Of a DNA stretch of 64,000 nt, positions 1 to 64,000 are shown piece after piece. Source of the DNA: Opitutia bacterium UBA4506. Lineage in GTDB: Bacteria; Verrucomicrobiota; Verrucomicrobiia; Opitutales; Puniceicoccaceae. The translations under genes were made by a program, and so were the position numbers. How positions within the stretch are numbered: the stretch's first letter is position 1; each line of letters begins with the position of its first letter. The notes beneath the pieces are model-generated. The model searched no databases and had not been told where the DNA came from. It worked only from the letters and a program-made list of their open reading frames with translations. Location: contig DGMY01000040.1 in assembly GCA_002388665.1 (NCBI GenBank), positions 8,093-72,092 of the forward strand. The letters run 5' to 3'.

Positions 1-8
1 TAGTTGCG

Positions 9-743
9 ATGTGGTTCCTTATCGCTAAGCATGACCTGGTTACATTTGAGAAATTGTACTGGTCGAACATCTGGCGCTCGTGGAAGAACATCCTAAGGAT
101 CGCGCTCCCGAGCTGTGTGACAAACATCCTGATGCCTATAGCGGGAGGGATCATTACGTACCTGCTGGCCCAGCATGGACCCGCTGCCGTGGCGGCATCT
201 GGTGTGGCCGGTCGATTGGAGATGTTTGCCTTTATGGTGCCGATGGCATTGGGGATCTCCTTGGTACCCTTCGTCGGGCAGAATTTCGGAGCCGGCCGAC
301 TGGACCGGGTGAAAGAAGGGATGTTTTACGGGAATACCTTCGCATTTGGGTATGGCATCTTTATTGCGGTCATCTTTTGGATCTTCGCCCCGCAATTGGG
401 AGGACTTTTCAGTGACGACATTGAAGTCATCGCTATCCTGACCGAATACCTGAGAATTATTCCGATAGGATACGGACTATTGGAAGTGCAGCGTTACAGT
501 GGGTTTCTGATGAACGGGATTAACATGCCGATGCACTCATTGGGAATGAACGGCATCCGAATTCTTCTGTTTTTGATACCGCTTTCATTGATTGGAAACA
601 GCTGGTTTGGACTGATTGGAGTGTTCTGGGGACGACTGATCACTGACGTCGTTTCGGGGGTGATTGGGATTGTCTGGTCATTGGCAATCCTCCGGAGATT
701 GATGACCAGAAAAGAGTTGGAGAAATCGGAAGCTGTGGGGTAG
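9..743 (+). CDS. MATE family efflux transporter, C-terminal part (5'-truncated by window)
   Basis: Multiple TM helices; MATE-like motifs (AAVAASGVAGRLE, VGQNFGAG..DRV); frame is open upstream to the window edge. Confidence 0.85.
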   Translation: MWFLIAKHDLVTFEKLYWSNIWRSWKNILRIALPSCVTNILMPIAGGIITYLLAQHGPAAVAASGVAGRLEMFAFMVPMALGISLVPFVGQNFGAGRLDRVKEGMFYGNTFAFGYGIFIAVIFWIFAPQLGGLFSDDIEVIAILTEYLRIIPIGYGLLEVQRYSGFLMNGINMPMHSLGMNGIRILLFLIPLSLIGNSWFGLIGVFWGRLITDVVSGVIGIVWSLAILRRLMTRKELEKSEAVG

Positions 744-905
744 CAGGATCCCGACCTACTGGGGGGCGAGTTCATCGGCGGAGGCAGAGCGGGTAGTTGA
801 ACGACCGCTAGAACAGAGTCAAATATCGGCGCCGTCCAATTTGGCAGGAGGATAATGAAAACATATTGAACTGGCCCGACTCTTGCGGAAGGTCTTGTAT
901 TCGAC

Positions 906-2582
906 GTGCAGATGAAACGACTTCTCAGAGCAATATTGTGGATCGCGCTACCTGGCTGTCTTTTGGCCGACACCTTGCCGGCTCCGACCGACACCTTTCC
1001 GGCCCCAGCGGACACAAGCACGCCCCGTGATACGATGGAATCCTTTCTGTCATCTACCGAGAGTATCAATGAGGCTTTTCAGCTAGACAGCTATCTGTCG
1101 GGAAATGAAGACATGGACTGGGAGATCCAGCGGACCCTCTCGACCTTAGATTTGAGTCAAGTGCCGGAATTCCTGAGGCGTCAGAAGAGTCGGGAAGCTG
1201 CCTTGAAATTACGAGAAGTATTGGATCGGGTAGATTTGCCGCCACTGGAGGAAATTCCGGGCCCTGAGTATTCGCAGATACCGGCCATCTGGCAATTGCC
1301 GGGTACAGCGATCGAGATTGAGCGAGTGTCTGAGGGGCCGCGCGCGGGGGATTATTTGTTTTCTGCGCACACGATCGCTGAATTGGACGATTACTACGAT
1401 CGCGTGAAAGGGTTCCCGTACCAGGAGGGTGCGCTGAAGAACTTTTACAACCGATTGCGACACATATCGGGAAGCCCGGTGATTCGAAAGTTTGTCGTAC
1501 AGCTACCACCGTGGGCTCATCGGGTGTGGATGGATTTGGCCGTTTGGCAGTGGATCGGTTACCTTGGGGGCTTGTTGCTGGGATTGGCCGCTTTGGGAAT
1601 CATCCGGAGGCTCGGGAGGTTATCGCGAAACATTGACCCCAGTCGACATCGTGTAGGATTGCTGGTGTCTTCTGTCGTTCCACTGACCTCTCTCTTGGTG
1701 CCGATCGGCTTGAAGTGGTTTATGAACCAAGGGTTGTCCCTCTACGGGGGAATCTTAGAGGTAACCGATTTTGTATTGAATATCCTATTAATCATCACCG
1801 CTTTGTTTGCGGTGTGGGGGGTCGGGTATCGGATTGTGGAAGTGCTTGCCGACGCTACCTCCCGATCAATGGACCGGTTGCTCGTCCGATTGTTTGGGAG
1901 ATTGGCGACAATCTTTGTCGCTGTAGCGGTGCTCATTGAAGGATGTAATAATCTAGGAATTCCCATGACGACGCTTCTTGCGGGTGCTGGGGTGGGCGGG
2001 CTTGCTCTGGCGCTCGGTGCACAAGCGGCAGTGAAGAACATCGTTGGGAGTATGATGATCTTGCTCGACAAACCCTATCGAGTGGGGGAGCGGATCGTTG
2101 CAGGGAAGTTTGACGGTGTTGTGGAGGATGTTGGAATCCGCTCGACCCGGATCCGACTGTTGACGGGGCACGAAGTTACAGTTCCGAACGAGGAAATGGC
2201 CCGGTCGGAGATTGAGAACATCTCACGGCGTCCCTACATTCGAAAATTGTTCCAGTTCTATCTCCCGTTGAACACCACCGAGGCCAGGCTCGCAGGAGCA
2301 TTAAGAGTGATCCGGGAATGTTTGGAGGGCCATGATGGCATGGTGCCAGAGTTTCCACCCCGAGCGTTTGTGGGCGATTTTGAGCGAGACGGAATTAAGA
2401 TCGTCGCCTTAATTTGGTACCATCCACCGGACTATTGGGGCTTTCAGAAATGGATGGAAGCCACCTCTCTGAAAATCCTTAGACGCCTGGAGGAGGAAGG
2501 CATCCGTCTGGTGCCTCCGGCGCAGAAGATTGAATTGGAAGGGGGCTCGAATTCTGGAGAAGGAGAGGCGGATCGCGATTGA
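906..2582 (+). CDS. Mechanosensitive ion channel, MscS family, with large N-terminal periplasmic domain
   Basis: Signal peptide; GVGGLALALGAQ..KNIVGS..ILLDKPYRVGERI..GVVEDVGIRSTRIR..VTVPN MscS core; ATG at 912 is an alternative start. Confidence 0.9.
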   Translation: MQMKRLLRAILWIALPGCLLADTLPAPTDTFPAPADTSTPRDTMESFLSSTESINEAFQLDSYLSGNEDMDWEIQRTLSTLDLSQVPEFLRRQKSREAALKLREVLDRVDLPPLEEIPGPEYSQIPAIWQLPGTAIEIERVSEGPRAGDYLFSAHTIAELDDYYDRVKGFPYQEGALKNFYNRLRHISGSPVIRKFVVQLPPWAHRVWMDLAVWQWIGYLGGLLLGLAALGIIRRLGRLSRNIDPSRHRVGLLVSSVVPLTSLLVPIGLKWFMNQGLSLYGGILEVTDFVLNILLIITALFAVWGVGYRIVEVLADATSRSMDRLLVRLFGRLATIFVAVAVLIEGCNNLGIPMTTLLAGAGVGGLALALGAQAAVKNIVGSMMILLDKPYRVGERIVAGKFDGVVEDVGIRSTRIRLLTGHEVTVPNEEMARSEIENISRRPYIRKLFQFYLPLNTTEARLAGALRVIRECLEGHDGMVPEFPPRAFVGDFERDGIKIVALIWYHPPDYWGFQKWMEATSLKILRRLEEEGIRLVPPAQKIELEGGSNSGEGEADRD

Positions 2583-2630
2583 GTGGTTTTCGGACTGGCC
2601 AAATTGGGAGCGTTTCCGTAATTCCCTGCT

Positions 2631-3173
2631 ATGAAAGCACGACTACTCCTCCCGCTTGTATTAATCGCCCTCGTTGGATGCTCCAGCGTTCCTTTGCCGA
2701 AAAAAGAGGCGAAAGGGAATGAGACATTTGCGTTCTATAACCCTGACGTAGCGAAGTTGCCTGAGTTTGCGGGTAAGTCGGTAGAAGCCATGAAGACGAT
2801 TCAGGATGAGTTGAGGGCGCAATTGACTGCCGCAGGTCTGACTGAAGTTAAAGACATCACCGAAAAGCCCGATCTGATCGTGGCCTATCTGTTGGTCTTG
2901 CAGAACAACACCGTAACAACCGCAGTCCGCGATTACTACGTGAGCTCTGGGGTTGAGATCATCGAAGCAGCCCACGAGTATTCGCAGGATCACAAGCCAC
3001 ATCGTAAGTTTCAGTCGGGTACTGTAGTGGTCGATGTGATTGACGTGAAAACCGAGAAGCTCATCTACCGCGATTACGCTACTAGAGAAGTGAAGAAGGG
3101 ATTGACCTCCGAGCAGCGTCAGAAGCTTGTGCGTAAGGCCACCGATGAGGCTATTCAGCAATTTTTGGATTAG
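2631..3173 (+). CDS. Lipoprotein, DUF4136-like
   Basis: Lipobox ALVGC; GTVVVDVIDVKTEKLIYR..A pattern typical of DUF4136. Confidence 0.7.
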   Translation: MKARLLLPLVLIALVGCSSVPLPKKEAKGNETFAFYNPDVAKLPEFAGKSVEAMKTIQDELRAQLTAAGLTEVKDITEKPDLIVAYLLVLQNNTVTTAVRDYYVSSGVEIIEAAHEYSQDHKPHRKFQSGTVVVDVIDVKTEKLIYRDYATREVKKGLTSEQRQKLVRKATDEAIQQFLD

Positions 3174-3190
3174 GACTTTTGAATTTTAGC

Positions 3191-3226
3191 AAAAAGCCGG
3201 ACTCCCGTGGGAGTTCGGCTTTTTTT
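3191..3226 (+). terminator. Intrinsic terminator (A-tract/hairpin/T-tract, possibly bidirectional)
   Basis: AAAAAGCCGGACTCCC-GT-GGGAGTTCGGCTTTTTTT. Confidence 0.85.
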
Positions 3227-3454
3227 ATCTACCTGCCTGGCTATTCAGTAGATGGAGAAAGGAAAGCTTCTGTCTCTGTTAGCCTAGCTGGAAGGCCTAG
3301 GAAGGGCTAGCGCCACTTGGGAGGGAGTGTTGTTACTGCACCTGTCTAGCGGAGAACCGGGTTCCAGCGGCGCTCGAGCCTTCATCGTCGTCATGCGCGA
3401 TGGGGGAGGTATAGATCTCTCGGTAGGGGCCTGTGAGCGATATCCTCTGGGCAC

Positions 3455-3485
3455 AAAAAAACGCCTCGGTAAAAACGAAGCGTTT
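3455..3485 (-). terminator. Intrinsic terminator downstream of tRNA-Val
   Basis: Minus strand AAACGCTTCG-TTTTTAC-CGAGGCGTTTTTTT, immediately 3' of the tRNA. Confidence 0.8.
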
Positions 3486-3488
3486 AAA

Positions 3489-3565
<77 letters not shown>

Positions 3566-3712
3566 AATGAAGAAAACGAGATTGGGGATCGGAGAACTCA
3601 AAGCAACTCCTTTTTTGAAAAAATGTTAAGAAATTTTATTTTTCTTTCTCTTGACGAGCGAGCTGCGAACTTGTTTTCTCCTTCGTTTACTTTCCATTCA
3701 AAGATCAGAGAT

Positions 3713-4081
3713 ATGAACGCGTTGATTTCCGAAATTACCAATGAGCAGCTACAGGACGACCGCTCCAACTTTAAAGTTGGGGACGGTGTTAAAGTCCACA
3801 CTCGTGTGCGTGAAGGGGAAAAGACCCGTATTCAGATATTTGCGGGGATTGTGATCGCTCGTAAAGGAGCGGGTATCCACGAAACATTTACCGTACGTCG
3901 TATTGCTTCGGGTGTAGGAGTTGAGCGTGTTTTTCCCGTTCACTCCCCAAACATCGAGAAGATCGAAGTTGATCGTGAGAGTGTGACCATGCGTGCTCGT
4001 ATGTACTACATGCGTGAGCGTATCGGCAAGCGCGCGAGCCTCGTGAAGGAAAAGCGCCTCGTCGAACAAGGCCGGAAATAA
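3713..4081 (+). CDS. rplS: 50S ribosomal protein L19
   Basis: FKVGDGVKVHTRVREGEKTRIQIFAGIVIARKG..ETFTVRRIASGVGVERVFP; start moved to MNALIS ATG at 3713. Confidence 0.97.
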   Translation: MNALISEITNEQLQDDRSNFKVGDGVKVHTRVREGEKTRIQIFAGIVIARKGAGIHETFTVRRIASGVGVERVFPVHSPNIEKIEVDRESVTMRARMYYMRERIGKRASLVKEKRLVEQGRK

Positions 4082-4102
4082 CCGGCGGCTCGGGGGGCGG
4101 GC

Positions 4103-4282
4103 ATGGATCCGGCGAAGCGGAACCGCAACCTGTTTATCCTCGCGCTGATCGTGGCGGCAGTCGCCGTAGGTTTTCTGAAATTGCATTTGTACCGATCTCT
4201 GCTGAAAGAAGGCTTTCAGGAAGAGAAGGTAGTTGAGTCGGTTTCTACACCGAGCGAAAACGAACCGAGTTCCCAACCATGA
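4103..4282 (+). CDS. Small single-pass membrane protein (59 aa), not in the ORF track
   Basis: MDPAKRNRNLFILALIVAAVAVGFLKLHLYRSLLKEGFQEEKVVESVSTPSENEPSSQP*; basic N-terminus plus one TM helix; stop overlaps the trpA start (ATGA at 4279-4282). Confidence 0.65.
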   Translation: MDPAKRNRNLFILALIVAAVAVGFLKLHLYRSLLKEGFQEEKVVESVSTPSENEPSSQP

Positions 4283-5100
4283 GTCGAGCAGACCGTATCG
4301 CCCACGCCTTCGATCCAGAACGTCTCAAGGCGGTTGGAAAATCGTCCGCATTCGTTTCATACACATGTGCCGGAGATCCGGACCTTGATACCTCGGTAAA
4401 GATTTACCGCAGTCTAATCGAGGCGGGCGTGGATGTGCTGGAGATCGGTGTTCCTTTCAGTGACCCGCTTGCAGACGGGCCCACGAATCAGCGGGCATCG
4501 GAGAGGGCATTGGCAAATGGGATGACCTCGGATCGAGTCTTTGAGCTCGTACGGCGTGTTCGCGAGATCTCGGACGAAGTGCCGATTGTTTTCTATACCT
4601 ATTACAATCTGGTATTTTCCCGCGGGCATGAAGAATACATTCAACGTGCGAAGGCCGCAGGGGTTGATGGGATTCTCGTCTTGGATCTACCTCCCGAAGA
4701 GGGGGAAGACCACCTCGCCCTCTGTAAGAAGCACGATTTGAAGACGGTTCTCATCGTGGCGCCGACGACCCCGGAGTCGCGTCTTCCCTTGATCAGTGCG
4801 GCTGCTACAGGATTCATCTACTATGTATCGCGGGAAGGGGTTACCGGCGAGCGGACTGATCTTGCACAGGGCGTTGAAGAGTCTCTGCAAAAAATCCGTG
4901 GAACTACGACATTGCCGGTAGTCGTTGGATTTGGGATTTCCAACCAAGAACAAGTTCGCGCTACGGCCAAGTCTGCATCTGGGGTAGTTGTAGGGAGTGC
5001 GATTGTCAAAAAGTGCGAGAATCTTTCGACAGATTCGGAAGATGGCTGGGCGGAGTTTGATGAGTTTTTGCGTGACCTGGTTGCGGGTTGCACAGTTTGA
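4279..5100 (+). CDS. trpA: Tryptophan synthase alpha chain
   Basis: VLEIGVPFSDPLADGP, YYVSREGVTG, VVVGFGIS, GVVVGSAIV. Confidence 0.96.
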   Translation: MSRADRIAHAFDPERLKAVGKSSAFVSYTCAGDPDLDTSVKIYRSLIEAGVDVLEIGVPFSDPLADGPTNQRASERALANGMTSDRVFELVRRVREISDEVPIVFYTYYNLVFSRGHEEYIQRAKAAGVDGILVLDLPPEEGEDHLALCKKHDLKTVLIVAPTTPESRLPLISAAATGFIYYVSREGVTGERTDLAQGVEESLQKIRGTTTLPVVVGFGISNQEQVRATAKSASGVVVGSAIVKKCENLSTDSEDGWAEFDEFLRDLVAGCTV

Positions 5101-5162
5101 TTCTTCGAGCGCGCAGGAATGGATCTTGCGCCGAAGGACAGGACGTTTTTTTCTCCCCATTC

Positions 5163-5993
5163 ATGCTTTCTTTCTTTGCTAGAAATCCTGTCCCGGTGAT
5201 TCGCACCATCTTCTCCGGAACGTTGCTTCTTCTGCTGGCCTCTGGCTGTGCTACGATGGATAGTCGCAGTGCGGACGAAGTTGCGGAGCACCGGAAGCGA
5301 TATGAAAGTGCCATGGCGGAGTTGGAAAAGGTGTCGTTTGGCTCGGAGAAAGTGGTATCTTTGCATCCGAGAATGATTGCGCGGTCGAAAATGTCAGCGC
5401 AGCGGGTTGAGATTCGGGCGGAAGCTCAGGATGACGGCCTGCAGTTTGCGAATCGCTCCGCGACGGTTGTGGGATATCCGGTGATGCTGGAACTTACGAA
5501 CGAGGACAGTGTTGTGGTGAAAATCACTGATTTGGAAATTCGTCGGCGACCTCCTCATTTGGTTGGCCGGTATGAAGACCTGATTGGAACAGATCCGATT
5601 GTGCTGCAACCGCAGGAGTCGTGGGTAGGCAAATTTATTGTGTCACGAAAGAGCGGTTGGTATCGCGTAACGGTACAAGCAGCGGCTCCTGAAGGTTGGC
5701 TTGCGATTCCCGGACCAAATACTCGCAGTGTATACTTTAGGGAAGAGACCAACGCGAATCTAGGTTCTGCTGGATACAGTGCAGTTGTGACCTTCTGGAA
5801 TCTGAGCGAGGAGGCGGCGACCTTCCGTTATTGGCTAACCGCAGACGACGGGCACGGGGTACCCAAGTCATCCTTTTCTCAAGGGCTGATGGAGCTGGAG
5901 GCTGGTGAAGCGATCCAGATCGAAGTGATTACAGATACCCGAAACTGGTCACTGGTCACGGCACCGCCTGTCGAGGAAGAAGGAGGAGAGTAA
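5163..5993 (+). CDS. Hypothetical lipoprotein
   Basis: Lipobox LLLLLASGC after the likely start at 5163; beta-rich body; no family recognised. Confidence 0.6.
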
Positions 5994-5998
5994 GTCGT

Positions 5999-6793
5999 AT
6001 GAAAGTGTACCTCGATTTAATGCGTAGAATTCTTGAGGAAGGATCCTACCGTGACGACCGCACCGGAACGGGAACTTGGTCGCTCTTTGGCGCACAGCTT
6101 CGTTTTCGGATGGAGGATGGCTTTCCACTGGTGACAACCAAGAAAGTTCACCTGAAGTCCATCATCCACGAATTACTGTGGTTCTTGCGTGGGGAGACCA
6201 ACGCCAAGTCTCTTCAGGAGAACGGGGTAAAAATCTGGAACGAGTGGGCTGATCCTGACGGGGAACTGGGACGAGTGTACGGCGCACAATGGCGTTCCTG
6301 GCAGCGACCTGACGGAACCCATATCGATCAGATTGCGGAAGTAGTTCGGTCGATTCGGGAGAATCCCGACAGCCGTCGGCACATGGTATTGGCCTGGAAT
6401 CCGGGGGAAATTGAGCAGATGGCTTTGCCACCGTGTCACGCGCTCTTCCAATTCTACGTAGCAGACGGCCGCCTGAGCTGCCAATTGTATCAGCGTAGCG
6501 CTGACATTTTCCTGGGTGTTCCCTTTAATATCGCTTCCTATGCACTGTTGCTGCAGATGATGGCGCAAGTATGCGGATTGCAGGCGGGCGACTTTGTGCA
6601 CACCTTTGGGGATGTTCATTTGTACTCCAACCACAAGGAGCAAGCGAAAACGCAATTGTCTCGAGAACCGCGGCCATTGCCACGAATGATCATCAATCCA
6701 GCACGCCTGGAGATCGACGATTTTTGCTATGAAGACTTTGAGTTGGAGGGCTATGATCCCTGGCCCGCGATTCGGGCCCCAGTTGCCGTCTAG
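5999..6793 (+). CDS. thyA: Thymidylate synthase
   Basis: [22 protein letters not shown] (catalytic Cys), [18 protein letters not shown]. Confidence 0.98.
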
Positions 6794-6796
6794 AGA

Positions 6797-7288
6797 ATGA
6801 AGGACCTTACCCAAGTCAGCAGCGTATCCTGGATAGCGGTTGCCGCGATGGCGGAGAATCGCGTGATCGGCAAGGACGGCGCACTCCCCTGGCATCTGCC
6901 CGGAGATCTAAAATTCTTCAAGCAGCTAACGACTGGAGGAACGATACTCATGGGAAGGAAAACCTTTGAGTCGATCGGTCGACCTCTGCCCAGGAGACGG
7001 AATCTGGTATTGAGCCGGTCCGGAGTCAACGCTCCTGGGATCGAAGTCTTCTCCTCCGTAGATGATCTCTTGGGCGTTCTGGAGCGGGATGAACGCATCT
7101 TTGTTATCGGAGGTGAGGAGATTTACCGGCTGACCATGGACCTTTGGACTGAAGTGTATTTAACGCGGGTCTCGGGTAATCCTGATGGAGATGCCTTTTT
7201 TCCTGAGTTTGAGGAGCAATTCCCCGAAGTGCGCACTGTGCACGAGGAAGAAGACTTCACCGTAGAGCACTTCCGCCGGAAATTGTAG
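6797..7288 (+). CDS. folA: Dihydrofolate reductase
   Basis: VIGKDGALPWHLPGDLKFFK, MGRKTFESIGRPLPRRRN, VIGGEEIY, GDAFFP; directly after thyA. Confidence 0.95.
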   Translation: MKDLTQVSSVSWIAVAAMAENRVIGKDGALPWHLPGDLKFFKQLTTGGTILMGRKTFESIGRPLPRRRNLVLSRSGVNAPGIEVFSSVDDLLGVLERDERIFVIGGEEIYRLTMDLWTEVYLTRVSGNPDGDAFFPEFEEQFPEVRTVHEEEDFTVEHFRRKL

Positions 7289-7327
7289 GAGTCGACTGGG
7301 GATTCATTTGCGGGGCTATTTGCCCTG

Positions 7328-7981
7328 ATGACGGGCTCAACATTTTCCGCACACTTGATTGCAGGAAGCGGAAAACGTGGCATGCTGGCAGCCATGGTTG
7401 AAGATACTCGAAAGACCGTCACTCTCTTTCGCCATGGCGAAACGGAGTGGAGCCGCAGCGGACAGCACACATCGATCACCGATTTACCTTTAACTGAGAA
7501 AGGGCGGGCCGAGGCGCAACAGTTGCAACCCCTCTACAGCGGAGGCAATTTTTCTTTGATTTTATCGAGCCCGCGGAGAAGAGCCTTGGAAACAGCCGAA
7601 CTTGCGGGTGCGGGGAAGGACGTGGAAGAGGACGCTGACCTCGCGGAATGGTACTACGGGGATTATGAAGGTCTGACGACAGCTCAGATACGATCGAACG
7701 TTCCCGACTGGACCATCTTTACCCATCCGGTGCCGGGTGGGGAGACTGGAGCTGAAGTGGCCGCTCGGTGTGACCGGGTAATAGACCGGGCGATTCGGGC
7801 GGATGGGGACGTCGCGCTTTTCGCGCACGGTCATCTATTTCGTGTATTCGTCGCGCGATGGCTGCGATTGGGTCCAGAAGAGGGCAGGCATTTTGCCATA
7901 GGCACGGCCACTAGGAACCTACTTGGATACGAGCACGAGAACCGAGCCGTATTGATCTGGAACGCACCGACTAGCGCTTGA
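7328..7981 (+). CDS. Histidine phosphatase (phosphoglycerate mutase family)
   Basis: RHGETEWS motif, EWYYGDYEG, AHGH; true start may be 7382 or 7394. Confidence 0.9.
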   Translation: MTGSTFSAHLIAGSGKRGMLAAMVEDTRKTVTLFRHGETEWSRSGQHTSITDLPLTEKGRAEAQQLQPLYSGGNFSLILSSPRRRALETAELAGAGKDVEEDADLAEWYYGDYEGLTTAQIRSNVPDWTIFTHPVPGGETGAEVAARCDRVIDRAIRADGDVALFAHGHLFRVFVARWLRLGPEEGRHFAIGTATRNLLGYEHENRAVLIWNAPTSA

Positions 7982-8078
7982 GGCGGAGGCCGGTCAATTC
8001 GGTGGGAGCCAGGGCTTTGTCGGAACTTCCTCGATGACGGAAGAAGCTGACGGAGATTGAAGAAGAGATCCTGGCGGC

Positions 8079-9098
8079 TCAACCTTGGATTGTGTCGAGC
8101 AGGGCCTCGACGCAGTCGATCCGTGTCTTGGGGCTAAGCCCGTGGCCGCCGTTAAAAATAAATCCTGGATCGCCCTTGCGGTCGTCGAGGATTCTCCTGG
8201 CTGCCGCTCGCACGGATGCGGGGTCGGTCTCGAGGATCAGGGGATCAAGATTGCCTTGAATCGCAATGGAGGGCCCGACGGTATCGCGGGCAAGGGCGAG
8301 TGGAGTAGACCAATCAATCGCGATAGCCTCACTCTTCACCGATCGCTGCTCGTTGAGACGGCTGGCGGCGCCGCGGGAGAAGAAAATCGACGGTTTATCG
8401 CAGGAGCGGATGATTTGGCGGATGGGTTCCAGGCACCATTCCTCGTAGAAATCGGCGGGACAAAGAGAGGCCCATGAGTCGAAGAGTTGGATCGCGTCAG
8501 CCCCTGATTGGCATTGGAGTTTCACGTACTCGGAGCAGGCCGCAGTGATCTTCTCGCGCAGAATGCGGGCGGCATCGGGAGCCCGATAAAGCAGCTCACG
8601 GAGATTTCGTCCCTCGCCGGGGGAGCCTCCCTCAACCAAGTAGAGTGCCAGAGTCCAGGGTGCTCCGCAGAATCCCAGTAGAGTGGTTTCCTCCCTGAGT
8701 TCAGACCGCAATTGCTGGAGAGCTTTACCTACGTAGCTCAAGCGCTCGGCAGTACCCTCAGCCTGAAGCGCATTGACCTCCTCCTCCGATCGCACTGTGC
8801 GTTCCAGCTCAATTCCACCCTGATCACGGAATCGATAATCGACCCCGAGAGCTTCGGGAATGACCAGAATATCGCTGAAGAGGATAGCGGCGTCTAGGGT
8901 GGGGAACCGCTGGAGCGGTTGAAGCGTGACCTCGGTTGCCAAATCAGGCGTTTTGACCATTGTCCGAAAATCATGCTTCTGTTTGAGGGCTCGGTACTCG
9001 GGCAGGTAGCGACCTGCTTGACGCATCAGCCAGACCGGAGGCCGGTCGGAATTTTGGCAGGCGAGGGCATCGAGAAAACGTTTCCGAGAAGTGATCAT
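8079..9098 (-). CDS. hemE: Uroporphyrinogen decarboxylase
   Basis: PVWLMRQAGRYLPEY, DAAILFSDIL, QGNLDP, FNGGHG. Confidence 0.96.
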   Translation of the reverse strand: MITSRKRFLDALACQNSDRPPVWLMRQAGRYLPEYRALKQKHDFRTMVKTPDLATEVTLQPLQRFPTLDAAILFSDILVIPEALGVDYRFRDQGGIELERTVRSEEEVNALQAEGTAERLSYVGKALQQLRSELREETTLLGFCGAPWTLALYLVEGGSPGEGRNLRELLYRAPDAARILREKITAACSEYVKLQCQSGADAIQLFDSWASLCPADFYEEWCLEPIRQIIRSCDKPSIFFSRGAASRLNEQRSVKSEAIAIDWSTPLALARDTVGPSIAIQGNLDPLILETDPASVRAAARRILDDRKGDPGFIFNGGHGLSPKTRIDCVEALLDTIQG

Positions 9099-10060
9099 GG
9101 GCGGGATTCGGTCGATTCAAAAGGGGCTCCTGGAGAGAGCCAGTCGCGGGGGCGAAGAAATTCCTCTACCAGTAGGGCTTCGGGCGTGTCTGGGGTTGGT
9201 TCCCAGCCGTAAGACCAACAGGCCTCGGCAGGGAGAGACATCAGGATGGATTCGGTGCGGCCACCGGAGACCAAGCCGAAGCGAGTTCCCCTGTCGTGGA
9301 GAAGATTGAACTCGACGTAGCGGCCTCGTCGAAGGCGCTGAAACTGTTTTTGTTCCTCGTTAAAATCGGTGGCGGCGCGTTGGTCTAAGAGTGAAAAGAA
9401 GGCGTCGCGGAAGCCGTATCCAACTGATTTTGCGAACGCGAAAGTACGCTCGAACCCGAGTTCACAAAAGTCGTCGAAGAAGATGCCTCCGACCCCACGG
9501 CACTCATCGCGGTGGGGGAGATAGAAATAGCGATCGCATTCCTGTTTGAATCTGCGGTAGAGGCCCGGCTGAGACTGCTCGCAGATATCGTGAGCCGCCT
9601 GGTGCCAACGGATCGCATCCTCTTTAAATCCGTAGCACGGAGTCAGATCAAACCCGCCGCCAAACCACCATTGTATTTCCTGATCCTCGTGTTCTGGAAG
9701 GATGAAAAATGCGCGCACATTCATGTGGGCAGTCGGAGCAAATGGATTACACGGATGAAGCACGACGGAGACACCCATGGCTTCAAACGGACGACCGGCG
9801 AGCTCTGGCTTCCTGGCGGATGCAGGGGCTGGTAGGGCGTCGCCGCATACGCGGGAGAAATTGACACCACCCTTTTCGAGGATTCGACCACCTTGAACGG
9901 CGCGGGAAATTCCGCCGCCACCGCCGGGTCGATTCCACTTGTCCTCAATGATCAATTCGGAGCCCTCGCGGGCCTCGATCTCCTTGCAGAGATCATCCTG
10001 AAGGCGGAGGAAAGCCTCTTGGACCCGATTTGGTTCTTCAGGCTGAATGGTCTGCCTCAC
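9095..10060 (-). CDS. hemF: Oxygen-dependent coproporphyrinogen III oxidase
   Basis: EKGGVNFS, HMNVR, WFGGGFDLTP, RRGRYVEFNL..DRGT.FGL..GGRTESILMSLP. Confidence 0.96.
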   Translation of the reverse strand: MRQTIQPEEPNRVQEAFLRLQDDLCKEIEAREGSELIIEDKWNRPGGGGGISRAVQGGRILEKGGVNFSRVCGDALPAPASARKPELAGRPFEAMGVSVVLHPCNPFAPTAHMNVRAFFILPEHEDQEIQWWFGGGFDLTPCYGFKEDAIRWHQAAHDICEQSQPGLYRRFKQECDRYFYLPHRDECRGVGGIFFDDFCELGFERTFAFAKSVGYGFRDAFFSLLDQRAATDFNEEQKQFQRLRRGRYVEFNLLHDRGTRFGLVSGGRTESILMSLPAEACWSYGWEPTPDTPEALLVEEFLRPRDWLSPGAPFESTESRP

Positions 10061-10929
10061 TCTCCGGTGGGTAGCTCAGATTTCAACTGACGCCTGCGCG
10101 AATCGAGAAGCGGAAAGAATCCTTCGGCTTGGAGGGTTTCGGCAGCTGAATCTGAAAGCAGGAACTCGATGTAGGGCGCGAGAAAGCGGTACTGGCTGCG
10201 GGGAACGCAGATGTAGTAGGGGAGGGAAAGCGGATAGTCACCGTAGTTGACGTTCTCGAGGGTAGGGCCGAACGAAATCTCGCCCTCGGAAGATTCGATG
10301 CGAAGCGTTTTGAGATCTGGTGAAAGTGGAATCGTGTCAATGAAGCCAATCGCCCCATCATTGTTGCTGACATAGGACTCCAGGCGCAGGGAGGAGCTAA
10401 ATTCTTGGATCCCGGAACGAAGGGCTTCGCTCTCGAGGAAAGTTGCGCTGAACAAGTCGAGAATCGGGCTCAAGCCGGAGTTTGCGTAGGCGGCTTGGAT
10501 ATTACGATTTTGCCAGGAACCGGAGAGACCCAGAGCCGACCATCGAGCAATCGCATTCTCGCTCAGCGAGCCAAAGATGCCTCCAATTTGTTGTTGGGAA
10601 AGGGAATCGAGAGGATTCTTTTCATGTACAACAATCGCACCGATCTGGAATCCCAGGGGAATGACGGGGAAATCGTAGTCGCTGGGAGTTTTCTCGGGCA
10701 TGGCCACGAGAATGATGTCGGCATCGCCCTCGTAAAATTCACGGAAAGCGAGGAGACTGCCACCTAGGTTCACCTCGAGAAAGTCGCCCTCGGATTCGGC
10801 AAACTCTTTGAGAGATTCGATCAGGGCCTCTGGAATGTAGTCGGAGCCCTCAACCTTGATTACGCGGGCATGAAGACTCGATCCGAGGAGGGTCAAAGAG
10901 AGAAGCGAAAGGAGAAAGAAGGGTTTCAT
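10057..10929 (-). CDS. PstS-like periplasmic substrate-binding protein (divergent)
   Basis: Signal peptide; IVVHEKNPLDSLSQQQIGGIF, W..LG, GAIGF, GDYPLS PBP pattern. Confidence 0.7.
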   Translation of the reverse strand: MKPFFLLSLLSLTLLGSSLHARVIKVEGSDYIPEALIESLKEFAESEGDFLEVNLGGSLLAFREFYEGDADIILVAMPEKTPSDYDFPVIPLGFQIGAIVVHEKNPLDSLSQQQIGGIFGSLSENAIARWSALGLSGSWQNRNIQAAYANSGLSPILDLFSATFLESEALRSGIQEFSSSLRLESYVSNNDGAIGFIDTIPLSPDLKTLRIESSEGEISFGPTLENVNYGDYPLSLPYYICVPRSQYRFLAPYIEFLLSDSAAETLQAEGFFPLLDSRRRQLKSELPTGE

Positions 10930-10940
10930 ATACTAGGAAA

Positions 10941-12305
10941 TTAAGATTCGAGGAGTTCGGGCCAGCGTGCAAGCTTCCGATGAAGAGTACGGCGACTCAT
11001 CCCCAGTAATTCTGCAGCCTGGGTCTTGTTTCCACCGGTTTTTTGCAGGGCATTGCGCAAAAGTCGTTTCTCATTTTCTTCCACGGAAAGAGGATTTGAG
11101 ACCAGGCCGGAAATGGCGGTTCGGGCTGGGGGACCCTCGTCAAAAAACTTGGTTTCGAGATCGTACTCGGTCACGAGGCTACCGCGCTTCAGGATGACTA
11201 TGTTTTCGCAGAAATTCCGCAGTTCGCGGATGTTTCCCGGCCATCGATATTTCTGAAGGACCCCGACCGCATCGGGAGAGAATGTAACCGGGGGCAAATT
11301 GTTCTCCCGGCTGAAAGTGTCGACGTAGTATTCGAGAAGGAGTGGTATATCCTCCTGCCGATCGCGCAAAGGAGGGAGATCCAGCGAGATTACATTGAGT
11401 CGGTAGAGGAGATCGGCGCGGAAATTCCCGCGTCGGGCCATTGCGGCCAAATCTTTATTGGTGGCACAAACCAACCGGGCATCGATCGAAATTGTTTTAA
11501 CGCTCCCGAGCCTTTCGAGAGTGCGGGTTTCGAGAAAGCGCAGCAGCTTTATCTGGGTTGAAGCGTCGATCTCGCCGATCTCGTCGAGAAACAGCGTGCC
11601 CCCATCAGCCGCTTCGAACCGCCCGATCCGTCGTTCGGTGGCCCCGGTAAAGGCACCTTTCTCGTGACCGAACAGTTCGCTTTCCAGAAGATTGGATGCC
11701 AACGCCGCGCAATGAACGGCGACGAACGGTCGGCGACTCCGGTCGCTGTTCTGGTGGATGGCCTGAGCGATCAGCTCTTTACCGGTTCCCGTTTCGCCCT
11801 CGATCAAGACCGTAGCCTTGGAGGGGGCGACCAAGCGCACGGTATCGAGAATCTTTTGCAGTTTCGGGGAGTTGCCGAGAATCTCGTCAAACTTGAATTT
11901 CTGGTCAAGGCGCTGGTGAAGCGTCTGGTTCTCCTTTTCGAGTTGTTCGGTTTTGAGGGCGCGCTCGATCAGAAGTTCGAGTTTCTCCAGGCTTACCGGC
12001 TTGGTGAGGAAATCGTAGGCTCCCCGCTTCATTGCATCCACGGCGGTCTCCACATTCCCGTAGGCGGTCATCATGATGCAGACTGGCCGCGGCGAAATTG
12101 TCAGAGTCCGTTCGATCACGGACATGCCTGATTTGCCGGCCATCCTCAAATCGGTCAAAACCACATCAAAGCGGTCGCTTTCGAGATGATTGAACGCCTC
12201 TTTGGCATTGTTGGCGGTGGTGATCTCGTAACGGTCCTCCAATGCAGCCTCCAGACCTTCGAGGGTATGGGGTTCGTCATCTACGATTAGAATGGATGCT
12301 GGCAT
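10941..12305 (-). CDS. Sigma54-dependent response regulator (NtrC/AtoC family)
   Basis: REC (VVLTDLRM), Walker A GETGTGKE, GAFTGA, Walker B LFLDEIG, WPGNIREL, Fis HTH. Confidence 0.95.
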   Translation of the reverse strand: MPASILIVDDEPHTLEGLEAALEDRYEITTANNAKEAFNHLESDRFDVVLTDLRMAGKSGMSVIERTLTISPRPVCIMMTAYGNVETAVDAMKRGAYDFLTKPVSLEKLELLIERALKTEQLEKENQTLHQRLDQKFKFDEILGNSPKLQKILDTVRLVAPSKATVLIEGETGTGKELIAQAIHQNSDRSRRPFVAVHCAALASNLLESELFGHEKGAFTGATERRIGRFEAADGGTLFLDEIGEIDASTQIKLLRFLETRTLERLGSVKTISIDARLVCATNKDLAAMARRGNFRADLLYRLNVISLDLPPLRDRQEDIPLLLEYYVDTFSRENNLPPVTFSPDAVGVLQKYRWPGNIRELRNFCENIVILKRGSLVTEYDLETKFFDEGPPARTAISGLVSNPLSVEENEKRLLRNALQKTGGNKTQAAELLGMSRRTLHRKLARWPELLES

Positions 12306-12380
12306 GAAAGTCAGAGGATGATTTGAGACTTGCTGAGAGCAAGAAATTCTTTGGTCTTCCGCGGCTGTGGAAAAGAAGGG

Positions 12381-13688
12381 CTAGGATTCGAGGATGCTCG
12401 CGACAACTTTCTTGGGCGTTTGAGTGATGGAAGAGACCCTGTCGGTATCGTTGTCCAGGAACTCTGCCAGCGCGGTTACATATGAATCGCGATAGGACTC
12501 GAGAGATTCGAACAAGCTGATCTCGCGGAGTTGGCTCTTGGAAATGGCGGGTGTGTCATCCCCCGACATGGCTTCGATCACATCGCGGGTGGCGACTGGC
12601 CGGCCGGTGTGTCGTTGTTGGATTTGGAGAAGAACCTTGCGAAGCTCGGTGTAGTTCCCGGGCCACTCCTTATCGACTAAGGTGCGAATGGCCTCGTTGT
12701 CCCATGGAATTGGGCGGCCGTTGTCGTCTTCGGTGGATCGGGCAACCCACTCGATGTCTTCGGGGCACTCTCGCAGCGGGGGAACGTGGATCTCAGAGCC
12801 GCCCATGGACAAATAGAGTTCATCGCTCAAAGCGCCATCCTGATAGAGCGATTCGACATCTCTACTGATCATGAAGACAAAGCGGATGTGGCCATCCCAC
12901 TGGTTCTGGAACGTACCCCGGCGGGAGCTGCGGGCCAGTTGTTTTTGATGGGTTGGGTCGAGCAGATCAGTTTCGGGGATGCAAAGAACGAGATTGGACC
13001 ATCCGTTCTCGTACGCCTCGGCAGCAATTTCGCCAAGCCGGTCAATGGTGCAATCGGCGGATTCGATGATCCGGCCCCCCGAAGTCTCGCTGCTGACCCA
13101 GCGGCAAAAGTCTTCTGCAATCGCCCGTGAAGGAGTGCCGCGTGGAGTGACAATGCAGAGATTTTGCCTTCGGTTCCGCATCCGGTAAATAGACTCTGCG
13201 AAGGCGAGACTAGCTTCGGACTGGCAGGGCAGGGCGTGGAAGGGAAACCCGAGATTGCTGATTTCGGATTCGGATTCGTGATGGCTCTGAGGCTTCTGCT
13301 TTTGGGACTTCGATTTGCCTTCGGCGATCAATTTCGCTGCATTTTTCAGGAGCGAGAAAACGCTAAGCGGCTTTTCGTAGAGGCCAACGATCCCCTCAGC
13401 TTCCATTTTCTCCCGATCCTTGGACTCGAGAAAGCCCGACACCATGATGATGGGTAGCTCAGGGCGAATGGCTTTGATCTTTTGTGAAAGTTCGAAGCCA
13501 TTGAGCATGGGCATGCGCAAATCGGTCACCACGAGGCTGAAGTCCATCGAGCGAACAATATTCTCGACCTTGGTAGGATCTCCAGCGACCTCGACCTCGT
13601 AAGAAGCCTGAGTAAATACGTCGGAAAGGAGAGACGCAAAATCAAGATCGTCGTCAACAATGAGAATTCGGGTAGTTGTTTCTTCCAT
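12381..13688 (-). CDS. Response regulator with degenerate sigma54-type AAA+ domain
   Basis: Intact REC (DDD, VTDLRMP, K); remnant VPPLRECPEDI and WPGNYTEL; no Walker A, GAFTGA or DE Walker B. Confidence 0.75.
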   Translation of the reverse strand: MEETTTRILIVDDDLDFASLLSDVFTQASYEVEVAGDPTKVENIVRSMDFSLVVTDLRMPMLNGFELSQKIKAIRPELPIIMVSGFLESKDREKMEAEGIVGLYEKPLSVFSLLKNAAKLIAEGKSKSQKQKPQSHHESESEISNLGFPFHALPCQSEASLAFAESIYRMRNRRQNLCIVTPRGTPSRAIAEDFCRWVSSETSGGRIIESADCTIDRLGEIAAEAYENGWSNLVLCIPETDLLDPTHQKQLARSSRRGTFQNQWDGHIRFVFMISRDVESLYQDGALSDELYLSMGGSEIHVPPLRECPEDIEWVARSTEDDNGRPIPWDNEAIRTLVDKEWPGNYTELRKVLLQIQQRHTGRPVATRDVIEAMSGDDTPAISKSQLREISLFESLESYRDSYVTALAEFLDNDTDRVSSITQTPKKVVASILES

Positions 13689-13697
13689 CGTAGGAAA

Positions 13698-14216
13698 TTA
13701 ATGTTCGTCTTCGGCCTCGCCGGAATCGGACTGGGATATGCGGTCGATTGCTTCGGTGATGCATTGGATATCGGTGCCGTACCAGACGATGGGCTTGTCC
13801 GCGATCCCCTCCCAGTAATCGATCACGGGACGGCTTGGGTGATAGGCAGTCGCGACCAAGTAGTAATCGCCGACGAGATCAAAAGGAATGGTCCAAGTTG
13901 CCCAGCAGATATCGGGGTCGTTCATCGCGTTCCCCAGAGGGCGCAAGCGATAGTTTCGCAGGGCGATCAAACCGATCTTGGATTCTTTGACCACGAAATC
14001 GATGTAATCCTTCTCCTCGAGTTTTTTCAGCTCATAGATCAAGATATTGAGGATAGAAATCTGTCGTGGATTTCCGGCGTCGATCGCGTCGAGAAGCTTT
14101 TCATTTGCTTCATCAATGTCATCCACTTTCACGAGACCATTTTCGTAGAGAGTGTTGGCCAGAAAACGATTGCTCCGCAATACGATGGCTCTGATTTCTT
14201 TACTGATCTCGGGCAT
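13698..14216 (-). CDS. Stand-alone GspE/PilB N-terminal (T2SSE_N / MshEN-like) domain protein
   Basis: RFLANTLYENGLV..D.DEA followed by IPFDLVGDYYLVATAYHP..D..E..ADKPIVWY; no ATPase domain. Confidence 0.55.
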   Translation of the reverse strand: MPEISKEIRAIVLRSNRFLANTLYENGLVKVDDIDEANEKLLDAIDAGNPRQISILNILIYELKKLEEKDYIDFVVKESKIGLIALRNYRLRPLGNAMNDPDICWATWTIPFDLVGDYYLVATAYHPSRPVIDYWEGIADKPIVWYGTDIQCITEAIDRISQSDSGEAEDEH

Positions 14217-14295
14217 TGAACTTCAAGCTATCGGGGCTTTCGGCAGGTTCAATCCAAAATCCTCGATCCCTCGTAGAGGAGGGCGATGGACCGAT

Positions 14296-14586
14296 TCAGC
14301 CGCGGTCGATATGGCCGAGGTCGCGGCGGGGATCGAGTTGATCGCGCACCCGTTTTTTCAGTTCCTTGATCTCGGGAAAGCCTCCATCGACCGTTCGGTC
14401 CCAGAGAACGAGATCATTGTAGGTGATGAGGAAGGTTCCCGATGAGTCACTGGGACGAAGGGTGACCTGCGCCAAGTCATTCTCGAAAGTGCTCAGAAGC
14501 TCTTGAGACATCCAAGCGGAACGCAGCAGCCATTTGCAGCCCGGGCAGTAGGTGATGGTAATCGCTGGTTTTTGAGTATCTTTCAC
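14296..14586 (-). CDS. SelT/SelW/SelH (Rdx) family protein
   Basis: ITITYCPGCKWLLRSAWMSQELL, LWDR..DGGFPEIKELK..VRD..DP.RDLGH.D; GTG start at 14586 assumed. Confidence 0.9.
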   Translation of the reverse strand: MKDTQKPAITITYCPGCKWLLRSAWMSQELLSTFENDLAQVTLRPSDSSGTFLITYNDLVLWDRTVDGGFPEIKELKKRVRDQLDPRRDLGHIDRG

Positions 14587-14784
14587 ACCTCGATTGAATA
14601 CGGACGGAGCAGGAGACCGCAATCACGGAGTCGGCATCTCACCGGGTGAATCCACCCAGGCGTGGGGCTGGTGGTAGCTGTTCCCCTGAGCGCAGGCCGA
14701 TGAGATACGGGAAGAACGGGATTTTTTCGGCGACGAATCGTTTTTGGATTCGCCCGAAGGCGATAGGGGGTTTACGAAAGGAGA

Positions 14785-15213
14785 ATGAAAATTTCACTCG
14801 GAACAGATCACGCTGGTTACACCCACAAGGAAGCGGTCAAAACCCATCTTGCCGGCCTCGGCCATGAAGTACTGGATTTTGGCACTGATTCTGTTGAAGC
14901 AGTTGATTACCCCGACTACATCCGCCCAGCTGCTGAGGCAGTATCAACCGGTGAATCGGACCTAGGTATCGTATTTGGTGGCAGTGGTAACGGTGAAGCG
15001 ATTACTGCCAACAAAGTGAAAGGCGTTCGCTGCGCACTCTGCTGGAACATCGAGACCGGTGAGCTGGCGAAACAGCACAACAACGCAAATGTACTCTCAT
15101 TTGGCGCCCGGCAGACACCGATCGATGACGTAATCAAGATCATCGACGCTTGGCTGGGAGCGGAATTCGAGGGTGGACGCCACCTACGGCGCATCAATAA
15201 AATTGAACAATAG
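14785..15213 (+). CDS. rpiB: Ribose 5-phosphate isomerase B
   Basis: GTDHAG, VDYPD, FGGSGNGE (Mycobacterium-type Glu base), HNNANVL, EFEGGRH.RR. Confidence 0.93.
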   Translation: MKISLGTDHAGYTHKEAVKTHLAGLGHEVLDFGTDSVEAVDYPDYIRPAAEAVSTGESDLGIVFGGSGNGEAITANKVKGVRCALCWNIETGELAKQHNNANVLSFGARQTPIDDVIKIIDAWLGAEFEGGRHLRRINKIEQ

Positions 15214-15215
15214 AG

Positions 15216-15869
15216 ATGAATCTCCCTTCCAGTTTTGACATGGAAGGAACATCAAGCTTTGTACCCATTATGGCTGAAATTATGCAGGCAAAAGAAAATC
15301 AAGAGGAAAAGAATCAGGGCGGCTCGCTCTCCGAGATGGTCCAAAAGCGATTCCTCGAGGATCGTAAAATCTTTCTCTGGGGGGAGGTTTCCGACAAGAC
15401 AATGCGGGAAGTCACCGAGAAATTGTTGTTCCTTGAGTCCGACAAACCCGGCGAAGAGATCAAGTTTTACATCAACACACCCGGTGGATCGATTACAGCG
15501 GGTATGGCGGCCTACGATACGATGAAGCTCATTTCGAGTCCCGTTTCGGTCATCGTGACTGGCATGGCCGCTAGCATGGGTTCGATCCTTCTGTCGGGGG
15601 CAGAGAAAGGCCGCCGGTATATTTATCCACACGGGCGGGTTCTCATTCACCAGCCATTGATCAGTGGAACTTTCATGGCTCCTGCCGTGGACATCAATAT
15701 CCAGGCGCAGGAGATGGAACGCATCCGCGAGGAATTGAACAAGATTCTCGCCGAGGCTTCTGGTAAGGATCTGGCGACGATCGAAAATGATACTGACCGC
15801 GATTTCTATCTCACTGCAGAAGAGTCGATTAAGTATGGTCTCGTCGATGAGATCGTGACCTCGATTTAG
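15216..15869 (+). CDS. clpP: ATP-dependent Clp protease proteolytic subunit
   Basis: YINTPGGS, GMAASMGS (Ser), IHQP (His region), DTDRDFYL (Asp). Confidence 0.94.
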   Translation: MNLPSSFDMEGTSSFVPIMAEIMQAKENQEEKNQGGSLSEMVQKRFLEDRKIFLWGEVSDKTMREVTEKLLFLESDKPGEEIKFYINTPGGSITAGMAAYDTMKLISSPVSVIVTGMAASMGSILLSGAEKGRRYIYPHGRVLIHQPLISGTFMAPAVDINIQAQEMERIREELNKILAEASGKDLATIENDTDRDFYLTAEESIKYGLVDEIVTSI

Positions 15870-15881
15870 GGGAGAGATTCC

Positions 15882-16715
15882 GTGAGTCTGGTATTTCAAA
15901 AGTATCACGCCCTTGGAAACGACTATTTCGTCCTCGATCCTTCGAGCGGCGAGTTGCCGGATGTTGAAGGGATTGAAGCAGTGTGCCACCGCAATTTCGG
16001 TTTGGGTTCAGACGGAATCCTATACGGCCCGCTCCGGTCCGAAGTAGCGGATTTTCGCCTGCGGATTTTGAATCCGGATGGAAGTGAAGCGGAAAAAAGT
16101 GGAAACGGGCTCCGCATCTTTTGCCGGTATCTGCACGATCGCGGCGAGGTGACAGATCGACCATTCACTGTGGAAACGCTGGGAGGGATCGTTTCGGCCT
16201 GTATTCACGATCCGGCAGAGAGCATCGAAGTCGAGATGGGTAAAGTTTCCTTTTCCAGCTCGGTGATTCCAGTCGAAGGAGAAGACCGAGAGGTCATCCA
16301 GGAGACTCTGGAAGCCGGGGGAGAGACCGTTGAGTTCTCAGCTGCCACTATTGGCAACCCCCACTGTGTCGTCCTGCGCGATAAAGTGACCGAGGCGGAG
16401 GCACTCCGTCTTGGACCATGCTTGGAGAATCACTCACTCTTCCCAAACCGGACGAACGTACAGTTTCTGGAGGTGATCGACCGCGCCAATATCAAATTGG
16501 AGATATGGGAGCGGGGTGCTGGATACACATTGGCATCGGGAAGTAGTTCGAGCGCTGCTGCATCGGTCGCGCGAAAGCTGGGCCTGGTTGACCAGAGTAT
16601 TACGGTGCACATGCCCGGCGGCCAGTTGACCTTGGAGATTGGCGACGACTATTCAGTCCGGATGACTGGACCGGTACGCCGGATCGGTGAACTGACCTGG
16701 ACGCCGGAAGGTTGA
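15882..16715 (+). CDS. dapF: Diaminopimelate epimerase-like protein with both catalytic Cys replaced by Ser
   Basis: KYHALGNDY, GSDG, NPDGSEAEKSGNG, GNPHCV, ERGAGYTLASGSS, MPGGQL; AGT at 16098 and TCG at 16536 occupy the Cys positions. Confidence 0.8.
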   Translation: MSLVFQKYHALGNDYFVLDPSSGELPDVEGIEAVCHRNFGLGSDGILYGPLRSEVADFRLRILNPDGSEAEKSGNGLRIFCRYLHDRGEVTDRPFTVETLGGIVSACIHDPAESIEVEMGKVSFSSSVIPVEGEDREVIQETLEAGGETVEFSAATIGNPHCVVLRDKVTEAEALRLGPCLENHSLFPNRTNVQFLEVIDRANIKLEIWERGAGYTLASGSSSSAAASVARKLGLVDQSITVHMPGGQLTLEIGDDYSVRMTGPVRRIGELTWTPEG

Positions 16716-16728
16716 CGCCGATTCGACC

Positions 16729-17856
16729 CTAGGAGGCGCTCGGGGGCAAATGGGCCGGTTTCAACGAGTCGGCTGTCGCTGTGTCCTGAAGGTCTCTTTT
16801 CGAGTGGATCCAAATCGATTTTGGTAGCGTATTTAGACCGTGGATACTTTTCCCTTCGACCCACTTGCCAATTGAAAGCAAGCTTCGGGGGTATTCCGGT
16901 ATGCCCGTTTCGTTGCGGTGCCTGAGTTGGATGAGGAGATCGATCGCTGACTCGGCGATGTTCGCGGTGTTTTGATAGATTCCAGAAACAGGCCCATCGG
17001 GCAGTGGGGTATCCATCGAGACAAAAGCGGTTTGAGAAAACTCTTCGGGAATCACTCGAAGCCAATTCATTGTATCACCGATTATGAGATCTGGTTTGTG
17101 TTGTCGGAGCCAAGGACTCAAGTCGGGAGCCGCCGCCCGCCATGATTGATGGTATATGCGGATTGAGGTGCTGTCCTCCCAAGCACTGAAAGCGCCCGTA
17201 TACGCACGGCTCATCCGTTCCTCAAGATCCTGGTCGAGGAGAAGGCAGGGGTTGCGAAAATTCAAGAGCTGCACCTCTCGCAGGACCTTGCAAAATGACT
17301 TGAAGTGGCTTGGTTCGGCGCGGTGCAGATCGGGCTGAATCAGGGAACTCCCGATGGTCACGCAGCTGAATCGACTCCAGTCGAGGGCCGGAGGGTTTGC
17401 GGGTGAAGACGGTGGAGGAGTGAGAATAACCCCTCGAATGCCACGGACCTTGAGGATGCGGTCGAGGTGATCCTGCGACTGATCTTCGCTAACTTGATGA
17501 TGCTCGATCCGGCATCCGTGTTCTTTCGCACTGGCATTGAGGCCCACCCATAGGTGATTGGAATAACTCCCCTCACTGTTACGAGAGGCCCACCGTCCGG
17601 GCCACCACAGCGCGGCGAGAGTTTCTCGGTAGGTGAGATCCCGGCGGCCGGCGAAACTGCTCATCAGTTCGGTTACCATCGGATCTGGCGAGTATCCCAC
17701 TCGGTCGGCAATCTCGAGGACTGCCTCGCGGGTCTTTTTGGCAATCTTCGAATTGGGCTGGAAGGCCCTGGAAACTGTCATTCGAGAGACGCCAGCCAAC
17801 TCGGCCACATCGCGGAGTGACGGTTGCTTTGGGCGGGGCTCGCGTTCTCTAGACAT
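16729..17856 (-). CDS. LacI family transcriptional regulator
   Basis: SLRDVAELAGVSRMTVSRAF HTH, GYSPDP, C-terminal sugar-binding-like domain; start at MSRERE assumed. Confidence 0.88.
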   Translation of the reverse strand: MSREREPRPKQPSLRDVAELAGVSRMTVSRAFQPNSKIAKKTREAVLEIADRVGYSPDPMVTELMSSFAGRRDLTYRETLAALWWPGRWASRNSEGSYSNHLWVGLNASAKEHGCRIEHHQVSEDQSQDHLDRILKVRGIRGVILTPPPSSPANPPALDWSRFSCVTIGSSLIQPDLHRAEPSHFKSFCKVLREVQLLNFRNPCLLLDQDLEERMSRAYTGAFSAWEDSTSIRIYHQSWRAAAPDLSPWLRQHKPDLIIGDTMNWLRVIPEEFSQTAFVSMDTPLPDGPVSGIYQNTANIAESAIDLLIQLRHRNETGIPEYPRSLLSIGKWVEGKSIHGLNTLPKSIWIHSKRDLQDTATADSLKPAHLPPSAS

Positions 17857-17969
17857 ACCGATTTTCGAAGTATGAATCGAACGGCGCGAAAAGACAAATC
17901 CCAATCCAGGCCGGAATCTGTGGTGGCAGCCGGTCGAATGCTGCCCCCGCGAATCCTTTCTCCTTTGCC

Positions 17970-18677
17970 TTAGGAACGAGAGCGGCGAAGCGCCAGTCCA
18001 CCCAAGCAGGCAAAACCAGCAATGAGAGCGAACGATGAAGGCTCGGGAACGGGGGTGTAGTCGATTGCCAGCGTCGGGCGGGCCGAATTTCCCTCGCGGA
18101 CAAAGAAAAAGATGTCTCTCGTAGCGTTGTTCTCAACATCGAGTTTTGTGAGAAGATAGATCGTTTCTCCGATCGACGATTGGACATAGCTATCGAGTGC
18201 ACTGCCAGTGAAATCGATCTCGGTTCCGCCTGGTGCCGTACCAGGATTCGCGTCTTCGGATGCGAGTAGAGTGGAATAATCGCCGCCCTCAGTGGTCCAA
18301 TCCGTAGTGTCTGTGGCCTTCACCCAAGTGGCCTCGTCGTAGACATAGGGAGTGGTCAGCTCGAAGAGATTCAGTGTTACGTCGCCATTGGTGCTGGTGG
18401 GGTCATCCTTGCCCACTGTGAGCGTAAGAGTAACGCTATTGATGGTTGCACCCGCAAGTAGAGGGTCGCTGAGGTCGAAGGTGAGCAAGCCTCGGAGAAG
18501 ATCACCCGAAGTGGTTGTCTGGCCTACGATTGAATATTCCGCTGCGCCTTGGTTGGAGAATCCATCGCGGATGCCAACCGATTGCAGGTCGCTGCTACCT
18601 GTGTTGAAAATTTCGATGGTGGCCGCTGAGGAGGTCAGGGCGGTAGCGAGAAGAAGGACAGGGGTAATCTGTTTCAT
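17970..18677 (-). CDS. PEP-CTERM surface protein with DNRLRE-like domain
   Basis: Signal peptide; LRGLLTFDLS..INSVTLTL..W...GGD; C-terminal VPEPSSFALIAGFACLGGLALRRSRS. Confidence 0.85.
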   Translation of the reverse strand: MKQITPVLLLATALTSSAATIEIFNTGSSDLQSVGIRDGFSNQGAAEYSIVGQTTTSGDLLRGLLTFDLSDPLLAGATINSVTLTLTVGKDDPTSTNGDVTLNLFELTTPYVYDEATWVKATDTTDWTTEGGDYSTLLASEDANPGTAPGGTEIDFTGSALDSYVQSSIGETIYLLTKLDVENNATRDIFFFVREGNSARPTLAIDYTPVPEPSSFALIAGFACLGGLALRRSRS

Positions 18678-18889
18678 TGTGGGTGGGTTAGAGGTGTTCG
18701 GGATAAACTATGGGGGATTCTCCCTTATATCGCAGAAGTGGACAAGTCTGCTTGCGGTGATACAGTAACAGGCATAGAGAAACCGTTCCCCTAGGTGGTT
18801 GGATATGAGATTGTGATCTCTATTGAGAAAGGGCTACCGGTGTCCGCGCAACCCCTCTGGCCTCTCCGGGTGGAGGGGAGTTCGGCGGT

Positions 18890-19867
18890 CTACAATTGAA
18901 GACCCTCTTTGACCGCTGAGTGAATCTCTTCGTCGAGATTGGCTTGGAAGTCGTAGGGGATCTCTTTTCCGCCGGTAAGGGCGCTGTAGATGCCGAAGTA
19001 TCGCTGGGTCAGTTCCGCGCGAAGTTCTTGGGGGGCTTCGGGAAGCTCTTCGTCGTTATACGGGTCGCAGCGCTTGGCGTACCACAGTCGGAGAAACTCC
19101 TTATCTGCACTCTCGGGCTCTTCGCCTCGTGCGATGCGGCCGGGAAGGGACTCGGCCTTCCAGAAGCGACTCGAGTCGGGGGTATGAATCTCATCAATTA
19201 GGATCAAGCTGCCGTCGGGTCGAAGACCCATTTCATACTTGGTATCGGCTAGAATGTAACCCGCATCCTCGGCAATTTTCGCCCCGAACTGAAAAAGGGC
19301 GAGGGCAGCGGCAGACGCTTGGTTCCAAACGTCTTGGCTCAATAAACCTCGCTCCACCGCCTCGGCTCCGGAAATCGGTTCATCGTGTTCATCGTCTTTT
19401 GTGGTCGGGGTGAGGATCGGCTCGGGGAGACGATCATTCTTGCGGAGTCCCTCGGGGATACGGTTGCCACAGTATTCTCGAGCCCCCGCCTTGTAGTGAG
19501 TCCACAATGATGTTGAAGTGGAGCCTGTCATATAGCCGCGCACGACAAATTCGACGGGTACCGGAGTACAGTCTTCGGCGATGAGGACGTTGGGATGGGG
19601 GATCCCGATCAGGTGGTTGTCGATGATGTGTTGGGTCTCAGCGAACCACCATGCACTCAGTAGGTTGAGGATCCGACCCTTCAGAGGAATCGTCGTGATG
19701 GACCGGTCGAAAGCACTGAGTCTGTCGGTCGAGACCAAGGCGATTCTCCCATTCTCCGCGTAAATGTCCCGAACTTTGCCAATCTTCTTCGGCAGAGGAC
19801 AATTGGTTTCCTCGAGAACTTGTTGAAACAGTTCTGCGAGATGGGAGTCTAGTTCGGAGAATCGCAT
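18890..19867 (-). CDS. purC: Phosphoribosylaminoimidazolesuccinocarboxamide (SAICAR) synthase
   Basis: GKVRDIY, DRLSAFD, EFVVRGY.TGS, ILTPTTK, DTKYEMG, DEIHTPDSSRFW. Confidence 0.95.
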   Translation of the reverse strand: MRFSELDSHLAELFQQVLEETNCPLPKKIGKVRDIYAENGRIALVSTDRLSAFDRSITTIPLKGRILNLLSAWWFAETQHIIDNHLIGIPHPNVLIAEDCTPVPVEFVVRGYMTGSTSTSLWTHYKAGAREYCGNRIPEGLRKNDRLPEPILTPTTKDDEHDEPISGAEAVERGLLSQDVWNQASAAALALFQFGAKIAEDAGYILADTKYEMGLRPDGSLILIDEIHTPDSSRFWKAESLPGRIARGEEPESADKEFLRLWYAKRCDPYNDEELPEAPQELRAELTQRYFGIYSALTGGKEIPYDFQANLDEEIHSAVKEGLQL

Positions 19868-19875
19868 GAAGGGAG

Positions 19876-21165
19876 TCAGGAAGGAATATCAGTTCGCTCG
19901 CAGACGGAATCGGCTATCGGATTGTGGAAGATATGAGTCGAAACGATCTGTGGCAGAAGCGATTGCTTGGCCTCGGCAGATTCGAACGACAGGATCCATA
20001 GTACTGAGCGCCCCAGCCGTGTCGGGTAGGGGAGATGGAACCGGTGGTGAAGGGTCTCGAGAATATGTCCCCCTTGGAGATCGTCCCGAGGAGTCACCTG
20101 AAGGATTGCAGTCGTGGAGGGGTCACCCGCTGGGCTGCGATTGATAAACTCCTTGTTGCTGTTGAACAGCTCACCGGTTTCGGTGAGGACCTTCTCCCAA
20201 TCATCTGGGAAATCATCGCCGTCGAGATCCCAGAGGATGCGCCGTTTAACCGAAACCGCGAAACCCATTCGCTGGAGACATTGCTCAACGGAACGGGCCG
20301 TAGTATCGGTGATGATCAGAGACACTGGGATGGTCTTGCCGGTCGACTCAACTGTGCAGCATCCAATTTCCTCTTTGGGAAGAGAGTACTGGAGAGCAGG
20401 CGCTTCGGTGGTTGCGCGTGATTCCATGGCCTCCCGCATGGAAGAGAAAATGGCATCACCCAAAGGAGTACGCTCGGGGTGGGGCATCATGGCCATCACG
20501 TTTCCCGCAGGATTGCAAACGGCGGCCAAATTGGCGGCGGAGCCATTTGGGTTGATTGGGAAATGTGAATCGGGCTCACCCTGGCTGTCGCTGTATTGGA
20601 ATACCCCCTGCCCGTTTGCAATAAGCTCCTCCAGTAGTTCTGGAGAGGCGAGGAAGCGACCCTCTGCATGGGCGAAGGGAACGTGGATGGTTTCCCCTTC
20701 CTTCAAGTGACGCGTGAAGGCGGTGCGTTCGGGAGCGACTGCGGTGCGCAAATGGCACCAATCGTTAAAGAAGCCGGACCCGAGGAGATGATCACCGACC
20801 TGGCGTCGATTTGGTGCGAGAGCCATGGCGGTGCGCCGATCGGAGACGCCGGGAACCAAGCCGCTCTCGACGAGGACCTGAGCGCCATTGCAGATACCGA
20901 GGACGGGTTTGCCCTTGTCTGCCTCAGCCGCGACGGACTTCAGTACTGGATCGAGTGAGGAAAGAACACCTGCGCGGGAGCGATCCTCGTAGGAGAAGCC
21001 TCCAACGATAAAGAACCCATCGAAGTCGGCGAGTTCTGCTGGATCGCGATTCCAAAGAAACTCCTCCGGCTGCATCCCGTTTCGTCGGATGGCTGCGGCG
21101 GACTCCGCCTCGCAATTGCTTCCGGGAAATTGGACAATGGCTACCCGTTTCATCTGTTCGCTCAT
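19876..21165 (-). CDS. purQ: FGAM synthase glutaminase subunit PurQ fused to two PurS-like domains
   Basis: FPGSNCE, GGFSYED, GICNGAQ, AHAEG, NPNGS, MPHPER; about 180 extra C-terminal residues with two PurS-like segments. Confidence 0.9.
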   Translation of the reverse strand: MSEQMKRVAIVQFPGSNCEAESAAAIRRNGMQPEEFLWNRDPAELADFDGFFIVGGFSYEDRSRAGVLSSLDPVLKSVAAEADKGKPVLGICNGAQVLVESGLVPGVSDRRTAMALAPNRRQVGDHLLGSGFFNDWCHLRTAVAPERTAFTRHLKEGETIHVPFAHAEGRFLASPELLEELIANGQGVFQYSDSQGEPDSHFPINPNGSAANLAAVCNPAGNVMAMMPHPERTPLGDAIFSSMREAMESRATTEAPALQYSLPKEEIGCCTVESTGKTIPVSLIITDTTARSVEQCLQRMGFAVSVKRRILWDLDGDDFPDDWEKVLTETGELFNSNKEFINRSPAGDPSTTAILQVTPRDDLQGGHILETLHHRFHLPYPTRLGRSVLWILSFESAEAKQSLLPQIVSTHIFHNPIADSVCERTDIPS

Positions 21166-22202
21166 TTCAGCAAGACCTTCTGATTTCCTTCGATAACCGA
21201 TCCGACCCGATACGCGTCGCCGCCGTCATTGCGGATGGCTTCCAAGGCGGCATCTGCTTGATCGGCTGGAACGACCGCGACCAAACCGACACCCATATTA
21301 AATGTGCGGTACATCTCGAGCTCCTCGACCTCACCGAGTTTCGCGATCACATCGAAAACAGGGAGTTTGGGCCAAGTGCCTTTCTCGATCTCAACCGCGG
21401 TTCCCTCAGGGAGAATTCTTGGAATGTTCTCGAGGAAACCGCCGCCGGTGATGTGGGACAGACCCTTGAGATTAATTCCTGAGGATAGCCACTTCTCGAT
21501 GGGCTTGCGGTAGTTCAGGTGCGGGCGAAGCAAGGCGTCGCCAACCGATTCACCCAACTCGTCCAAATGATCTTCGGTCGTCATCTTCGCGATCTCGAAG
21601 AAAACCTTACGAGCGAGTGAGAAACCATTGGTGTGTAAGCCGGATGAGGGGAGGGCGATCACGGCATCACCTACGGAAATCGAAGCACCATTGATGATCC
21701 GGTCCTTCTCGACCAAGCCGGTTACGCAGCCGACGATATCGTGCTCGCCGGGGAGGTAGGTCGAAGGCATCTCGGCGGTTTCTCCACCCACCAAGGCGAT
21801 CCCGTTCTCGCGGCAATTTTCAACCATGCCGGAAACGATCTCTTCGACCACGGCTGGATCGAGCTTCTCGTTGGCGATATAGTCGAGGAATGTGACTGGC
21901 TGAGCCCCGTGAACGAGAATATCGTTGGTCGTGGCACTGACCACATCGATACCCAGATTGTAGTATTTACCGGCCATTTTGGCGACCGATACCTTCGTCC
22001 CAACCCCGTCGATGCTTTGGATAAGGACAGGGTTGTTGTAATTTTTTAGCGTGGTTCCCAGCTCGACCATGGAGCCGAACGCACCCAGACCCGTGAGGAC
22101 TTCCGGTCCAAAGGTAGTTTTGACGAGAGGTCCAATCCGGTTGACGGCCTCGTTGCCGGCGTCGATATCGACTCCGGAGGATTTATAATCGGTTTTTGCC
22201 AT
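21162..22202 (-). CDS. purM: Phosphoribosylformylglycinamidine cyclo-ligase (AIR synthetase)
   Basis: YKSSGVDIDAGN, DGVGTK, LVGGETAEMP, SSGLHTNGFSL, HITGGG, RTFNMGVG. Confidence 0.97.
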   Translation of the reverse strand: MAKTDYKSSGVDIDAGNEAVNRIGPLVKTTFGPEVLTGLGAFGSMVELGTTLKNYNNPVLIQSIDGVGTKVSVAKMAGKYYNLGIDVVSATTNDILVHGAQPVTFLDYIANEKLDPAVVEEIVSGMVENCRENGIALVGGETAEMPSTYLPGEHDIVGCVTGLVEKDRIINGASISVGDAVIALPSSGLHTNGFSLARKVFFEIAKMTTEDHLDELGESVGDALLRPHLNYRKPIEKWLSSGINLKGLSHITGGGFLENIPRILPEGTAVEIEKGTWPKLPVFDVIAKLGEVEELEMYRTFNMGVGLVAVVPADQADAALEAIRNDGGDAYRVGSVIEGNQKVLLK

Positions 22203-22227
22203 GGCGTTGAAAAGTTCAGTAATAGTG

Positions 22228-24630
22228 TCAGGATTCTAGTTCCGTGCGAAGACCGTTTTCCCACGCGTCCGCCAATTCGGACAAGGGCAGGTCAAGGAGT
22301 GGGGCGATTCGGAACTGATCGCCGCCAGTTTGGCCAATTGAATGGAGAGTGACCCCTCGGATTTTGCAGAGAGATTCAAATGCAGCCACCTTGGATTCGG
22401 GTACCTCTACCAAGTAGCCGCCGAATTCACCCAGGAGGTGAGCTGGAGTATTTCCCAGTTGGTCGTGATCGATTGTTACCCCGATCCGATTGGCGATGGC
22501 ACTTTCCGCCAATGCGATGATGAGGCCGCCATCGGAGACATCGTGGCAGGCATTGATCAGGCCTGTTTCGATGGCATTGATGAGGGCCTGAGCGTTCTTT
22601 TCCTCCTCGGGGAGGTTGGGCTCGGGGATGCGGGGTGAATCGATTCCTTTGGACTCCAAGTAAATGGAGCCGGCAAGAGTATTCGCGAACTCGCCCACAT
22701 GGAAGACCCGGGATCCCTGCTCCTGGAAGCCGAAAGGCACCGCCTTGGACGCGTCGGGCATGCGGCCGAGACAGGCGATCATTGGGCTCGGTGGGATGGG
22801 TTGCCCCTGAGATTCATTGTAGAGAGAAACATTCCCACCGATGATGGGGATCGGGGCCTCTGGATAATCGGGGAGGTGAAGCGATTTCGCTGTCTGGGCA
22901 ACCGCTCGCATCCCGGCGACAAAGTCACCCATCTGTTCGGGTTTTTCCGGATTCCCGTAGCAGAGGCAGTCGGTGAACGCGACTGGACGGCCTCCGGTAG
23001 CGCAGACATTGCGGTAGGATTCGACGACTGCCCATGCCGCGCCGCGTCCTGCATCGATGCGATTGTGGCGTGGGTTCTGGTCCAGACTAACGACGGCGCC
23101 GGTTTCGCGGATCTCTTCGGGCCACTCGGGATCGACGAACGGCCGGAAAACCCCGGCGTCCCCTTTACCCGCTTCCACCTGAGTGGAGCCCTGAACCTGC
23201 TTGTCGTAGGATTCGAAAATCGGCTTGCGCGAAGCAATGTTCGGGTGTGCCAGAAGATCGATGAGATCTTTCGGCAAATCATCGAGAGAAATCGTGGGTT
23301 CTGCGACCGTGCTGTCGGAGTATTCCGGAAGAATAAATTCGCGGTCGTAGACGATCCCTTTGGTCACCTCTGCGGCTGGAGCCTCTACGAGAATTTCGCC
23401 ATTCCAAGTCACGCGGTAGAGTCCATCGTTGCGGATCTTGCCGACTACGGAAGCCTTGGCCCCATTGGAGACTTCGGGCAGGGCAAACGTCTCGTTGTAG
23501 TGCGAGAGGATGAGATCCACTAGATCATGGGGGACGGCCCACATGAATCGCTCCTGCGTCTCGGAGCAAAGGATCACGTGCGGGGGAAGACCTTCCATTC
23601 CCACGTGGACTTTCTCCACCTCCACCTCAGCCCCATATCCGGCTGAATCGGCGATCTCGACACTGGCGCAGGCGATCCCTCCTGCACCGAGATCCTTGAA
23701 TCCGACGCGGTCGATGTCGCCGCGTTCCAAGAGAATCTTATGCAGGGCGTAGGTGGCTTTGAGAAGATGCCGTTCGAGGAAAGCATTTGGCTCCTGCACC
23801 GCTCCCTTGTTCTTCTCCTTCTCATTTTCATCCAACTCGCCTGAGGCGAAGCTGGCTCCGCCAAATCCGCTATTGTCGGTTGGTTTTCCGACTAGAATCA
23901 GCGCATAGCCGTCAGCATTCTTGGGGGCATGGGAGTGGAGGATCGCGTTCTCTGCGATGGCTCCCAAAGTCATTACCGTCACCAGGCAATTGTCGTTGTA
24001 GCCCGCGTCGAAGTAGACATCGCCGCAAAGGTTGGGAATCCCCAAAGGGTTGCCGTATCCGGCGATACCGGCCACGACCCCCTGTTGGATCCACTTGCTC
24101 TTGGGGAGTTTGATGTCTCCAAAACGCAGCCCGTCACCCACGGCGACGACTTTCGCACCCATGCAGCAGACATCGCGTACGTTTCCGCCAACACCAGTGG
24201 CAGCTCCTTCGTAGGGAACCACCTGAGAAGGGTGGTTGTGCGATTCATGACTCGCGGCCAGGCCGTAGCGGATGCCGTTTTTGTCCCGGGCGATCTCTAC
24301 GATCCCCGCATCCTCTGAAGGACCGAGAATTACATTGGGACCGTCCGTGAGGAACTCCTTCAAATGGATACGGCTACTCTTGTAGGAGCAGTGCTCGGAA
24401 CCCTGAATCGACCACAGAACACACTCAGCAAGTGTGGGCGGGCGTTTGAGGATCCGATTTTGAATCTGGAGCGCTTCGTCGGGCGTCAGTGCAAGATTGT
24501 GTTCCCGAATTAGGGCGCGAATGGCGTCCTCTTCCAGATTGGAGAAATCGAGCGTGATCGGCGTGGTATTAGACCGGGTCATTTTGTTCAGATCAGGGGT
24601 TCCCTGTCGTGGAGTCAATTCCCCAGTCAC
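22228..24630 (-). CDS. purL: FGAM synthase subunit PurL (small type)
   Basis: SEHCSYKSS, EDAG, ESHNHPS, GAATGVGG, DLGAGG, ILCSETQERF, GGNVSLYNE, HDVSDGG; start may be 24582. Confidence 0.95.
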   Translation of the reverse strand: MTGELTPRQGTPDLNKMTRSNTTPITLDFSNLEEDAIRALIREHNLALTPDEALQIQNRILKRPPTLAECVLWSIQGSEHCSYKSSRIHLKEFLTDGPNVILGPSEDAGIVEIARDKNGIRYGLAASHESHNHPSQVVPYEGAATGVGGNVRDVCCMGAKVVAVGDGLRFGDIKLPKSKWIQQGVVAGIAGYGNPLGIPNLCGDVYFDAGYNDNCLVTVMTLGAIAENAILHSHAPKNADGYALILVGKPTDNSGFGGASFASGELDENEKEKNKGAVQEPNAFLERHLLKATYALHKILLERGDIDRVGFKDLGAGGIACASVEIADSAGYGAEVEVEKVHVGMEGLPPHVILCSETQERFMWAVPHDLVDLILSHYNETFALPEVSNGAKASVVGKIRNDGLYRVTWNGEILVEAPAAEVTKGIVYDREFILPEYSDSTVAEPTISLDDLPKDLIDLLAHPNIASRKPIFESYDKQVQGSTQVEAGKGDAGVFRPFVDPEWPEEIRETGAVVSLDQNPRHNRIDAGRGAAWAVVESYRNVCATGGRPVAFTDCLCYGNPEKPEQMGDFVAGMRAVAQTAKSLHLPDYPEAPIPIIGGNVSLYNESQGQPIPPSPMIACLGRMPDASKAVPFGFQEQGSRVFHVGEFANTLAGSIYLESKGIDSPRIPEPNLPEEEKNAQALINAIETGLINACHDVSDGGLIIALAESAIANRIGVTIDHDQLGNTPAHLLGEFGGYLVEVPESKVAAFESLCKIRGVTLHSIGQTGGDQFRIAPLLDLPLSELADAWENGLRTELES

Positions 24631-24817
24631 ATGACGATGAGATTCACCGAAAAAATGCAGTGGTAAAATTCGAGTTTTCCCACTTTTGCGGAGCGGTTGA
24701 GATTAGGTGGGATTCGTTCTCGGGCACCAGATGATTCCTGTTTTGCCCTTATTAAACATAATAGATGAATTAAAAATCGGCATTGCAGAATAAAGGAATT
24801 TGTGAAACGGTTGTGGG

Positions 24818-25588
24818 ATGTCGCATTCTCAGACAGTTCAATCGCTCCACCGGGGACTGGATCTCCTCGAGTCGATTGCGGATGCTTCGCAAGGATTGAC
24901 CAGCAAGGAACTGGCCCAGCGAACCCGGCTTAAGAGTACGACGTTTTTCAATTTAGCGCGGACATTGGTAGAGCGGGGATACCTGCAAAAATCGAACACT
25001 CGACCGGTGATTTACTCGATGGGTCCGGCGCTGGAGGAGCTGTGTGGTGGGAATGTATCGACCAGCCGGGCCGCATTGGATGAATCACTGCTGCGACTAT
25101 CGCGCCAGTTTCCCGCTTGGCGGTTTGTCACGGCGGAAGCGCACGGGGTGGACATCAGGATTGCTCATGCCATCGAACCGGCGCGCCCCGAAACCGTCTT
25201 GCACGACACCCGTAAGTGGATGCCACCCTATACCTCAGCATCCAGCCTATGCCATCTTGCGTTTTGGCCGAGCGAGCGCGCGAAATCGTTTCAAGCGGCC
25301 TATCCATTCCCGATGTATGGAGTTGGCCTGTGGGGCAGGGAGGAGAAGCTCGATCAGGCGATCGCTGACTTCCGAGCCAAGGGGGCGGTGGAGATTTACG
25401 AACTCAGCCCCGCACGAATGGCGGTACCCCTATACAATCGAAACAACCAGCTAGTCGCTTCCCTGGGAGCTAGTTCTACCTCGGGGCTGGAGCATGCCCG
25501 GGAGGATCTGGTGGCCATTCTTGAGTTGTTAAAAACCGAGGCGAAATTTCTATGTCCCCACCTCGGTCGGGTTCCTTCGGAGACCTGA
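24818..25588 (+). CDS. IclR family transcriptional regulator
   Basis: VQSLHRGLDLLE..GLTSKELAQ..LKSTT.FNLARTLVERGYL; C-terminal AVP......VASLG. Confidence 0.85.
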   Translation: MSHSQTVQSLHRGLDLLESIADASQGLTSKELAQRTRLKSTTFFNLARTLVERGYLQKSNTRPVIYSMGPALEELCGGNVSTSRAALDESLLRLSRQFPAWRFVTAEAHGVDIRIAHAIEPARPETVLHDTRKWMPPYTSASSLCHLAFWPSERAKSFQAAYPFPMYGVGLWGREEKLDQAIADFRAKGAVEIYELSPARMAVPLYNRNNQLVASLGASSTSGLEHAREDLVAILELLKTEAKFLCPHLGRVPSET

Positions 25589-25620
25589 TCCACACTGTTT
25601 ACTCCAAACACGATTACAAA

Positions 25621-26724
25621 ATGAAAGAACAAACACTACCCATCATCGACGCGGACGTCCACCACGCACCGGACCCTGCGGGCATCAAAAAGCACATGCC
25701 TCGTGCGTTGGCAGAACGTGGACTCATCGTGCCCGGTGCGCAGGGGTATCGCAATCCGCATGGTGTTGATCGTCGCGACGCGGTCCCGCCCGGTGGAGGG
25801 AAGCCCTGTTCTGATCCCGCGTACGCGCTGGAGCATCATTTCGAGCCCAACAACATCAAGTATGGTATTCTTCACCCAGGTGGAACGCTCGGGGTCGGTG
25901 TAGGTGCCGATTACCGGCTCTCTGCGGCGATTTGCAGCGGCTACAATGATTACATGTTGGAAAGTTGGTTGAGCTTTGATGAGCGGTTTGTGGGCGCTCT
26001 ACTCGTGGCTCCAAACTGGCCGGAAGCGGCAGCAAAGGAAATTCGGCGAGTCGGCCACCGTCCGGAGTTTCGTGAGATCATCATGACTTCGGCCTCGGAA
26101 TCTCCCTTTGGTAACGTCCGCTATTGGCCGATCTATGAGGCTGCGAGCGAAGTCGGCTTGCCAGTAGCCTTTCACCCCGGCGCGGAAAGCAACGGCATCG
26201 GAAATCGATCCTACGCGGGTACGCCGTCGAGTTATTTTGAATGGCACACCAGTCTTTCGCAGAACTACATGGGGCAGATCGCCTCCCTGGTCATCGAGGG
26301 AGTCTTCAATGAGTTTCCTAGCTTGAATTTCATTGCTGTCGAGGGTGGGTTTGCCTGGTTGCCTCACCTGATGTGGCGCCTGGATAAGAACTGGAAGGCG
26401 CTGCGCGAAACAACACCTTGGCTAACAGAGCCTCCCAGTGAAATGATCATGCGTCACGTGAAGATGACGACTCAGCCGATTGAAGAGCCGACGAAGGCTG
26501 AGCATTTGCTCCAAATTTTCGACATGATTGACGCCCCGAATACGCTAATGTTTTCCAGTGATTATCCGCACTGGGATGGCGACGATCCAAGATTTGTAAT
26601 CCCTCGTAAACTGGGTGAAGAAGTGCGCCGGAAGATCTTCTACGACAATGCTGCCGAAATGTACGGCCTGCCCAAGATTGAAGCGCAGGAGTCCGCTGAA
26701 GTCGCAACCGGGGAGGGGAACTAA
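25621..26724 (+). CDS. Amidohydrolase family 2 protein, candidate dinuclear oxygenase
   Basis: IIDADVH, AICSGYNDY, FHPG, VEGGFAWLP, FSSDYPHWD; stop overlaps the Rieske gene start. Confidence 0.85.
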   Translation: MKEQTLPIIDADVHHAPDPAGIKKHMPRALAERGLIVPGAQGYRNPHGVDRRDAVPPGGGKPCSDPAYALEHHFEPNNIKYGILHPGGTLGVGVGADYRLSAAICSGYNDYMLESWLSFDERFVGALLVAPNWPEAAAKEIRRVGHRPEFREIIMTSASESPFGNVRYWPIYEAASEVGLPVAFHPGAESNGIGNRSYAGTPSSYFEWHTSLSQNYMGQIASLVIEGVFNEFPSLNFIAVEGGFAWLPHLMWRLDKNWKALRETTPWLTEPPSEMIMRHVKMTTQPIEEPTKAEHLLQIFDMIDAPNTLMFSSDYPHWDGDDPRFVIPRKLGEEVRRKIFYDNAAEMYGLPKIEAQESAEVATGEGN

Positions 26725-27167
26725 TGCCGAAAACAAAGCATCGAGTCTGCCGGGCGAATGAGTTGAATAAGGGGGAGCACCGTATCGTGGAAATCGATGG
26801 GAAATCGATCGGCGTGTACAACGTCGGAGGTTCTTATCATGCGATCCGCAATCTGTGCCCGCACCAATTGGCCCCATTGTGCAAAGGACACCATGGAGGG
26901 ACCACACTGCCTGGGAAGGTCGGAGAGTTTGAGTATGGAATGGAGGATCAGGTTGTTCGTTGCCCATGGCACGGCTGGGAGTTCGACGTGACCACCGGGC
27001 GCAGCCTCTTTAACCCTCATCGCTGTCGCGTGAAATCCTATAAAGTATTTTGCGAGGATGAGAATGGTAATACCCAGGAGAAGACTCTGTCGTCAGACGA
27101 TCCCGATCCCTCTGTCGAAACCTACCCGGTTTCGGTCGAAGAAACCTGGGTGGTCGTGGAGGCGTAG
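26724..27167 (+). CDS. Rieske [2Fe-2S] ferredoxin
   Basis: CPHQLAPLC and CPWHGWEFD ligand motifs. Confidence 0.92.
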   Translation: MPKTKHRVCRANELNKGEHRIVEIDGKSIGVYNVGGSYHAIRNLCPHQLAPLCKGHHGGTTLPGKVGEFEYGMEDQVVRCPWHGWEFDVTTGRSLFNPHRCRVKSYKVFCEDENGNTQEKTLSSDDPDPSVETYPVSVEETWVVVEA

Positions 27168-27442
27168 TTCGCTTTAATAATTCGATTTCTCTTGAGGGTC
27201 TCGATCGGGTGTATCGAGGCCCTCTTTGCGATCGAGAGGAGTGTAGCACTGGAGGGCTCGATTCTCCGATCATACGACCGCGCGCCTGTCCGTCTACTCC
27301 ATTCGCGGGTGTCGTCATTCGGCTAGGCCCGAACCGTGTATGTGATTACTGAAAATGTGAGAAAAATTGACGGCGGAGATTTGCCATTGCGGAGATTCTG
27401 CCTTCTCTTCGAAGCGTTGCATTTTATTAAACCAAAACACCT

Positions 27443-27955
27443 ATGAAACGAACCATTGCCTCGCTCTTTTCTTTTTCAATTTTGATCTCCGCACTGAACG
27501 GCGGGACCCTCCAAGAGAACCTATCAGAGGATCTGGTAAAGCTGGATGGAGAGGAATTGGTTTCGGCTTCCGACGCCCTGGAAGGGAAGGAAATCATCGC
27601 AGTCTACTATTCGGCTCACTGGTGCCCTCCATGCCGTCAATTTACACCAGGACTCTCTGAGTTCTATGATGAAGCCTCTGCCGAGTATCCAAACTTTCAG
27701 ATGGTATTCATGAGCAACGATCGCAGCGCGGATGCGATGGAAGGGTACATGAAGTGGGGTAAGATGAACTTCCCTGCTATCAAATATGATGAGCGCGGAG
27801 AATCGGGACTGGAAAAGTTTTCTGCCCGGGGAATTCCTTACCTAGTCGTGCTGGATGCCGACGGGAATCAACTTCTCGGCAAGGCGCCCGGAGAGTCTTG
27901 GCAGAGCCCTGCGATTACTTTGGCGGATTTGAAGAAGCTGCTTAAGGATTCTTAA
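27443..27955 (+). CDS. Secreted thioredoxin-like protein (nucleoredoxin/tryparedoxin type)
   Basis: Signal peptide; YYSAHWCPPCRQFTP, GIPYLVVLD. Confidence 0.88.
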   Translation: MKRTIASLFSFSILISALNGGTLQENLSEDLVKLDGEELVSASDALEGKEIIAVYYSAHWCPPCRQFTPGLSEFYDEASAEYPNFQMVFMSNDRSADAMEGYMKWGKMNFPAIKYDERGESGLEKFSARGIPYLVVLDADGNQLLGKAPGESWQSPAITLADLKKLLKDS

Positions 27956-28004
27956 TTAGCGAGGAGCTGTTGGTCCTACGGGATCGCTGCCTAATCCATT
28001 TAGC

Positions 28005-28047
28005 AGAAAGCATCCGGCAATCGTAATTGTCCGGGTGCTTTCTTGTT
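28005..28047. terminator. Hairpin between convergent genes, likely bidirectional terminator
   Basis: AGAAAGCATCCGG...CCGGGTGCTTTCT followed by TGTTT. Confidence 0.6.
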
Positions 28048-28772
28048 TACAGAGGGACTTCTGCTGGATTCACGCCTTCGGCGAACTTGTCTTTAAAGTC
28101 ACTGGCCGAGATAATTTCCACGTGGCCATCGGCAAATAGGTAAGGTGCCGAGCCCTTCGTGCGGTCTGATGAGCGATTGCCCGTACGATGACGGTCGGGC
28201 TCGATATCATTGAGTGCGGAGATCCAATTCGTCCATTCGCCTCCGTGGATGTGGTCTCTGGTCACGTTCGGTGTACGATCTTCGCTCAGAATAAAAAGGA
28301 TGTGGGTTTGCGCAGGATTTGGAATCCTTCGGGGAAAGCGGTAATTGACGTCGTCGAAGACCAGGTCATTGAGGACGTAGCTGGTTGAATTGCGATCAAG
28401 GATCCGCTGGCGGCGTTCCTCGGGGTCAGCGGGACAGATCCGGATCGTATCGATGCTATCAGTAAAGTATTCGTCCAACTCGTACAGCCAGCTCTCATTC
28501 AGCCGAAAGGGGCTAACAGAGTGAGTGGTGGGCGGATAGATGCCTTCGTTGTCGTTCGCGTACAGTTGCAGCGCCAGGCCGATTTGCCGTTGGTTCGAGG
28601 CGCACTGCACTAGCAAGCTCTTGGTGCGGACCTTGCTTACCGAGGGGATGACGATACCCGCCAGCATCGCAACTATTGCAATAACAACGATGGCCTCAAC
28701 CAAGGTGAAGCCAAACGAAGCGCGGGAGCCATAGGGCCCCCGCGCAATCTTTGAATTGGAAACAGATTTCAC
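28047..28772 (-). CDS. Prepilin-type N-terminal cleavage/methylation protein with H-X9-DG-type C-terminus
   Basis: GFTLVEAIVVIAIVAMLAGIVIP; CASNQRQIGLALQLYANDN; HRTG..GSAPYLFADGHV. Confidence 0.88.
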   Translation of the reverse strand: MKSVSNSKIARGPYGSRASFGFTLVEAIVVIAIVAMLAGIVIPSVSKVRTKSLLVQCASNQRQIGLALQLYANDNEGIYPPTTHSVSPFRLNESWLYELDEYFTDSIDTIRICPADPEERRQRILDRNSTSYVLNDLVFDDVNYRFPRRIPNPAQTHILFILSEDRTPNVTRDHIHGGEWTNWISALNDIEPDRHRTGNRSSDRTKGSAPYLFADGHVEIISASDFKDKFAEGVNPAEVPL

Positions 28773-29524
28773 TAACAGACGGAAGCCCGGAGGGAGGGAC
28801 GTCGAGAGATAAATACGGCTGCGACCCCGATCAGAGAGAGTACGAGTCCGGCTTGTGCAGGCTCAGGTACCACCTGGAAAGAGAAAGTGGCTGAATCGGT
28901 GACGATACCGTCAGTCACATGATCGCCAACCCACTCGAATGTGAAAGAGTAGGAACCCAACTCAGTGAACGCCCATTCAAGGTGAGTGTGTGACTCGGGC
29001 GCCAATGAAAGTGAGTTTCCAAATGCGGTGGATCCCGCATTGTAGGTAGAGAAGGCCACGTCGGCGACACTGGTACCGGCTAAATTCGTGGTGTATAGTG
29101 CAGCCTCTGCTCCGCCTGGTGTTGACCATCCAGTTAGGGTTATCGTCAAGTTGCCATTCCAATTGTCCGCGTTGAGTTCTTCGGTGGCGAAACCAAGGTT
29201 CGGCTGGTAGGTCGCTGAGCCGGCGGTATAGATGAAAGATCCATCGGGTAGTCCAATTGCGGATGCGAGGCCGATTGGTGAGTTGCGAGTTGAAGTAACC
29301 TCGGCAACCATGCCGGCGGGCTCATATTCCCCTTCGCTCGCGAGCGGACTGCCGTCGACGGTTGCCCCAGCACCGATATGCCAGTGTGGTTCGAACTCGC
29401 CACCTTCATAGGCGATTCCGATGTCCCCGTGGCCCGAGGAGTACACGGAGGTTGCCGCATCTGCAGCAGATACTGAGATCGAGAGAGCAACAGCTCCCAC
29501 AACAAAGGTTGATTTCATTGTCAT
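28772..29524 (-). CDS. PEP-CTERM surface protein with choice-of-anchor M / anchored-repeat-like domain
   Basis: Signal peptide; GHGDIG, HWH, SHTHLEWAFTELGSYSFTF; VPEPAQAGLVLSLIGVAAVFISRR; stop overlaps the next GTG at 28772. Confidence 0.8.
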   Translation of the reverse strand: MTMKSTFVVGAVALSISVSAADAATSVYSSGHGDIGIAYEGGEFEPHWHIGAGATVDGSPLASEGEYEPAGMVAEVTSTRNSPIGLASAIGLPDGSFIYTAGSATYQPNLGFATEELNADNWNGNLTITLTGWSTPGGAEAALYTTNLAGTSVADVAFSTYNAGSTAFGNSLSLAPESHTHLEWAFTELGSYSFTFEWVGDHVTDGIVTDSATFSFQVVPEPAQAGLVLSLIGVAAVFISRRPSLRASVC

Positions 29525-29564
29525 GCAGTATCGTTTAGGTTTACTGAAAGTTACTTGCAATACT

Positions 29565-29585
29565 AAATGAAAGAAACTTTCATTT
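29565..29585. promoter_or_regulatory. Perfect 9-3-9 inverted repeat, candidate Fur-family (Zur-like) operator
   Basis: AAATGAAAG-AAA-CTTTCATTT, 40-60 bp upstream of the PEP-CTERM start. Confidence 0.6.
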
Positions 29586-29616
29586 TGATTTGGCTACAGG
29601 ACCAAAGGGGCTGGAG

Positions 29617-31356
29617 CTAAACGGATCGTCGCCAGTCGACCAGTTCCCCGCGCACGGATTCTCGTCCCCGCCACCACGAACGATTGAGCCGCATGGCCAG
29701 GTCAATCTCCTCATGAATCGGTGGCATATGATCGGCCATGCGCCAACCGATGACTTGGATTCCCTCAGCGCCGGGAAGCTGAAACCGGATATGGTCTTTT
29801 CCCATTAAGCGAGGCGGTTCGCTCAATTGGACACCGTGAACGGCAATGATCGGCTCTGGATTCTTTTGTCCAAATGGTCCGAGGGATTCGATTTCCAAAA
29901 TTTGCTGCCTCGAAATGGAAGTCGGTTCAGTGATGGCGTCGATCCGTAAAGTTTTCGGTGGGATCTTACCGCTGCAAATCTCCTGAACCGATTTGTCGAA
30001 AGCCTTGGCGAACTCCGGGATCATATCCTCCTCAATACTCAATCCCATCGCGGCGGGATGCCCGCCCCATTTGGGAGGTTGCACCTCACAGTTTTGCATG
30101 ACCTCGAGGAGATTGAGACCTGAAATTCCACGGCCCGATCCTTTGAATCCCGAACCGTCCCATCCGAGAACGATGGCAGGGCGGTGAAACTGTCGAGAGA
30201 GGCGGCCGGCGACGATACCGACAACGCCGGGATGCCACTCTTTTCCCCAGACCACGATACCCATTGGCGGATCTCCTGCGATCTGTTCAAGCGCCTGGTC
30301 GATGACTCTGCGTTCAAGACTCCGTCGTTCACTGTTAATTGAATCGAGTTTGCGGGCGAGGTCGAAGGCGAGTCGATTGTCTCCAGTGAGGAGGAGGTCG
30401 AGGGCCAGAGATCCATTTTCTATCCGACCACCGGCGTTGATGCGAGGCCCTAAGCGAAAGCCTATATCTGAGCAATTCAGGGGGTTGTTTACATCGACAT
30501 CAGATACCTGAAGTAGCGCGCGAAGCCCATGGTTGTTGGTCGCCGCCAGTTGTTTAAGACCGTGATGAACGAAGATACGGTTTTCACCCTGCAGAGGAAC
30601 AAGATCAGCAACGGTGCCTAATGCAACTAGATCCAGCAGATCCTTCAGGTTTACTTTGTCCCGCGCCCCGCCAAATTCATTCTCCCAGTAGCGAAGAAGA
30701 GCGTGTACTAGTTTAAAGACTAAACCAACCGTGCAGTGGTTCTGAAATTGAGGTTGGAGTTGGTCCGGTAGATGCGGGTTAATGATCAGGCAAGAATCTG
30801 GTAAAGTGGGCTGGTCATCGCGTGAGTGGTGATCGACGACGATAGTGGTCGTACCTTGCTTAGCGATCCACTCCAATTCAGAGTCTGAACGAGTGCCGCA
30901 GTCGAGTACCATGAGTAAATCAGGGGCATTCTCCGAGAAAGATCGCTCTAAGGCGGTATGGCTTAACCCATATCCTTCTTCCATGCGATCGGGTATAAAG
31001 TTTTGTGTAGTACCACCTAGGCCTGCAATCGCTCGAGCAAGTAGGGCGGCGCTTGAAATTCCATCAACGTCGTAGTCGGAAAAGATGCCGATTGTTTTAT
31101 TGTCCCGGATGAACTGCGCCAGAATTTTGGCTGATTGTTCGCAAAAGCGGAGTTCATGGGGGTCAATAATGTGTTCGAGCCGGGGAGAAATCCATTCCTC
31201 TGAGGTTTCCGTGCAATTTTCCAGACGTTGGAGGAGTATTCTTGAGACAAAGAGTGACAGGCCGGTGCTTGCTTTGATTAAGTCAACCTCGCCCTGAGGG
31301 AGGTCTTTGGTTTTCCAAATTTCGTAAGAACTTGTAGTAGGCGTTTTTGCTGACAT
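29617..31356 (-). CDS. recJ: Single-stranded DNA exonuclease RecJ
   Basis: DYDVDG, DRMEEGYG, DCG, VDHH, GTVADLVPL..ENR, PRINAGGR, DHHA1 GSGR, GGHPAAMG. Confidence 0.95.
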   Translation of the reverse strand: MSAKTPTTSSYEIWKTKDLPQGEVDLIKASTGLSLFVSRILLQRLENCTETSEEWISPRLEHIIDPHELRFCEQSAKILAQFIRDNKTIGIFSDYDVDGISSAALLARAIAGLGGTTQNFIPDRMEEGYGLSHTALERSFSENAPDLLMVLDCGTRSDSELEWIAKQGTTTIVVDHHSRDDQPTLPDSCLIINPHLPDQLQPQFQNHCTVGLVFKLVHALLRYWENEFGGARDKVNLKDLLDLVALGTVADLVPLQGENRIFVHHGLKQLAATNNHGLRALLQVSDVDVNNPLNCSDIGFRLGPRINAGGRIENGSLALDLLLTGDNRLAFDLARKLDSINSERRSLERRVIDQALEQIAGDPPMGIVVWGKEWHPGVVGIVAGRLSRQFHRPAIVLGWDGSGFKGSGRGISGLNLLEVMQNCEVQPPKWGGHPAAMGLSIEEDMIPEFAKAFDKSVQEICSGKIPPKTLRIDAITEPTSISRQQILEIESLGPFGQKNPEPIIAVHGVQLSEPPRLMGKDHIRFQLPGAEGIQVIGWRMADHMPPIHEEIDLAMRLNRSWWRGRESVRGELVDWRRSV

Positions 31357-31484
31357 GCGCTGGAAAAGGAATGTAAATCTAGTAAAATGTATGAAAATCA
31401 GAAAAGGAACTTGATTTTTTCTGTTTTAGGGATTGTCTAAGCAAATCTTCGGATAAATTTGTTTTCGAAAAGACAGAAAAAATT

Positions 31485-31877
31485 ATGACACAAGATATCA
31501 CTAGCGAAATTCGCCGATTGGAACAAGAAGCTGCAAAGCTTGAGAAGCAGAAGGCTGACCTCATGAAGAAGCAAGAGGAGCAAGAACAGCAGTTGAAAAA
31601 GCTGGACAGCCTCGTTGACCAAAGCGGTTACGACACTGCAAAGCAGTTGATCGAAGCACTGATGGTTCGCTTTAAGATCTCGCCATCCCAGTTGAATAAG
31701 AAGTCTTCTCCGATTGCTGGCACTCGTACCCGCACCCGTGTGACTGCAGAGTTGCGTGACGGCGTTCGTTCGGACCTGGCAGCAGGGATGTCCAAGACCA
31801 ACGTGGGCAAGAAGTATGGCATCAGCTATCTTGTTGTTCGTGGTGTTGAGACTGGCAAGTACGACAAACTTTCTTAA
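31485..31877 (+). CDS. Coiled-coil plus C-terminal HTH protein, candidate nucleoid-associated protein
   Basis: N-terminal heptad E/Q/K coil; basic linker TRTRTR; HTH GMSKTNVGKKYGISYLVVRGV; own terminator. Confidence 0.65.
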   Translation: MTQDITSEIRRLEQEAAKLEKQKADLMKKQEEQEQQLKKLDSLVDQSGYDTAKQLIEALMVRFKISPSQLNKKSSPIAGTRTRTRVTAELRDGVRSDLAAGMSKTNVGKKYGISYLVVRGVETGKYDKLS

Positions 31878-31920
31878 GGAACTGAGAGGGCGGCTACCGT
31901 CGTACCTCTTAACGACTTTC

Positions 31921-31954
31921 AAAATGGCGGAACTTCGGTTCCGCCATTTTTTTT
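31921..31954 (+). terminator. Intrinsic terminator
   Basis: AAAATGGCGGAAC-TTCG-GTTCCGCCATTTT plus TTTT. Confidence 0.9.
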
Positions 31955-32010
31955 GCTCACGGAATCTTGACTCGAATTGAAACGGAGGATTTAACTCTCT
32001 GCTTTCCCGT

Positions 32011-32084
32011 AGCCCGGTGGTGTAATGGTAGCACAACTGATTCTGGTTCAGTTTGTCGGGGTTCAAATCCCTGCCGGGCTGCCA
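32011..32084 (+). tRNA. tRNA-Gln (anticodon CTG)
   Basis: AGCCCGG/CCGGGCT acceptor, ACTGA-TTCTGGT-TCAGT anticodon arm, GGTTCAAATCC, G73, CCA. Confidence 0.95.
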
Positions 32085-32143
32085 CGCCGAATCGCTCGCC
32101 AGCGATGTAGTTGTGAGAGTTCCCATCTTTGACGGAATCCGCT

Positions 32144-32632
32144 CTATTGGTTTGTCGGACCGTGAAATTTTTCGCGAAGTGCTTTGTGAACGTTTGCGGG
32201 GACCAGGTGGGTCTCTTTTTCGGTGTAGCGGGCTACCTGTTTAATTAACGCCGAGCTCGTGTAGAAGAACTTTTCGTTGGGCATTAAAAAAATGGTTTCG
32301 ATGGATTCATCGAGATTCCGATTCATCTGCGCCATCTGAAACTCGTATTCGAAGTCGGAAATGGCCCGGAGCCCTCGAATCAATGCTTGTGCACCTCGTT
32401 TACGGGCAAAATCGACAACGAGGCCCTCTAGCGCACACACTTCGAATTGATCGGTGTCCACGCAGTCCCGAATCAATTGAATCCGCTCTTCAATCGAAAA
32501 TATCGGGTTCTTTGGTCCGTTATGAGCCACTGCAACGATGACGCGGTCGAAGAGTACGGAAGCTCTTGTAAGGACATCTAAATGGCCGTTGGTGATCGGA
32601 TCAAAAGTTCCCGGATAGAGGGCGATTTTCAT
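32144..32632 (-). CDS. coaD: Pantetheine-phosphate adenylyltransferase
   Basis: [39 protein letters not shown]. Confidence 0.97.
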
Positions 32633-32841
32633 AGTCGATGGATATCAGCCGAAAAGCAGAAAGGCAATTCGATAGCCTTTGTCGAAGCGAGGCTTGAGTC
32701 GAATTGCCCCAAAACAGGGTTCGCTTCTGGAAAACAATTTCTGGCCTTCCAGATCAAGTGACTGCCTCGGAACCGATTGCTGCGAGCCTCATCAGTAATG
32801 GGAGAGGTCACTACGGTCGTTTCGCGGTTGTTTCGGCAATC

Positions 32842-32916
32842 TGGTGCGGGCGGAGGGAGTCGAACCCTCGTCTCAACCTTGGGAAGGTCACATAATAGCC
32901 GTTATACGACGCCCGC
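32842..32916 (-). tRNA. tRNA-Gly (anticodon CCC)
   Basis: GCGGGCG/CGCCCGC acceptor, TGACC-TTCCCAA-GGTTG anticodon arm, GAGGGTTCGACTCCCTC, A73, CCA. Confidence 0.9.
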
Positions 32917-33002
32917 CAGATTCTCGATGTAGATGAAGCTATGGATCAGACTTTAGAAACTGTACTCGGTCAAGGGGGAATGCTGATTCCGCGTAAGCGA
33001 AA

Positions 33003-36000
33003 TCAAGCACTCGCAGTGACCGCCTCGAGTTTCTCGCTGACAGCAAACACGGGTTCGGGCTGTCCTTCCAGAGGGTGAGGGAGAACCTTCCAGAATTTGG
33101 AGACGGAGGCCTTCCAATTCTTCAAGATTTCCTTGGCCTGTGGACTGGATGACAGGGACGCGTGCAATTCGATCAGCTTCTTTAAGGCTGCGATCTCGTC
33201 ATTGTTGTCGAGACGGATCGGGCTGACCATCTCGGGATTGTAGCGTTCCTCAAATTGATTGTTCTCGTCGTAGATGAAGGCGAGACCTCCACTCATTCCG
33301 GCGCCGAAATTGGTCCCGGTTTCGCCGAGTACGACAACGGTACCACCGGTCATGTATTCGCAGCCATGGTCACCCATGCCTTCGACGACCGCGGTGCCTC
33401 CACTGTTGCGAACTGCAAAGCGTTCACCTGCTTGGCCGGCAGCGAAGAGGAAACCTCCGGTCGATCCGTACATGCAGGTGTTGCCGACAACGATATTGTC
33501 TTTCCAGACGAAGTTCGCGTCTTCAGACGGGCGTACGATAATCTCGCCGCCATTCATTCCCTTGCCGACGTAGTCATTGGCTTCGCCGAGAAGCGTCAGG
33601 CGAATCCCCTGAACGAGGAATGTACCAAAGCTTTGGCCGGCGCTGCCCTTGAAGATCAGATCCATGGTTCCGGCAGGCATGCCGGAATTACCGTGCATAT
33701 AGGCGACCTCCCCGGACAGGTGGGTGCCGATATTGCGGTGGATGTTCTTTACCTTGTAGGTGCGGGAGAATTTCGGTGCGAGGTGAGTGACCGTCTCGAT
33801 CGCTTCTTGTAGAATCTGATCGTCGATTGAACCCTCATTCCCAATCCGGTCATTCCGTTCGCGGGTATGAATCCGCGAAAGAACTCCGCTTGGATCAGGG
33901 TTGTGAAGAAGTCCGGCGAAGTTGATCGTCGATGTCTTCGGATTTTTTGGATCCTGGACCTGCTCGAGTAGATCGGTACGGCCTACCAATTCGTCAATCG
34001 TGGCAACGCCCAAGTTGGCCATTACCCGCCGTACGTCTTCGGCGACGGCGTTGAAGTAGTTGACGAGATTTTCGGGCTTACCCTTGAACTTTTTGCGCAA
34101 GTCTTCGCGCTGGGTAGCGACACCGACTGGGCAAGTGTTTTTATGACATACGCGGAACATCGCGCAACCGGCGGCAATCAGGGCTGCAGTTCCAAAGTTG
34201 TATTCTTCGGCCCCGAGGATCGCAGCAATGACGATATCGCGACCCGTCTTCATCCCGCCGTCGGTACGAAGAACTACCCGGCTGCGGAGATCGTTCATCA
34301 TGAGGACCTGGTGAGCTTCTGCCAGACCGATCTCCCATGCGGAACCCGCGTGCTTGATTGAGGACACGGGCGAGGCCCCGGTTCCACCGTCATGGCCGGA
34401 AATGAGGATCACATCGGCGTATGCCTTGGCGACACCCGCTGCGATTGTTCCTACGCCGGAGGAGGAGACCAGCTTCACGCAAACCTTCGCCCGCGGATTG
34501 ACCTGCTTGAGGTCGTAGATGAGCTGAGCCAGATCCTCGATTGAATAGATGTCGTGGTGTGGTGGGGGTGAAATCAGAGTCACTCCCGGGACACTGAACC
34601 GGAGAGTGGCGATCAGGTCGGTTACCTTGTGGCCGGGCAGTTGTCCGCCCTCACCGGGCTTGGCTCCCTGGGCTACCTTGATCTCGATCTCCCGGGCATT
34701 GGCCAAGTAGGCCGCAGTCACACCGAAGCGTCCCGATGCGACCTGCTTGATCGCGCTATTGGCGCTGGTACCGTCCGGGCGGATGCGGAATCGTTTTGGA
34801 TCTTCACCACCTTCACCAGAATTGGATTTCCCTCCGATACTGTTCATCGCGATGGCGAGAGCCTCGTGTGTTTCGGGGGACACCGCACCGAGAGACATTC
34901 CGGCAGTTGTAAAGCGTCGTCGGATGTCTTCGATCGGCTCTACATCTTCGAGGGAAATTGGTCTCGTGAGGTAGCGGAATTTGAGCAAATCGCGAACCGC
35001 TAGAGTCGGGTGATTCTCGCTGGCTTCCTTGAAGGGGAGGAAACGGTCGAATTTTTTGGAATCCCCGCGGAAAATCTTGTTCATGCCACCGACGACCTTG
35101 GAATTCCAGCCATGGAACTCGGCCGCGCCGCGTTTAACCACACTGTAGTACCCTTCGTCCCATAGCTCTGCCGGTTCCTTGCCAAAGGCCTTGGAGTGGC
35201 GCGCCAGCGTCTCGTCGCAAATTTGTGGGTAGCCGAGACCGCTCACTGGGCAGGCACAGCCCCGGAAGCACTCGCGAATGACCGGATAGCTAATTCCGAC
35301 AGCTTCGAAAACCTGAGCACCCTGATAGCTGAAGAGGGTACTGATTCCCATCTTCGACATGATCTTGAGAATGCCCTTGTCCACAGCCTTGCGGTAGTTG
35401 GCGAGAGCGGTCTTTCCTTCGATCGGTGACTCTTCTTCGGCGCCCATGCGTACGAGAAGGTCCTGGGCGAACCAAGGGCTGACGGCATTCGCTCCAAATC
35501 CAAGAAGACAGGCGATTTGATGAACGTCGCGGGCTTCGGCGGTATCGACAATGATATCGCAGCGAAGACGTTTTCCAGCGCGTACGAGGCCCTGATGGAC
35601 CGCACCAGTGGCGAGGAGCGATGGAATCGGGGCGCGTTTTGCAGAGATATTCCGATCTGAGAGGAGGACGAGCTTGGCACCGCCCTTGACCGCCTCAACT
35701 GCCTCACTGACAAGTCGTTTGATCTCTTCGCCAAAGGATTCAGGATCGATGTCTGCGGGGAAGGTGGTGTCGATGACGACGTCCTTTCCGGCAAAGATCT
35801 TATTCTTCCGAATGGCGTTGAGTTCGTGTTCGAAGAGAAGAGGAGACTCGAGGGTGATGAACGGGTGCTCGTTCGAGAGCGGCTCAAATAGACCCAGTTT
35901 ACCTCCGAGGTTTACCTTTACCGACATCACCGAGCGCTCACGGAGTGAATCAATCGCTGGATTCGTGACCTGAGCAAACAGTTGACGGAAGTAGGAAAAG

Positions 36001-37541
36001 AGGAGACGGCTTCGTGATGAGAGAACCGCGAGGGGAGTATCGTCTCCCATGGATGCAATCGCCTCTTGACCAGTCTGGATCAGTGGCTTCAGGACGATTT
36101 CCTCTTCATCGGTGCTGTAACCATTGCAAACCCGAAGGGGAGTGATCCGCTTGCTGTCCACAGCGAGAGGCTCCAAGGCCTCATCCTCAGAGACCAAGTC
36201 GGAAAGGGGAGTGAGGGAGCGCTTGCACCAGTCTCCATAGTTCTCCTGGGCGGCGAGAACCTGCTTGATATCTGAATCCCGCAGGAATTTGTTGCCGACG
36301 ATATCGACAGCAATCATCCGTCCGGGTCCAAGACGACCCGCTTCGACGACAGGAGAGCCCCAGTCGCGAATCAGTCCGGCTTCCGAACCGAGAACGACGT
36401 TCCCGTCTTCGTAAATTTTGTAGCGGCAAGGGCGCAAACCATTGCGGTCGAGAGCGCCGCCGACGTAGCGGCCGTCGGTGAAGGCCACCGCTGCGGGCCC
36501 GTCCCAAGGTTCCATCATTGCCGAATGGCAGCGGTAGAAGTCGCGCACATTTTCGGGGAGGTGGGGGTTGTTTTCCCAAGCCGACGGGATCATCATGCTG
36601 ACCCCGTGGAAACAGGTCCGCCCACCAACGCTGAGGAGTTGGAGGGTGTTGTCGAGACTTGTGGAGTCCGACATATCCGGTTGGATCATGGGGCTGAGGT
36701 CCTTGTAGCGGTCGCCCCAGACTCCGTGGTTGTTGGAGAATTCTCTCGCCCGCATCAAGTTGCGGTTCCCCTTGATGGTATTGATCTCCCCGTTGTGGGC
36801 GAGCATCCGGTAGGGCTGCGCCTTCGACCAGTCTGGTAGTGTGTTGGTCGCAAAGCGCTGGTGGAAGACCGCAAATGCGGTTTCGTAGCGATCGGAGCGC
36901 AGGTCGATGAAGAACTGGCCGACCTGAGGTGCGTTCAGCAGCCCCTTGTAGGTGACGGTCCGGTGAGAAAAGCTGACGATATAGAAATCAGGGATATTTT
37001 TCTCACCTGCTTCCCGCATGGCGGCACGCATAGCGAGGAATAGCGCCCGCTCATAGGAGTCGCTGTCCATCTTTGGCGCGCGACTCACGAGACACTGGAC
37101 AATCGCCGGGCGGGTCAGTTCCGCTTTCTTCCCGAGGCAGTCTGGATCCACAGGCACATCGCGCCATGCCAGGAAGTTCAGTCCCTCTTTCTCGACGGCG
37201 GATTCAATAATCTGTTTCGCGTGCGTCCGAGCGTACTCGTCGTTGCGCGGTAGAAAAATCATCCCGACCCCGAGATCCGTTTCCTCGTAGAGCGACTTTC
37301 CCTGCTCCTCGAGGAAGGAACTGAACAGCTTGTAGGGAATCTGGGTCATTACCCCCGCGCCATCTCCGGTCACGGCATCCGCATCGATTGCCCCACGGTG
37401 GGCAAGGTTCTTCAGGCCCTGGAGGGCTCGGTCCAACGTTGCGTAGGAGCGTTCGCCATGAATGTTGGCGATGAATCCGACGCCACAGGCGTCGTGTTCC
37501 TGATCTGGGTGATACAGCGGAGATGGATTGTCGAAAGTCAT
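33003..37541 (-). CDS. gltB: Glutamate synthase large subunit
   Basis: EHDACGVG (Ntn Cys), HRGA..AD..GDGAG, FAQVTNP, MSLGAVS, KQVASGRFGV, QGAKPGEGGQLPG, CXXXXXCXXXXC cluster motif, GXGXG domain; start at MTFDN assumed. Confidence 0.97.
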   Translation of the reverse strand: MTFDNPSPLYHPDQEHDACGVGFIANIHGERSYATLDRALQGLKNLAHRGAIDADAVTGDGAGVMTQIPYKLFSSFLEEQGKSLYEETDLGVGMIFLPRNDEYARTHAKQIIESAVEKEGLNFLAWRDVPVDPDCLGKKAELTRPAIVQCLVSRAPKMDSDSYERALFLAMRAAMREAGEKNIPDFYIVSFSHRTVTYKGLLNAPQVGQFFIDLRSDRYETAFAVFHQRFATNTLPDWSKAQPYRMLAHNGEINTIKGNRNLMRAREFSNNHGVWGDRYKDLSPMIQPDMSDSTSLDNTLQLLSVGGRTCFHGVSMMIPSAWENNPHLPENVRDFYRCHSAMMEPWDGPAAVAFTDGRYVGGALDRNGLRPCRYKIYEDGNVVLGSEAGLIRDWGSPVVEAGRLGPGRMIAVDIVGNKFLRDSDIKQVLAAQENYGDWCKRSLTPLSDLVSEDEALEPLAVDSKRITPLRVCNGYSTDEEEIVLKPLIQTGQEAIASMGDDTPLAVLSSRSRLLFSYFRQLFAQVTNPAIDSLRERSVMSVKVNLGGKLGLFEPLSNEHPFITLESPLLFEHELNAIRKNKIFAGKDVVIDTTFPADIDPESFGEEIKRLVSEAVEAVKGGAKLVLLSDRNISAKRAPIPSLLATGAVHQGLVRAGKRLRCDIIVDTAEARDVHQIACLLGFGANAVSPWFAQDLLVRMGAEEESPIEGKTALANYRKAVDKGILKIMSKMGISTLFSYQGAQVFEAVGISYPVIRECFRGCACPVSGLGYPQICDETLARHSKAFGKEPAELWDEGYYSVVKRGAAEFHGWNSKVVGGMNKIFRGDSKKFDRFLPFKEASENHPTLAVRDLLKFRYLTRPISLEDVEPIEDIRRRFTTAGMSLGAVSPETHEALAIAMNSIGGKSNSGEGGEDPKRFRIRPDGTSANSAIKQVASGRFGVTAAYLANAREIEIKVAQGAKPGEGGQLPGHKVTDLIATLRFSVPGVTLISPPPHHDIYSIEDLAQLIYDLKQVNPRAKVCVKLVSSSGVGTIAAGVAKAYADVILISGHDGGTGASPVSSIKHAGSAWEIGLAEAHQVLMMNDLRSRVVLRTDGGMKTGRDIVIAAILGAEEYNFGTAALIAAGCAMFRVCHKNTCPVGVATQREDLRKKFKGKPENLVNYFNAVAEDVRRVMANLGVATIDELVGRTDLLEQVQDPKNPKTSTINFAGLLHNPDPSGVLSRIHTRERNDRIGNEGSIDDQILQEAIETVTHLAPKFSRTYKVKNIHRNIGTHLSGEVAYMHGNSGMPAGTMDLIFKGSAGQSFGTFLVQGIRLTLLGEANDYVGKGMNGGEIIVRPSEDANFVWKDNIVVGNTCMYGSTGGFLFAAGQAGERFAVRNSGGTAVVEGMGDHGCEYMTGGTVVVLGETGTNFGAGMSGGLAFIYDENNQFEERYNPEMVSPIRLDNNDEIAALKKLIELHASLSSSPQAKEILKNWKASVSKFWKVLPHPLEGQPEPVFAVSEKLEAVTASA

Positions 37542-37687
37542 ACGTTCAAGTTCGTCGTTGGGCCGCACAATGCACTGAAGCACGGCCGGAATGAGTCCGA
37601 AAAGAGGAACTCTGAAAGAATCCCTCGTCGGAACGAAGCATTTTTTTTGCTAGATCCCCGGAATTCACCGAGGAAATGAAACTTTTC

Positions 37688-38017
37688 CTAAAAAAAGCGG
37701 ACCGTTTGCGGATCTTCGCGACGGTGCGATGAGCAAGACTGGTTGGTTGGGTAGTCTGTGTCGGCGCTGCTTTTCTTTACCAATTCGTTGGCCACGAGGT
37801 AATTTTCAACCTCTTCGCCGCTTACGTCCGCGAGCATCACGCCATCAATCTCAACACAGGGAGAGAGGTGCTGACCGGAGCGGCGGACCATCTCGTCGTA
37901 GAGAGAGCGATCGCCGATAATATCCAGGTCTTCGTATTCCAGATTGTATTTCTTCAAAATGGCGCGGACACCGCGGCTCCATCCGCAAGTTGGTTTCAAG
38001 TATGCTGTAATTTTCAT
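37688..38017 (-). CDS. Glutaredoxin-like protein (monothiol CGWS)
   Basis: KPTCGWSRGVRAIL, SGQHLSPCVEIDG. Confidence 0.8.
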   Translation of the reverse strand: MKITAYLKPTCGWSRGVRAILKKYNLEYEDLDIIGDRSLYDEMVRRSGQHLSPCVEIDGVMLADVSGEEVENYLVANELVKKSSADTDYPTNQSCSSHRREDPQTVRFF

Positions 38018-38237
38018 GGCTATCTGTAATTTATTCTAATTCGCGACAATGCAAACCTCCCTTAACAAGAGTGAAAATGAGGAAGGTGCAAGTTTGTGCA
38101 TGCTTGAAGGTACTTTTTTTTGAAAAATCCACATCGAATTAGATCTGGGGCAGTGTTTGCTTGCGTTGTATGCAGACCGTCGGTTTAGGTTTTTGGTTTT
38201 CGCGTATGGGATCATCCAATTTCACCTTCGGGGACAC

Positions 38238-39497
38238 ATGAGCAGAGTCGTTGTCACGGGCTTGGGCTTCATCACGAGTATCGGTAACAACCGGGATGAC
38301 GTTCACAGCAGTTTGGAGGATCTCCGGTCGGGGATCGAGTGGTATCCGGGCTTCGATAAGCCGAAGATTCCGATCAGTGTCCTTGGGACGATCAAAGATT
38401 TCGACACATCCTCGATGGATCAGGAAGATTGGTCCTATCCTTCGCAGTATCGTCTGAATCGGTCCTTCTTGCGAAGTCTTTCGCCTCACGTCCTTTACGG
38501 ATATTGTGCGATGAAGGATGCGATCCAGGACGCGGGTCTTGAGCCCGAAGAGATTTCGCATCCGGATACGGGAATGTTTACGGCCTCGGCCGGTTCGACT
38601 TCTTCGTTGGTCTACCACGTCAACCACCTCCGGGAGTACGGGGCGGAGCGGTCTCAGCCCAAAGCGATTGTCGCCTCGATTGCCGGCACCCTGAACTTTA
38701 ATCTCGCGAGCCATTTTCATATTCGCGGAGCAACTTGCGGGTATGTCTCGGCTTGCGCCTCATCCGGGCATGCTCTGGCGGCTGCGTACGAAGAGATCGC
38801 CTCGGGCCGGCAGCAGCGGATGGTTGTCGTCGGGGCTGAGGATGGAAATGCCGAGTGTATTTTGCCGTTTGCGGCCATGCGGGCTCTTTCGGTCAATCCG
38901 GATCCCACGACTGCCTCGCGACCTTTTGATCGCGATCACGACGGTTTTGTCGGTACCGGCGGGGGCGTCGCAATGATTTTAGAGTCGGAAGAGTTGGCGC
39001 AATCCCGCGGGGCTTCCGTGTATGCTCGCATGAGCGGGTACGGGCAGGCCTCCGATGGATACAGTGCCGTTCTCCCCGAGCCGGATGGCGACGGGCTGCG
39101 CCGCGCGATTGAATTGGCACTCAAGAGAGCCGATCTTTCTGCCTCCGACATTGAGTACGTCAATGCGCATGCGCCCTCAACGCAGATGGGTGACCTCGCC
39201 GAGATCAAGGCTTTGCGCAAGGTCTTTGCCGAGAAGGGGCTGTCGCCGATGGTCAGCAGTACGAAGGCTCTCACCGGGCACGCTCTCTCGATGGCGAGTA
39301 TCCTCGAAGCGGGTATTTCGGTGTTGGCGATGAAGAATGGTTTCTTACCCGGGTCCGCGAATTTCGTAAACCCTGAGAAGGGAGCCGAAGATTTGAATAT
39401 CATCTCGCAAACGAGAAAGCAGCAAATCGATCGGTTGATCACGAACAGTAGTGGTTTCGGTGGCGCGAACGTTTGTCTCGTTTTCGAGCGGGAGTAG
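38238..39497 (+). CDS. Beta-ketoacyl-ACP synthase (FabB/FabF family, FabB-like)
   Basis: RVVVTGLG..SIGNN, SACASS (Cys), NAHAPST (His), STKALTGH (His), NSSGFGGAN; start at MSRVVV. Confidence 0.9.
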   Translation: MSRVVVTGLGFITSIGNNRDDVHSSLEDLRSGIEWYPGFDKPKIPISVLGTIKDFDTSSMDQEDWSYPSQYRLNRSFLRSLSPHVLYGYCAMKDAIQDAGLEPEEISHPDTGMFTASAGSTSSLVYHVNHLREYGAERSQPKAIVASIAGTLNFNLASHFHIRGATCGYVSACASSGHALAAAYEEIASGRQQRMVVVGAEDGNAECILPFAAMRALSVNPDPTTASRPFDRDHDGFVGTGGGVAMILESEELAQSRGASVYARMSGYGQASDGYSAVLPEPDGDGLRRAIELALKRADLSASDIEYVNAHAPSTQMGDLAEIKALRKVFAEKGLSPMVSSTKALTGHALSMASILEAGISVLAMKNGFLPGSANFVNPEKGAEDLNIISQTRKQQIDRLITNSSGFGGANVCLVFERE

Positions 39498-39577
39498 GGG
39501 ACATTGCGCTTTTGTCTCGGTCTCTACCGGTTTTTGATCGTGTGGAAGCGAAGCACAGCCAACAGTTCCCGACCAGT

Positions 39578-40405
39578 ATGAGCCGTTTTTCACAGCGTTT
39601 TCCCACGGCCTTTGTTACCGGAGGCAGTTCGGGCTTGGGTCGTGTGTTAGTGGAGGGACTGCTCTCTGAGGGGGTCGAAGTCTGGGCGGGGAGCCGAAGT
39701 GTTGAGCGCGTGAAGCAGACTGGCCTGCCGGTTCATCCAGTCGCTTTAGACTTGTCGGATCGTCAGGGGGTCGAGGATTTTCTGAGGGCGCCGACCTGGT
39801 CTCGTTGTCCGGCTTTGTTGATCAACAACGCTGGTTTCGGGCAGTTTGGAACCATTGGGTCCATCGAACCGGACGAGTTGTCAAAGCAGGTGATCGCAAT
39901 GCAGGAGAGCGCGATGATTCTCTCCCGCCATTTCCTGATTCAGCCGGGTGAGCCCGCCCCCGCGGTCGTAAATGTTTCCTCGCTCGCAGTTGAGTTTCCT
40001 ATTCCCTACCTCCATGCGTACAATTCGGTGAAGGGGGGATTGTCCGGTTTTTCCCGGTCGCTCGCCATGGAATTTCCCGGAGGGAAAGACCGGTCGTTTG
40101 TCGTTGATTTGCGTCCGGGAGATTTTCGCACAGGGTTCAATGACGCGGTCGACTTGGATTCCAAGAATTCTGATTTGGATCCAGTTTGGGACGCGCTCGA
40201 GCATCATTTGAAAAATGGCGCGGTTCCCGAATCAATTTGGCCACCGGTACGAAGGGCTTTGCTCAGAGAGCGTTCCCGCACGGTTCGCGTGGGTACTTTT
40301 TTCCAAGCGAAACTCGCCCCGGTCCTGTCCCGCTTTTTTCCGGAAACGTGGGTCGATAAGGTCCATCGGAGTTATTACGACCTGGGTAAGGTGGGTCGAG
40401 GTTGA
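39578..40405 (+). CDS. Short-chain dehydrogenase/reductase
   Basis: TGGSSGLG, INNAGFG, VNVSS, YNSVK (YxxxK). Confidence 0.9.
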   Translation: MSRFSQRFPTAFVTGGSSGLGRVLVEGLLSEGVEVWAGSRSVERVKQTGLPVHPVALDLSDRQGVEDFLRAPTWSRCPALLINNAGFGQFGTIGSIEPDELSKQVIAMQESAMILSRHFLIQPGEPAPAVVNVSSLAVEFPIPYLHAYNSVKGGLSGFSRSLAMEFPGGKDRSFVVDLRPGDFRTGFNDAVDLDSKNSDLDPVWDALEHHLKNGAVPESIWPPVRRALLRERSRTVRVGTFFQAKLAPVLSRFFPETWVDKVHRSYYDLGKVGRG

Positions 40406-40426
40406 GTTGAAGGAAGCAAAGGCGAA

Positions 40427-41527
40427 GTGAAAATTTTGGCCATTCAGGACTATCTTCGGGTGGGCGGAACCGAAACTCAGTTTCTCAATCTCACTGCGCG
40501 ATGGGCCGGAGAGGGCCATGAAGTTCAGCGGCTCTTGTTTCGGCGGGGCGGGGCGCTTTACCCACTCGCGCTCGCGGAGGGTCCGCCCCCCCGGGTCCTC
40601 CAGCCGTTCTCGACTCCCTGGAACTGGTGGGCCCCTCGTTTGCGCTCGACGGTTTTGAGTTTTCAGCCGGATCGCGTCATCTGTTTTGGCCGGAATGCGC
40701 ACTGGTCGTTTTCCCGGCAGTTTAAGGAGACGGAACTATCCGGTCTGGTTGCCACGCTGCGTACCGGAAGATCCCTGCCAGCAGGTTATAGGCGTATCCT
40801 CGGCGCGGCAGAGAGCACGGTGACCAATAGTCGATATGCCGCAGGGTTGGCCGTCCAGAACGGCGCGTCTTCGGGCCGCGTTCAAGTCATCGAGAACGGT
40901 TGCCGATTGGCGGATGCGGTCGTTCCCGACCGGAGTGCTGCCAGAAAGGCACTCGGATTGGAGGACCATGACTGCTGTGTATTGTGTCTCGGTTCATTCG
41001 TCCCAGGGAAGGCACAGGAGCGACTCCTGTCGGTCTGGAAGGAGATTTCTCCCGGTAGCAGGAGGCGCTTGCGACTGTGGTTTGTCGGAGATGGACCGCG
41101 TCGGGCAGACGTGGAGAATGCGGCAATGGACCTGCCCGACGGCGACCGAATTCAGTTTTGGGGCAGTCGATCAGATCCCGAACAATTTCTCGCGGCAGCA
41201 GACGGAATGGTTTCTGTCTCGCGTGAAGAATCCTCTCCGAATGCATTGGTGGAAGGGCTTTGGGTTGGATTGCCGATCGCCGCGACTCGGTGTGCGGGGG
41301 TGGAGGAGTTGGTCTCAGAGGAATCAGGAGGCCTGTTGGTCGAAGATTCTTTGGAAGGGGAACGCCGGATTGCCAGTTGGCTGGAGTCACACCCTCAGGA
41401 GGCGGAGCGTCGCCTCGCGGCCTGTCAATCCTATCGGGAGGTTGCTCGGAAGCGCTTTGATCCCACGTTGAGAGCTGATGATTACCTGCAGTTGTTCGAC
41501 CGGCTGAATCGATTTTCTGCGGTATAG
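40427..41527 (+). CDS. Glycosyltransferase, GT4 family
   Basis: GGTETQ, VIENG, KAQERLL, VGDGP, SREESSPNALVEG (EX7E); GTG start. Confidence 0.88.
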   Translation: MKILAIQDYLRVGGTETQFLNLTARWAGEGHEVQRLLFRRGGALYPLALAEGPPPRVLQPFSTPWNWWAPRLRSTVLSFQPDRVICFGRNAHWSFSRQFKETELSGLVATLRTGRSLPAGYRRILGAAESTVTNSRYAAGLAVQNGASSGRVQVIENGCRLADAVVPDRSAARKALGLEDHDCCVLCLGSFVPGKAQERLLSVWKEISPGSRRRLRLWFVGDGPRRADVENAAMDLPDGDRIQFWGSRSDPEQFLAAADGMVSVSREESSPNALVEGLWVGLPIAATRCAGVEELVSEESGGLLVEDSLEGERRIASWLESHPQEAERRLAACQSYREVARKRFDPTLRADDYLQLFDRLNRFSAV

Positions 41528-41709
41528 CGGGAAGCCGCACATTCGAAGATAGATTGCACATCGGAACTCGAAGATCCTCGGCGATTGGGAGTGGATTGAC
41601 TGAGAAATCGCATGGATCTCAGCCCGACCGCTTTCACGCGAAGTCAGCTTGTGTGAGATTTTGAAATATTTCCTTTTCTTTCAATGCACTAAAATCCGAT
41701 AGTAGACGG

Positions 41710-43218
41710 ATGCCTAAACCCTTCTCTACCTCTCTTTATCTCGTTTCGATACTCAGTTCCTCGCTGGTTTCTCAAGCCGAAGTGAGTCTGCCAAACATTT
41801 TTGGCGACCACATGGTGTTCCAGCGTGAGCAAACCAATCCCGTATGGGGATGGGCCGAGGCCGGGGAGGAGGTGACGGTGTCCATCAACGGTCAGTCGCA
41901 TTCGACGACGGCTGACGAGAACGGTGACTGGCAGGTTGACCTGGAAGCGCTTCCAGTGGGCGGGCCCTATACGCTAACGGTCGAGGGGGAGAACTCGCTG
42001 ACTATCGAAGACGTACTTTCCGGCGAGGTTTGGCTTTGCTCTGGGCAGTCGAACATGGTTTGGCCCGTTAGCCGTTCGAATCACGCCGACGTTGAGATCG
42101 TCTCAGCAAATTTCCCAGAGATTCGATTGATTTCGATTCCCAATGTGGGTACGCAGGAACCGCAGGAAAACTTCAAAGGAGAGTGGGCTGTGTGTTCTCC
42201 CGAATCGGTACCGAACTTTTCGGCCGTAGGATATTTCTTTGGTCGTAGGATCCATAATACACTCGGCGTCCCGGTGGGGCTCATCGACAACGCCTGGGGC
42301 GGTTCCGCTGCAGAGGCCTGGGTGCCTCGGGAAGTGCTGGCAGAGTCGGATACCTTTACGGAATACCTCGATAATTGGGATCAGAAAATTGAAAACTTCA
42401 GTGAGGAAGCACACGCAGAGAAGCTCGCGGAGTTCAAAGCTTGGAAAGCCGCGGGAAGTCCAGAGCCGCGTATGAGGTATCCCCGTGATATCAGAGTTGG
42501 AAACGCTCGTCCCGGAAACTTGTACAACGGCGTTCTCAATCCGGTGATCGGGTACGGCATCCGCGGGGCTATCTGGTACCAGGGAGAGTCGAATGCTGGC
42601 CGGTCGGCAGAATATCAGGAATTGTTTCCCTTGATGATCTCGACTTGGAGAGATTCATGGGACCAGGGAGATTTTCCGTTCTACTGGGTCCAGTTGGCTG
42701 ATTTTAAGGAGGAACAGGACTCTCCAGCTCCCGGAGGATGGGCCTACGTACGTGAGGCGCAAACGATGACTTTGTCACTTCCGAATACAGGTGAGGCAGT
42801 GATCATTGACGCGGGGGAGGGTCGAGATATTCATCCGCGCGACAAGCAAACGGTTGCAGACCGTTTGGTGCGTCATGCTCTGGCCAATGAGTACGGTTTC
42901 GATTTGCAGGCGGCAAGCCCTCGATATGAGTCCATGGAAGTCTCGGGCAATGAGGTCATTCTCACCTTTTCCGAGGTCGATGAGGGGCTTTACGCTTTCG
43001 AAACCAAAGAGGTCATAGGGTTCGCCATTGCCGGTGAGGATGGTGAGTACGTCTACGCGGATGCTGAAATCGTTGGGAAAAACCAGGTGAAAGTGTTTGC
43101 CGAAGAGGTGGAGGTCCCTGTCGCGGTCCGCTACGCCTGGGCAAGCAATCCGGTTGCAAATCTGTATGACCGTAATGGCTTGCCGGTGACCCCATTCCGG
43201 ACTGATTCCGGCGAATAG
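41710..43218 (+). CDS. Sialate O-acetylesterase (SGNH carbohydrate esterase)
   Basis: Signal peptide; GEVWLCSGQSNM, WYQGESN, DIHPRDK, VRYAW, PFRTD. Confidence 0.92.
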   Translation: MPKPFSTSLYLVSILSSSLVSQAEVSLPNIFGDHMVFQREQTNPVWGWAEAGEEVTVSINGQSHSTTADENGDWQVDLEALPVGGPYTLTVEGENSLTIEDVLSGEVWLCSGQSNMVWPVSRSNHADVEIVSANFPEIRLISIPNVGTQEPQENFKGEWAVCSPESVPNFSAVGYFFGRRIHNTLGVPVGLIDNAWGGSAAEAWVPREVLAESDTFTEYLDNWDQKIENFSEEAHAEKLAEFKAWKAAGSPEPRMRYPRDIRVGNARPGNLYNGVLNPVIGYGIRGAIWYQGESNAGRSAEYQELFPLMISTWRDSWDQGDFPFYWVQLADFKEEQDSPAPGGWAYVREAQTMTLSLPNTGEAVIIDAGEGRDIHPRDKQTVADRLVRHALANEYGFDLQAASPRYESMEVSGNEVILTFSEVDEGLYAFETKEVIGFAIAGEDGEYVYADAEIVGKNQVKVFAEEVEVPVAVRYAWASNPVANLYDRNGLPVTPFRTDSGE

Positions 43219-43247
43219 GTTTACAGGCCTTTTCGATCCGATTCGGG

Positions 43248-44891
43248 TTGCCTCACTGGAGCATCGTTTTCAACCTAGCAGCACCTTCCGAATCCGGTTT
43301 TTCCGGTAGGTCGGTGTGTGTTGCCGTGGTGAACATCAGGGATTGGAACGTGTTTGTGGGGACCAGATTGGGCTGGTTTTTCCTGTGGATCTGTCTCCTC
43401 GTCTCCGGGAAAAATGGGGCGAATGCGGAGCCATACACAGTGGGTTGGTTTCTCTGGGATCCCTATGTACTCGAGGTGGAGGAGAATGGTGTTCAAAAAC
43501 TCTCGGGACTGAATGTTGAATTGGCCAACGCTGTCTTTGAGAAGATGGACCTGGAGGTCGAGTGGAAGGAAGTGGAATGGAAGGCCTATATGGACGAGAT
43601 GGCTCGACTGAAAGGCGACATCGCTGTGGGGGCCTCTCTGACGAGCGAGCGGGAGAAGGTCGCCTGGTTCTCGGATCCGTTCTTTGAGGAGAGTATTATT
43701 CTCTTGGGCCGGCGGAATGTCCCGAATCTGGAGTCGGACCTATCGCCAGCCGACCTCTTGCAAAAGGTCGAGGACCTGGGTCTGCGCGTAGTGTATGTGG
43801 ATGGCTACTACTACGGGCCAGCTGTGCTGAACTTTATTGAAAATTTGCCAGAGGAACAGCGTGTTGGCACCATGAACGACAGTGTGAGCATGGATCTGCT
43901 TCTAAACAATGAGGCAGATGTCATGATTGCTGATCGCTTCGTGGCGACGACGATTGCATGGCGGGCCGATGCGCTCGATGAAATCGAAATCTACCCTGCG
44001 CTCCTCAATCGGTCATCAATGCACGTCATGTTTGGCAAGGGATCATTCGATCCCGAAATACGGGATGAGTTCAATAGGACTCTCGCCGAGATGGAACTAG
44101 ACGGTTCAATTCAGGACATCAAGAGACGCTACATGCTACCGGTTCTCTTGGAGATCACTCTTCATTCGAATTGGTTTAGGTGGATTGGAATGGTTGGGGT
44201 TTTTGCCTTTGCGATCTCAGGTGTCCTTCTTGCTCGCAAAGAAGGGTACGACCTTTTCGGTGCGTTGGTACTGGCTAGCCTTCCCGCTCTAGGAGGGGGT
44301 GTTCTGCGCGACCTTTTGACCGATCGGCATCCCATTCTTCTCTTTCGTTCAAATCTTCAGGTATACATTTTTATCGTCATCGGTGTAGTGATCGGGGCAA
44401 CGGTCTGTTTCAAGGTTTACGATTTCCTGCAGAAGAGACGTCCAGGCTCGGGGGCTTTCTTTGGCTCGCGGTTCGTTAAATTGCCCATGCGATTGGTGAG
44501 CATCTGTGATGCCTTGGGCCTCTCCGCTTTCATTGTGACGGGTGTGTTGATTGCCCTGGAACAGCGGTGTGAGCCCTTGTGGTTGTGGGGTGCGCTGATT
44601 GCTGCCTTAACCGGTTCCGGTGGAGGTATTCTTCGAGACATCGTTCGAGCTGATGCAGAGAACCCGATGATAAAGGGGGAGTTCTATCCGGAAATTGCAA
44701 TTATCTGGGGGTTCTTCCTGTCGTTGTTTTTGGAATGGCAGACTACCCGCCTCAATTTGATCGAGATCGGGACTGCGGTTGTGGTCACGATGGTGGGCGC
44801 TTTTGTCACGAGGATGCTCGTAATCCGTTTTCAAATTAGAAGTCCTCTCCTGTCTCCCAGTATTTCTAATGCGAGGCCTCGTGCTTCCTAG
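43248..44891 (+). CDS. Fusion of amino-acid-type substrate-binding domain (SBP family 3) and TRIC/UPF0126 channel domain
   Basis: WDPY, G.NVEL..AV, T.ERE..AWFSDP, GSIQDIKRRY, then TRIC repeats FAISG..YDLFG..ALGGGVLRDLL and DALGL..GGGILRDIV..EFY; real start probably the GTG near 43350. Confidence 0.85.
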   Translation: MPHWSIVFNLAAPSESGFSGRSVCVAVVNIRDWNVFVGTRLGWFFLWICLLVSGKNGANAEPYTVGWFLWDPYVLEVEENGVQKLSGLNVELANAVFEKMDLEVEWKEVEWKAYMDEMARLKGDIAVGASLTSEREKVAWFSDPFFEESIILLGRRNVPNLESDLSPADLLQKVEDLGLRVVYVDGYYYGPAVLNFIENLPEEQRVGTMNDSVSMDLLLNNEADVMIADRFVATTIAWRADALDEIEIYPALLNRSSMHVMFGKGSFDPEIRDEFNRTLAEMELDGSIQDIKRRYMLPVLLEITLHSNWFRWIGMVGVFAFAISGVLLARKEGYDLFGALVLASLPALGGGVLRDLLTDRHPILLFRSNLQVYIFIVIGVVIGATVCFKVYDFLQKRRPGSGAFFGSRFVKLPMRLVSICDALGLSAFIVTGVLIALEQRCEPLWLWGALIAALTGSGGGILRDIVRADAENPMIKGEFYPEIAIIWGFFLSLFLEWQTTRLNLIEIGTAVVVTMVGAFVTRMLVIRFQIRSPLLSPSISNARPRAS

Positions 44892-45148
44892 GGAGGCAGG
44901 CTTGGGAGGGTTCTCTGGCCCATTATTCACCCGTTTGAGAAGGGCGGCCGCAGGGAATGGCTCAAGAATCCTTTGGGGGAAATCGTTCCATTTCTCCGTT
45001 GGATTCTCAGTGGGCCGGGAATTCGGTTCTATGTGAATAGCATAAATGCCAATGCGGTTCGGTAGATGCTGCGGTTTGTGGGATAGTGAGTTTCGGCGTT
45101 TTCTGCCATTCCAAACCCCAATCCCCAACCCCAAACCAAGGTTCACCA

Positions 45149-47374
45149 ATGAATCGGACTTCATGGCTTCTCTACTTGTTTCTATTTCTCTCGGGCGCAA
45201 TCAACGCTGTGGCTACGGAATACTGGATTTCCCCCAGCGGTGACGGATCGCTGGATGGCACCGACGCGGCGAATGCGATGCCGAAGAGCCAGATCGACAC
45301 TGTCCTCAACACGACTATGGGAGCAGGAGACACCCTGTTTCTGCTTTCGGGCGACTATGGATCGACTCAAATCTCACTTTCCTCAGATGGGGCGGAAGGA
45401 AATCCCAAGAGAATTGTCGGTGTAGATTCTGGCAGCGGATTGCCTCATTTTAGTGGAAATGGATCGTGGGGCAGGGACGATCCGGATTCAGGCCAGTGGC
45501 AGATTATCGGAGTCTATGGTCATCACTGGGTAGTCGAAGGTTTGGAACTGAGCGGAGTTCGCCGCGCGATCACAAACTCAAGTGGCAGTTCAGCGAGTTC
45601 GATACATTTTAAGAATCTCGATATTCACGACGTCCGTCACGGGCTCTACATCTACAATTTGGATGATTCGGTGTTCGAGGACGTGAAGGTGACTCACTAT
45701 ACCAAGCACGCATATCGCTTAGAGCAGGGCTGTGATGACGTGATGTTTCTTTCCTGCCTCGCGGATATGACCGATGGCGACACTAGCTGGTGGGCCTACG
45801 CGGAACTCTATCCATTTGGCTTTTTGTCCGAGGGAAAGAGTGTTGGAAATACGAATATCTCTTTCGTTGATTGTATTTCGAAAAACAACCGGAAGAACCT
45901 CCAGGACCGTAGTTATTGGAACGGGGACGGATTCGTCGTCGAAGGTGGAACCACAGGGGTCACTTTCGAAAATTGCATTTCGCTGAACAACGAGGATGGA
46001 GGGTTCGACCTAAAGCCCGAAGCCACAATCGTGAACTGCGTAGCCTTCCAAAATTACCGGGGGTTCCGCCTTTGGGGCGGAGGTACGATTACCAACAGTG
46101 TGGCAGGATTTCCCTACCGCCGGGCTGACCACGTGCCCGATGGAGTAGAATCTACCGGCGGAAGCGGAATTTGGACGAAGAATGGTACGCCTTCGCTGGA
46201 CTACTTTACGTTCTATGGGAACAAGGGTCGCGGCGCTCACGAAGAGGGCAGTGGATCGATCAGTTTAACCAACAGTATTCTCGCATTTTCCGGGGCGGAA
46301 GGAAGCTTCACCATTGGATCGGTTAGTTTGGGGGCTGGAACGGTTACCTATAAGTCAGGCTCCGGTGTTGATCCGGACTTCGTCAATCCACAATTGGGCT
46401 GGGATGGAATAGGGGACGACATGAACAGTCAGACCTACGAAGATTCCAAAGGCTACTTTCGTGGTGCTTTGGGCTTTGCGATGGAGGCGGGGAATCTGAG
46501 CGCCTATACTAGTGGCCAGTCAGATGGATCGAGCACAGCGACCTTGGATTCAACCGGCACGGCGTTGACTCTCTCCGGCAATATTTGGCGGAAGTACCCA
46601 CTTTCCTATGACATTACTGGAAACACGGTGATGCAGCTGAGTGTCGAGTCTAGCGATGTCGGAGAGATCATTGCGATCGGACTCGATAATGATAATGACT
46701 ACGAAGGATCGGCGAGGAATTTCAAGCTCGGTGGAAGTCAGTCGAGTGTCGCCGATTTCCATGTCATCAGTCCTGCATACGGCGCTGGTACTGGAATCGT
46801 CTGCTATCGAATTCCGGTCGGCGGGTTTTATACTGGCTCGATCAATTACCTGACGTTCATTGCCGATGATGACGACGATCAGAGTGCGGAGGTGACTTTC
46901 TCCCGAATCGAGATCTTCGAGTCGCCCGCTTTCGATGCTGCCAATCTTTCGGACTACGGCAATCAGACCGCGAGTGGGACTGCCACCCTCGAACAAAACG
47001 ACACTGCAGTTCACCTTGAAGGGAACATCTGGAGAAAGTATCCTTTTACTTATACCTTTACCGCGAACACCATGCTGGAGGTAACAGTTGACGCGAGCGA
47101 GGTAGGGGAAGTGATTGGGATCGGGTTCGATACCGACAACAGTTATACCAATTCGACAACGAATTGGATGTTGGGTGGAAGTCAGGCTCTGCCCAGTCAG
47201 TTCCAAGCAGTTTCTCCGGCGTACTCTGAGGGTGAAGGTGCGGTTACCTATGTGATTCCCGTCGGTTCCTATTTTACTGGGACCCGGAACTATATCACTC
47301 TCATTGCTGACGACGACGCGGCTGCCGCTGCCGACGTAGTCTTTTCCGATATCCGGGTATACGAAGCCCCGTAA
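45149..47374 (+). CDS. Secreted right-handed beta-helix (pectate lyase-like) protein with two C-terminal repeated beta-sandwich modules
   Basis: Signal peptide; SPSGDGSLDGT; NGDGF, NNEDGGFDLK, GFRLWGG; two ~150-aa repeats. Confidence 0.75.
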   Translation: MNRTSWLLYLFLFLSGAINAVATEYWISPSGDGSLDGTDAANAMPKSQIDTVLNTTMGAGDTLFLLSGDYGSTQISLSSDGAEGNPKRIVGVDSGSGLPHFSGNGSWGRDDPDSGQWQIIGVYGHHWVVEGLELSGVRRAITNSSGSSASSIHFKNLDIHDVRHGLYIYNLDDSVFEDVKVTHYTKHAYRLEQGCDDVMFLSCLADMTDGDTSWWAYAELYPFGFLSEGKSVGNTNISFVDCISKNNRKNLQDRSYWNGDGFVVEGGTTGVTFENCISLNNEDGGFDLKPEATIVNCVAFQNYRGFRLWGGGTITNSVAGFPYRRADHVPDGVESTGGSGIWTKNGTPSLDYFTFYGNKGRGAHEEGSGSISLTNSILAFSGAEGSFTIGSVSLGAGTVTYKSGSGVDPDFVNPQLGWDGIGDDMNSQTYEDSKGYFRGALGFAMEAGNLSAYTSGQSDGSSTATLDSTGTALTLSGNIWRKYPLSYDITGNTVMQLSVESSDVGEIIAIGLDNDNDYEGSARNFKLGGSQSSVADFHVISPAYGAGTGIVCYRIPVGGFYTGSINYLTFIADDDDDQSAEVTFSRIEIFESPAFDAANLSDYGNQTASGTATLEQNDTAVHLEGNIWRKYPFTYTFTANTMLEVTVDASEVGEVIGIGFDTDNSYTNSTTNWMLGGSQALPSQFQAVSPAYSEGEGAVTYVIPVGSYFTGTRNYITLIADDDAAAAADVVFSDIRVYEAP
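46475..47371 (+). repeat. Tandem duplication of a ~150-aa domain (46475-46927 and 46928-47371)
   Basis: Shared NLS.Y..Q, GNIWRKYP..Y..T.NT, VGE.I.IG.D.DN, LGGSQ, SPAY, Y.IPVG..YTG..NY.T.IADDD, V.FS.I...E. Confidence 0.9.
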
Positions 47375-47620
47375 CTAGCGTGAACGATCTCTATGAAACA
47401 AGCACAGTAGGTGAGCGCCTGCTGTCAGTCCATGAGTCTTCTCATTCGAATACGGCTGCTTTCGTAAGTGCAACTTCATGCGGGGAACGGTGGCGGGCCC
47501 GCTTGATCAATCTTGCTTCTTTAAATCGGAGCAGGATTGGGCTGGCTGAAAGTCGTTCAGGTGTTTTACTGGAAATTAGTTTTTACGAGTGTATGGCCGA
47601 ACTAGGCTGAGAAGATTTTT

Positions 47621-49783
47621 ATGGATTCACGATTTGAGACTCATACTACCCTTAACGGTATCTTGCTGAATCGCGTTCGCACACCGCGAGGTGGCGTCGA
47701 GTTGCGGATGCTCCCTGCTGAAAAGGAGGACTCGCGCGTAGCGAAACGGCAGGAAGTGGTCGGGCGCCCAGAGGCATCCCGAACGCCAATGAGCGTAGGT
47801 CCACCTGATAGCATCGTCCAAGTGAAGGTCGAAGCCGACAGTATGGAAGGTGGCTTTCTTTCGGGTACAACGATGCAGGATAGTTCAACTACTGCCGGAT
47901 TGCGCATGGCTACCGTTTTGGACAGCGATCGGGTCGGTGTGTCTGACGATGTGCTCGTCACCGCGTTGGTGAACGAGAAATCGGGGATCCGGGTCTGTAA
48001 TTATCTTCAGCCTACCGAGGTGGAAGGCACGTTGTTGAGCTGGACTAAAGTCTCAAATATTGGATCGGTATCGGTAGATATTGAGCACCTGAGTAGTTTT
48101 GTGTTTTCCGGAATTACTCCTTTTGCGGTGGATGATGCGCCCGGTCGGCTGAAGGTTCACCGGTTCCGAAGTTGGTGGAGTAACGAGGGTCGGCACGAGT
48201 GCCGGACTCTTGAGGACCTTCACCTGACACGGAATTGGGCGGGATGTATGATGCCGAACGAGCGATTCGGCCAGGTCGGAACGATGCCGGTACGACAGTT
48301 CTTTCCATTTGTTGCAGTGGAGGATTCGGAAGAGAATGTCCTCTGGGGTGCGCAATTGGCTTGGGCGGGTTCTTGGCAGATGGAGATTTCCCGGCGAGGC
48401 GATACTTTGTCACTTTCGGGGGGCTTGGCCGATTTTGAGTTGGGGCACTGGAAAAAATCTCTCGAGCCCGGTGAATTGTTTACCACTCCGATTGCCCATT
48501 TAGCTTGCGTAGTGGGTGGGGTCGCCGATTTGACCGCTCGGTTGGTCCAGCTTCAGGAATCGTTGTTGCCGGAGCCTCCCGAGTCGGAGAAGGATTTGCC
48601 CGTGATCTTCAATGAGTGGTGCACCAACTGGGGCGATCCCAGCCACGATAAGACTATTGCATTGGCCAAGCGTCTGAAGGGATCGGGGGTCAAATATCTG
48701 GTTATCGACGATGGTTGGGCCGTGCGTCCTCCCGAGGCCACTATGCAGGCAAATGGTGATTGGATTGTGGATACGGATAAATTTCCGAATGGAATGAAGG
48801 CCACCTGCGATGAGTTGCGGGAGATGGGCTTTATTCCCGGGGTTTGGTTCGAGTTTGAGGTGTGCAATCCAAAGTCCAAGGCCTTCGAGCAAATCGATCA
48901 TCTCCTTCATCGGAATGGGCGGGTTCTCGATGTCGGTACGCGCAGGTTTTGGAATTTGAACGATCCGTGGGTCGTCGACTATCTCGAGGAGAAGCTGATT
49001 CGTTTCCTTCGTGAGAACGGATTTGGTTACCTGAAAGTAGACTACAACGATAATATTGGGATCGGCTGTGATCACCCGGATTCTGTAGGGGAAGGACTGA
49101 GACGACAGATCGAAGGGGTCTATCGCAGTTTTGAACGTATACACGAGGGTATCGATGGTATCGTTATCGAAAATTGCTCGTCGGGAGGGCACCGCCTCGA
49201 ACCGTCAATGATGTCGCTGACGGCGATGAGCTCCTTTTCCGATGCGCATGAGTCAGCCAATATTCCCATCATCGGACGCCAGCTTCATCATATGATGCCT
49301 CCGCGGCAGTCTCAGGTCTGGGCAGTCCTTTATCCCACCGATTCGGTGGAACGGTTCATGTTTTCGCTGACCGCGACCTTCTACGGCAGAATGTGCCTGT
49401 CGGGCCCAATTCATGACATTACGGACGAGCAACTCGCACTCATACACAAGGCGGTGGCGTTCTATCAATCCGTAGCTCCAGTCATTCATACCGGAACGAC
49501 CCATTTTCTGGGCGAGACACCGAGCAATTGGACGGATCCCGAGGGTTGGAGCGGCATCTGCCGGATCGACAGTACCTGTGAAAGGGCTCTTGTCGTATTG
49601 CACGAATATGAGCGGACCGAGGGTTCGGATATTCTGGTGGATCTTCCACTGGAGGGAGACTGGAAGATCGAGGGAGTTCTTACGGATTCTACGACTGAGG
49701 AACCGGAGTTGAACGGGACGACCGTACGGTTTCATTCCGGGAAGAGTTTCCGCGGGTACGCGATTTCCCTGGTCAAGAGCTAG
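47621..49783 (+). CDS. Alpha-galactosidase, GH36-like
   Basis: FNEWCTNW, YLVIDDGW, KFPNGMK, YLKVDYN (nucleophile), ENCSSGGHR, FSDAHE. Confidence 0.88.
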   Translation: MDSRFETHTTLNGILLNRVRTPRGGVELRMLPAEKEDSRVAKRQEVVGRPEASRTPMSVGPPDSIVQVKVEADSMEGGFLSGTTMQDSSTTAGLRMATVLDSDRVGVSDDVLVTALVNEKSGIRVCNYLQPTEVEGTLLSWTKVSNIGSVSVDIEHLSSFVFSGITPFAVDDAPGRLKVHRFRSWWSNEGRHECRTLEDLHLTRNWAGCMMPNERFGQVGTMPVRQFFPFVAVEDSEENVLWGAQLAWAGSWQMEISRRGDTLSLSGGLADFELGHWKKSLEPGELFTTPIAHLACVVGGVADLTARLVQLQESLLPEPPESEKDLPVIFNEWCTNWGDPSHDKTIALAKRLKGSGVKYLVIDDGWAVRPPEATMQANGDWIVDTDKFPNGMKATCDELREMGFIPGVWFEFEVCNPKSKAFEQIDHLLHRNGRVLDVGTRRFWNLNDPWVVDYLEEKLIRFLRENGFGYLKVDYNDNIGIGCDHPDSVGEGLRRQIEGVYRSFERIHEGIDGIVIENCSSGGHRLEPSMMSLTAMSSFSDAHESANIPIIGRQLHHMMPPRQSQVWAVLYPTDSVERFMFSLTATFYGRMCLSGPIHDITDEQLALIHKAVAFYQSVAPVIHTGTTHFLGETPSNWTDPEGWSGICRIDSTCERALVVLHEYERTEGSDILVDLPLEGDWKIEGVLTDSTTEEPELNGTTVRFHSGKSFRGYAISLVKS

Positions 49784-49849
49784 CGCGAATCGACTGCGGC
49801 TCCGACCGCTCCGGGGAGTTTTTGCTTTCCGGGAGCGGTGACGCTGCGG

Positions 49850-50713
49850 CTAGGCACTGAGTAGATAGACCTTTCCCTCGATTTCTTTAAATTGAGTGAT
49901 GGTGATGCCATAGGCCTTCTTGAACGTGCGTGCGAGATGGCTGCTGTCCGTGAAGTTCAATTCGTAGGCAATCTCCTTGAGTGATTGGTCTGTGTGCAGG
50001 ACCTTCGTTTCGACTAGTCGCAGTTTGGCTTTAATGATGTAGTTGGCCAAGCTGTCTCCGGCCCGCTTTTTGAAGTATTCGGAGAAGTACGTTTCCGATA
50101 TCCCAAACCTATTTGCGAGGGCGGAGACTCGAATTTTCTCTTTCTCTGAGAGGTTCGTGTTGATGTAGCGAAGGATCTCGCCAAACCGGTTCTCAACCTC
50201 GTTTGCCTGTTCGACATAGCGTTTCTCGATGCTGCGAGCGAGAATGTTGAGGATAGAGGCAACGGTTCCACTAATGATCGCCGGGGAATAGTTATCGGAG
50301 AGAGCGTATTCCTGGTAGATGGATTTTATGTTGCTCATGATAAACTCGCGTTCGCGGTCGGAAGAGATGATGTCGCCCGGCACTTTGTTGTAGTTGGCGA
50401 GAATGTATGCGATCCGGTCAAACCATTCACGGTGCTGTGTGAGGCCGTCATTGTTCATGAAGAAGTGGTCCGTGAATCGTATGTAGTAAAATCGAGAGGG
50501 TTCTTGGACGCGAAATGAATGACAATCCAGTGGAGGCAGTAGGAAAATGTTGCCGGCTTTGTACTCAAACTCGTGTGAGTTGATGCACTGGATTCCGGAG
50601 CCCTTTTCAACGTAGACGATCTCAAAGAAACTGTGTTTGTGCGGGCGTTTTCCCCAGGAGGAGAGTTCTTCTACTTCCATTTCGAAGATCTTGTTAGCGG
50701 ATTCGGTGATCAT
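49850..50713 (-). CDS. AraC family transcriptional regulator
   Basis: Cupin [10 protein letters not shown]; [35 protein letters not shown]; divergent from the oxidoreductase operon. Confidence 0.92.
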
Positions 50714-50932
50714 TGTAGTTATATGGGTTGAATTTGTCCGTAAATGAGACCTCTTTTGCTTGGTTTCCAGAATAAAACGCAAGTTTGGCGGAAATTGTCC
50801 CCTTTAGCCTCCTAAAATACTACATTAACCAATGATTGTACAAACCAATGGGTTTGCGATGGCGGCGCGCGGCGGATTGTATAGGGCCTTATCAATTTTG
50901 TGATTACTTGAACAATCTACCACCGACGAGAT

Positions 50933-51952
50933 ATGAAAGCTATTGGATACAAAAGGCCCGCACCGATCACCGATCATGATTCTCTGGTCGAGATCGAGCT
51001 GGATCAACCCGCCGTGGGTCCCCGCGACTTGTTGGTCGAGGTGAAGGGAGTTTCCGTTAATCCCGTGGATGTGAAGGTGCGCGCCAGCGCTGCTGTGGAT
51101 CCAAAGGAAGGAGTCGCGAAGGTGCTCGGTTATGACGCCGCCGGAATTGTTCGTGAGGTCGGATCGGCGGTCAGTTTGTTTCAGGTGGGCGACGAGGTTT
51201 TCTATGCTGGTGATATTACCCGGCAGGGGACCAACGCGGAATTTCATGCGGTGGATGAGCGTATCGTCGGTAGGAAGCCATCCTCTCTCGGGTTTGCCGA
51301 GGCTGCTGGCATGCCACTGACGTCGATTACGGCTTGGGAGTTGCTGTTCAATTCACTCGGGCTTGGCGAAGGTGAGGGAGAAGGAGAAGCTATACTCGTG
51401 GTCGGAGGCGCAGGTGGTGTTGGTTCGATCCTCATCCAGTTGGCCAAGAAGCTGACAGGATTGACGGTGATCGCTACGGCATCTCGCCCGGATACGGTCA
51501 GTTGGGTGGAGCAGATGGGTGCGGATCATGTGATCAATCACCGCGAACCCCTGGGCGAGCAAATGAAGGCGATCGGCATTGAGCCGAAATACGTGGCTTC
51601 CCTGAACGGGACGGAGGGTCACCTTCCGGCGATTGTAGATCTCATCAGGCCCAGGGGCAGTATCGCACTGATCGACGATCCCGAGCATCTTGATTTTTCT
51701 ATTCTTAAGCCGAAATCACTGAGCCTGCGGTGGGAGTTTATGTTTGCCCGTTCCATGTTCCAAACCGATGACATCGAGCAACAGCACATCCTGCTGAATC
51801 GGGTTTCCGAAATGCTGGATGCAGGCGAATTGAAATCCACGGTGACGGGGCAGTTCGGTAAACTGACTGTCCAGAGCCTGAAGGATGCCCACCTCCAGCA
51901 AGAAAGTGGCCGTGTGATCGGTAAGAACGTCCTCGGGGGCTTTGGCGATTGA
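50933..51952 (+). CDS. Zinc-binding alcohol dehydrogenase family / NADPH:quinone oxidoreductase (MDR)
   Basis: [44 protein letters not shown]. Confidence 0.92.
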
Positions 51953-52017
51953 GCGGGTCCCCTTAGAAAATATTTAGAATTTCCCAGTAAACTAGAACGA
52001 ATCAACCCATTACAAAT

Positions 52018-52308
52018 ATGTCTCAACTGACTGTCATCGCAAATATCGTAGCAAAGCCCGGAAAGATTGAATTGGTGAAAGCTGAATTGGAAAAGCTCAT
52101 ACCAATCACTCGATCCGAGGCGGGCTGTATCAACTACGACCTCCATCAGGATAACGAAAATCCCGCACATTTCCTCTTCCACGAAAACTGGGAAAATGTG
52201 GACCTCTGGAAGGCTCATATGGAGGGGCAGCATTTGAAGGATTATCTCAGTGCGACCGAGGGCTCCGTCGAGAGCTTCGTGGTCAATCAAATGACTAAAG
52301 TTCTTTGA
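52018..52308 (+). CDS. Putative quinol monooxygenase (ABM domain)
   Basis: TRSEAGCINYDLHQD, F.FHENW, HMEGQH. Confidence 0.9.
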   Translation: MSQLTVIANIVAKPGKIELVKAELEKLIPITRSEAGCINYDLHQDNENPAHFLFHENWENVDLWKAHMEGQHLKDYLSATEGSVESFVVNQMTKVL

Positions 52309-52322
52309 CCGAATGAAACTGG

Positions 52323-52350
52323 GCGGGGTCATCAGTTGTGATGACCCCGC
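52323..52350. terminator. Perfect 12-bp hairpin after the ABM gene, likely terminator
   Basis: GCGGGGTCATCA-GTTG-TGATGACCCCGC; no clean T-tract. Confidence 0.55.
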
Positions 52351-52440
52351 GCTCTCTCGCTTTTCCGAAGTCCTTTTCTTGGAAGTCGTTCGAAGGGGGA
52401 GGGGCAATCACCACCAAGATAAAAGTACACAGACTCCACG

Positions 52441-53292
52441 ATGAAATTACTACCCACTACAATCACGCTTTTGGCTGCCTCGTTCTCACCACTCCTATAC
52501 GGTGCGCAGGAAGAGCCCGAATCAGAGAACGCCGAGATCGTCCTCTCATCCGATGTTGAATGGACCCACCTGAATCCGAAGCGAGGTGATCTCGCTCCTC
52601 AAGCCGGGACCCTATGGGGCGACCGCAATGGAGTGGGGGCCACCGGATTCTTGCTCAAGCCCAGCGAGGGGTTTGAATCACCACCACACATCCACAATAT
52701 CACCTACCGCGGCATTGTGATCCAGGGTGCGATCCACAATGATGATCCGAACGCGGCGGAGATGTGGATGCCTACGGGGTCATTTTGGACTCAGCCGAAA
52801 GGCCATGTGCATATCACTGCCGCACAAGGTGGAAACACTTTGGCCTACATTGAGATTGATGAAGGTCCCTATCTCGTCCTGCCAGCCGAAGAATCGTTCG
52901 ATAGTGGTGAACGTCCGGTCAATGTCGATACGAGCAACATCGTGTGGTTGGGGGCGTCTGATATTCTGTGGATCGAAACGGATTCAGCGGGAGGACCGGA
53001 GGTCGCGTTTCTCTGGGGCGATCGTGCAGAAGGTCAGTTGAGCGGTTCGATGATCAAGCTACCGGCAGGCTTTTCGGGTAGTATCCATAGCAGTGGGTCG
53101 ATTTTTCGCGCGGTCACCATTGAGGGATCGCTCGAATACGGTTCGTCTGCCGGAGAGGTCGAGGTCCTCGAACCGGGGAGCTATTTTGGATCGGAGGGCG
53201 TGTTCCAGCATCCCGTAAGTACAAGCGGTGAATCGGACAGCGTTCTATATGTAAGAACTGACGGTCCTTTTGAGATTATTTCGAACGAGTAA
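52441..53292 (+). CDS. DUF4437-like bicupin protein (secreted)
   Basis: Signal peptide; [44 protein letters not shown]. Confidence 0.8.
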
Positions 53293-53402
53293 GGGCGTTG
53301 CGGCAGGCTATCAGATCGGGACTGTATTGCCACTACATCGGCCGTTTGTGTAGAGCAGGCTGTTGAGGTTTTTAAGGCACCTCCTTCTTGGGCCGGAGAC
53401 TT

Positions 53403-54626
53403 CTAGGAACGGGAGTCCCGGCCGGAGAAGCGGGCGGCCACCTCGGGTTTTCTCAGCATCGAAAAGAACATCCAGCCGGAGATCGTGAGTAGGCTAAGGC
53501 TGATCCAGCTGAGGGTCTGCGGTGCAAGCAGGGGGAGGAGAGAGTAGGCCAGGATGGGAGAAAGGACTCCGCGAATGCCGGTGAGCCCCATGTGTACGCT
53601 CATGTATTCGGATACCCTTTCGTCCGGAGCGATCCGAGTCACCCATAGGTTCCAAGCGAGATTTCCGCCGCCCATTCCAAAGCCAAATAAAGCCGACCCG
53701 AGGCCGATGATCCAAACCGAGGAAAAGTTGAAATAGCAAAGGATCGCTAGGAAGAGCAGCACATTGATGAGAATACGGTAGGTCAGAAAGTTGATTCGCT
53801 CGAAGAAAAGCCCAAAGACTTTGAGACCGACGATTCGAGCGAGTGCAAAGACCACCACCGTGATGAAGATGATCTCGCTGTTGGCGAGGTTGAAGCCGTA
53901 GGTCGGATTGGCCAGTATTTCAACTCGAAGGGGGAGGAGCGAGAGGTTTGCAAATCCAAGGATCATCCACGCCAGAAGCATTCGGGCGAATAGGGGGTCC
54001 TCGCCGATCAGGGAATAGTTGCCCCAGCGTTTTGGACTGCGGATCTCTATGGGCTCACTCGGAATGCGAAAGATGGCGAACGAACAGGCGAGGGAAGCGC
54101 AGGCCATGATCAGAAATATGGTGCCGAAGGCCTCCGGTTTGTGATCGAGATATTCTCCTCCGAAAAAGCTGAGAACCGCTCCGACGATGGCTGCGAGGAT
54201 AAAGGTGTTCGAGACCAGGCGTCCGCGGTCGCGGTGACTGTAATTTTTCGTGTAAACCGCGACCAGAAGGCTCGGCACCTGGGCGAGCATCGCGTTCGCT
54301 CCGAGGAACATCACCGTAAACAGCCAGAGACTGCTCGCCTGCGAGGCGACAGCATAGCCCAGTGCTGCGAGAAGGAAACACAGAGCGCCCGCGCGACTGG
54401 CTGGGAGCCTTGTCCGTGCCACCAGTAGCTGGGCGAAGGGGGCAAGAAAGAGTCCGAAGGCGATCCCCGCACTGAGGAGGCCTTTTACCGTGTCGGGCGC
54501 GTCAAAAAATCGAATCGCCGCTAGCAGGCCAAAGGAGAGCGCGCCCACCTCGAGGATGCCCCCAAAGGCCCCCCGGATCAGGTCATAGCGATAAGTCAGT
54601 TTTCGAAGAGCTTCCTGTTGATACAC
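53403..54626 (-). CDS. MFS transporter
   Basis: About 12 hydrophobic helices; DRGRLVS; APDERVSEYMSVH..TGIRG. Confidence 0.75.
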   Translation of the reverse strand: MYQQEALRKLTYRYDLIRGAFGGILEVGALSFGLLAAIRFFDAPDTVKGLLSAGIAFGLFLAPFAQLLVARTRLPASRAGALCFLLAALGYAVASQASSLWLFTVMFLGANAMLAQVPSLLVAVYTKNYSHRDRGRLVSNTFILAAIVGAVLSFFGGEYLDHKPEAFGTIFLIMACASLACSFAIFRIPSEPIEIRSPKRWGNYSLIGEDPLFARMLLAWMILGFANLSLLPLRVEILANPTYGFNLANSEIIFITVVVFALARIVGLKVFGLFFERINFLTYRILINVLLFLAILCYFNFSSVWIIGLGSALFGFGMGGGNLAWNLWVTRIAPDERVSEYMSVHMGLTGIRGVLSPILAYSLLPLLAPQTLSWISLSLLTISGWMFFSMLRKPEVAARFSGRDSRS

Positions 54627-54770
54627 TCCCTAAGGGTGTGTCGGTGATGCCGCGCTGGCAACTCCTAGTGGATTTTCAGACGATCTCTGAGACTGAAACG
54701 TTTCATTCGCGGAACTTTTATTACGCTACGGTGTTGTCAACCTGCTCCCTCTTCATCAAGGTCATGAGTC

Positions 54771-55724
54771 ATGAACTCACTCGAACAGCTCAAGCAGTTT
54801 ACCACCGTTGTAGCCGATACTGGCGACTTTCAAACGATTCAGGCCTACGAGCCGCAAGATGCGACTACGAATCCGAGCCTGATCCTGAAGGCGATTGGCA
54901 AGCCCGAGTACGATTCAGTGATCGATGCCGCCATCGCAGACGCATCGGGGAAGAACGGCAATGAGCCCGAGCTCGAGTCGGTCATCGACCACCTGTTGGT
55001 GCGGTTTGGAATGGAGATTTTGAAGATTGTCCCCGGGCGGGTTTCGACCGAGGTCGATGCGCGTTTGTCCTTTAACGTTACGGGGAGCATTGAGAAGGCA
55101 AAAGAGCTGATTCGCCTCTACGAAGAGAACGGCATTAGCCGCGATCGTATTTTGATTAAATTGGCCTCGACCTGGGAAGGGATCGAAGCCGCTCGCCACC
55201 TCCAAAAAGAAGGGATTCATTGCAACATGACTCTTCTTTTCTCATTGGCTCAGGCGATCGCCGCTGCCGATGCAGGTGCCCAATTGATTTCCCCCTTCGT
55301 CGGTCGGATCCTCGATTGGTACAAAGCCGAAGAAGGTAAAGATTTTGCACCGGAGGAAGACCCTGGTGTCATCAGTGTGCAAAAGATCTACACCTACTAC
55401 AAAAAGTTTGGATACGACACCGAGGTCATGGGAGCGAGCTTCCGGAATACTGGTGAAATCGTACAACTCGCTGGTTGTGATTTGCTCACAATTTCCCCAG
55501 ACCTTCTCGAGAAATTGAAAGACTCCGACGAGCCGATTGTACAAAAGCTTTCCGAAGAGAGTTCCTTGAACGAGCCAATCGAGAAGATTGAGGTCGATGA
55601 GGAAACATTCCGTTGGATGATGAATGAAGATCCAATGGCGACCGAGAAATTGAGCGAAGGCATCCGCAAGTTCGGCATCGACATGAACAAGGTTCGTGAC
55701 GAGATCCGTAAGCGCATCAGCTGA
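54771..55724 (+). CDS. tal: Transaldolase
   Basis: [55 protein letters not shown]. Confidence 0.97.
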
Positions 55725-55729
55725 AGCCA

Positions 55730-56260
55730 ATGACGGTTTCCGAGCGCCTCGCAAAACATCTCGATCAGAGTCCGGTGATTCCGGACAGTTGCTGGGTCGC
55801 CGGCACTGCCAGTATCTATGGGGACGTCGTCCTCGGTGAGAGATGCAGTGTATGGCCGTCGGCCGTGATTCGTGGAGATATTAACTCCATTCGCATCGGC
55901 GACGAAACCAATATTCAAGACGGGGCGATCGTCCATCTGTCAGACGATTTTGGCGTGGTCTTGGGCAAGCGGGTCACGATCGGTCACGGCGCGATCATTC
56001 ATGCCTGCGAGATTGGGGACAACTGCCTCATCGGGATGAACGCGACGGTCCTCGATGGCGCGAAGGTGGGTGATGGCTGCATCATCGGGGCGAACGCTCT
56101 GGTGACGCAAGGAATGGTCGTACCCCCCAATTCCATGGTGCTGGGTACTCCGGGTAAAATCGTAAAATCACTTCCGCCTGAGAATCAGGAGTACCTATCT
56201 AAGTGGGCTCTCAAATATGTCGACGTGTCTCGCGGCTTCAAGGATCGCGGATTGCAATAA
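55730..56260 (+). CDS. Gamma carbonic anhydrase family protein
   Basis: IRGD.N.I.IG..TNIQD..VH, TIGH.AIIH hexapeptide repeats, GTPGK. Confidence 0.92.
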   Translation: MTVSERLAKHLDQSPVIPDSCWVAGTASIYGDVVLGERCSVWPSAVIRGDINSIRIGDETNIQDGAIVHLSDDFGVVLGKRVTIGHGAIIHACEIGDNCLIGMNATVLDGAKVGDGCIIGANALVTQGMVVPPNSMVLGTPGKIVKSLPPENQEYLSKWALKYVDVSRGFKDRGLQ

Positions 56261-56343
56261 TCGAGATTCCGGAAAACGAATTTTCTTCGGCGATTTTTAT
56301 TGCTTCGGCTCGCTGGATTGACAGGATCTTGCGTTTCGGCTTT

Positions 56344-56436
<93 letters not shown>

Positions 56437-56442
56437 TTTTTT

Positions 56443-56470
56443 GGCCTCCCGCTCGGGAGGCCTTTATTTT
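56443..56470 (+). terminator. Intrinsic terminator after tRNA-Ser
   Basis: GGCCTCCCG-CT-CGGGAGGCC-TTTATTTT. Confidence 0.8.
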
Positions 56471-56584
56471 AGGCGGAATACCCCTATTTAAGCTGGCTTT
56501 CAGGCGATTGCCTTGGTGCAAGGAGGCGAACATGGAGAAACAGTTGTTGACAGGTTTGAACAGAATTTGCAACCATCTGCAACC

Positions 56585-57712
56585 ATGTCGGAGAGGGATA
56601 ATGCAACCAAAGGGGTCCTGAAGGGAATTCGGAAGTGCGAAAGGAAGGATCGCCGCAATCGTTTTGGTGTCGAGTGGAAAGACAATGGACGCCGCCGATT
56701 CCGATTTTTCAAGGAGGAGAAAGAGCGAAATGCTTTTTTCGAGGCAAACTACAAGGCTCGTGAGGTAGAGAATTTTTCCCTTTCGGAATGGTTGCGCTGG
56801 CAGGATATCAAACGAGAGGCGGAAGAAATCGGCATCGAGCCCGAGGCCGCGCTTGCCCTAGCGCGCCGACAGGGGGCCAAGGGCTTCGTGAAAGGAAAGA
56901 CCCTCGGCGATGCTACAGCGAGTTATCTGGCGACCGCCGAGCGAAAGGGACGGTCTGAGGACTATCTTCGCCATCTCCGTAGCTTCTTTGATCGGTTAAA
57001 TGCCTCTCTCGGAAAGGAAATGCCTCTACTCGAAGTTTCCCGCGAGCAGATGCAGAACTTTTTTGACGGGCTAGGGGTTGGTGCAATCACCTACAAGAAC
57101 TACCGCGCTTACTCGACGGCGCTCTTCAATCACTGCATCCAAGAGGAGTGGATGGATCGTTCTCCGGCAGCGAGGCTTGTCATCCCAGAGGTGAAAAAGG
57201 AGGAACCGGGAATCCTGACGCCCGATCAGACTTGTGACTTGCTTCAAGCTGCTCGGACCATTTCTGACGAGCTTGCTGCGCTTCTCGCGCTGCAGTTCTT
57301 TGCGGGGATACGAAATGCGAACGTCACTCGTTTCGAAGTGGGGGAGATTAACGCAAAGGCGAAGACCATAACGATTCCGGCAGCGAAGTTCAAAACGAAG
57401 AAACGGCACGTCATCGAAGACGCAGCGCCCGTTCTATGGAAATGGCTCGCATTGGCCGACATGGACGAGCTTTGTCGCTGGACCGCCCGGAATTTCAATT
57501 GGAGGAAGGGCCAGGCATTCAAATCTGCCGGAATCGAACCGCCGAAGAACGCGCTTCGGCATTCGTTCGCTTCCTACCGTTGCGCCCTGGACGGAAGCGC
57601 GGAAAAGGCTTCATACATCCTAGGGCACCAGAACCCCCGCGAAATTTGGCAAGCATACAAGGCGACCGCGAGCCGGGCCGACTCGAAAAGATTTTTCGCA
57701 ATTTCTCCATAA
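56585..57712 (+). CDS. Tyrosine recombinase / integrase
   Basis: AGIRNANV (R), KFKTK (K), NALRHSFASY (R-H), LGH, IWQAY (Y); basic N-terminal arm-binding-like region. Confidence 0.9.
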   Translation: MSERDNATKGVLKGIRKCERKDRRNRFGVEWKDNGRRRFRFFKEEKERNAFFEANYKAREVENFSLSEWLRWQDIKREAEEIGIEPEAALALARRQGAKGFVKGKTLGDATASYLATAERKGRSEDYLRHLRSFFDRLNASLGKEMPLLEVSREQMQNFFDGLGVGAITYKNYRAYSTALFNHCIQEEWMDRSPAARLVIPEVKKEEPGILTPDQTCDLLQAARTISDELAALLALQFFAGIRNANVTRFEVGEINAKAKTITIPAAKFKTKKRHVIEDAAPVLWKWLALADMDELCRWTARNFNWRKGQAFKSAGIEPPKNALRHSFASYRCALDGSAEKASYILGHQNPREIWQAYKATASRADSKRFFAISP

Positions 57713-57923
57713 ATTTCACAAAAAGTTTTCCGCCCAGCTCGAAGCTCTCTGATTATCAGGTGTTTGCGGATTTGAGGAGAGGGTCTTGACGCTGTGCAAG
57801 TGCCGTAAATAAGGAGTGGTGCAAAAGCTGTCGCTACCATGTTGTGTCAGCATGGGTCATATCGGCCAGTTGAGAGGTCAAACGGCACCGAACAAGACCG
57901 AGCGATTTGGTATTATTGGAGGC

Positions 57924-58136
57924 ATGACACGGCACAGATATCAAAACAGTAATTGGGGGCTATTGATAGAGTCGACGCCGATACAATTGCCCCCCAAAAT
58001 GACGTTGAAAGCTCTCGCGGCGATTTTGGGCTGCCACCCGGTGACGGTTAGGCGGCGCATGCAAAAATACAGCATCAATAAATGCGCGGATGGACTCATT
58101 CGCGCAAAAGACGCGCGACGGTTGATCGAGGAGTGA
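57924..58136 (+). CDS. Small HTH DNA-binding protein (excisionase/AlpA-like)
   Basis: GGAGG RBS; TLKALAAILGCHPVTVRRRM HTH; between integrase and relaxase. Confidence 0.6.
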   Translation: MTRHRYQNSNWGLLIESTPIQLPPKMTLKALAAILGCHPVTVRRRMQKYSINKCADGLIRAKDARRLIEE

Positions 58137-58258
58137 ACCGATCATGGATTGGATATCTGCGATGAGGAAGTTTCAGAATCTGAAACGATCTGCCCCGCTA
58201 GGGTCCCCGAAGGGCTTATGGAGGAATTTGGACACGATAGCACGGAGTGTATCGACCA

Positions 58259-58282
58259 AATTCCGTAGTAAGTTACGGAATT
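58259..58282. promoter_or_regulatory. Inverted repeat upstream of relaxase, candidate oriT or relaxase operator
   Basis: AATTCCGTA-GTAAGT-TACGGAATT, 40 bp before the mobV start. Confidence 0.45.
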
Positions 58283-58322
58283 AAAATTCCTTGAGAAACA
58301 ATCTCTACCTGGAAAAGGAAAA

Positions 58323-60044
58323 ATGGCTTACGCGATTTATCGGCAATTGAAGATTAAGTCTCTGTCGCATTTAGTGAGGGCGACTCGACACAACGAAAGG
58401 AAGCAGGAAGTCAGCAACGCTGATCCGAATTGCCGTCAGCAAAATGTGGTAGAAGCCTCAGATGATCCGATTGTTTCAGCATGGAAGGAGAAGGTTGGTG
58501 ACCAGAAAATTCGCAAGAATGGGGTGCTAGCTGTCGAGCTGCTGTGCGGATTTTCTCCGGAAGCTCGAGATTGGATCTCTCCAGATCGATGGCTCTCAAG
58601 TTGTAAAGAATTCGTGGCAGAGGAGTTCGGAGGATCAAGAAATATTATCCATTCAGCCCTCCATATGGATGAAAAAACTCCGCACTGTCACTTTATTGTG
58701 GTCCCGTTACGTCCAGATAATCAAAGGCTATCGGCATCGTTTTTCTCCGATGGTTCGAGAAATCTGGCGACTCGACAGACACGATTTGCTCAGAAGGTCG
58801 GGGTCGAATTTAATCTATTACGAGGTGATGAAGGGAGCAGGGCAAAGCACATTCCACCATCCGAATATCGCGCACAAATGGATGCAGCTGCTGAGGAAGC
58901 GCCGGAAGTTGTTGCAAAGAGAATGCTCGAGTCGGCCGAAGATCACGCTCGGAAGGCAACAGCGCAAATGGAGATAGAGGCCCGTGCCCGTAAAGACGCC
59001 GAAATTCGAGCTGAGCAAGCTCAACTGCGTGCGAAGCGGGCCGAGGCCGAGGCTCGCAAGCAGGGGGATAGGCTCCGCGAAATGGACCTTTTTGTAGTAA
59101 TGCAGGCCTGCGGATTTGAGGCGCAACGGGTGGAGGGGAAGGAGCACATTTTCGAGACCGAGCAAGGATTCGTTTCGATTAACCCCGAGAAACAAAAATA
59201 CTCCTGCGATTGGTCACGAGGAGGGGGCGGGGCAATCGATCTGGCCAAGGAGGTTAGAGGGCTCACTTACGGCGAGGCAATACAATGGCTCGCCAGTTTG
59301 GACCCAGCTGCAGCAGCGTCGAGTGCAGCGGCCTATGCTGAGCGTTTTGCAAGAAAGGCGAAGCCGGTCGACGAGAATGCACGGACTCAACATCAGATCG
59401 AGCCCGATGACGGTAAACTGGATCAGGTAAGAAACTATTTAATCAGCCGTCATATTGATCCCGATCTAGTCGATTCGGAAATCGAAAAGGGAAACCTATG
59501 GGCGAATCGTTTCGGCTCTTGTGTATTCATTCACCCGGATCCTGATCATCCCGAAGCGCTATTAGGTGCGGAAATTCGAGGAACTTTATCAAATTTCAAG
59601 GCGTTCGCTGGCAGGAAAGGGTCCTACGTCGTCGCAGATCTTGGAAGCGACGAGATCGCGGTGGTCGAGTCGGCCATAGACGCTTTAAGCCTCCGCTCTC
59701 TCGGCTATAAGGGTGAGGTTCATAGTGCAGCTGGTTCATCAGTGCCCGCGAGAATCCTGGCCGAAGCAAGAGAGGGGAAACTCGTTCTTGCCTTCGACGA
59801 CGATCAGGCGGGACGACGTGGTTGCGACCGGGCGAAAAAGGTCCGGCCGGACGCAAAGCACCTCAGGCCGCCATCTGGGAAAGATTGGAATGGCTACTTA
59901 TCTCTCATTCGTCGCGCCGCTAGTGGGGCGCGTCGAATCACCTCAAAAATGATAAAAACAGGAAAACGATATGCTCAATACATTGCTAACACTCGGAAAT
60001 GGCGCAAAGAAACACCTGCCGGCGAGTCAGTATCTCGGGGCTGA
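58323..60044 (+). CDS. MobV (Pre/Mob) relaxase fused to DUF3991 and TOPRIM primase-like domains
   Basis: MAYAI.R..K.K, RHNER, GVLAVE, LHMDEKTPHCH; GGGAIDL..EV..L.Y.EA..WL; YLISRHID; VVESAIDALS, LAFDDDQAG, KDWN. Confidence 0.88.
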   Translation: MAYAIYRQLKIKSLSHLVRATRHNERKQEVSNADPNCRQQNVVEASDDPIVSAWKEKVGDQKIRKNGVLAVELLCGFSPEARDWISPDRWLSSCKEFVAEEFGGSRNIIHSALHMDEKTPHCHFIVVPLRPDNQRLSASFFSDGSRNLATRQTRFAQKVGVEFNLLRGDEGSRAKHIPPSEYRAQMDAAAEEAPEVVAKRMLESAEDHARKATAQMEIEARARKDAEIRAEQAQLRAKRAEAEARKQGDRLREMDLFVVMQACGFEAQRVEGKEHIFETEQGFVSINPEKQKYSCDWSRGGGGAIDLAKEVRGLTYGEAIQWLASLDPAAAASSAAAYAERFARKAKPVDENARTQHQIEPDDGKLDQVRNYLISRHIDPDLVDSEIEKGNLWANRFGSCVFIHPDPDHPEALLGAEIRGTLSNFKAFAGRKGSYVVADLGSDEIAVVESAIDALSLRSLGYKGEVHSAAGSSVPARILAEAREGKLVLAFDDDQAGRRGCDRAKKVRPDAKHLRPPSGKDWNGYLSLIRRAASGARRITSKMIKTGKRYAQYIANTRKWRKETPAGESVSRG

Positions 60045-60210
60045 ATTCTCTGCGAAAGTGGACGACGAAGGTTGGGTGGAAACTACTCTCTACTACGCAG
60101 AGGGTGCCGTCGCTGTGTTGACGAATCCGGAAGAAGTCGAGAAGCACGCGGTCAGCGGGGATTGGCTCCGTCTGGTTGGAGAATTCTGTCCTACAGAGTC
60201 AGGTGGCTGA
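59971..60210 (+). CDS. Hypothetical protein (79 aa)
   Basis: Protein-like acidic composition; overlaps the relaxase 3' end by 74 nt; no family recognised. Confidence 0.4.
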   Translation: MLNTLLTLGNGAKKHLPASQYLGAEFSAKVDDEGWVETTLYYAEGAVAVLTNPEEVEKHAVSGDWLRLVGEFCPTESGG

Positions 60211-60626
60211 CGGATGACACCGGAGACAGAGGCTAAGAAACCTGTCGGAACATTCGGCCCACAGGTCGTTGTCCTTTTCGGTGGGTTGACACTCTTCTCG
60301 GCCGATCTTCTACCGAAGCTAACAAGCTTGATTTTCGGTAAGCCTTGCGCGGAGGCGTTTGGGTTCTGGCATTGGCCGGGTTCCGAACTCCGGAGGCGTG
60401 AGGATGGCGCGGGGCCGTTGCGTGACGTATCGGCAGATGACGGTTCCCCCGCGGTGCGGCCGGTCGAGTCCGTTTGCCGATTTAGAATTTTGCAGTTTTT
60501 AGGAATACGTTCTCAGGGTTTTGGCAGTGCCTCGAAGTCGAAGATAGGGGTTCTGGGAATCGCGAAATGCGGGAAACAGGGTTTTGACAGAGTGTAAAAC
60601 CATCTCGAAAGGTCGGAAGGATAGAA

Positions 60627-60911
60627 ATGGATAAGGATGAGCTTAAACGCTTGGAGGGGCAGATTCACGAGGAGCTCTGGAGGGGGAGGGGCATAACGAC
60701 AGCCAGAATCCTACGGAGACACAAAGCGATGACTGTCGAGTCGGCGATAGAAGCAGCGGAACGAACGCTTTTTCTCGAATGGCGTCGCGTTGTCGGACCG
60801 AAAGGTGGTCGGCCCTCTATCGTATTCTTCCAGCGTCGTCCCGGTGAAGTGTTGGTGGAGGAAGAATTAATTCCACGGTTGTTGGAACGTCTCAGAAATC
60901 TAGAAAAGTAA
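60627..60911 (+). CDS. Hypothetical small protein, possibly winged-helix DNA-binding
   Basis: GGAAGGA RBS-like sequence; ITTARILRR..GPKGGRPS wing-like motif. Confidence 0.5.
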   Translation: MDKDELKRLEGQIHEELWRGRGITTARILRRHKAMTVESAIEAAERTLFLEWRRVVGPKGGRPSIVFFQRRPGEVLVEEELIPRLLERLRNLEK

Positions 60912-60992
60912 AGATTTGTCTGAGGGCGATGTTTTGGGGCGCCCCCGTTCGAAGAATCATTTCGACGAGATCCAGGATGTCGGCGAGAGACA

Positions 60993-61424
60993 TCACCCCA
61001 ATGCGACTTGGAAGCAAGTAATTCCCTTGCTCCGCCAGTAATCGACCATCGAGCCTTTGTCCTCGAACACTAGGTCTGGGACGATGCCGAGTCGCTCCAG
61101 GAGTTTCGGCTTGACGATTGTGTCCGTCCGGAAGTCTCCGTCCGGACGCATCAGGAGATGGCTGTAGCCTTCGATTCCGTGTTTCCGGAGCCAATTCTCG
61201 GTCTGTGGCCGCACCGATTCCCTGCGGCCGGTGAGCAATATCATCTCGGGACCGGCTCCGGACGCATAGAGGGCCTGGTACGTCCGAATCACCGGGAGAT
61301 GCGGCAGATCCTCTCCGCAGCGGGAGAAAAATTCATCCCAGTTCTTTTTTTTGGCTTCCAGCAACTTCGCGCGCTCCCCCACTAGGGAGAGCGTACCGTC
61401 TATGTCCCATACGACAGTTTTCAT
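60993..61424 (-). CDS. Stand-alone HAD phosphatase resembling the phage T4 polynucleotide kinase 3'-phosphatase domain
   Basis: VVWDIDGTL (DxDxT), LTGR, T..WL, LLMRP.GDFR.D..VK, VFED, WRSKGITCFQV. Confidence 0.85.
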   Translation of the reverse strand: MKTVVWDIDGTLSLVGERAKLLEAKKKNWDEFFSRCGEDLPHLPVIRTYQALYASGAGPEMILLTGRRESVRPQTENWLRKHGIEGYSHLLMRPDGDFRTDTIVKPKLLERLGIVPDLVFEDKGSMVDYWRSKGITCFQVALG

Positions 61425-61525
61425 CCAATTGCAGAGGCCATAAAAAGATGTGATCGTCAATGCAAATACTGAACATATGTATATTTTTCATTTGCCCGAG
61501 GTGCCCTCCCTGCCAGAATACCCTC

Positions 61526-61936
61526 ATGGAAAGTGGCGAAACAGTGAAGGTCTGCCTGGCGGCAGTGTTTTGGGATCTTCTCCGGTCGGACGACTACTTT
61601 GACAAGATCCGGGACACCGACGAGATCGAGGAATTCTGCGACAGCGTATTCCGGAACGGGGTTGGCCTTTCGGGGGATGAGCAGGAACTCTACTATCGCG
61701 AACGCTTGGAAGCATACGTGAAGGAGTTCGCCGAGAAGAAGGGACTCAAGGTCTATACGGAAGAGGATGATCGGCTAAGGCTTGATGAAGCGGATTTTTC
61801 AGAGAGCGAACTCGTGTTGCTTCGTGAAGCGCGGAAGACAATGACGGATGAGGAAATTGCAGAGATGCTTGAAATGGGCCGTCTCGGAAAGTTGGAGTAC
61901 ATGCGCAGGCGAGGCAGGCTGAAGAAGTTTAACTAG
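61526..61936 (+). CDS. Hypothetical acidic protein
   Basis: Open frame, very D/E-rich with basic C-terminal tail; no family recognised. Confidence 0.6.
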   Translation: MESGETVKVCLAAVFWDLLRSDDYFDKIRDTDEIEEFCDSVFRNGVGLSGDEQELYYRERLEAYVKEFAEKKGLKVYTEEDDRLRLDEADFSESELVLLREARKTMTDEEIAEMLEMGRLGKLEYMRRRGRLKKFN

Positions 61937-61953
61937 ATTATTGCGAGTCTTAC

Positions 61954-62031
61954 ATGAAGGAACTCACCGCAGGGAAGAGCCTGGCCATCCCAGATGTCCA
62001 CCAGGACATCGAGTGGGACTTGCCAACGTAA
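61954..62031 (+). pseudogene. Truncated 5' copy of the metallophosphoesterase gene (25 codons)
   Basis: MKELTAGKSLAIPDVHQDIEWDLPT* versus MTELTAEKCLVIPDVHQDIEWVERIF at 63196. Confidence 0.8.
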
Positions 62032-62056
62032 GCGGCCTATGTTTTAACATAGGGGT

Positions 62057-62332
62057 ATGGATGGAGTTCCCCAAGAATTAAGCGCGTACCTGAGCCGGAT
62101 CGGGCGCAAGGGCGGTCAGCGCAGCCGCCGTACTTTGACTCCTGACGAGGCAAGGAGGATGGTGCGTGTTCGCGAAGCGCGGAAGCTCTACGCGAAATAC
62201 CATACCCGCTGCTTCTGGAACGCTCCCGGTGATTTCAAACCTGGGTTGGCAGATATTGATTGGGTAGCCGAGAGACTGCGTAAGCACGGTGGCCGCGAAG
62301 GATGGGAGGCTGCTTCGAGATTATGCCACTAA
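62057..62332 (+). CDS. Small putative antitoxin (KGG motif plus helical C-terminal domain)
   Basis: YLSRIGRKGGQRSRRTL..YHTRCFW..LRKHGGREGW; stop overlaps the NTase start. Confidence 0.65.
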   Translation: MDGVPQELSAYLSRIGRKGGQRSRRTLTPDEARRMVRVREARKLYAKYHTRCFWNAPGDFKPGLADIDWVAERLRKHGGREGWEAASRLCH

Positions 62333-63177
62333 CTCCATTCCAGAAACGGGTGTTGGCGTTGCTGACCAAGAACAGGTCCGAGGAGAGCCATCTTGCCGGA
62401 GCAACGGGGCTTGGACTCTCACCGGAATCGAGTCGATTTAGCTACGACTTGGATTACTTCCACGACACCGAGGAGGCTGTTGCCGAAGCATTTGCTCTTG
62501 ATCGGGCCGCACTCGAAGCCTCTGACATGGACGTAGAAGGGTTGGTGACGCAGCCGGGATTTATCAGAGCTTTGGTTTCGGACTCCGAGAATGAACTTCG
62601 TGTGGAATGGGCGCATGACAGCGCGTGGCGGTTCATGCCTCCGGTTGAGATGGAAGGAGTCGGCTTTGTTTTGCATCCGGTTGATCTGGCGGTGAACAAG
62701 GTGCTGGCCCTTGCGGGCCGGGACGAACCCCGCGACCTGATCGACACGCTGTTCGTGCATGAACACATCCTTCCCCTCGGAGCTTTGGTTTGGGCCGCAT
62801 CGGGGAAAGATCCGGGGATGAACCCGGCAATGCTGATCGAATTGCTGCAACGCAAGGGGAAGCTCAGGGAGGAGGACTTGCGCTACCTGGAGATCGAAAC
62901 GGTTCTGGATCTAGCGGAACTGAGATCGGCATGGAGGGATGCTCTTGCCGAGGCGAAATCCTTCGTGAATTCCAGGCCATCGGATGAAGCGGGTCGCCTT
63001 TACGTCGATCCGGCCAGCGGCCGCTTCATCGCCCCTGAGAAGGATCAGGAAGTCGAATTGCACGAAGCGACACGGGGAGGGGTGTTGCCATTCGTGGAGG
63101 GACTCGGGTGCGATCGTCCGGACGAAATGACCTCCCGGTTCTTTGCTCTTAAAGGTCCGGGTTCGCAAAAAATCTAA
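62323..63177 (+). CDS. AbiEii/MenT-type nucleotidyltransferase toxin
   Basis: HLAGATGL (GGTAL-like), RFSYDLDYF (SxDxD), NKVLALAGRDEPRDLID; start at MPLTPFQ. Confidence 0.78.
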   Translation: MPLTPFQKRVLALLTKNRSEESHLAGATGLGLSPESSRFSYDLDYFHDTEEAVAEAFALDRAALEASDMDVEGLVTQPGFIRALVSDSENELRVEWAHDSAWRFMPPVEMEGVGFVLHPVDLAVNKVLALAGRDEPRDLIDTLFVHEHILPLGALVWAASGKDPGMNPAMLIELLQRKGKLREEDLRYLEIETVLDLAELRSAWRDALAEAKSFVNSRPSDEAGRLYVDPASGRFIAPEKDQEVELHEATRGGVLPFVEGLGCDRPDEMTSRFFALKGPGSQKI

Positions 63178-63195
63178 GTTAGATTTTTTACGCCC

Positions 63196-63954
63196 ATGAC
63201 CGAACTCACCGCAGAGAAGTGCCTCGTCATCCCAGACGTCCACCAGGACATCGAGTGGGTCGAGCGGATCTTCGACCGGGAGATCGGTTGGGATCGTTGC
63301 GTCTTTCTCGGGGATTACTTCGATCCGAAGGGAAAGCCGGTCGGGGAGTTGGCGGGAGTTCGGGCTACCGCCCGGTATATCCGGGAGCTAACCGGGCGTC
63401 ACGGCGATCAGATCACTCTCCTGTGGGGAAACCACGACATCCCCTATTGGGAAATGAAGAAGCGAATGCGGACGGGAAACCTGGATGAATTTTTCTACGG
63501 GGGCGGGGTTGCGAGTCGAAACAAAAGCCGGGTCCACAACATCTTCAAGGAATGGGACGATGAATTCGTCGGCCGCTTGCGGCTCTTCACCGTCGTCAAC
63601 GGCCGTCTCCTTTCCCACGCCGGACTCGCCCGGTCCTTCTGGCCGGAAGCCGATTCGATCGACGAGTCCCTCGGTCTCCTGGAACGGCAATCGAAAGAGG
63701 CTCTCCTGGCCGTCCACCGGCAACCTCATCCCCTGCTTGCTCCCGGCCAGTCACGAGGCGGATCTCAGGAATTTGGCGGGTTGACCTGGCAATGCTGGAT
63801 CGGGGATTTCTGCGATACGTTGCCCCTTCCTCAGATCGTCGGCCACACGGCATCCTCGGGGGTCCGGCAAAAGGGAAAGAGCTTTTGCATCGACGGGACG
63901 CAGACCTGCTATGCGGTGATCAAGGGAGAGCGGATCCGATTTGAATGCGCCTGA
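63196..63954 (+). CDS. Calcineurin-like metallophosphoesterase
   Basis: PDVH (DxH), LGDYFD (GDxxD), GNHD, LSHAG, QIVGHT. Confidence 0.9.
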   Translation: MTELTAEKCLVIPDVHQDIEWVERIFDREIGWDRCVFLGDYFDPKGKPVGELAGVRATARYIRELTGRHGDQITLLWGNHDIPYWEMKKRMRTGNLDEFFYGGGVASRNKSRVHNIFKEWDDEFVGRLRLFTVVNGRLLSHAGLARSFWPEADSIDESLGLLERQSKEALLAVHRQPHPLLAPGQSRGGSQEFGGLTWQCWIGDFCDTLPLPQIVGHTASSGVRQKGKSFCIDGTQTCYAVIKGERIRFECA

Positions 63955-64000
63955 AAACGCTGCCATCGAGGTTCGTTCCATTTCCACGACCGGTCCGGAA

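Follow-up and report, generated by a model that had tools for sequence, protein, structure and literature searches.

The window analysed here, a stretch of 64,000 nucleotides from contig DGMY01000040.1 of the marine, Puniceicoccus-type Opitutia bacterium UBA4506 (Puniceicoccaceae), carries a dapF gene, predicted to encode a diaminopimelate (DAP) epimerase, which lies downstream of a clpP-like and an rpiB-like gene on the same strand (Table 1). The start residue of the dapF product matches the starts of its homologues when they are aligned. The clpP-like gene and dapF are probably co-transcribed, with the rpiB-like gene as the probable first gene of the transcription unit. A promoter and terminator scan found no terminator-like site between the clpP-like gene and dapF, and none of its matches exceeded the expectation from shuffled sequence. 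The tight rpiB-clpP-dapF order, which spans 14785..16715 on the plus strand, was found at none of 80 more distant dapF loci of the same type. As the linkage is not conserved in those distant loci, we take no functional signal from it.

Table 1. Features of the dapF region, in window coordinates
Feature	Position	Strand	Description	Basis
108-aa ORF	14296..14622	-	CPGC motif	
rpiB-like gene	14785..15213	+	2 nt 5' of the clpP-like gene	ORF list; name read from translation
clpP-like gene	15216..15869	+	12-nt gap to dapF	ORF list; name read from translation
Shine-Dalgarno-like GGGAGAG	15870..15876	+	5 nt 5' of the GTG start	Read from sequence
dapF	15882..16715	+	GTG start, TGA stop, 277 aa, frame intact	ORF list
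Codon 73 of dapF	16098..16100	+	AGT = Ser, motif SGNG (EAEK-S-GNG)	HMMER alignment to solved DapFs
Codon 219 of dapF	16536..16538	+	TCG = Ser, motif ASGSS (YTLA-S-GSS)	HMMER alignment to solved DapFs
235-aa ORF	17970..18677	-	Secreted-looking protein	

Two further ORFs were observed on the minus strand of this region. In one, the CPGC motif occurs as ITYCPGCKWLL, a context that we take to recall SelW/Rdx-type redox proteins, and the other ends in a C-terminal PEP-CTERM-like sorting signal (VPEPSSFALIAGFACLGGLALRRSRS).

The dapF product matched PF01678 (DAP_epimerase) in two stretches (E = 1e-54), and the NCBIfam equivalog model for DapF, TIGR00652, scored it at 237.5 bits (cut-off 114.65). The families of its proline racemase/hydroxyproline dehydratase and PhzF relatives (PF05544 and PF02567) gave no match, PF01678 being the only family reported. 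Canonical DapF catalysis uses a thiolate/thiol pair of cysteines, which in Haemophilus influenzae are C73 and C217. An earlier note made from the DNA letters had read serine at both of these sites, from AGT at codon 73 and TCG at codon 219, and the HMMER alignment confirmed that reading: Ser73 and Ser219 occupy exactly the columns of the catalytic cysteines in the solved DapFs 9mro, 8qzy, and 3ejx, and their counterparts in Anabaena 9mro lie in the segments "sepemCgng" and "tlaCgtg". The 277-aa protein lacks the Cys/Cys pair of canonical DapF. H. influenzae DapF binds both ends of DAP through Asn11/64/75/157/190, Glu208, Arg209, and His159. The DAP-binding and helper residues are all present here (N13, N64, N75, N159, H161, N192, E210, and R211) and are conserved in Ser/Ser and Cys/Cys sets alike; the motifs GNDY (N13), NPDGS (N64), GNPH (N159 and H161), and ERG (E210 and R211), which had been singled out as kept, are all conserved. 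By these comparisons, the gene encodes a full-length member of the DapF family carrying a serine pair.

With the catalytic cysteine pair that defines canonical DapF missing, the protein might have changed its chemistry or its substrate and act as another amino acid racemase or as a dehydratase, with meso-DAP being made in some other way. Relatives of the same fold do carry out other reactions, among them the O-ureidoserine racemase 7vdy, the hydroxyproline dehydratases, and PhzF. Conservation of every residue that binds the two ends of DAP argues against such a change, as does a score so far above the DapF equivalog cut-off; the genomic evidence bearing on it is given below.

An AlphaFold2 model of the 277-aa protein, built from a 32-sequence clade alignment, reached a pLDDT of 96.1 and a pTM of 0.92 and displays the pseudo-symmetric two-domain fold of DapF with one central helix per domain. 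Its helices 74-86 and 220-232 start directly after Ser73 and Ser219, respectively. In canonical DapF, the geometry at the helix N terminus tunes the catalytic cysteines, and the model places the two serines in that same geometry. Foldseek aligned the model with solved DapFs at TM scores of 0.88 to 0.91 (8qzy, 9mro, and 5ha4), and proline-racemase-like and PhzF structures ranked below all DapFs, at 12 to 17% identity. Structures of the canonical Cys/Cys enzyme come from H. influenzae (1gqz/2gke), Escherichia coli (4ijz), Anabaena (9mro), Arabidopsis (3ejx), and Pseudomonas aeruginosa (8qzy). The protein resembles this enzyme in having PF01678 twice and the same residues for DAP binding, with a structure-based identity of 33 to 38% and TM scores of 0.85 to 0.91 (4ijz_A, 1gqz, 9mro_A, 3ejx, and 8qzy); it differs in C73S and C217(219)S, in clade-specific changes at positions 79, 194, 208, 222, 244, and 265, and in Y15 and K72. 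HMMER and Foldseek searches of the PDB to April 2026 found no structure of a natural Ser/Ser DapF.

It had been suggested that SGNG and ASGSS might mark a conserved clade, and the homologues bear this out. In a collection of 5.8 billion proteins, all 120 nearest homologues (62 to 91% identity) carry Ser/Ser, and the closest named relative is the DapF of P. vermicola at 88% identity. When 1.84 billion representatives of 50%-identity clusters were searched exhaustively with HMMER, 127 of the best 150 (39 to 64% identity) proved to be Ser/Ser; the others of these 150 include 6 Cys/Cys and a few mixed proteins (S/C, T/C, and S/T), and most of the remainder are fragments or local misalignments. The pair was likewise present at 80 of 80 named genome loci retrieved with the clade profile, which represent at least eight phyla. 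These comprise Verrucomicrobiota (Opitutales, Puniceicoccaceae, Limisphaerales, Methylacidimicrobium, and Lacunisphaera), Planctomycetota (Pirellulales and Sedimentisphaerales), Desulfobacterota, Myxococcota (Polyangiaceae), SAR324, Chloroflexota, Armatimonadota, Bdellovibrionales, and Thermoleophilia; no cyanobacterial locus occurred among the 80, nor among the ten cluster representatives whose names were looked up. Within the order itself, 40 relatives were searched (41 genomes with the source genome). Exactly one DapF homologue was found in each of the 37 high-quality genomes of this sample. Of the 38 genomes besides the source genome that gave a scorable match, 36 carry Ser/Ser, G029 carries S/C, and G026 carries Cys/Cys. 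The Ser/Ser gene is retained in two reduced genomes of 0.8 to 0.9 Mb (G013 and G017).

Over the genomic loci as a whole, 116 of 118 have Ser/Ser, and at both sites both serine codon families, AGY (AGC/AGT) and TCN, are in use across the 118. The use of both families at both sites indicates that serine itself has long been kept under selection. In a maximum-likelihood tree, a single split with a support of 0.99 divided 106 Ser/Ser from 9 Cys/Cys sequences, the Cys/Cys sample being small. We take the Ser/Ser clade to be large and old.

This pattern bears on two further readings. One is that the serines stem from an assembly or sequencing error or from a pseudogene decaying in this genome, a reading in line with the concern that the substitutions might be unique to this assembly. 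They are not: the same two serines recur in hundreds of independent assemblies, and the frame of the gene is intact. We found nothing that speaks for an error or pseudogene, and the conservation together with the two serine codon families rules it out, so that its probability is practically nil. The other is that this DapF has lost its catalytic activity and is retained for a nonenzymatic role, for instance as an RppH-activating partner; the E. coli DapF does moonlight with RppH, according to the account in PMC13728532 and PDB entries 6d13 and 6vck. In a dead enzyme, however, one would not expect every substrate-binding residue and both serines to stay unchanged from phylum to phylum and whichever serine codon family is used, nor would such a protein be likely to survive as the only DapF of genomes as small as 0.8 to 0.9 Mb. 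As the pathway of the source genome also needs the DapF step (see below), we consider a dead protein very improbable, if less so than an error.

The source assembly is 99.3% complete and holds a single DapF-family gene. The possibility that a second, canonical dapF might stand behind the variant was therefore not borne out: no other DapF was found in the 99.3%-complete genome, and the Ser/Ser gene is its sole DapF. DapL is present, scoring 676.5 bits on NF004937 against a cut-off of 585; the plant-type DapL model TIGR03542 gave only a weak match to the same protein, which is a clear DapL on NF004937. A LysA-like decarboxylase is encoded outside the window (G000:C12:14325-15716, minus strand) and reached 246 bits on TIGR01048, below the cut-off of 297.9; this sole LysA candidate is, as judged from its sequence, a divergent diaminopimelate decarboxylase. 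MurE is present with a DNPR motif, which marks meso-DAP-adding enzymes.

Other routes to meso-DAP were sought in the same genome. A bypass through meso-DAP dehydrogenase (Ddh) was rejected, as no Ddh was found in the genome. A bypass through an Alr-like DapF2, an enzyme different from DapF (Ashniev/GapMind), was likewise rejected: the Alr-fold proteins of the genome are one true alr product, one 3-hydroxy-D-aspartate-aldolase-like protein, and one probable YggS, with no obvious racemase of the DapF2 type among them. With DapL, a decarboxylase resembling LysA, and a MurE of the DNPR type, but neither Ddh nor a second DapF, the cell needs a step from LL-DAP to meso-DAP, for which the Ser/Ser DapF is the only candidate in the genome. 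DAP itself has been detected by GC/MS in Opitutus terrae and cultured Lacunisphaera strains, and sacculi have been isolated from strain IG16b (PMC5303756); Ser/Ser DapFs are encoded at two loci from Lacunisphaera MAGs in our set (L059 and L087).

The architecture of Ser/Ser genes in other lineages points in the same direction. The Ser/Ser DapF domain is fused to a LysA-type decarboxylase in three proteins (P0138, P0163, and P0158), to a Mur ligase in one (P0143), and to an alanine racemase in two (P0155 and P0168). In a rumen Opitutales locus (L073) dapL overlaps dapF, and in three Polyangiaceae loci dapF, an aminotransferase gene, and lysA are adjacent. Such fusions and linkages elsewhere provide independent genomic support for a predicted role in the DAP pathway. 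The set of fusion proteins (P0126, P0138, P0143, P0155, P0158, P0163, P0168, and P0234) also includes, as partners, a gamma-glutamyl cyclotransferase-like domain and a SAM methyltransferase.

A changed chemistry or substrate is thus opposed not only by the conserved binding residues and the family score but also by a genome without Ddh, a second DapF, or a spare Alr-like racemase, and by the genes to which Ser/Ser dapF is fused or linked elsewhere (lysA, alr, and those for a dapL-type aminotransferase and a Mur ligase). In addition, Ser/Ser DapFs have been reported as active DAP epimerases, on the account in PMC13728532. We regard such a change as improbable, although less remote than a dead protein. 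Where the earlier note left the choice between a Ser/Ser epimerase of unusual chemistry and an enzyme for a different reaction, the first alternative gains from the TIGR00652 score, the kept DAP residues, the sole-copy status, the pathway genes, and the fusions, and the second found no support.

The class to which the protein belongs has already been described. As related in PMC13728532, Lamer, van Belkum, Chen et al. (J Mol Biol 437:169375, 2025, PMID 40774471) reported active DapFs with two catalytic serines and the fold kept; two DapFs occur in Anabaena sp. YBS01, one Cys/Cys and the other Ser/Ser, changing the serines to cysteines inactivates the Ser/Ser enzyme, and the Ser/Ser form may help against oxidative stress. 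The reservation that the variant might already be known as a DapF consequently applies, on that account, to the class. Serine at both sites of an otherwise DapF-like protein places the present sequence in this published class, as far as the class is described in PMC13728532, and it shares with the members described there the serines at both catalytic positions, the overall fold, and the predicted DapF pathway step. In contrast to Anabaena sp. YBS01 as described there, the Ser/Ser enzyme here is the sole DapF rather than one of two with the other being Cys/Cys, and its host belongs to the Verrucomicrobiota.

We therefore propose, with a probability of roughly 0.86, that the gene encodes a housekeeping diaminopimelate epimerase (EC 5.1.1.7) of the natural Ser/Ser class, an ordinary housekeeping member of that published class, and we infer that the 277-aa protein is itself active. 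In the pathway envisaged, DapL would convert tetrahydrodipicolinate to LL-DAP, the Ser/Ser DapF would invert one alpha-carbon of LL-DAP to give meso-DAP, and meso-DAP would then supply both MurE for peptidoglycan and the LysA-like decarboxylase for lysine. The mechanism is likely that of canonical DapF, a two-base 1,1-proton transfer that needs no cofactor; Ser73 and Ser219, each at the N terminus of a central helix, would take over the thiolate and thiol roles as base/acid pair.

As an acid or base, the hydroxyl of serine is far weaker than a thiol. Given this, and given that engineered C73S and C217S mutants exist, activity of a Ser/Ser DapF must depend on context. The engineered H. influenzae enzymes (PDB 2q9h and 2q9j, separate entries) share with the present protein the DapF fold and a serine at one catalytic position, but each of them carries one substitution made in the laboratory in a scaffold adapted to Cys, whereas here both positions are serine and the surrounding shell has co-evolved. 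Helix dipoles and a desolvated, closed active site may enable the serine pair, and the co-evolved second shell (Tyr15, Lys72, Ile79, Gln194, and Ser222, where canonical enzymes have Phe, Met/Gln, Cys, Glu, and Gly, respectively) may tune it, the roles of the individual residues being putative. A natural replacement of a catalytic thiol by a hydroxyl is also found in the cofactor-independent Asp/Glu racemase EcL-DER of E. coli (PMC8142540); that enzyme, however, belongs to another fold superfamily, and only one of its cysteines is replaced, by threonine, which makes the reaction unidirectional (PMC8142540).

A separate question is the source of D-glutamate. No MurI glutamate racemase was found in the whole source genome, and no clear D-amino-acid transaminase, the only proteins of interest being an IlvE (C34:69345-70028) and a weak PabC-like protein (C25:35841-36458). 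A genome without MurI or a recognizable D-amino-acid transaminase raises the possibility that the Ser/Ser DapF might also supply D-glutamate. The Cys/Cys DapF of Chlamydia trachomatis has been reported to be a bifunctional DapF/glutamate racemase (PMC5885031), and the present case resembles it in being a DapF of the PVC superphylum in a genome without MurI (NF038284; PMC5885031). The model for the bifunctional enzyme, NF038284, gave 74.7 bits for our protein against a cut-off of 350. That the Ser/Ser DapFs of these PVC bacteria also provide D-glutamate for peptidoglycan, by analogy with Chlamydia, is in our view a slim chance; if it were so, the Ser/Ser site would be that of a broader-specificity epimerase/racemase and not of a plain DapF.

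According to the textbook view, cofactor-independent amino acid epimerases need a thiolate/thiol pair. The genomic survey shows a thiol-free Ser/Ser form as the sole, essential-looking predicted DapF of a whole order of Verrucomicrobiota and of many further phyla. Annotation rules that demand an active-site cysteine would not apply to Ser/Ser organisms, and neither would cysteine-directed inhibitors of DapF. Since the thiol-free DapF, including its activity, has been in print since 2025 on the account in PMC13728532, the remaining value of this gene is modest; it documents the breadth and age of the Ser/Ser clade and provides a list of positions that change together with the serine pair (15, 72, 79, 194, 208, 222, 244, and 265).

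This list comes from two comparisons. Between 106 full-length members of the Ser/Ser clade and 9 Cys/Cys comparators, position 73 is Ser in 106/106 and Cys in 9/9, and the Ser/Ser proteins have Ile in place of Cys at position 79, Gln in place of Glu at 194, Ile in place of Val at 208, Ser in place of Gly at 222, Met in place of Leu at 244, and Val in place of Ala at 265. In the order-level sample, the Ser/Ser DapFs have Tyr15 for Phe and Lys72 for Met. The two deviating DapFs of the same order were read at some of these positions as well: the Ser/Cys protein, from a reduced genome (L139, G029:C6:41600-42600), has Y15, M72, H194, and G222, and the Cys/Cys protein (L140, G026:C52:600-1900) has F15, M72, C79, N194, and G222. 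Both are possibly intermediates or replacements.

What the first reader, a model, noticed from the sequence alone, without database searches (positions are those of the whole stretch)
24818..27167. IclR + amidohydrolase + Rieske module: candidate dinuclear C-H oxygenase, not a hydrolase
Seen: the amidohydrolase has D-x-H (DADVH) rather than H-x-H, plus FHPG, VEGG and DYPHWD, and is translationally coupled (TAATG) to a Rieske ferredoxin. Established: amidohydrolase-related dinuclear oxygenases such as PtmU3 and AibH1H2 use a carboxylate-rich TIM-barrel site, and the Aib system has a Rieske ferredoxin. Inference: an IclR-controlled monooxygenase for an unknown substrate, here with one subunit only and no adjacent reductase.
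Basis: partly seen in the sequence, partly recalled or inferred. Interest (0 to 1): 0.65.

Follow-up and report, generated by a model that had tools for sequence, protein, structure and literature searches.

The report
Rieske-coupled Mn/Fe oxygenase operon
The "amidohydrolase" at 25621-26724 is really an oxygen-activating two-metal oxygenase of the recently described ARO superfamily. It is encoded together with its Rieske electron carrier and an IclR regulator, so it is a correct but ordinary new member of a known family, and its substrate is still unknown.

Summary
Three co-directional genes encode an IclR regulator (24818-25588), a PF04909 protein (25621-26724) and a Rieske [2Fe-2S] ferredoxin (26724-27167), the last two joined by a TAATG stop/start overlap.

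The PF04909 protein has both signature motifs of amidohydrolase-related dinuclear oxygenases (AROs; Liu et al., JACS 2024 and 2026): N-terminal D12-V13-H14 and C-terminal D314-Y-P-H317-W-D319. It also has the remaining metal ligands H185 and E241. Its best solved relative is the orphan ARO D3EI84 (PDB 8SM7; E 3.8e-105, 49% identity, model TM 0.90-0.95). SfbO and AibH2 follow, and decarboxylases are far behind (E 3e-16).

The published predictor residues are V13 (gamma1), H85 (gamma2) and W318 (gamma4). They place it in the low-potential, Mn-preferring class.

In a well-supported clade from Verrucomicrobiota and Planctomycetota, the ARO-Rieske pair recurs in 10 of 12 loci and IclR in 7 of 12. 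The flanking genes are always unrelated, and no reductase is nearby.

The substrate remains unknown; a 4-O-methylglucuronate lead was tested and weakened. Novelty: new member of a known kind.

The parts
24754..24770 (+). Candidate IclR operator: imperfect palindrome AAACATAATAGATGAAT (consensus ATTCAT-N5-ATGAAT), -64 to -48 from the iclR ATG
   Evidence: The same 17-nt element lies at the same distance from the iclR start in L001 (Puniceicoccus vermicola; perfect ATTCAT-aatag-ATGAAT) and in L082. L083 has two related palindromes. The 14-mer CATAATAGATGAAT is identical in the window and L001, while the rest of the upstream region does not align. The degenerate pattern alone is not significant within the window (7 matches against 3.2 expected). 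Function is inferred.
24783..24791 (+). Second conserved upstream box TTGCAGAAT (TTGNNGAWT), 12 nt after the palindrome; possible promoter element or second half-site
   Evidence: The alignment of four upstream regions shows TTG..GA.T conserved at fixed spacing. Its role is not tested.
24818..25588 (+). IclR-family transcriptional regulator (256 aa)
   Evidence: Pfam HTH_IclR 42.7 bits against a cut-off of 22. Full-length but weak similarity to PcaR/PcaU-type IclR proteins: TIGR02431 residues 5-247, E 9.5e-12, below its cut-off; PDB 8EJU residues 7-247, E 6.6e-4. Orthologues (31-51% identity) sit upstream of the ARO in L001, L082, L083, L085, L087 and L004.
25621..26724 (+). Amidohydrolase-related dinuclear oxygenase (ARO), 367 aa, predicted low-potential/Mn-preferring class. 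An alternative upstream start at 25552 overlaps iclR.
   Evidence: PF04909 E 1.5e-39. PDB phmmer: 8SM7 3.8e-105, 8SM6 2.7e-73, 8SM8 2.5e-63, 8SM9 5.5e-60, AibH2 7.6e-57, PtmU3 6.5e-20, LigW 3.1e-16. AF2 model pLDDT 88.5. Foldseek TM 0.90/0.95 and rmsd 1.5 A to 8SM7.
25654..25662 (+). Codons for D12-V13-H14, the N-terminal D-x-H motif (two ligands of metal site 1; gamma1 = Val)
   Evidence: Read from the sequence. Invariant D12 and H14, with V or I at position 13, in 27 homologues. Motif definition from PMC13154177.
26560..26577 (+). Codons for D314-Y-P-H317-W318-D319, the C-terminal D-x-P-H-x-[D/E] ARO motif (bridging Asp, site-2 His, gamma4 = Trp, second-sphere Asp)
   Evidence: Read from the sequence. 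Invariant in 27 homologues. Motif definition from PMC13154177. The equivalent AibH2 D342A mutant loses activity (PMC10401708).
26722..26726 (+). TAATG stop/start overlap between the ARO and Rieske genes
   Evidence: Equally tight junctions occur in relatives: a 1-nt overlap in L001, 4-nt overlaps in L083 and L091, an 8-nt overlap in L088 and a 2-nt gap in L082.
26724..27167 (+). Small Rieske [2Fe-2S] ferredoxin (147 aa), presumed electron donor to the ARO. Cluster ligands are C45-P-H47 (26856-26864) and C80-P-W-H83 (26961-26972). It has an invariant surface-candidate W85, a 16-aa insertion between the ligand loops and an acidic insertion of about 20 aa near the C-terminus.
   Evidence: Pfam Rieske 63.7 bits against a cut-off of 20.3. 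PDB relatives are dioxygenase ferredoxins (2I7F 9.9e-10), and that alignment shows the 16-residue gap. Ligands and W85 are invariant in 9 ARO-linked ferredoxins.
27194..27224 (+). G+C-rich hairpin (GAGGGUCUCGAU...AUCGAGGCCCUC) 27 nt after the Rieske stop; tentative operon terminator
   Evidence: RNA fold. The z-score of the 96-nt region is only -1.43, and the consensus terminator scan did not list it. Weak evidence.

Best explanation
This is an IclR-regulated operon for a multicomponent, O2-dependent monooxygenase of the ARO superfamily.

Proposed mechanism: an unlinked NAD(P)H-dependent reductase reduces the Rieske [2Fe-2S] ferredoxin (26724-27167). The ferredoxin docks on the TIM-barrel oxygenase (25621-26724) and passes electrons one at a time to a carboxylate-bridged dinuclear site.
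- Site 1 ligands: D12, H14, H185, bridging E241 and bridging D314.
- Site 2 ligands: E241, D314 and H317.
- D319 hydrogen-bonds a water bound to site 2.

The reduced cluster is predicted to be Mn/Fe (or Mn2) rather than Fe2, because gamma1 = Val13, gamma2 = His85 and gamma4 = Trp318. It activates O2 and hydroxylates an sp3 C-H bond of a small polar substrate. If that carbon is next to O or N, the net result is dealkylation.

The IclR protein probably binds the conserved palindrome at 24754-24770 and releases or activates the operon when the substrate or a related metabolite is present.

What is shown: gene order, motifs, homology and fold, and conservation of the cassette. What is inferred: metal identity, electron path, regulation and reaction type. 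The substrate is unknown; the contexts of more distant relatives point loosely to carbohydrate-derived compounds.
For: Sequence and fold:
- Both ARO signature motifs and all six ligand positions are present and invariant in 27 homologues. Definitions come from PMC13154177, PMC10811679 and PMC10401708.
- Solved AROs are the top sequence hits (8SM7 3.8e-105 ... AibH2 7.6e-57), against 3e-16 for the best decarboxylase.
- BLASTP gives 49% identity to D3EI84 and 38% to SfbO.
- The AF2 model (pLDDT 88.5, pTM 0.90) superposes on 8SM7 at TM 0.90/0.95, on SfbO at 0.89/0.93 and on AibH2 at 0.87. Decarboxylases reach no more than 0.71 on the query-normalised score.

Metal class:
- The criteria of Table 1 in PMC13154177 (gamma1 hydrophobic, gamma2 hydrophilic, gamma4 aromatic) are all met.

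Rieske partner:
- The Rieske protein has a complete CxH...CxxH ligand set and is joined to the ARO gene by TAATG.
- A Rieske gene lies within 3 kb in 71 of 79 homologous genome loci, and next to the ARO in 10 of 12 loci of the close clade.

Regulation:
- IclR orthologues are linked to the ARO in 7 of 12 clade loci, and an upstream palindrome is conserved.
Against: - There is no biochemical evidence for this protein. Even its closest solved relative, D3EI84, has no known substrate or demonstrated turnover (PMC10811679 and PMC13154177).
- No reductase gene lies in the window contig, and the genome has no BphA4-type reductase (PF14759). The electron source is therefore unidentified.
- gamma5, the residue reported to stack on the ferredoxin Trp, is Gly320 here rather than aromatic. 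One characterised L-ARO (F4KXV9) has Ala there.
- gamma2 is a His-Pro pair, not the small hydrophilic residue typical of L-AROs.
- Some AROs catalyse oxidative decarboxylation rather than hydroxylation.
- Pfam does not detect the IclR effector domain at E <= 0.01.
- The operator pattern is not statistically distinctive within the window.
Confidence: 0.85

Rival explanations
1. The enzyme is an ARO, but it is not a simple hydroxylase. It would use the same dinuclear site and Rieske-delivered electrons for another oxidative outcome, such as oxidative decarboxylation or desaturation (as in the BarH/LynB7/DolJ/E0U9F9 group) or heteroatom oxygenation.
For: ARO chemistry is already known to include thiazoline-4-carboxylate oxidative decarboxylation (PMC13154177). 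The substrate of the whole D3EI84-like branch is unknown, so the reaction type cannot be read from homology.
Against: The known non-hydroxylating AROs are high-potential, diiron enzymes that lack Rieske partners. The Rieske-linked low-potential members with a demonstrated reaction (AibH2, SfbO) are C-H hydroxylases.
Confidence: 0.1
2. It is a conventional PF04909 enzyme: a non-redox, mononuclear-metal hydrolase, hydratase or decarboxylase. The Rieske gene would then be functionally unrelated, for example a NirD-like or other redox protein.
For: Public annotations call all homologues 'amidohydrolase family protein'. NCBIfam has no specific model for it. The Rieske protein gives sub-threshold hits to NirD (51.8 bits against a cut-off of 74.65).
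Against: - It has D-x-H in place of the first-strand motifs of the characterised PF04909 hydrolases and decarboxylases, which do not bind their metal through a D-x-H motif.
- It has the D-x-P-H-x-D loop, which is absent from all characterised hydrolases and decarboxylases of the fold.
- Decarboxylases are about 90 orders of magnitude weaker hits than AROs and fit the model worse (query-normalised TM <= 0.71 against 0.90).
- The Rieske protein keeps all four cluster ligands and is tightly coupled to the ARO across phyla.
Confidence: 0.03
3. It is the same oxygenase, but in vivo it works with a diiron cofactor rather than Mn/Fe or Mn2. The Mn prediction would then fail for this His-gamma2/Gly-gamma5 subtype.
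For: SfbO is cambialistic and active with Fe2. All four crystallised orphans were obtained as Fe2 forms. gamma2 His-Pro is atypical. The predictor was validated on only about 15 proteins.
Against: gamma1, gamma2 and gamma4 all satisfy the published Mn-class rule. The protein is nearest to experimentally low-potential members (D3EI84, SfbO, AibH2) and far from PtmU3 and DitZ.
Confidence: 0.2

Closest known systems
D3EI84 ('G. y4 TruffO', PDB 8SM7) from 'Geobacillus' strain Y412MC10: orphan low-potential ARO (Liu et al., JACS 2024; JACS 2026)
   Same: It is the best sequence and fold match: E 3.8e-105, 49% identity, TM 0.90/0.95. It shares the D-V-H and DYPHWD motifs, the E-W-H-T segment and the PPGGGK..SDP loop. 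It has a single subunit type, an adjacent Rieske ferredoxin and no known substrate.
   Different: It lies outside the 29-member Verrucomicrobiota/Planctomycetota clade that holds the window protein. Its gamma2 is Thr (here His-Pro) and its gamma5 is Phe (here Gly). The Paenibacillus-type relatives that sit outside this clade with D3EI84 lie beside sugar ABC transporters and AraC regulators rather than an IclR gene.
SfbO/SfbR (PDB 8SM6), the cambialistic Mn/Fe sulfonate beta-monooxygenase of Litorilinea aerophila
   Same: Same ligand set, the L-ARO class residues V and W at gamma1 and gamma4, a Rieske partner with a Trp at position 85, and homomeric oxygenase architecture.
   Different: Only 38% identical. 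The sulfonate-binding Arg232 and Arg235 are replaced by His209 and Leu212 (read from the alignment), so a sulfonate substrate is unlikely. gamma5 is Trp in SfbO and Gly here.
AibH1H2-AibG-AibF, the three-component 2-aminoisobutyrate hydroxylase of Rhodococcus wratislaviensis (PDB 6M1W, 8FUN)
   Same: AibH2 is homologous (E 7.6e-57, TM 0.87) and has the same dinuclear site. A Rieske ferredoxin is encoded next to the oxygenase, and the cofactor is Mn/Fe.
   Different: There is no AibH1-like second subunit, no AibF-type FMN/[2Fe-2S] reductase, and no permease or downstream catabolic genes in the operon.
PtmU3 and DitZ (high-potential, diiron AROs)
   Same: Same superfamily motifs and TIM-barrel dinuclear site.
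   Different: They are distant: PtmU3 E 6.5e-20 and TM 0.73; DitZ E 3e-4. They have hydrophilic gamma1, aromatic gamma2 and usually no Rieske partner.
PF04909 decarboxylases and hydrolases (LigW, gamma-resorcylate decarboxylase, ACMSD, LigI)
   Same: Same (beta/alpha)8 Amidohydro_2 fold. The strand-5 His and strand-8 Asp positions are shared.
   Different: They have mononuclear sites or no metal. They lack D-x-H and the D-x-P-H-x-D loop and have no redox partner. Sequence E-values are 1e-16 or weaker.

Membership tests
ARO superfamily (amidohydrolase-related dinuclear oxygenases) | PF04909 (Amidohydro_2) TIM-barrel fold | tested here: met
   Pfam E 1.5e-39, profile 2-289 of 289. AF2 model TM 0.90 to 8SM7.
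ARO superfamily (amidohydrolase-related dinuclear oxygenases) | N-terminal D-x-H motif on beta-strand 1 (two ligands of site 1) | tested here: met
   D12-V13-H14, codons 25654-25662. It lies in predicted strand E8-15 and is invariant in 27 homologues.
ARO superfamily (amidohydrolase-related dinuclear oxygenases) | C-terminal D-x-P-H-x-[D/E] motif preceded by at least about 200 residues | tested here: met
   D314-Y-P-H-W-D319, with 313 residues before it.
ARO superfamily (amidohydrolase-related dinuclear oxygenases) | Remaining site-1 ligands (strand-5 His and a bridging Glu) | tested here: met
   H185 (AFHPG) and E241 (VEGG) align with AIHPG and LVEGG of 8SM7 and with CVHFG and FIEHD of SfbO. 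They are invariant in 27 homologues. Metal binding itself was not observed.
ARO superfamily (amidohydrolase-related dinuclear oxygenases) | Redox-active two-metal cofactor and O2-dependent oxidation of a substrate | not testable with these tools
   This needs purified protein (ICP, UV/vis, EPR and activity assays).
Low-potential, Mn-preferring L-ARO class (PMC13154177, Table 1) | gamma1 hydrophobic, gamma2 hydrophilic, gamma4 aromatic | tested here: met
   gamma1 = V13; gamma2 = H85 (aligned to the Thr of ILTGG in relatives); gamma4 = W318.
Low-potential, Mn-preferring L-ARO class (PMC13154177, Table 1) | Hydrophobic or aromatic gamma5 at the ferredoxin interface (typical, stated not to be decisive) | tested here: not met
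   gamma5 = G320; it is G, N or F across the clade. The characterised L-ARO F4KXV9 has Ala here.
Low-potential, Mn-preferring L-ARO class (PMC13154177, Table 1) | Rieske ferredoxin gene in the neighbourhood | tested here: met
   Overlapping downstream gene. Seen in 71 of 79 homologous loci.
Rieske-type [2Fe-2S] ferredoxin | C-x-H ... C-x-x-H ligand motif in a small soluble protein (<250 aa) | tested here: met
   C45-P-H47 and C80-P-W-H83 in a 147-aa protein. Pfam PF00355 63.7 bits against a cut-off of 20.3. The spacing between motifs is 32 aa, about 16 longer than in dioxygenase ferredoxins.
IclR family of transcription regulators | N-terminal winged HTH_IclR domain | tested here: met
   PF09339 42.7 bits against a cut-off of 22, residues 9-58.
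IclR family of transcription regulators | C-terminal IclR effector-binding domain (PF01614) | tested here: inconclusive
   PF01614 was not reported at E <= 0.01. Full-length weak alignments exist to TIGR02431 (residues 5-247, 44.8 bits, far below its 284.75 cut-off) and to the PcaR structure 8EJU (residues 7-247, E 6.6e-4).
AibH1H2GF-type three-component monooxygenase | Second, catalytically inert PF04909 subunit (AibH1) and a dedicated ferredoxin:NAD+ reductase (AibF) in the cluster | tested here: not met
   There is only one PF04909 gene in the operon. The other PF04909 genes of the genome lie on other contigs. No PF00175, PF14759 or PF07992 protein is on the window contig.

The most novel reading that the evidence does not exclude
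The IclR-ARO-Rieske cassette of Verrucomicrobiota and Planctomycetota would be a distinct, self-contained L-ARO subtype. Its marks are His-Pro at gamma2, Gly at gamma5 and a ferredoxin with two insertions. It would carry out a single-step, inducible Mn/Fe-dependent hydroxylation or dealkylation of a carbohydrate-derived or other polar metabolite. That reaction would have no known enzyme in these phyla, and the cassette would draw electrons from a non-dedicated housekeeping reductase.
Probability: 0.15. Interest if true: 0.55.

Novelty: new member of a known kind. Interest (0 to 1): 0.3.

Why it matters
It adds a clear, well-delimited example to a superfamily of about 17,000 proteins that are mostly still annotated as 'amidohydrolase'. 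Here too, NCBIfam gives no name and public records say 'amidohydrolase family protein'.

The useful points beyond re-annotation are these:
- A compact three-gene cassette with its own regulator is a tractable entry point for finding the native substrate of the orphan D3EI84-like branch, by IclR ligand screening and operator binding.
- The genome carries two different ARO-Rieske pairs and one Rieske oxygenase but no recognisable dedicated reductase. This sharpens the open question of who reduces these ferredoxins.
- The His-Pro at gamma2 and Gly at gamma5 test the published metal-preference and docking rules.

None of this would surprise a specialist who has read the 2024 and 2026 papers.

Tried and rejected
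1. 4-O-methylglucuronate (or another methyl-ether sugar) as substrate.
- The lead came from one clade member (L087) where IclR-ARO-ARO2 is followed by GH115 alpha-glucuronidase, GH10 xylanase and EamA.
- tblastn of those genes against all 88 loci found them only in L087.
- The window genome (99% complete) has neither GH115 nor GH67, while a congener without the ARO has GH115.
- No paper linking AROs to sugar demethylation was found.
- The lead is not supported for this organism.

2. Dedicated reductase.
- PF14759 is absent from the genome.
- PF00175 occurs only in two membrane-anchored FNR-Fer2 fusions (contigs C87 and C9) and in CysJ (C90).
- The ten PF07992 matches (nine open frames) are all on other contigs.
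- No reductase cluster recurs near 67 homologous loci.

3. Sigma-70 promoter, intrinsic terminator and inverted-repeat scans of the operon gave nothing convincing. The ATTCAT-N5-ATGAAT pattern with up to 2 mismatches is not enriched in the window.

4. Sulfonate substrate as in SfbO: the two sulfonate-binding arginines are not conserved (alignment).

5. The exact-sequence look-up of the window protein found no contig.

7. Coordinates of the predicted model are not exposed to the Python box, so pocket residues could not be mapped.

8. My own ORF caller was unreliable in high-GC MAGs. Clade contexts therefore rest on the pre-called genes from the look-up of encoding contigs.

9. Earlier notes of this scan on the same genome concerned other genes and did not bear on this finding.
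Full report
**1. What is in the sequence**

Three co-directional ORFs occupy 24818-27167:
- a 256-aa protein with an HTH_IclR domain (E 4.6e-11);
- a PF04909/Amidohydro_2 protein (E 1.5e-39, covering the whole profile);
- a 147-aa Rieske protein (E 1.5e-17).

NCBIfam has no model that names the PF04909 protein. Its most likely start is the ATG at 25621, which gives 367 aa. That is the form stored in the protein collection, and it fits the N-termini of homologues. It leaves a 32-nt gap after iclR.

The TAA stop of the PF04909 gene (26722-26724) shares its last base with the ATG of the Rieske gene. Relatives have equally tight junctions: overlaps of 1, 4 or 8 nt, or a 2-nt gap.

**2. What the PF04909 protein is**

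A phmmer search of PDB sequences ranks five groups of solved proteins at the top:

| PDB entry | Protein | E-value |
|---|---|---|
| 8SM7 | D3EI84 | 3.8e-105 |
| 8SM6 | SfbO | 2.7e-73 |
| 8SM8 | B6JH23 | 2.5e-63 |
| 8SM9 | W7L2Y2 | 5.5e-60 |
| 6M1W_B | AibH2 | 7.6e-57 |
| 6OMP | PtmU3 | 6.5e-20 |
| 4ICM | LigW (best non-redox enzyme) | 3.1e-16 |

The supplement of PMC10811679 assigns 8SM7 to D3EI84, 8SM8 to B6JH23 and 8SM9 to W7L2Y2. BLASTP identity is 49% to D3EI84 and 38% to SfbO.

An AlphaFold2 model built on 27 homologues has pLDDT 88.5 and pTM 0.90. It superposes on 8SM7 with TM 0.90/0.95 and rmsd 1.5 A, and on SfbO, B6JH23, AibH2 and W7L2Y2 with TM 0.83-0.90. PtmU3 gives 0.73, and decarboxylases give no more than 0.71 on the query-normalised score.

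**3. Comparison with the published family**

Liu et al. (JACS 2024, PMC10811679) defined 'amidohydrolase-related dinuclear oxygenases' (AROs).

The 2026 follow-up (PMC13154177) expanded the family to about 17,000 sequences. It defined the family by an N-terminal D-x-H motif and a C-terminal D-x-P-H-x-[D/E] motif, neither of which occurs in characterised PF04909 hydrolases or decarboxylases.

The window protein has D12-V13-H14 and D314-Y-P-H317-W-D319. It also has H185 and E241 at the positions of the other site-1 ligands. All of these are invariant in 27 homologues of 46-77% identity. The ligand count matches the published descriptions: five protein ligands at site 1 and three at site 2, from two bridging carboxylates, one terminal carboxylate and three histidines. 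D319 corresponds to AibH2 D342, whose mutation to alanine impairs activity.

**4. Predicted metal class**

PMC13154177 separates two classes by three second-sphere positions:
- low-potential, Mn-using AROs have gamma1 hydrophobic, gamma2 hydrophilic and gamma4 aromatic;
- high-potential, diiron AROs have the opposite pattern.

Here gamma1 = V13, gamma2 = H85 and gamma4 = W318. H85 is in ILHPGG, aligned to the Thr of ILTGG. All three Mn-class criteria are met.

Two details deviate from the typical picture. First, gamma2 is a His-Pro pair throughout the closest subclade. Second, gamma5 is Gly320, whereas in SfbO this residue is the Trp reported to stack on Trp85 of the ferredoxin. The paper states that gamma5 does not decide metal preference, and one characterised L-ARO has Ala there.

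**5. The Rieske protein**

It keeps the complete ligand set, C45-P-H47 and C80-P-W-H83, followed by an invariant G-W85-E-F-D. Compared with dioxygenase ferredoxins it has a 16-residue insertion between the two ligand loops. This clade also has an acidic insertion of about 20 residues before the last strand.

Of 79 homologous loci from reference genomes (38-65% identity), 52 have a Rieske gene within 300 nt downstream on the same strand, 8 have one just upstream, 11 have one within 3 kb and 8 have none.

**6. The cassette and its regulator**

A maximum-likelihood tree places the window protein in a 29-member clade (support 100/98). D3EI84 and the Paenibacillus sequences fall outside it.

Twelve loci of this clade were inspected: the window, L001, L082-L087, L089-L091 and L004.
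- The ARO and Rieske genes are adjacent in 10 of them.
- An orthologous IclR gene (31-51% identity to the window's) lies directly upstream in 6 and about 2.4 kb upstream in 1.
- The flanking genes are unrelated in every case. Examples are purL and a thioredoxin-like gene here, a toxin-antitoxin pair and molybdopterin synthesis genes in Puniceicoccus vermicola, and ribosomal and division genes elsewhere.

Within the window's own genus only 2 of 8 genomes carry the orthologue. No other genome of the family has a match at E <= 1e-40, and the few matches elsewhere in the order are only 35-41% identical. The cassette is therefore a small, self-contained accessory unit.

Upstream of iclR, a 17-nt imperfect palindrome (24754-24770, AAACATAATAGATGAAT) lies at -64 to -48 from the start codon. 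It sits at the same position as ATTCATAATAGATGAAT in P. vermicola and ATTCTATTATTATGAAT in L082. A TTGNNGAWT box follows 12 nt later in four genomes.

This is a reasonable candidate for the IclR operator and promoter. However, the degenerate pattern alone is not enriched in the window, and no binding has been shown.

**7. Electron source**

No reductase gene is in the operon or on the window contig. The genome as a whole:
- lacks PF14759 (BphA4-type reductase C-terminal domain);
- has PF00175 only in two membrane-anchored FNR-[2Fe-2S] fusions and in CysJ;
- has ten Pyr_redox_2 matches (nine open frames), all on other contigs.

No reductase family recurs near the 67 clustered homologous loci either. 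The published in-vitro work on SfbO used ascorbate as the sacrificial reductant in its assays.

**8. Substrate**

The substrate cannot be assigned.

More distant relatives (40-50% identity; mostly Paenibacillus and Chloroflexota) often lie beside carbohydrate-related genes:
- binding-protein-dependent sugar-type ABC permeases (22 and 18 of 67 loci);
- solute-binding proteins;
- AraC regulators (11 loci);
- Gfo/Idh/MocA oxidoreductases, sulfatases and enolase-superfamily dehydratases.

This gives a loose carbohydrate theme only.

One clade member has GH115 and GH10 genes downstream, which suggested 4-O-methylglucuronate demethylation. That link is unique to the one locus, and the window genome has no GH115 or GH67, so I reject it for this organism.

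The two arginines that hold the sulfonate in SfbO are His209 and Leu212 here (alignment), which argues against a sulfonate substrate.

**9. Verdict**

This is an ARO-type, Rieske-dependent dinuclear oxygenase under probable IclR control.

It is not new in kind. The family, its motifs, its Rieske association, its single-subunit members and its lack of linked reductases are all described in the 2024 and 2026 papers.

What remains open:
- the substrate and reaction;
- the reductase;
- whether the His-Pro at gamma2 and Gly at gamma5 behave as the published rules predict.

Confidence that it is an ARO oxygenase is about 0.85-0.9. Confidence in any substrate class is low.

Noticed in passing
own genome, contig C92:4555-5954 (- strand), outside the window: There is a second ARO-Rieske pair in the same genome. 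The 349-aa oxygenase (DTDIHH ... SDYPHWDFDD) is a close homologue of W7L2Y2 (PDB 8SM9, E 1.7e-171). It sits in what looks, judged by eye from the translations without a family search, like a LacI-flanked cluster. The neighbours resemble an SDR, a Gfo/Idh/MocA oxidoreductase, a Zn-ADH-like oxidoreductase, an Ldh_2-family dehydrogenase, a fumarylacetoacetate-hydrolase-family protein, a phosphotriesterase-like lactonase and an MFS transporter. This is a much richer context for guessing a substrate, possibly a sugar acid or lactone.
   Followed up: partly
own genome, contig C23:40333-44326 (- strand), outside the window: A 449-aa Rieske-type oxygenase alpha subunit lies next to genes that, read by eye from the translations, resemble an FGE/sulfatase-modifying-factor-like protein, a xylose-isomerase-like TIM-barrel protein and NitT/TauT-type ABC transporter components. 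Again there is no reductase. The genome thus has three Rieske-dependent systems and no recognisable dedicated ferredoxin reductase.
   Followed up: partly
L087:5150-12394 (metagenome contig; ARO 62% identical to the window's): The gene order is IclR, ARO, a second divergent PF04909 gene, GH115, GH10 and EamA, with no Rieske gene in the 13-kb locus. The tandem PF04909 pair recalls the AibH1H2 heteromer.
   Followed up: partly
window 25873-25878 (H85-P86) and 26578-26580 (G320): The closest subclade has His-Pro at the gamma2 position, next to the site-1 Asp, where other L-AROs have Thr or a small hydrophilic residue. It has Gly at gamma5 while the ferredoxin keeps Trp85. The effect on metal site 1 or on docking is unexplained.
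   Followed up: no
window 27443-27955 (+): The downstream gene encodes a 170-aa secreted or lipoprotein-like thioredoxin-fold protein with a WCPPC motif (Thioredoxin_8, E 1.7e-16). It is separated from the Rieske gene by 275 nt and is not conserved next to the cassette in relatives, so it is probably unrelated.
   Followed up: partly
L014:8500-11451 (Akkermansiaceae MAG) and L064, L072, L026: Some genomes carry two or three tandem ARO genes, in L014 and L064 each with its own Rieske gene. This suggests local duplication and diversification of the pair.
   Followed up: no
window 20000-24630 (- strand): Upstream of the cassette lie purine-biosynthesis genes that I named by eye from the ORF translations (PurQ with a C-terminal extension, PurM, PurL). 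They are transcribed divergently from iclR. Another first-stage note already covers the PurQ fusion.
   Followed up: no

Follow-up and report, generated by a model that had tools for sequence, protein, structure and literature searches.

A single open reading frame (ORF) at positions 43248..44891 on the + strand of the 64-kb window, the whole stretch of DNA that was analysed, encodes a signal peptide, a family-3 solute-binding domain and a full seven-transmembrane (7-TM) TRIC/UPF0126 domain. The protein, from a marine bacterium, is a member of an SBP–TRIC fusion family, from a divergent Puniceicoccales branch. Binding on the outside is probably coupled functionally to the TRIC pore. As to the form of this coupling, a small-amino-acid permease fed by the binding domain is tentatively, and slightly, preferred over an amino-acid-gated cation channel. 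The position of a ligand-binding domain directly on TM1 offers a concrete handle on pore opening versus feeding and on the link to glycine, and the conserved fusion could reveal what makes bacterial TRIC pores open or supplies them.

Domains, ligand pocket and membrane topology

In the public record of this protein (P0001), the gene call begins at GTG 43350, the probable start of the ORF, and gives 513 aa; GTG 43326 or 43329 are other candidate starts. Residue numbers (G94, R101, F287 and so on) refer to the 513-aa P0001 protein, whereas the Pfam range aa 72–296 refers to the 547-aa ORF. The features of the gene are as follows.

43248..44891, + strand: whole ORF (547 aa) between the furthest-upstream in-frame TTG and the stop codon
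43350..43427, + strand: predicted signal peptide, P0001 aa 1–26, with a hydrophobic core and a presumed cleavage between ...LLVSGKNGANA and EP
43428..44138, + strand: periplasmic family-3 (class II) solute-binding domain, aa 27–263, from Pfam SBP_bac_3
44139..44174, + strand: connector, aa 264–275, from AF2 secondary structure and conservation
44175..44828, + strand: complete TRIC/UPF0126 domain, aa 276–493, from two Pfam Gly_transporter matches, structure matches and hydropathy
44292..44312, + strand: first glycine kink and RD motif in TM2, G315 G316 G317 .. R320 D321
44619..44639, + strand: second glycine kink and RD motif in TM5, G424 G425 G426 .. R429 D430
44808..44891, + strand: basic cytoplasmic C-terminal tail and stop codon, aa 487–513, including R488 (SsTRIC R187) of the cytoplasmic lock

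The N-terminal hydrophobic segment is followed by an A-x-A site and lacks a lipobox cysteine. In Pfam, SBP_bac_3 matches aa 72–296 of the 547-aa ORF (nt 43461–44135) with an E-value of 3.8e-19 and 69.2 bits against a gathering score of 26.4, and Gly_transporter/UPF0126 (PF03458) matches in two stretches with an E-value of 5.1e-29 and 100.4 bits against a gathering score of 23.5. The one-ORF architecture described in the first-pass annotation, with a signal-like segment, an SBP domain and both TRIC repeats carrying GGG-x-x-RD, is thus borne out by two domains above their Pfam thresholds, and the domain coordinates given there were correct to within ~30 nt. An Rfam scan of the whole window detected four tRNAs only, with no riboswitch or other RNA element upstream of the fusion gene, and a promoter and terminator scan of positions 43000–45300 found nothing exceeding shuffled expectation.

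The binding domain adopts a two-lobe clamshell fold in the AF2 model, with pLDDT values mostly >90, and this fold together with the above-threshold profile identifies it as a family-3 SBP (SBP_bac_3, class II/cluster F). In a Foldseek comparison, it matches the liganded ArtJ, GlnBP, AncQR and LAO structures and the GluR0 core with TM scores of 0.80–0.85. The earlier proposal that the clamshell is of the type used by iGluRs and GluR0 agrees with its fold match to the GluR0 ligand-binding core (1ii5, TM 0.83). A Lig_chan-Glu_bd match over the clamshell reaches 20.7 bits, below the Pfam gathering score of 30, and reflects only the resemblance that family-3 binding proteins generally bear to the ligand-binding cores of iGluRs.

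The residues of α-amino-acid recognition (G94, S96, R101 and D195) are kept in motif spacing and alignment. G94, S96 and R101 share spacing and identity with G68, T70 and R75 of GlnBP, and D195 aligns with D157 (GlnBP contact residues from PMC7400645). Judged from the alignment, the clamshell retains the residues predicted to clamp the α-carboxylate and α-amino groups of an amino acid, and R101 and D195 are conserved at 96–97% across the family. The predicted side-chain pocket is apolar and aromatic (W33, W36, W77, V150, Y153–155 and A194). W33, V150 and A194 occupy the positions of D10, K115 and H156 in GlnBP, of which K115 and H156 are presumably contacts of the ligand side chain. Family position 96 is split between T and F. 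No NCBIfam equivalog comes near its cut-off for the binding domain, the best being TIGR01096 with 43.8 bits against 256.

The TRIC domain (TC 1.A.62) contains seven TM helices (aa 276–294, 301–323, 336–354, 385–403, 410–428, 443–463 and 468–486), and its sequence matches SsTRIC (5h35; E-value 5e-16), SaTRIC (5wtr), CpTRIC (5wuf) and RsTRIC (5h36). Residues F287, F394, D387, R429, Y446 and R488 align with SsTRIC F16, F104, D97, R137, Y153 and R187, and R429/D430 correspond to SsTRIC R137/D138. The glycine clusters G315–317 and G424–426, the pore Phe pair and the lock residues are 96–100% conserved in the family. In this alignment the TRIC part retains every pore and gate residue of the solved K+-conducting prokaryotic TRICs, including the glycine kinks, whose role in TRICs has been described (PMC5477506, PMC5143425). 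Clade-specific TRIC residues are also observed (P312, R326, L-W-L-W-G-P 410–415, E448 and W453). A docking surface for the binding domain formed by W275/F276, R326 and P-L-W-L-W-G-P 409–415 was considered and dropped because stand-alone relatives without a binding domain (P0375 and others) retain these residues.

The N-terminus of TRICs is periplasmic (PMC5143425). Hydropathy, the AF2 model and K+R counts assign to the fusion the TRIC arrangement of a 3+3 inverted repeat and TM7 with an N-out/C-in orientation; in 117 family sequences, the K+R count is 13.8 in predicted cytoplasmic loops versus 3.3 in periplasmic loops. A hydrophobic core precedes the binding domain in 109 of these 117 family members. 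This topology would place the binding domain in the periplasm and the C-terminus in the cytoplasm. The previously suggested orientation, with the SBP outside and a linker to TM1, fits the K+R counts, the N-terminal hydrophobic cores and the helices of the AF2 monomer.

The AF2 monomer model of the fusion protein (pLDDT 90.9, pTM 0.84) contains a helix at residues 253–271 that is separated by a 2-residue break from a helix at residues 274–297. The connector is therefore modelled as the last helix of the binding domain extending helically into TM1, where F287 supplies one of the pair of in-line pore phenylalanines. Conservation extends over connector residues P264, L266, T270 and W275 and over F276, with which TM1 begins. 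The gene product is a single chain that probably assembles as a trimer in the inner membrane.

Occurrence, genomic context and divergence of the fusion family

Both domains are present in all 120 best homologs, and a relative of the fusion is encoded in at least 187 species genomes from about ten phyla, including Verrucomicrobiota, Proteobacteria and Cyanobacteria; marine Synechococcus, freshwater Burkholderiaceae and marine Verrucomicrobiota are among the hosts. The best 80 of the 187 genome matches all cover aa ~32–500 in one frame. At E<=1e-30, the family comprises 189 clusters (50% identity), and full-length matches over both domains show 34–73% identity. Among GTDB representative genomes, the best hit to the window protein reaches 43%. 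Complete genomes with the fusion are those of Synechococcus WH 8017, Synechococcus MIT S9451 and Ca. Caedibacter acanthamoebae. Small genomes also carry the gene, among them a 1.35-Mb Burkholderiaceae chromosome and those of marine Synechococcus, Caedibacter and Rickettsiales MAGs. Members of the consensus type include P0053 from Orrella and the proteins of Bauldia litoralis ATCC 35022 and Synechococcus WH 8017. Family members are named 'TRIC cation channel family protein' or 'transporter substrate-binding domain-containing protein' at NCBI. One subgroup has an additional cytoplasmic PhoU-like domain, a fold otherwise known as a regulator of transporters. Its members are frequent enough to be accessible in culturable hosts and for the family to bear on how aquatic bacteria take up or sense amino acids.

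Some close TRIC relatives are stand-alone proteins that lack a binding domain (e.g. P0375). A homolog search with a CpTRIC fragment returned only Colwellia-like proteins of at least 79% identity, which makes for a narrow stand-alone comparison set.

It is extremely improbable that the fusion arose by mis-assembly, by read-through of two genes or as a pseudogene. Some relatives are indeed stand-alone, and a few entries in the databases seem to have lost an end or an internal part (e.g. P0343 and P0303), but the frame is unbroken on a 75.7-kb contig at a depth of 27.6 with no differences, and identical 151-nt contig pieces spanning the junction occur in independent 2024 metagenome samples. The same architecture recurs across the 187 species genomes, complete chromosomes included, and the sequence is under purifying selection. 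The first-pass annotation held that homologs that are always split would expose an artefact; the 120 fused best homologs and the junction in independent samples refute that condition.

No ABC-consistent Walker A motif, ABC signature (LSGGQ) or EAA-loop motif was found in the whole 64-kb window, and Pfam detected no ABC transporter domains in 16 neighbouring or large window ORFs, in line with the initial remark that no ABC permease or ATPase lies nearby. The fusion protein itself contains no BPD_transp permease and no ABC ATPase domain in Pfam. Five homolog contexts and an all-against-all ORF clustering of 86 related loci revealed no conserved neighbour gene. Synteny is lineage-specific only, with a Liv-type ABC operon at 6 loci, an MlrC-like peptidase at 7 Burkholderiaceae loci and STAS and sensor kinase genes at 5 loci; the largest recurrent 'neighbour' cluster (28 loci) appears, from the coordinates of its representative, to consist of antisense shadow ORFs over the fusion gene. 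Because no partner gene is seen in the window or the 86 related loci, the fusion protein would be self-sufficient.

In the window's lineage, several positions of the binding domain that hardly vary elsewhere in the family are changed. The window protein and one close relative, P0002, both differ from the family by D55N, Y111F, R112F and V238R; R112 is conserved at 98% in the family and replaced by F in this lineage. At two more near-invariant positions both proteins leave the consensus, though not in the same way: at 229 the family's S gives way to G in the window protein and to A in P0002, and P337 is Q. G87L and G148V are found in the window protein alone. The window protein has lost the binding-domain near-invariants D55, G87, Y111, R112, G148 and S229, while all TRIC-side invariants are kept. 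Amino acid identity between the window protein and P0002 is 63% in the binding domain, 77% in the connector and 87% in the TRIC part, so the binding domain evolves faster than the TRIC part. For the binding domain, dN is 0.31 and dN/dS is ~0.11, a value that is only rough because dS is near saturation. With R101 and D195 kept and this dN/dS, the binding domain is evidently under constraint, and the selection estimated from the two sequences is purifying. The lineage substitutions seem to be mostly conservative and to lie at general fold positions.

Possible feeding or gating of the TRIC pore

In the preferred reading, the clamshell would capture a small or apolar α-amino acid (glycine- or alanine-like) at low outside concentration and pass it to the TRIC pore of the same protomer, opening the pore at the same time. 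The amino acid would then enter through the TRIC pore, possibly with a cation. That the permeant is the amino acid itself is proposed with caution. Both halves of the fusion point to amino acids because stand-alone UPF0126 proteins are specifically required for glycine use in five bacteria (10.1101/072470). These glycine-use genetics, the sole in-vivo evidence known for bacterial UPF0126 members, favour transport about as much as electrophysiology favours a channel. The first-pass annotation had already put forward both feeding and gating, and the sequence evidence is compatible with either. The apparent self-sufficiency, the presence of the gene in small genomes and the PhoU-like subgroup are consistent with a permease, and the coupling as such is supported by the conserved connector and by the modelled helix 253–271 that runs on into TM1. 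However, electrophysiological work covers four TRICs, all of which conduct K+ (PMC5143425, PMC5477506, PMC5401562) and have narrow pores in the closed state. To our knowledge, amino acid passage through a TRIC pore has never been demonstrated directly, and a passive pore has no obvious energy source for releasing a tightly bound ligand from the clamshell. The short helical connector, moreover, resembles the sensor-to-membrane helix of binding-protein-type sensor kinases more than the flexible tethers of fused ABC systems. The T/F split at position 96, the presence of F112, N55, L87, V148 and G229 in the window lineage and the lack of an NCBIfam equivalog close to its cut-off also count against assigning a transported ligand. 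If the permease reading is true, the fusion would represent an uptake system that depends on a binding protein but does without an ABC ATPase and without a TRAP/TTT membrane component.

A somewhat less favoured possibility is an amino-acid-gated cation channel, in which closure of the clamshell would shift the connector helix and TM1 with F287 and open a K+/cation pore in each protomer. Such a channel would serve in membrane-potential signalling or ion balance and would apply iGluR/GluR0-like logic to a trimeric scaffold with three pores that is unrelated to that of the iGluRs. K+ is conducted by the prokaryotic TRICs of solved structure, for which no gating stimulus is known (PMC5477506, PMC5143425, PMC5401562), and the fusion keeps F287, F394, both GGG kinks, D387, R429/D430, Y446 and R488 as in SsTRIC. 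The short helical connector leads directly into TM1, and the binding domain matches both the GluR0 core and a histidine-kinase sensor domain (3h7m, TM 0.84) in fold. A bacterial binding protein grafted onto GluR0 can gate its pore (10.1101/2021.01.27.428399). Gating would nevertheless leave the glycine-specific phenotypes of bacterial UPF0126 mutants unexplained, and the cytoplasmic lock would still have to open. Domain and pore share a single covalent link, whereas iGluRs are gated through a dimer brace and linkers that leave the mobile lobe. Within the same clade, moreover, stand-alone relatives have no binding domain at all. If gating is correct, these proteins would form a new ligand-gated channel class beside the iGluR/GluR0 and pentameric families and would provide the first physiological stimulus known for any TRIC. 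It is doubtful, though conceivable, that the family as a whole represents natural amino-acid-gated TRIC channels, a third independently evolved ligand-gated class that is trimeric, has one gated pore per subunit and is widespread in bacteria.

It is unlikely that the binding domain has no transported or gating ligand and acts as a sensor, assembly or stabilising module, or that the pore serves efflux, a role reportedly proposed for prokaryotic TRICs by Silverio & Saier, with the domain reporting the outside concentration. The domain of the window lineage may likewise have drifted to another ligand or lost binding. The changes at family positions in the window protein and P0002 (D55N, Y111F, R112F, V238R and others) and the faster evolution of the binding domain point in this direction, and the existence of stand-alone relatives shows that the TRIC part is able to function by itself. 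On the other hand, R101 and D195 are kept, the roughly estimated dN/dS is low, most lineage substitutions are apparently conservative and at general fold positions, and a binding domain would be of no obvious use to an exporter.

Comparison with known systems

A literature search across about 8.3 million papers found no description of the fusion and no characterised member, functional test or phenotype of any member, which agrees with the first-pass statement that no characterised example was known; a paper on Shewanella yadS and one by Aravind on ER calcium have no bearing on the fusion; the abstract of Silverio & Saier 2011 is said to mention fused N- or C-terminal domains in prokaryotic TRIC homologues already.

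Prokaryotic TRICs (5h35, 5wtr, 5wuf and 5h36) and the fusion have in common an N-out/C-in topology with seven TM helices, arranged as an inverted 3+3 repeat that TM7 follows, as well as GGG kinks in TM2 and TM5, a pair of in-line pore phenylalanines and the D-R-Y-R lock on the cytoplasmic side. These TRICs are ~210 aa long, lack any extramembrane domain and have no known stimulus, whereas in the fusion TM1 bears a periplasmic binding domain of ~240 aa, and clade-specific residues are present. The UPF0126 'glycine transporter' proteins (e.g. SO1319 and Psest_1636; 10.1101/072470) belong to the same Pfam family (PF03458 x2) but occur without a fused domain, and only genetics ties them to glycine; the amino-acid link is made by phenotype in these proteins and by the fused amino-acid-type binding domain in the fusion.

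GluR0 and the iGluRs, like the fusion, combine a family-3-type clamshell and an ion-conducting membrane domain in one chain. In iGluRs, the pore is a tetrameric K+-channel-type P-loop pore, and the clamshell is split by pore segments and acts through linkers from the mobile lobe. In the fusion, by contrast, the pore is that of a TRIC protomer (with one pore in each subunit and a trimer expected), and the contiguous clamshell is joined only via its C-terminal helix. The fusion protein yields no Lig_chan or Ion_trans match in Pfam, which sets it apart from the iGluR family (TC 1.A.10).

ABC importers with fused binding domains (GlnPQ; 6h30/4kqp) also place SBP_bac_3 N-terminal to the translocator, and GlnPQ binding domains are among the best sequence matches to the binding domain of the fusion. 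Unlike in GlnPQ, no BPD_transp or ATPase is present in the fusion protein or nearby, and a short helical connector takes the place of a flexible tether. TRAP/TTT transporters provide a precedent for a binding protein serving a non-ABC membrane transporter, but their binding-protein families and membrane folds are unrelated to those of the fusion, and their binding protein is normally a separate polypeptide. In histidine-kinase sensors of the binding-protein type (3h7m; BvgS-like), the last clamshell helix runs into a TM helix as in the fusion; the output of these sensors is a kinase, whereas that of the fusion is a pore-forming domain.

Domain architecture of the fusion protein

The SBP–TRIC fusion gene consists of a single ORF that encodes a binding domain followed by a TRIC domain.

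43248–44891, + strand: uninterrupted fusion ORF, 547 aa counted from the most upstream TTG
Residues 315–321 of the window protein: GGG..RD motif in TM2
Residues 424–430 of the window protein: GGG..RD motif in TM5

The public gene call of the identical protein (P0001, 513 aa), whose residue numbers are followed here, starts at GTG 43350; GTG 43326 and GTG 43329 are alternative possible starts. In Pfam, SBP_bac_3 (E 3.8e-19, 69.2 bits versus a gathering score of 26.4) and two Gly_transporter/UPF0126 repeats (E 5.1e-29, 100.4 bits versus 23.5) are both matched above their gathering scores, which bears out the first-pass annotation of a binding domain and a two-repeat TRIC domain in one ORF. A Lig_chan-Glu_bd match is sub-threshold (20.7 versus 30). 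Hydropathy analysis of the window protein reveals a hydrophobic N-terminal segment, ending in A-N-A|E-P, and seven hydrophobic helices C-terminal to the binding domain. The family-3 binding domain is genuine, and at the sequence level the protein belongs to the TRIC/UPF0126 family, each defining feature tested being present.

The TRIC part aligns with the solved prokaryotic TRICs SsTRIC (5h35, E 5e-16), SaTRIC, CpTRIC and RsTRIC. In this alignment, the in-line pore phenylalanine pair F287 and F394 corresponds to SsTRIC F16 and F104, and the cytoplasmic hydrogen-bond lock (D387, R429/D430, Y446 and R488) corresponds to SsTRIC D97, R137/D138, Y153 and R187; the pore phenylalanines and lock residues of prokaryotic TRICs have been described (PMC5143425, PMC5401562). 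These residues are 96–100% conserved in the fusion family and are common to CpTRIC-like stand-alone proteins. Judged from the alignment, the pore and gate residues are intact in the window protein.

Prokaryotic TRICs have a periplasmic N-terminus and a cytoplasmic C-terminus (PMC5143425), so that a domain preceding TM1 sits outside and requires no added membrane helix. An N-terminal hydrophobic core is present in 109 of 117 family members, and the mean K+R count of these 117 is 13.8 in predicted cytoplasmic loops versus 3.3 in periplasmic loops. We infer that the binding domain is located outside and the C-terminus inside. In an AlphaFold2 model from the 117-sequence alignment (pLDDT 90.9, pTM 0.84), helix 253–271, which closes the binding domain, is separated by a two-residue break from the TM1 helix (274–297), and a near-continuous helix would thus run from the binding domain to TM1. 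The P264, L266, T270, W275 and F276 residues in and adjoining the connector are 92–100% conserved.

Predicted ligand pocket of the binding domain

By structural superposition, the binding domain matches the closed, liganded forms of ArtJ, GlnBP, AncQR, LAO and TTC0807 (TM 0.80–0.85), the GluR0 ligand-binding core (1ii5, TM 0.83) and the binding-protein-like sensor domain of a histidine kinase (3h7m, TM 0.84). In GlnBP, the glutamine-binding protein used as the pocket reference, G68, T70 and R75 from the large domain and D157 and G119 from the small domain contact the alpha group, and D10 and A67 contact the ligand side chain (PMC7400645). An unambiguous alignment of the motif G-x-(T/S)-x-T-x-x-R...F-S-x-P places G94, S96 and R101 at GlnBP G68, T70 and R75, and the D-x-x-x-x-D motif places D195 at GlnBP D157. 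Given these alignments and the 96–97% conservation of R101 and D195 in the family, the set of amino-acid recognition residues is intact, and the domain is equipped for an alpha-amino acid, or for a carboxylate and an amine at the least. The GlnBP K115 and H156 residues, which reportedly read the side chain in the 1WDN structure, and D10 are replaced with V150, A194 and W33, respectively, and W36, W77 and Y153–155 surround these replacements. These residues point to a pocket that is apolar, aromatic and probably small, and that would suit a small or apolar amino acid. No NCBIfam equivalog names the ligand by homology (best model, 43.8 bits versus a cut-off of 256). At position 96, family members divide between T and F, a hint at more than a single ligand specificity.

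The window protein and its closest relative, P0002, constitute a divergent branch of the fusion family. D55N, Y111F, R112F and V238R are common to both proteins, S229 is replaced with G in the window protein and A in P0002, and G87L and G148V occur only in the window protein. Elsewhere in the family, the replaced positions are 87–98% conserved. Most of the substitutions are conservative and located at general fold positions, with the exception of R112F.

Distribution, variants and genomic context

The first-pass annotation proposed that a spurious fusion would be recognized by homologs that are always split, and an artefact is now exceedingly improbable. Both Pfam domains are present in all of the best 120 of 323 homologs. 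In a scan with one genome per species, 187 genomes hold a relative, and the best 80 all match residues ~32–500 in a single frame. These 80 represent Verrucomicrobiota, Planctomycetota, Kiritimatiellia, Alpha-, Beta- and Gammaproteobacteria, Acidobacteriota, Ignavibacteriales, Myxococcota, Desulfobacteraceae and Cyanobacteria, and include the strain Bauldia litoralis ATCC 35022 and the complete genomes of Synechococcus WH 8017, Synechococcus MIT S9451 and Ca. Caedibacter acanthamoebae. A search of 1.84 billion cluster representatives gives 189 matches at E<=1e-30; in approximately three-quarters of the best 150, one alignment stretch runs through both domains. In the marine metagenome from which the window originates, the fusion region is part of a 75.7-kb contig with a depth of 27.6 and zero differences, and in a separate 2024 study, two samples contain identical 151-nt pieces that span the domain junction. 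P0002, from a Puniceicoccales MAG, is 73% identical to the window protein overall (binding domain, 63%; connector, 77%; TRIC domain, 87%), with a binding-domain dN of 0.31 and a dN/dS estimate of ~0.11 that is rough because dS is near saturation. Both halves are under purifying selection. The fusion is a widespread combination of two known modules, found well beyond the window.

A few family entries are damaged, as shown by P0343 (273 aa), in which a linker that is short and unrelated connects the N-terminal lobe of the binding domain directly to TM4–TM7 of the TRIC. This entry probably represents a pseudogene, an assembly chimera or an internal deletion.

The same clade contains stand-alone TRICs (P0375, P0369, P0373 and P0378; 223–246 aa) that have no binding domain and are 41–48% identical to the TRIC part of the window protein. 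P0375 (243 aa, 48% identity) is a complete gene on five contigs (4001–4732 in locus L089; also L090 and L091). It lies downstream of a molybdopterin oxidoreductase gene that runs in the opposite direction, and no gene for a family-3 binding protein adjoins it. The binding domain has the appearance of an accessory to a pore that is autonomous. The clade motifs W-F before TM1, R326 and P-L-W-L-W-G-P were rejected as evidence of a docking surface because the stand-alone TRICs retain them. A subgroup of ~640–750 aa (P0007–P0010, P0012, P0046, P0058 and P0105; loci L003 (6001–8163), L070 and L080) has an extra cytoplasmic C-terminal domain of ~200 aa, which is absent from the window protein. This domain has zero Pfam matches even at E<=10. 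Its AF2 model is a helical bundle (pLDDT 83.8, pTM 0.83), and each of the top ten PDB matches to it is a PhoU or PhoU-like protein (4q25, TM 0.71). On this model, the subgroup members are three-module proteins composed of binding, TRIC and PhoU-like domains.

The window neighbours of the fusion gene encode a sialate-O-acetylesterase-like protein, a beta-helix protein, a melibiase, an AraC regulator, a GT4 glycosyltransferase, an SDR and a ketoacyl synthase; GltB, two sigma-54 response regulators and HemE/HemF are more distant.

45086–47374, + strand: beta-helix protein of 762 aa, downstream of the fusion gene (Pfam Beta_helix, 35.8 bits)
10941–13688, − strand: two adjacent response-regulator genes
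10057–10929: PBP_like_2 protein, adjoining the response-regulator genes
8079–10060: haem genes hemF and hemE, adjoining the response-regulator genes
43253–43496 and 44417–45200, − strand: ORFs antisense to the fusion gene (61–197 aa)

No neighbour is conserved across phyla in five homolog contexts and 86 related loci, and the fusion protein therefore appears self-sufficient. As the first-pass annotation had it, no ABC permease or ATPase is nearby; the ABC-type motif set is absent from the entire 64-kb window.

Several neighbours are lineage-specific, none being cross-phylum: a Liv-type (Peripla_BP_6) ABC operon directly downstream in six alpha/beta-proteobacterial loci (L006, L023, L027, L028, L048 and L054), a convergent MlrC-like peptidase gene in seven Burkholderiaceae loci (L019–L027) and a divergent upstream PiT/PHO4 phosphate transporter (L004/L005). 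In five loci (L003, 8170–8502; L074, 5580–5927; L060, L070 and L080) from Opitutaceae, Lysobacterales and one metagenome contig (L003), the surroundings of the fusion gene include a small gene for a STAS-domain (anti-sigma-antagonist-like) protein, with a large hybrid sensor kinase or SpoIIE-type response regulator nearby in at least L003, L060, L070 and L080. This association takes in all three loci with the PhoU-like extension and may be mere lineage synteny. The largest recurrent cluster of neighbours (28 loci) apparently comprises antisense shadow ORFs over the fusion gene; these and the several antisense ORFs in the window are most likely not genes. In the 762-aa protein, a right-handed beta-helix region is followed by two repeated C-terminal modules of ~130–150 aa that contain NIWRKYPLSYDITGNTVMQLSVESSDVGEIIAIGLDNDNDY and NIWRKYPFTYTFTANTMLEVTVDASEVGEVIGIGFDTDNSY; the modules are an internal tandem duplication and probably bind carbohydrate. 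One response regulator has a full sigma-54 activator domain and HTH_8; the other has a weak Sigma54_activ_2 match alone, with no DNA-binding domain detected.

Proposed coupling of the binding domain to the pore

Ligand binding outside is likely to be coupled to the pore within the same protomer. The domain may capture a small amino acid and hand it on into the TRIC pore, the reading that we rank highest while granting it somewhat less than an even chance. The in vivo data on bacterial UPF0126 proteins are exclusively glycine-specific growth defects, in five species (10.1101/072470), and both halves of the fusion thus point to amino acids. The small and apolar appearance of the predicted pocket and the retention of the fusion gene in small genomes also favor feeding. 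Bacterial fused family-3 domains usually feed translocators, GlnPQ domains are among the top sequence matches of the binding domain, and PhoU-like domains, found in one family subgroup, regulate transporters. However, amino-acid passage via a TRIC pore has never been demonstrated, and a passive pore has no obvious energy source for releasing the ligand.

Alternatively, the binding domain could open the cation pore, a possibility that we place second. All four TRICs examined by electrophysiology conduct K+, and no stimulus has been reported for them (PMC5143425, PMC5477506, PMC5401562). GluR0 provides a precedent, a GluR0 pore has been gated by a bacterial binding protein (10.1101/2021.01.27.428399), and the short helical connector leads into TM1, which bears one of the two pore phenylalanines. 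Gating nevertheless leaves the glycine phenotypes of UPF0126 unexplained, and a single covalent link connects the domain to the pore. Other roles of the binding domain are unlikely. The first-pass interpretation is partly supported, and the observation itself is confirmed.

Databases list these proteins under generic names: 'TRIC cation channel family protein', 'transporter substrate-binding domain-containing protein' or 'polar amino acid transport system substrate-binding protein'. A full-text literature search found no description or test of the fusion, in agreement with the earlier remark that no characterised example was known. In their abstract, Silverio & Saier (2011) reportedly note N- or C-terminal domain fusions among prokaryotic TRIC homologues, and they are said to propose amino-acid or nucleotide efflux. 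The fusion offers a direct experimental route to bacterial TRIC function and control. Lacking a P-loop pore, it is not an iGluR; lacking both permease and ATPase, it is not an ABC importer either. Its likeness to one or other system is in logic only.

Follow-up and report, generated by a model that had tools for sequence, protein, structure and literature searches.

Nucleotidyltransferases of the MenAT/AbiE type, represented by MenT1-4 of M. tuberculosis, AbiEii of S. agalactiae, and JHP933 of H. pylori, share a common fold, an RxSxDxD catalytic and phospho-acceptor motif with a K/R/RD motif, and a small overlapping partner gene located upstream, and they are patchily spread over variable contexts and mobile elements. 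The antitoxin silences MenT toxins by inducing them to phosphorylate themselves on a conserved serine or threonine (PMC11375011), as shown for MenT1 and MenT3, and MenT3 is dephosphorylated in vitro by PstP (PMC11541572). Among enzymes acting on polynucleotide ends, the phosphatase domain of T4 Pnkp and Pnkp1 of the Pnkp1-Rnl-Hen1 complex, which repairs RNA in bacteria, carry DxDxT acyl-phosphatase motifs, and a binuclear metal site is found in the central domain of C. thermocellum Pnkp (4j6o), in lambda phosphatase, and in the calcineurin-like phosphatases of phage RNA repair. 2',3'-cyclic phosphodiesterase activity has been described in both lambda phosphatase and C. thermocellum Pnkp (PMC2190708), and the parts listed for phage RNA-repair systems include both HAD and calcineurin-like phosphatases (PMC7824862). 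The defence system Metis type I likewise pairs a calcineurin-like NAD+ diphosphatase, MisA, with a HAD phosphatase, MisB, in neighbouring positions on an accessory element (bioRxiv 10.1101/2025.11.05.686725).

Enzymes of these kinds are encoded close together in a 64,000-nucleotide stretch of DNA from Opitutia bacterium UBA4506 (the window), namely a HAD phosphatase (HAD), a nucleotidyltransferase (NTase) with a 91-aa partner, and a metallophosphoesterase (PE), accompanied by a small acidic protein. A sequence-only reading had proposed that the three enzymes form one tRNA/RNA conflict system carried as mobile cargo. All three of its family assignments are confirmed at the positions it gave, with matches far better than chance. 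Our analysis gives about an even chance to a different explanation, in which the cargo consists of two separate modules, phage-derived 3'-end phosphatases and a later-inserted toxin-antitoxin pair.

A mobilizable element at tRNA-Ser(GGA)

The left end and integration site of the island is a tRNA-Ser(GGA) gene (56344..56433, + strand) detected with ARAGORN. It is followed by a tyrosine integrase (56513..57712, +; Pfam Phage_integrase, E 1.3e-8), an HTH protein, and a fusion protein (58323..60044, +) that joins a MobV relaxase (NCBIfam MobV, 9e-32; Pfam Mob_Pre, 6.9e-28) to a DUF3991/Toprim primase-like domain (Pfam Toprim_2, 4.8e-11). In a genome of the same genus this tRNA-Ser locus is present and the island genes are absent. 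No direct repeat of the tRNA 3' end that would mark attR was found in the 11 kb to the contig end, and the sequences matching this 3' end elsewhere in the assembly are complete tRNA-Ser genes. Three features that characterize an integrative mobilizable element, a tRNA target, a tyrosine integrase, and a relaxase, are present; the stretch with the three enzymes is the cargo end of such a tRNA-Ser-integrated element, and its description as mobile cargo is borne out. The site had also been mentioned together with the preference of MenT3 for tRNA-Ser; as an ordinary target of a tyrosine integrase, it gives no evidence of such a link.

Beyond the window, 3.7 kb of the contig contain one short ORF and a gene for a KAP NTPase, of a kind often seen in defence islands. 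PADLOC called no defence system in the window. The earlier remark that the window contains no kinase or ligase was correct and extends to these 3.7 kb and to the whole 99%-complete genome, which yielded no RtcB, RNA ligase, or Pnk-like kinase; the genome therefore has no complete repair pathway.

The two phosphatases and their relatives

HAD is a stand-alone HAD_PNKP-type polynucleotide 3'-phosphatase-like protein (60993..61424, −). The listed ORF has a TTG start and extends to 61460 (60993-61460, −); because the homologues are 143-145 aa long, translation probably begins at the ATG at 61424, which gives a protein of 143 aa. Its match to Pfam HAD_PNKP (PF25109; E 9.1e-23, 81.4 bits, cut-off 27.6) upholds the previous assignment as a T4-Pnkp-type HAD phosphatase. 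The best PDB sequence matches are Pnkp1 (4xrp, 3.7e-13) and T4 Pnkp (1ltq/5uj0, 1e-5), and phrog_415 'polynucleotide kinase' is matched at 1.2e-35. The likeness to T4 Pnkp and Pnkp1 covers the whole domain: the motifs WDIDGTLS, LLTGRRES, VKPK, and FEDK align with theirs, the DxDGT nucleophile, G-R-x-E, K, and D motifs are invariant, and D7, D9, G10, T11, G66, R67, K105, and D122 (143-aa numbering) are invariant in 26 homologues. Unlike these enzymes, HAD is a lone domain in which the N-terminal P-loop 5'-kinase domain is absent, and its close homologues of 143-150 aa are likewise phosphatase only. Unlike the Pnkp1-Rnl-Hen1 complex, it has neither an RNA ligase nor Hen1 nearby or elsewhere in the genome. 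A phage provenance is a further likeness; a marine phage gene located between terminase and portal is 71% identical to HAD. About 58 of 80 viral HAD loci are stand-alone, and of the 80 only 1 has a PE-family ORF within 8 kb and only 2 have an RNA ligase.

The gene for the acidic protein (136 aa, pI 4.7; 61526..61936, +) is divergent from the HAD gene, and its start was chosen on the basis of a 111-aa homologue in a related element, L018 (65-67% identity). No family was assigned to it in Pfam, PHROGs, or PADLOC, and the only NCBIfam match was below threshold.

PE (63196..63954, +) is a single-domain, PPP-like binuclear metallophosphoesterase of 252 aa. It matches Pfam Metallophos (E 1.5e-8) and its metal ligands D14, H16, D40, N79, H80, H141, and H217 are invariant in 67 homologues, in agreement with the calcineurin-like phosphoesterase recognized before. 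In the AlphaFold model (pLDDT 95), residues 9-251 form the catalytic domain as one compact unit; the best Foldseek matches are a Shewanella cold-active phosphatase, PP5, and calcineurin, and the top 50 are all protein phosphatases. PE has the binuclear metal site of the end-healing metallophosphoesterases and belongs to the same PPP/lambda-phosphatase-like superfamily as 4j6o and lambda phosphatase. Its similarity to 4j6o is weak, however (E 8e-3 with the PE profile against the PDB), and Shelph (1e-6), RLPH2 (1e-4), and PP2A all score above it, placing PE closer to Shewanella-like and Rhizobiales-like phosphatases. In contrast to bacterial Pnkp, PE is not fused to a kinase or ligase, and such genes are found neither in the window nor in the contig or genome.

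In phages, PE relatives cluster with RNA-repair genes, as the calcineurin-like phosphatases of phage RNA repair do. Of 80 viral PE loci, 27 include a Pnk-like kinase and/or a PHA02142-type RNA ligase no more than 8 kb from PE, and in the PE tree this context turns up in 7 or more clades. Within the same 8 kb, the 80 loci contain no NTase and no HAD except full-length Pnkp, which is found in 6 phage loci belonging to three lineages; several of the phage kinases adjoining PE lack a HAD domain, as in bacterial Pnkp. When whole viral records were considered, a ligase was located within 6 kb of PE in 16 of 22 ligase-bearing records (4.2 expected) and, counted by lineage, in 10 of 16 (2.9 expected, P ~5e-5), the expectation being based on random placement, a null that is liberal for phage genes because phage early genes cluster anyway. 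In the sister of the window's PE clade, the closest relative outside the lineage, PE is followed by a Pnk-like kinase. Besides phages, such kinase/ligase-type neighbours accompany a PE relative on a bacterial contig (L016). In contrast to the phage enzymes, cellular PE relatives are solitary and have no conserved neighbours; HAD, NTase, kinase, and ligase were all absent within 8 kb of 79 cellular PE loci. Since the phage relatives cluster with RNA ligase and polynucleotide kinase and the sister PE adjoins a Pnk-like kinase, a nucleic-acid end-healing role for PE is plausible. The RNA-end role put forward earlier thus gains support for PE from its phage ligase and kinase neighbourhoods and loses it as the work of a three-enzyme tRNA system.

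The nucleotidyltransferase pair and its insertion into the PE gene

NTase (62323..63177, +; 284 aa from M8, the full ORF of 62302-63177 encoding 291 aa) is a candidate toxin with the DUF1814/AbiEii/MenT fold. Its match to Pfam AbiEii (PF08843; E 3.5e-5, 24.3 bits) is marginal over the cut-off of 22.5. The AlphaFold model (pLDDT 88.6) gave JHP933 (4ok0, 2.9e-8) and MenT4 (6y56, 6e-6) as best Foldseek matches, and because the protein falls into the DUF1814 toxin fold, RlaP and CCA-adding repair nucleotidyltransferases were rejected as identities. In 45 homologues R45, S47, and D51 of the R-x-S-x-D-x-D motif are invariant, D49 nearly so, and the K133/R140/R144-D145 motif is also invariant; the meaning of the motif and of the serine phospho-acceptor was taken from PMC11375011. 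More than 2,700 homologues are spread across phyla, and none was found in IMG/VR viral contigs.

The gene for the 91-aa partner (62057..62332, +; pI 10.4), a basic candidate antitoxin of an uncharacterised family, overlaps the NTase start. Its homologues are basic proteins of 88-96 aa, encoded directly upstream of NTase in 6 of 6 loci compared, window included, with 28 invariant alignment columns. At loci L022-L025, where the partner is 50-74% identical, the contexts are chromosomal or transposase-flanked and contain neither PE nor HAD. Searches with the partner in Pfam, NCBIfam, PADLOC, and the PDB gave no match, a KGG-like motif appearing only below threshold. AbiEi (COG5340, winged-helix), the antitoxin encoded upstream in AbiE type IV toxin-antitoxin/abortive infection systems, was rejected as its identity, because neither Pfam, NCBIfam, nor PADLOC gave a match to AbiEi and the PDB yielded no relative; unlike the partners in MenAT/AbiE systems, it is neither AbiEi/COG5340 nor recognisably MenA1. 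The best PADLOC AbiEii model was short of significance on NTase (E 0.0025, 15 bits), and the partner matched none. The earlier suggestion of an AbiEii/MenT-type enzyme with a partner is retained as regards the NTase family and the small upstream gene. Fold, motifs, overlapping upstream partner, and patchy distribution are all as in MenAT/AbiE. Because the same partner and NTase recur in unrelated contexts without PE or HAD, they are an independent, separately distributed two-gene cassette.

A repeat search and reading of the sequence revealed a 65-nt direct repeat (left copy 61953-62017, right copy 63195-63259, 89% identity) that is a duplicate of the PE start and flanks the NTase pair on both sides. 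The left copy belongs to a remnant of the PE gene start (61954..62031, +), in which 21 codons homologous to the PE N-terminus are followed by 4 foreign codons and a stop; the intact PE gene, on the same strand as NTase, starts 18 nt past the NTase stop. When the region is compared with the cassette of a related element, the similarity sets in at the scar and extends as far as the NTase stop. Because the duplicated PE start brackets the pair, the cassette (~62018-63194) is, judging by this signature, a secondary insertion into the 5' end of the PE gene.

Among 300 other genomes of the class, PE was found in 15, NTase in 34, and HAD_PNKP in 0; PE and NTase were both present in 3, always on different contigs. 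NTase adjoined PE or HAD in none of these 300 genomes, 159 PE loci, and 80 HAD loci. The survey (300 genomes, 239 PE/HAD loci) shows no three-way link and so speaks against one system of three enzymes, as does the NTase cassette, which is separately distributed and inserted in the PE gene start. A 16.6-kb circular metagenomic element (L018/L021) carries the same five cargo genes with 65-82% amino-acid identity, has no backbone gene in common with the island, and differs in cargo order. In L018, NTase and PE are ~3 kb apart with other-strand genes between them. HAD and PE lie next to each other in the two elements that carry them, divergently in the window and convergently in L018. This sharing of five genes could reflect selection for keeping them together, and a functional link among the three enzymes may exist.

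Possible functions of the cargo

According to the two-module explanation, the older module would comprise HAD, the divergent acidic protein, and PE. HAD and PE, as putative phage-derived polynucleotide 3'-end-healing enzymes, would strip 3'-phosphate or 2',3'-cyclic phosphate from the RNA (possibly DNA) termini that ribotoxins or defence nucleases leave behind. Any cooperation between them would reopen 3' ends only and leave the breaks unsealed, because the module is without its own kinase or ligase. The second module would be a self-contained MenT/AbiEii-like pair inserted later into the PE gene, in which the predicted action of NTase is to add nucleotides to tRNA 3' ends and so block them, and that of the partner is to silence this presumed toxicity, possibly via autophosphorylation of the invariant Ser47, as in MenT1/MenT3. 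Several observations weigh against this explanation: the five cargo genes are common to L018/L021 without a shared backbone, and pairing with PE is rare from the HAD side (1/80 viral HAD loci). For the end-healing part, the closest structures of PE are protein phosphatases and not the Pnkp domain, cellular PE relatives are without conserved neighbours, and RtcB, RNA ligase, and Pnk-like kinase are missing from the genome.

The conservation of all five genes at 65-82% identity, in different order, in two elements lacking a common backbone would be expected of a single tRNA/RNA 3'-end conflict system formed by HAD, the NTase pair, and PE (together with the acidic protein), in which the phosphatases would open 3' ends that NTase extends or rebuilds, or would control the tRNA ends accessible to the toxin. 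Phage RNA-repair systems do join phosphatases with template-independent nucleotidyltransferases (PMC7824862), and PE relatives do cluster with RNA-repair genes. We nevertheless regard such a system as improbable: the insertion scar brackets the NTase pair, which elsewhere occurs by itself in unrelated surroundings, with a conserved partner of its own, was not found in IMG/VR, adjoins PE or HAD in none of the genomes and loci surveyed, and has a toxin fold instead of an RlaP/CCA-adding one, and the sole other co-occurrence is in one related lineage, where block inheritance can explain it. Somewhat better placed, yet still unlikely, is a coincidental cargo in which HAD and PE, mutually unrelated, act on small molecules such as nucleotides, cyclic nucleotides, or NAD-derived signals, each as a counter-defence or metabolic gene in its own right. 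Stand-alone phage HAD_PNKP proteins are mostly solitary, the 71%-identical homologue included, as are cellular PE relatives, and small-molecule phage phosphatases such as T5 Dmp and Adpp are established counter-defences (PMC13728456; bioRxiv 10.64898/2026.01.28.702374). The adjacency of HAD and PE in both elements argues against coincidence, and so do the three phage lineages in which PE occurs with full-length Pnkp, the many more in which it occurs with a kinase or ligase, and the Pnk-like kinase that follows the sister PE.

The same adjacency, together with the KAP NTPase after PE and the composition of Metis type I, would suit a Metis-like defence in which a triggered PE destroys NAD+ or another metabolite and HAD clears the trigger nucleotide in uninfected cells. 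Little probability attaches to it: MisA has an N-terminal PUA-like sensor, for which the single 252-aa catalytic domain of PE leaves no room; MisB belongs to PF13419, whereas HAD at E up to 0.01 matches PF25109, PF03767, and PF24694 only; HAD and PE, differing in relative orientation between the two elements, are not one operon; PADLOC finds nothing; and PE relatives common in phages beside RNA-repair genes are a misfit for a host abortive effector. Least probable, in our judgement, is a phospho-switch of partner, NTase, and PE, in which PE as a protein phosphatase would reactivate NTase by dephosphorylating Ser47. It would agree with the Ser/Thr/Tyr protein phosphatases nearest to PE in structure, with the 18-nt spacing on one strand, with the invariance of the phospho-acceptor serine among NTase homologues, and with the control of MenT by autophosphorylation (PMC11375011) and the action of PstP on MenT3 in vitro (PMC11541572). 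The insertion scar, however, makes the NTase-PE adjacency secondary, the two genes are ~3 kb apart with other-strand genes between in the related element, PE is missing from every other NTase locus and NTase from every other PE locus, and PE relatives associate instead with RNA ligase and kinase.

Genomic setting of the island

The window lies at C48:8093-72092, on a contig of a 4.03-Mb genome that is 99% complete. On the forward strand, the island begins at its leftmost part with a tRNA-Ser(GGA) gene (56344-56433, +), followed by genes for a tyrosine integrase, a small HTH protein and a fusion of a MobV relaxase with a DUF3991/Toprim primase-like region (58323-60044), two small ORFs, and the stretch studied here. 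The latter encodes, as the sequence-only reading had claimed, members of three enzyme families: a HAD phosphatase (60993-61424, -), an AbiEii/MenT-type nucleotidyltransferase (NTase; 62323-63177, +) and a phosphoesterase (PE; 63196-63954, +). Between the HAD and NTase genes are those of an acidic protein of 136 aa (61526-61936, +) and of a 91-aa candidate antitoxin, here called the partner (62057-62332, +). The syntenic tRNA-Ser locus of a same-genus genome is free of any island gene, and therefore the setting described earlier as mobile cargo is real, with the tRNA-Ser gene, the integrase and the MobV relaxase bearing it out.

The 11 kb that lead to the contig end contain no directly repeated copy of the tRNA 3' end, the remaining matches to this sequence in the genome are intact tRNA-Ser genes, and downstream synteny with the same-genus genome is too shuffled for placing the right junction of the island. 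Beyond the window, the contig extends for 3.7 kb, in which a KAP-family P-loop NTPase of 754 aa (Pfam 4.3e-38) and one short ORF are encoded. The NTPase gene follows that of PE (64901-67165 in window numbering, 10901-13165 in the extended sequence L001), and the island may thus carry additional cargo of a defence type. It is preceded by two copies of a 37-nt hairpin repeat (L001 10135-10171 and 10206-10242). Because of its zinc-finger/primase part, the relaxase-primase matches the PADLOC "RTasDnaG-like" DRT model (3.9e-12), which is misleading for defence annotation. HAD, PE, the partner and the acidic protein had no PADLOC match, and the NTase had only non-significant AbiEii matches.

The element is most likely an integrative mobilizable element that carries two modules. 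One would comprise two phage-type 3'-end phosphatases accompanied by the acidic protein, and the other, inserted later, a MenT/AbiEii-like pair whose partner is of a new kind.

The nucleotidyltransferase and its small basic partner

A 65-nt direct repeat with 89% identity (61953-62017 and 63195-63259) flanks the partner and NTase genes. The PE gene begins with the right copy, whereas the left copy, immediately after the acidic-protein gene, is what remains of a PE start (21 codons) and is followed by 4 foreign codons and a stop; therefore the order before insertion was HAD(-), acidic protein(+), PE(+). Similarity to the NTase cassette of a related element starts just past this scar and stops at the NTase stop codon. 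Judged from this arrangement of the sequence, the NTase pair is a separate cassette that was inserted later.

The NTase passes the Pfam AbiEii threshold narrowly (24.3 bits, cut-off 22.5), and the best structural matches of its model (pLDDT 88.6) are the DUF1814 structures JHP933 and MenT4. Among 45 homologues, R45, S47 and D51 of the R-x-S-x-D-x-D motif are invariant, as are K133, R140 and R144-D145, and D49 is nearly so. The subfamily is well conserved, with over 2,700 members in different phyla, and was not found among IMG/VR viral contigs. The partner is basic (pI 10.4), its gene overlaps the start of the NTase gene, and a homologue of 88-96 aa with 50-82% identity lies upstream of the NTase at every other locus examined. 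Those loci are otherwise unrelated, being found beside kdp genes, a transposase gene, or AraC and URO-D genes. The pair thus appears, from its gene neighbourhoods, to behave as an autonomous toxin-antitoxin-type pair. Searches of Pfam, NCBIfam, PADLOC and the PDB assigned the partner to no known family and, in contrast to known MenT/DUF1814 toxin pairs, it probably represents an undescribed small basic type.

MenT1 and MenT3 autophosphorylate a conserved Ser/Thr of the active site when induced to do so by their antitoxin (PMC11375011), and Ser47 of the NTase is at the motif position equivalent to this phospho-acceptor. By analogy, antitoxin-induced autophosphorylation of Ser47 is a likely mechanism by which the NTase would be controlled. 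The earlier suggestion that the tRNA-Ser preference of MenT3 relates to the tRNA-Ser insertion site is better regarded as coincidence, because tRNA genes are the ordinary targets of tyrosine integrases and the cassette occurs elsewhere without a tRNA-Ser context.

Co-occurrence, by which the three enzymes could be judged as one system, was searched for in 300 other genomes of the class. PE matched in 15 genomes, the NTase in 34 and the Pfam HAD_PNKP model in 0; PE and the NTase occurred together in 3 genomes (approximately 1.7 expected by chance), each time on different contigs. Around 79 cellular PE loci, neither tblastn nor profiles built here detected a homologue of HAD, the NTase, the partner or the acidic protein in the 8 kb to either side, and the NTase is absent from 80 viral PE loci and 80 viral HAD loci. 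The three-enzyme system is probably not a unit, given that the NTase pair was inserted later and occurs alone elsewhere, away from PE and HAD loci.

Two candidate 3'-end phosphatases

HAD consists of the phosphatase domain only and matches PF25109 HAD_PNKP (E 9.1e-23), Pnkp1 (4xrp, 3.7e-13), T4 Pnkp and phrog_415 (1.2e-35). Its DxDGT and other catalytic motifs are invariant in the homologue alignment; since homologues are 143-145 aa long, translation probably starts at the ATG at 61424. The closest homologue (71% identity) is solitary, encoded in a marine phage with the terminase gene on one side and the portal gene on the other, and approximately 58 of 80 viral relatives are likewise stand-alone. 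A PE-family ORF was found within 8 kb in only 1 of these 80 loci and a ligase in only 2, so that the link from the HAD side to PE or ligase is weak.

PE is a binuclear metallophosphoesterase of one domain in which every metal ligand is conserved (model pLDDT 95). The nearest structures are PPP-type protein phosphatases, namely the Shewanella cold-active phosphatase, PP5 and calcineurin, and profile comparisons rank Shelph (1e-6) and RLPH2 (1e-4) before the phosphatase domain of C. thermocellum Pnkp (4j6o, only 8e-3). Relatives with 25-33% identity are common in viral contigs; we detected at least 198 there and at least 368 in genomes, of which 80 each were kept, and none by tblastn against 72,556 plasmids. 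A Pnk-like P-loop kinase lies within 8 kb in 19 of the 80 kept viral loci, a PHA02142-type RNA ligase in 22, and one or both in 27; in 6 there is a full-length Pnkp that has both the kinase and the HAD domain. The usual gene orders are Rnl ... kinase ... PE and PE - DNA ligase - Pnkp. Among the 22 ligase-bearing whole viral records, the ligase is within 6 kb of PE in 16 (4.2 expected); with one record per lineage, this holds for 10 of 16 (2.9 expected, P ~5e-5), under a null of random placement that does not preserve gene order. Kinase or ligase context recurs in at least 7 separate clades of the PE tree. The clade of the window PE and its L002/L018 counterparts from the related element is sister to a bacterial PE (95% local support) with a Pnk-like kinase gene 53 nt downstream.

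Several kinases adjoining phage PE genes are approximately 160 aa long and have no HAD domain, so PE could provide the 3'-phosphatase function, in the way that the metallophosphoesterase domain performs this step in bacterial Pnkp. 2',3'-Cyclic phosphodiesterase activity is known for lambda phosphatase and C. thermocellum Pnkp (PMC2190708), and phage RNA-repair parts include HAD and calcineurin-like phosphatases (PMC7824862). The end-processing role attributed to PE by the sequence-only reading thus finds backing in the phage clusters and the sister PE, but not in the closest structures, which are protein phosphatases. In phage loci L127, L129, L134 and L144 (~4500-11100 each) and L133 (6491-9620), a PHA02142-type RNA ligase, a PE-family protein, an ATP-dependent DNA ligase and a full-length Pnkp are encoded together, which by gene content appear to be compact heal-and-seal sets with two different 3'-phosphatases.

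The earlier statement that the window holds no kinase or ligase extends to the 3.7 kb beyond it and to the whole genome, in which no RtcB, PF09414 RNA ligase or Pnk-like kinase was found; AAA_33 matches elsewhere are of a generic kind present in all control genomes. At most, therefore, HAD and PE would reopen 3' ends. Elsewhere in the genome, at C43:106764-107495, lies the gene of a second PE paralogue (35% identity). Locally built kinase, RNA-ligase, HAD and NTase profiles gave no further match genome-wide, and hence this paralogue has no such neighbour.

Competing readings and a related circular element

Homologues of all five proteins (acidic protein, PE, HAD, partner and NTase; 65-82% amino-acid identity) are encoded by a circular element of 16.6 kb that was independently assembled from several metagenomes (L002/L003 and L018-L021). 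L018 1-13580 and L021 1-10119 overlap end to end with 99.6-99.7% identity, giving a circular or tandem unit of ~16.6 kb. The five genes are there in a different order and separated by other genes; the source genome encodes none of the 20 other proteins of the element, and the element none of the island backbone proteins. Block inheritance followed by rearrangement can explain the five genes common to both elements.

This sharing is the best evidence for a functional tie, and because of it we retain, as an unlikely reading, that HAD, the acidic protein, PE, the NTase and the partner form one ligase-independent module for tRNA 3' ends. HAD and PE would unblock ends bearing phosphate, cyclic phosphate or pyrophosphate, as could arise from ribotoxins or from toxSAS/CapRel-type tRNA pyrophosphorylation, and the MenT-like NTase would block or rebuild these ends; PE might also re-activate a phospho-silenced toxin. 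Such a module would be a mobile kit both attacking and rescuing the CCA end with no need of kinase or ligase. Re-activation of the phospho-silenced NTase by PE was also considered on its own, as a phospho-switch. The protein-phosphatase-like fold of PE and the action of PstP on MenT3 (PMC11541572) speak for it, but the adjacency of PE and NTase is secondary and was not seen elsewhere. A Metis-like defence, with a calcineurin-like NAD+ diphosphatase (MisA) and a HAD phosphatase (MisB) as in Metis type I (bioRxiv 10.1101/2025.11.05.686725), has a similar enzyme pairing; MisA, however, requires a PUA-like sensor domain that was not found in PE, and MisB belongs to PF13419, which HAD does not match. 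The Adpp phosphatase, which counters aRES, is a Macro-domain enzyme and unrelated.

If the preferred reading of two modules is true, a large DUF1814/MenT-like NTase subfamily uses an undescribed small basic partner, which would widen the range of antitoxins, and the pair would be a compact one for tests of the autophosphorylation model. As many phage lineages have PPP-like metallophosphoesterase genes clustered with those of RNA ligase and HAD-less polynucleotide kinases, the 3'-healing enzyme that is missing from these repair clusters could well be a member of the PE family. A "3'-healing only" pair on an integrative element in an RNA-ligase-free genome raises the question of which 3' damage can be fixed without sealing. 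These points are modest and alter no major concept.

The L018/L021 element has no recognisable integrase, relaxase or replication gene and also carries DUF2779, DUF6361 and DUF3024 genes, an FGase-like gene, and genes for an AAA ATPase and a second, Metallophos_2-type phosphoesterase. Its HAD gene is in frame rather than frameshifted, intact apart from an ATA in place of the ATG start (L018 7360-7372, -), with a Shine-Dalgarno-like run, GAAGGGAA, upstream; hence either a rare start codon is used or the start has been lost. PE of L018-L020, probably a frameshift variant, differs at its C-terminus and is 279 aa long, as against 253 aa for L002.

Neighbour clustering of the 79 cellular PE relatives revealed no recurrent partner, only lineage-specific synteny in Nitrosopumilaceae. 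Relatives are widespread in these ammonia-oxidising archaea (L051-L053, L057, L058, L063, L066 and others), and in one group PE is in conserved synteny with genes for a RadA-like recombinase and a very large surface protease-like protein. At L012 (155-10111), a Tn7-like set (TnsA, a 748-aa protein, an AAA_22 ATPase and TniQ/TnsD) is immediately followed by genes for a PE relative with 46% identity and a 780-aa TPR protein, which look like transposon cargo.
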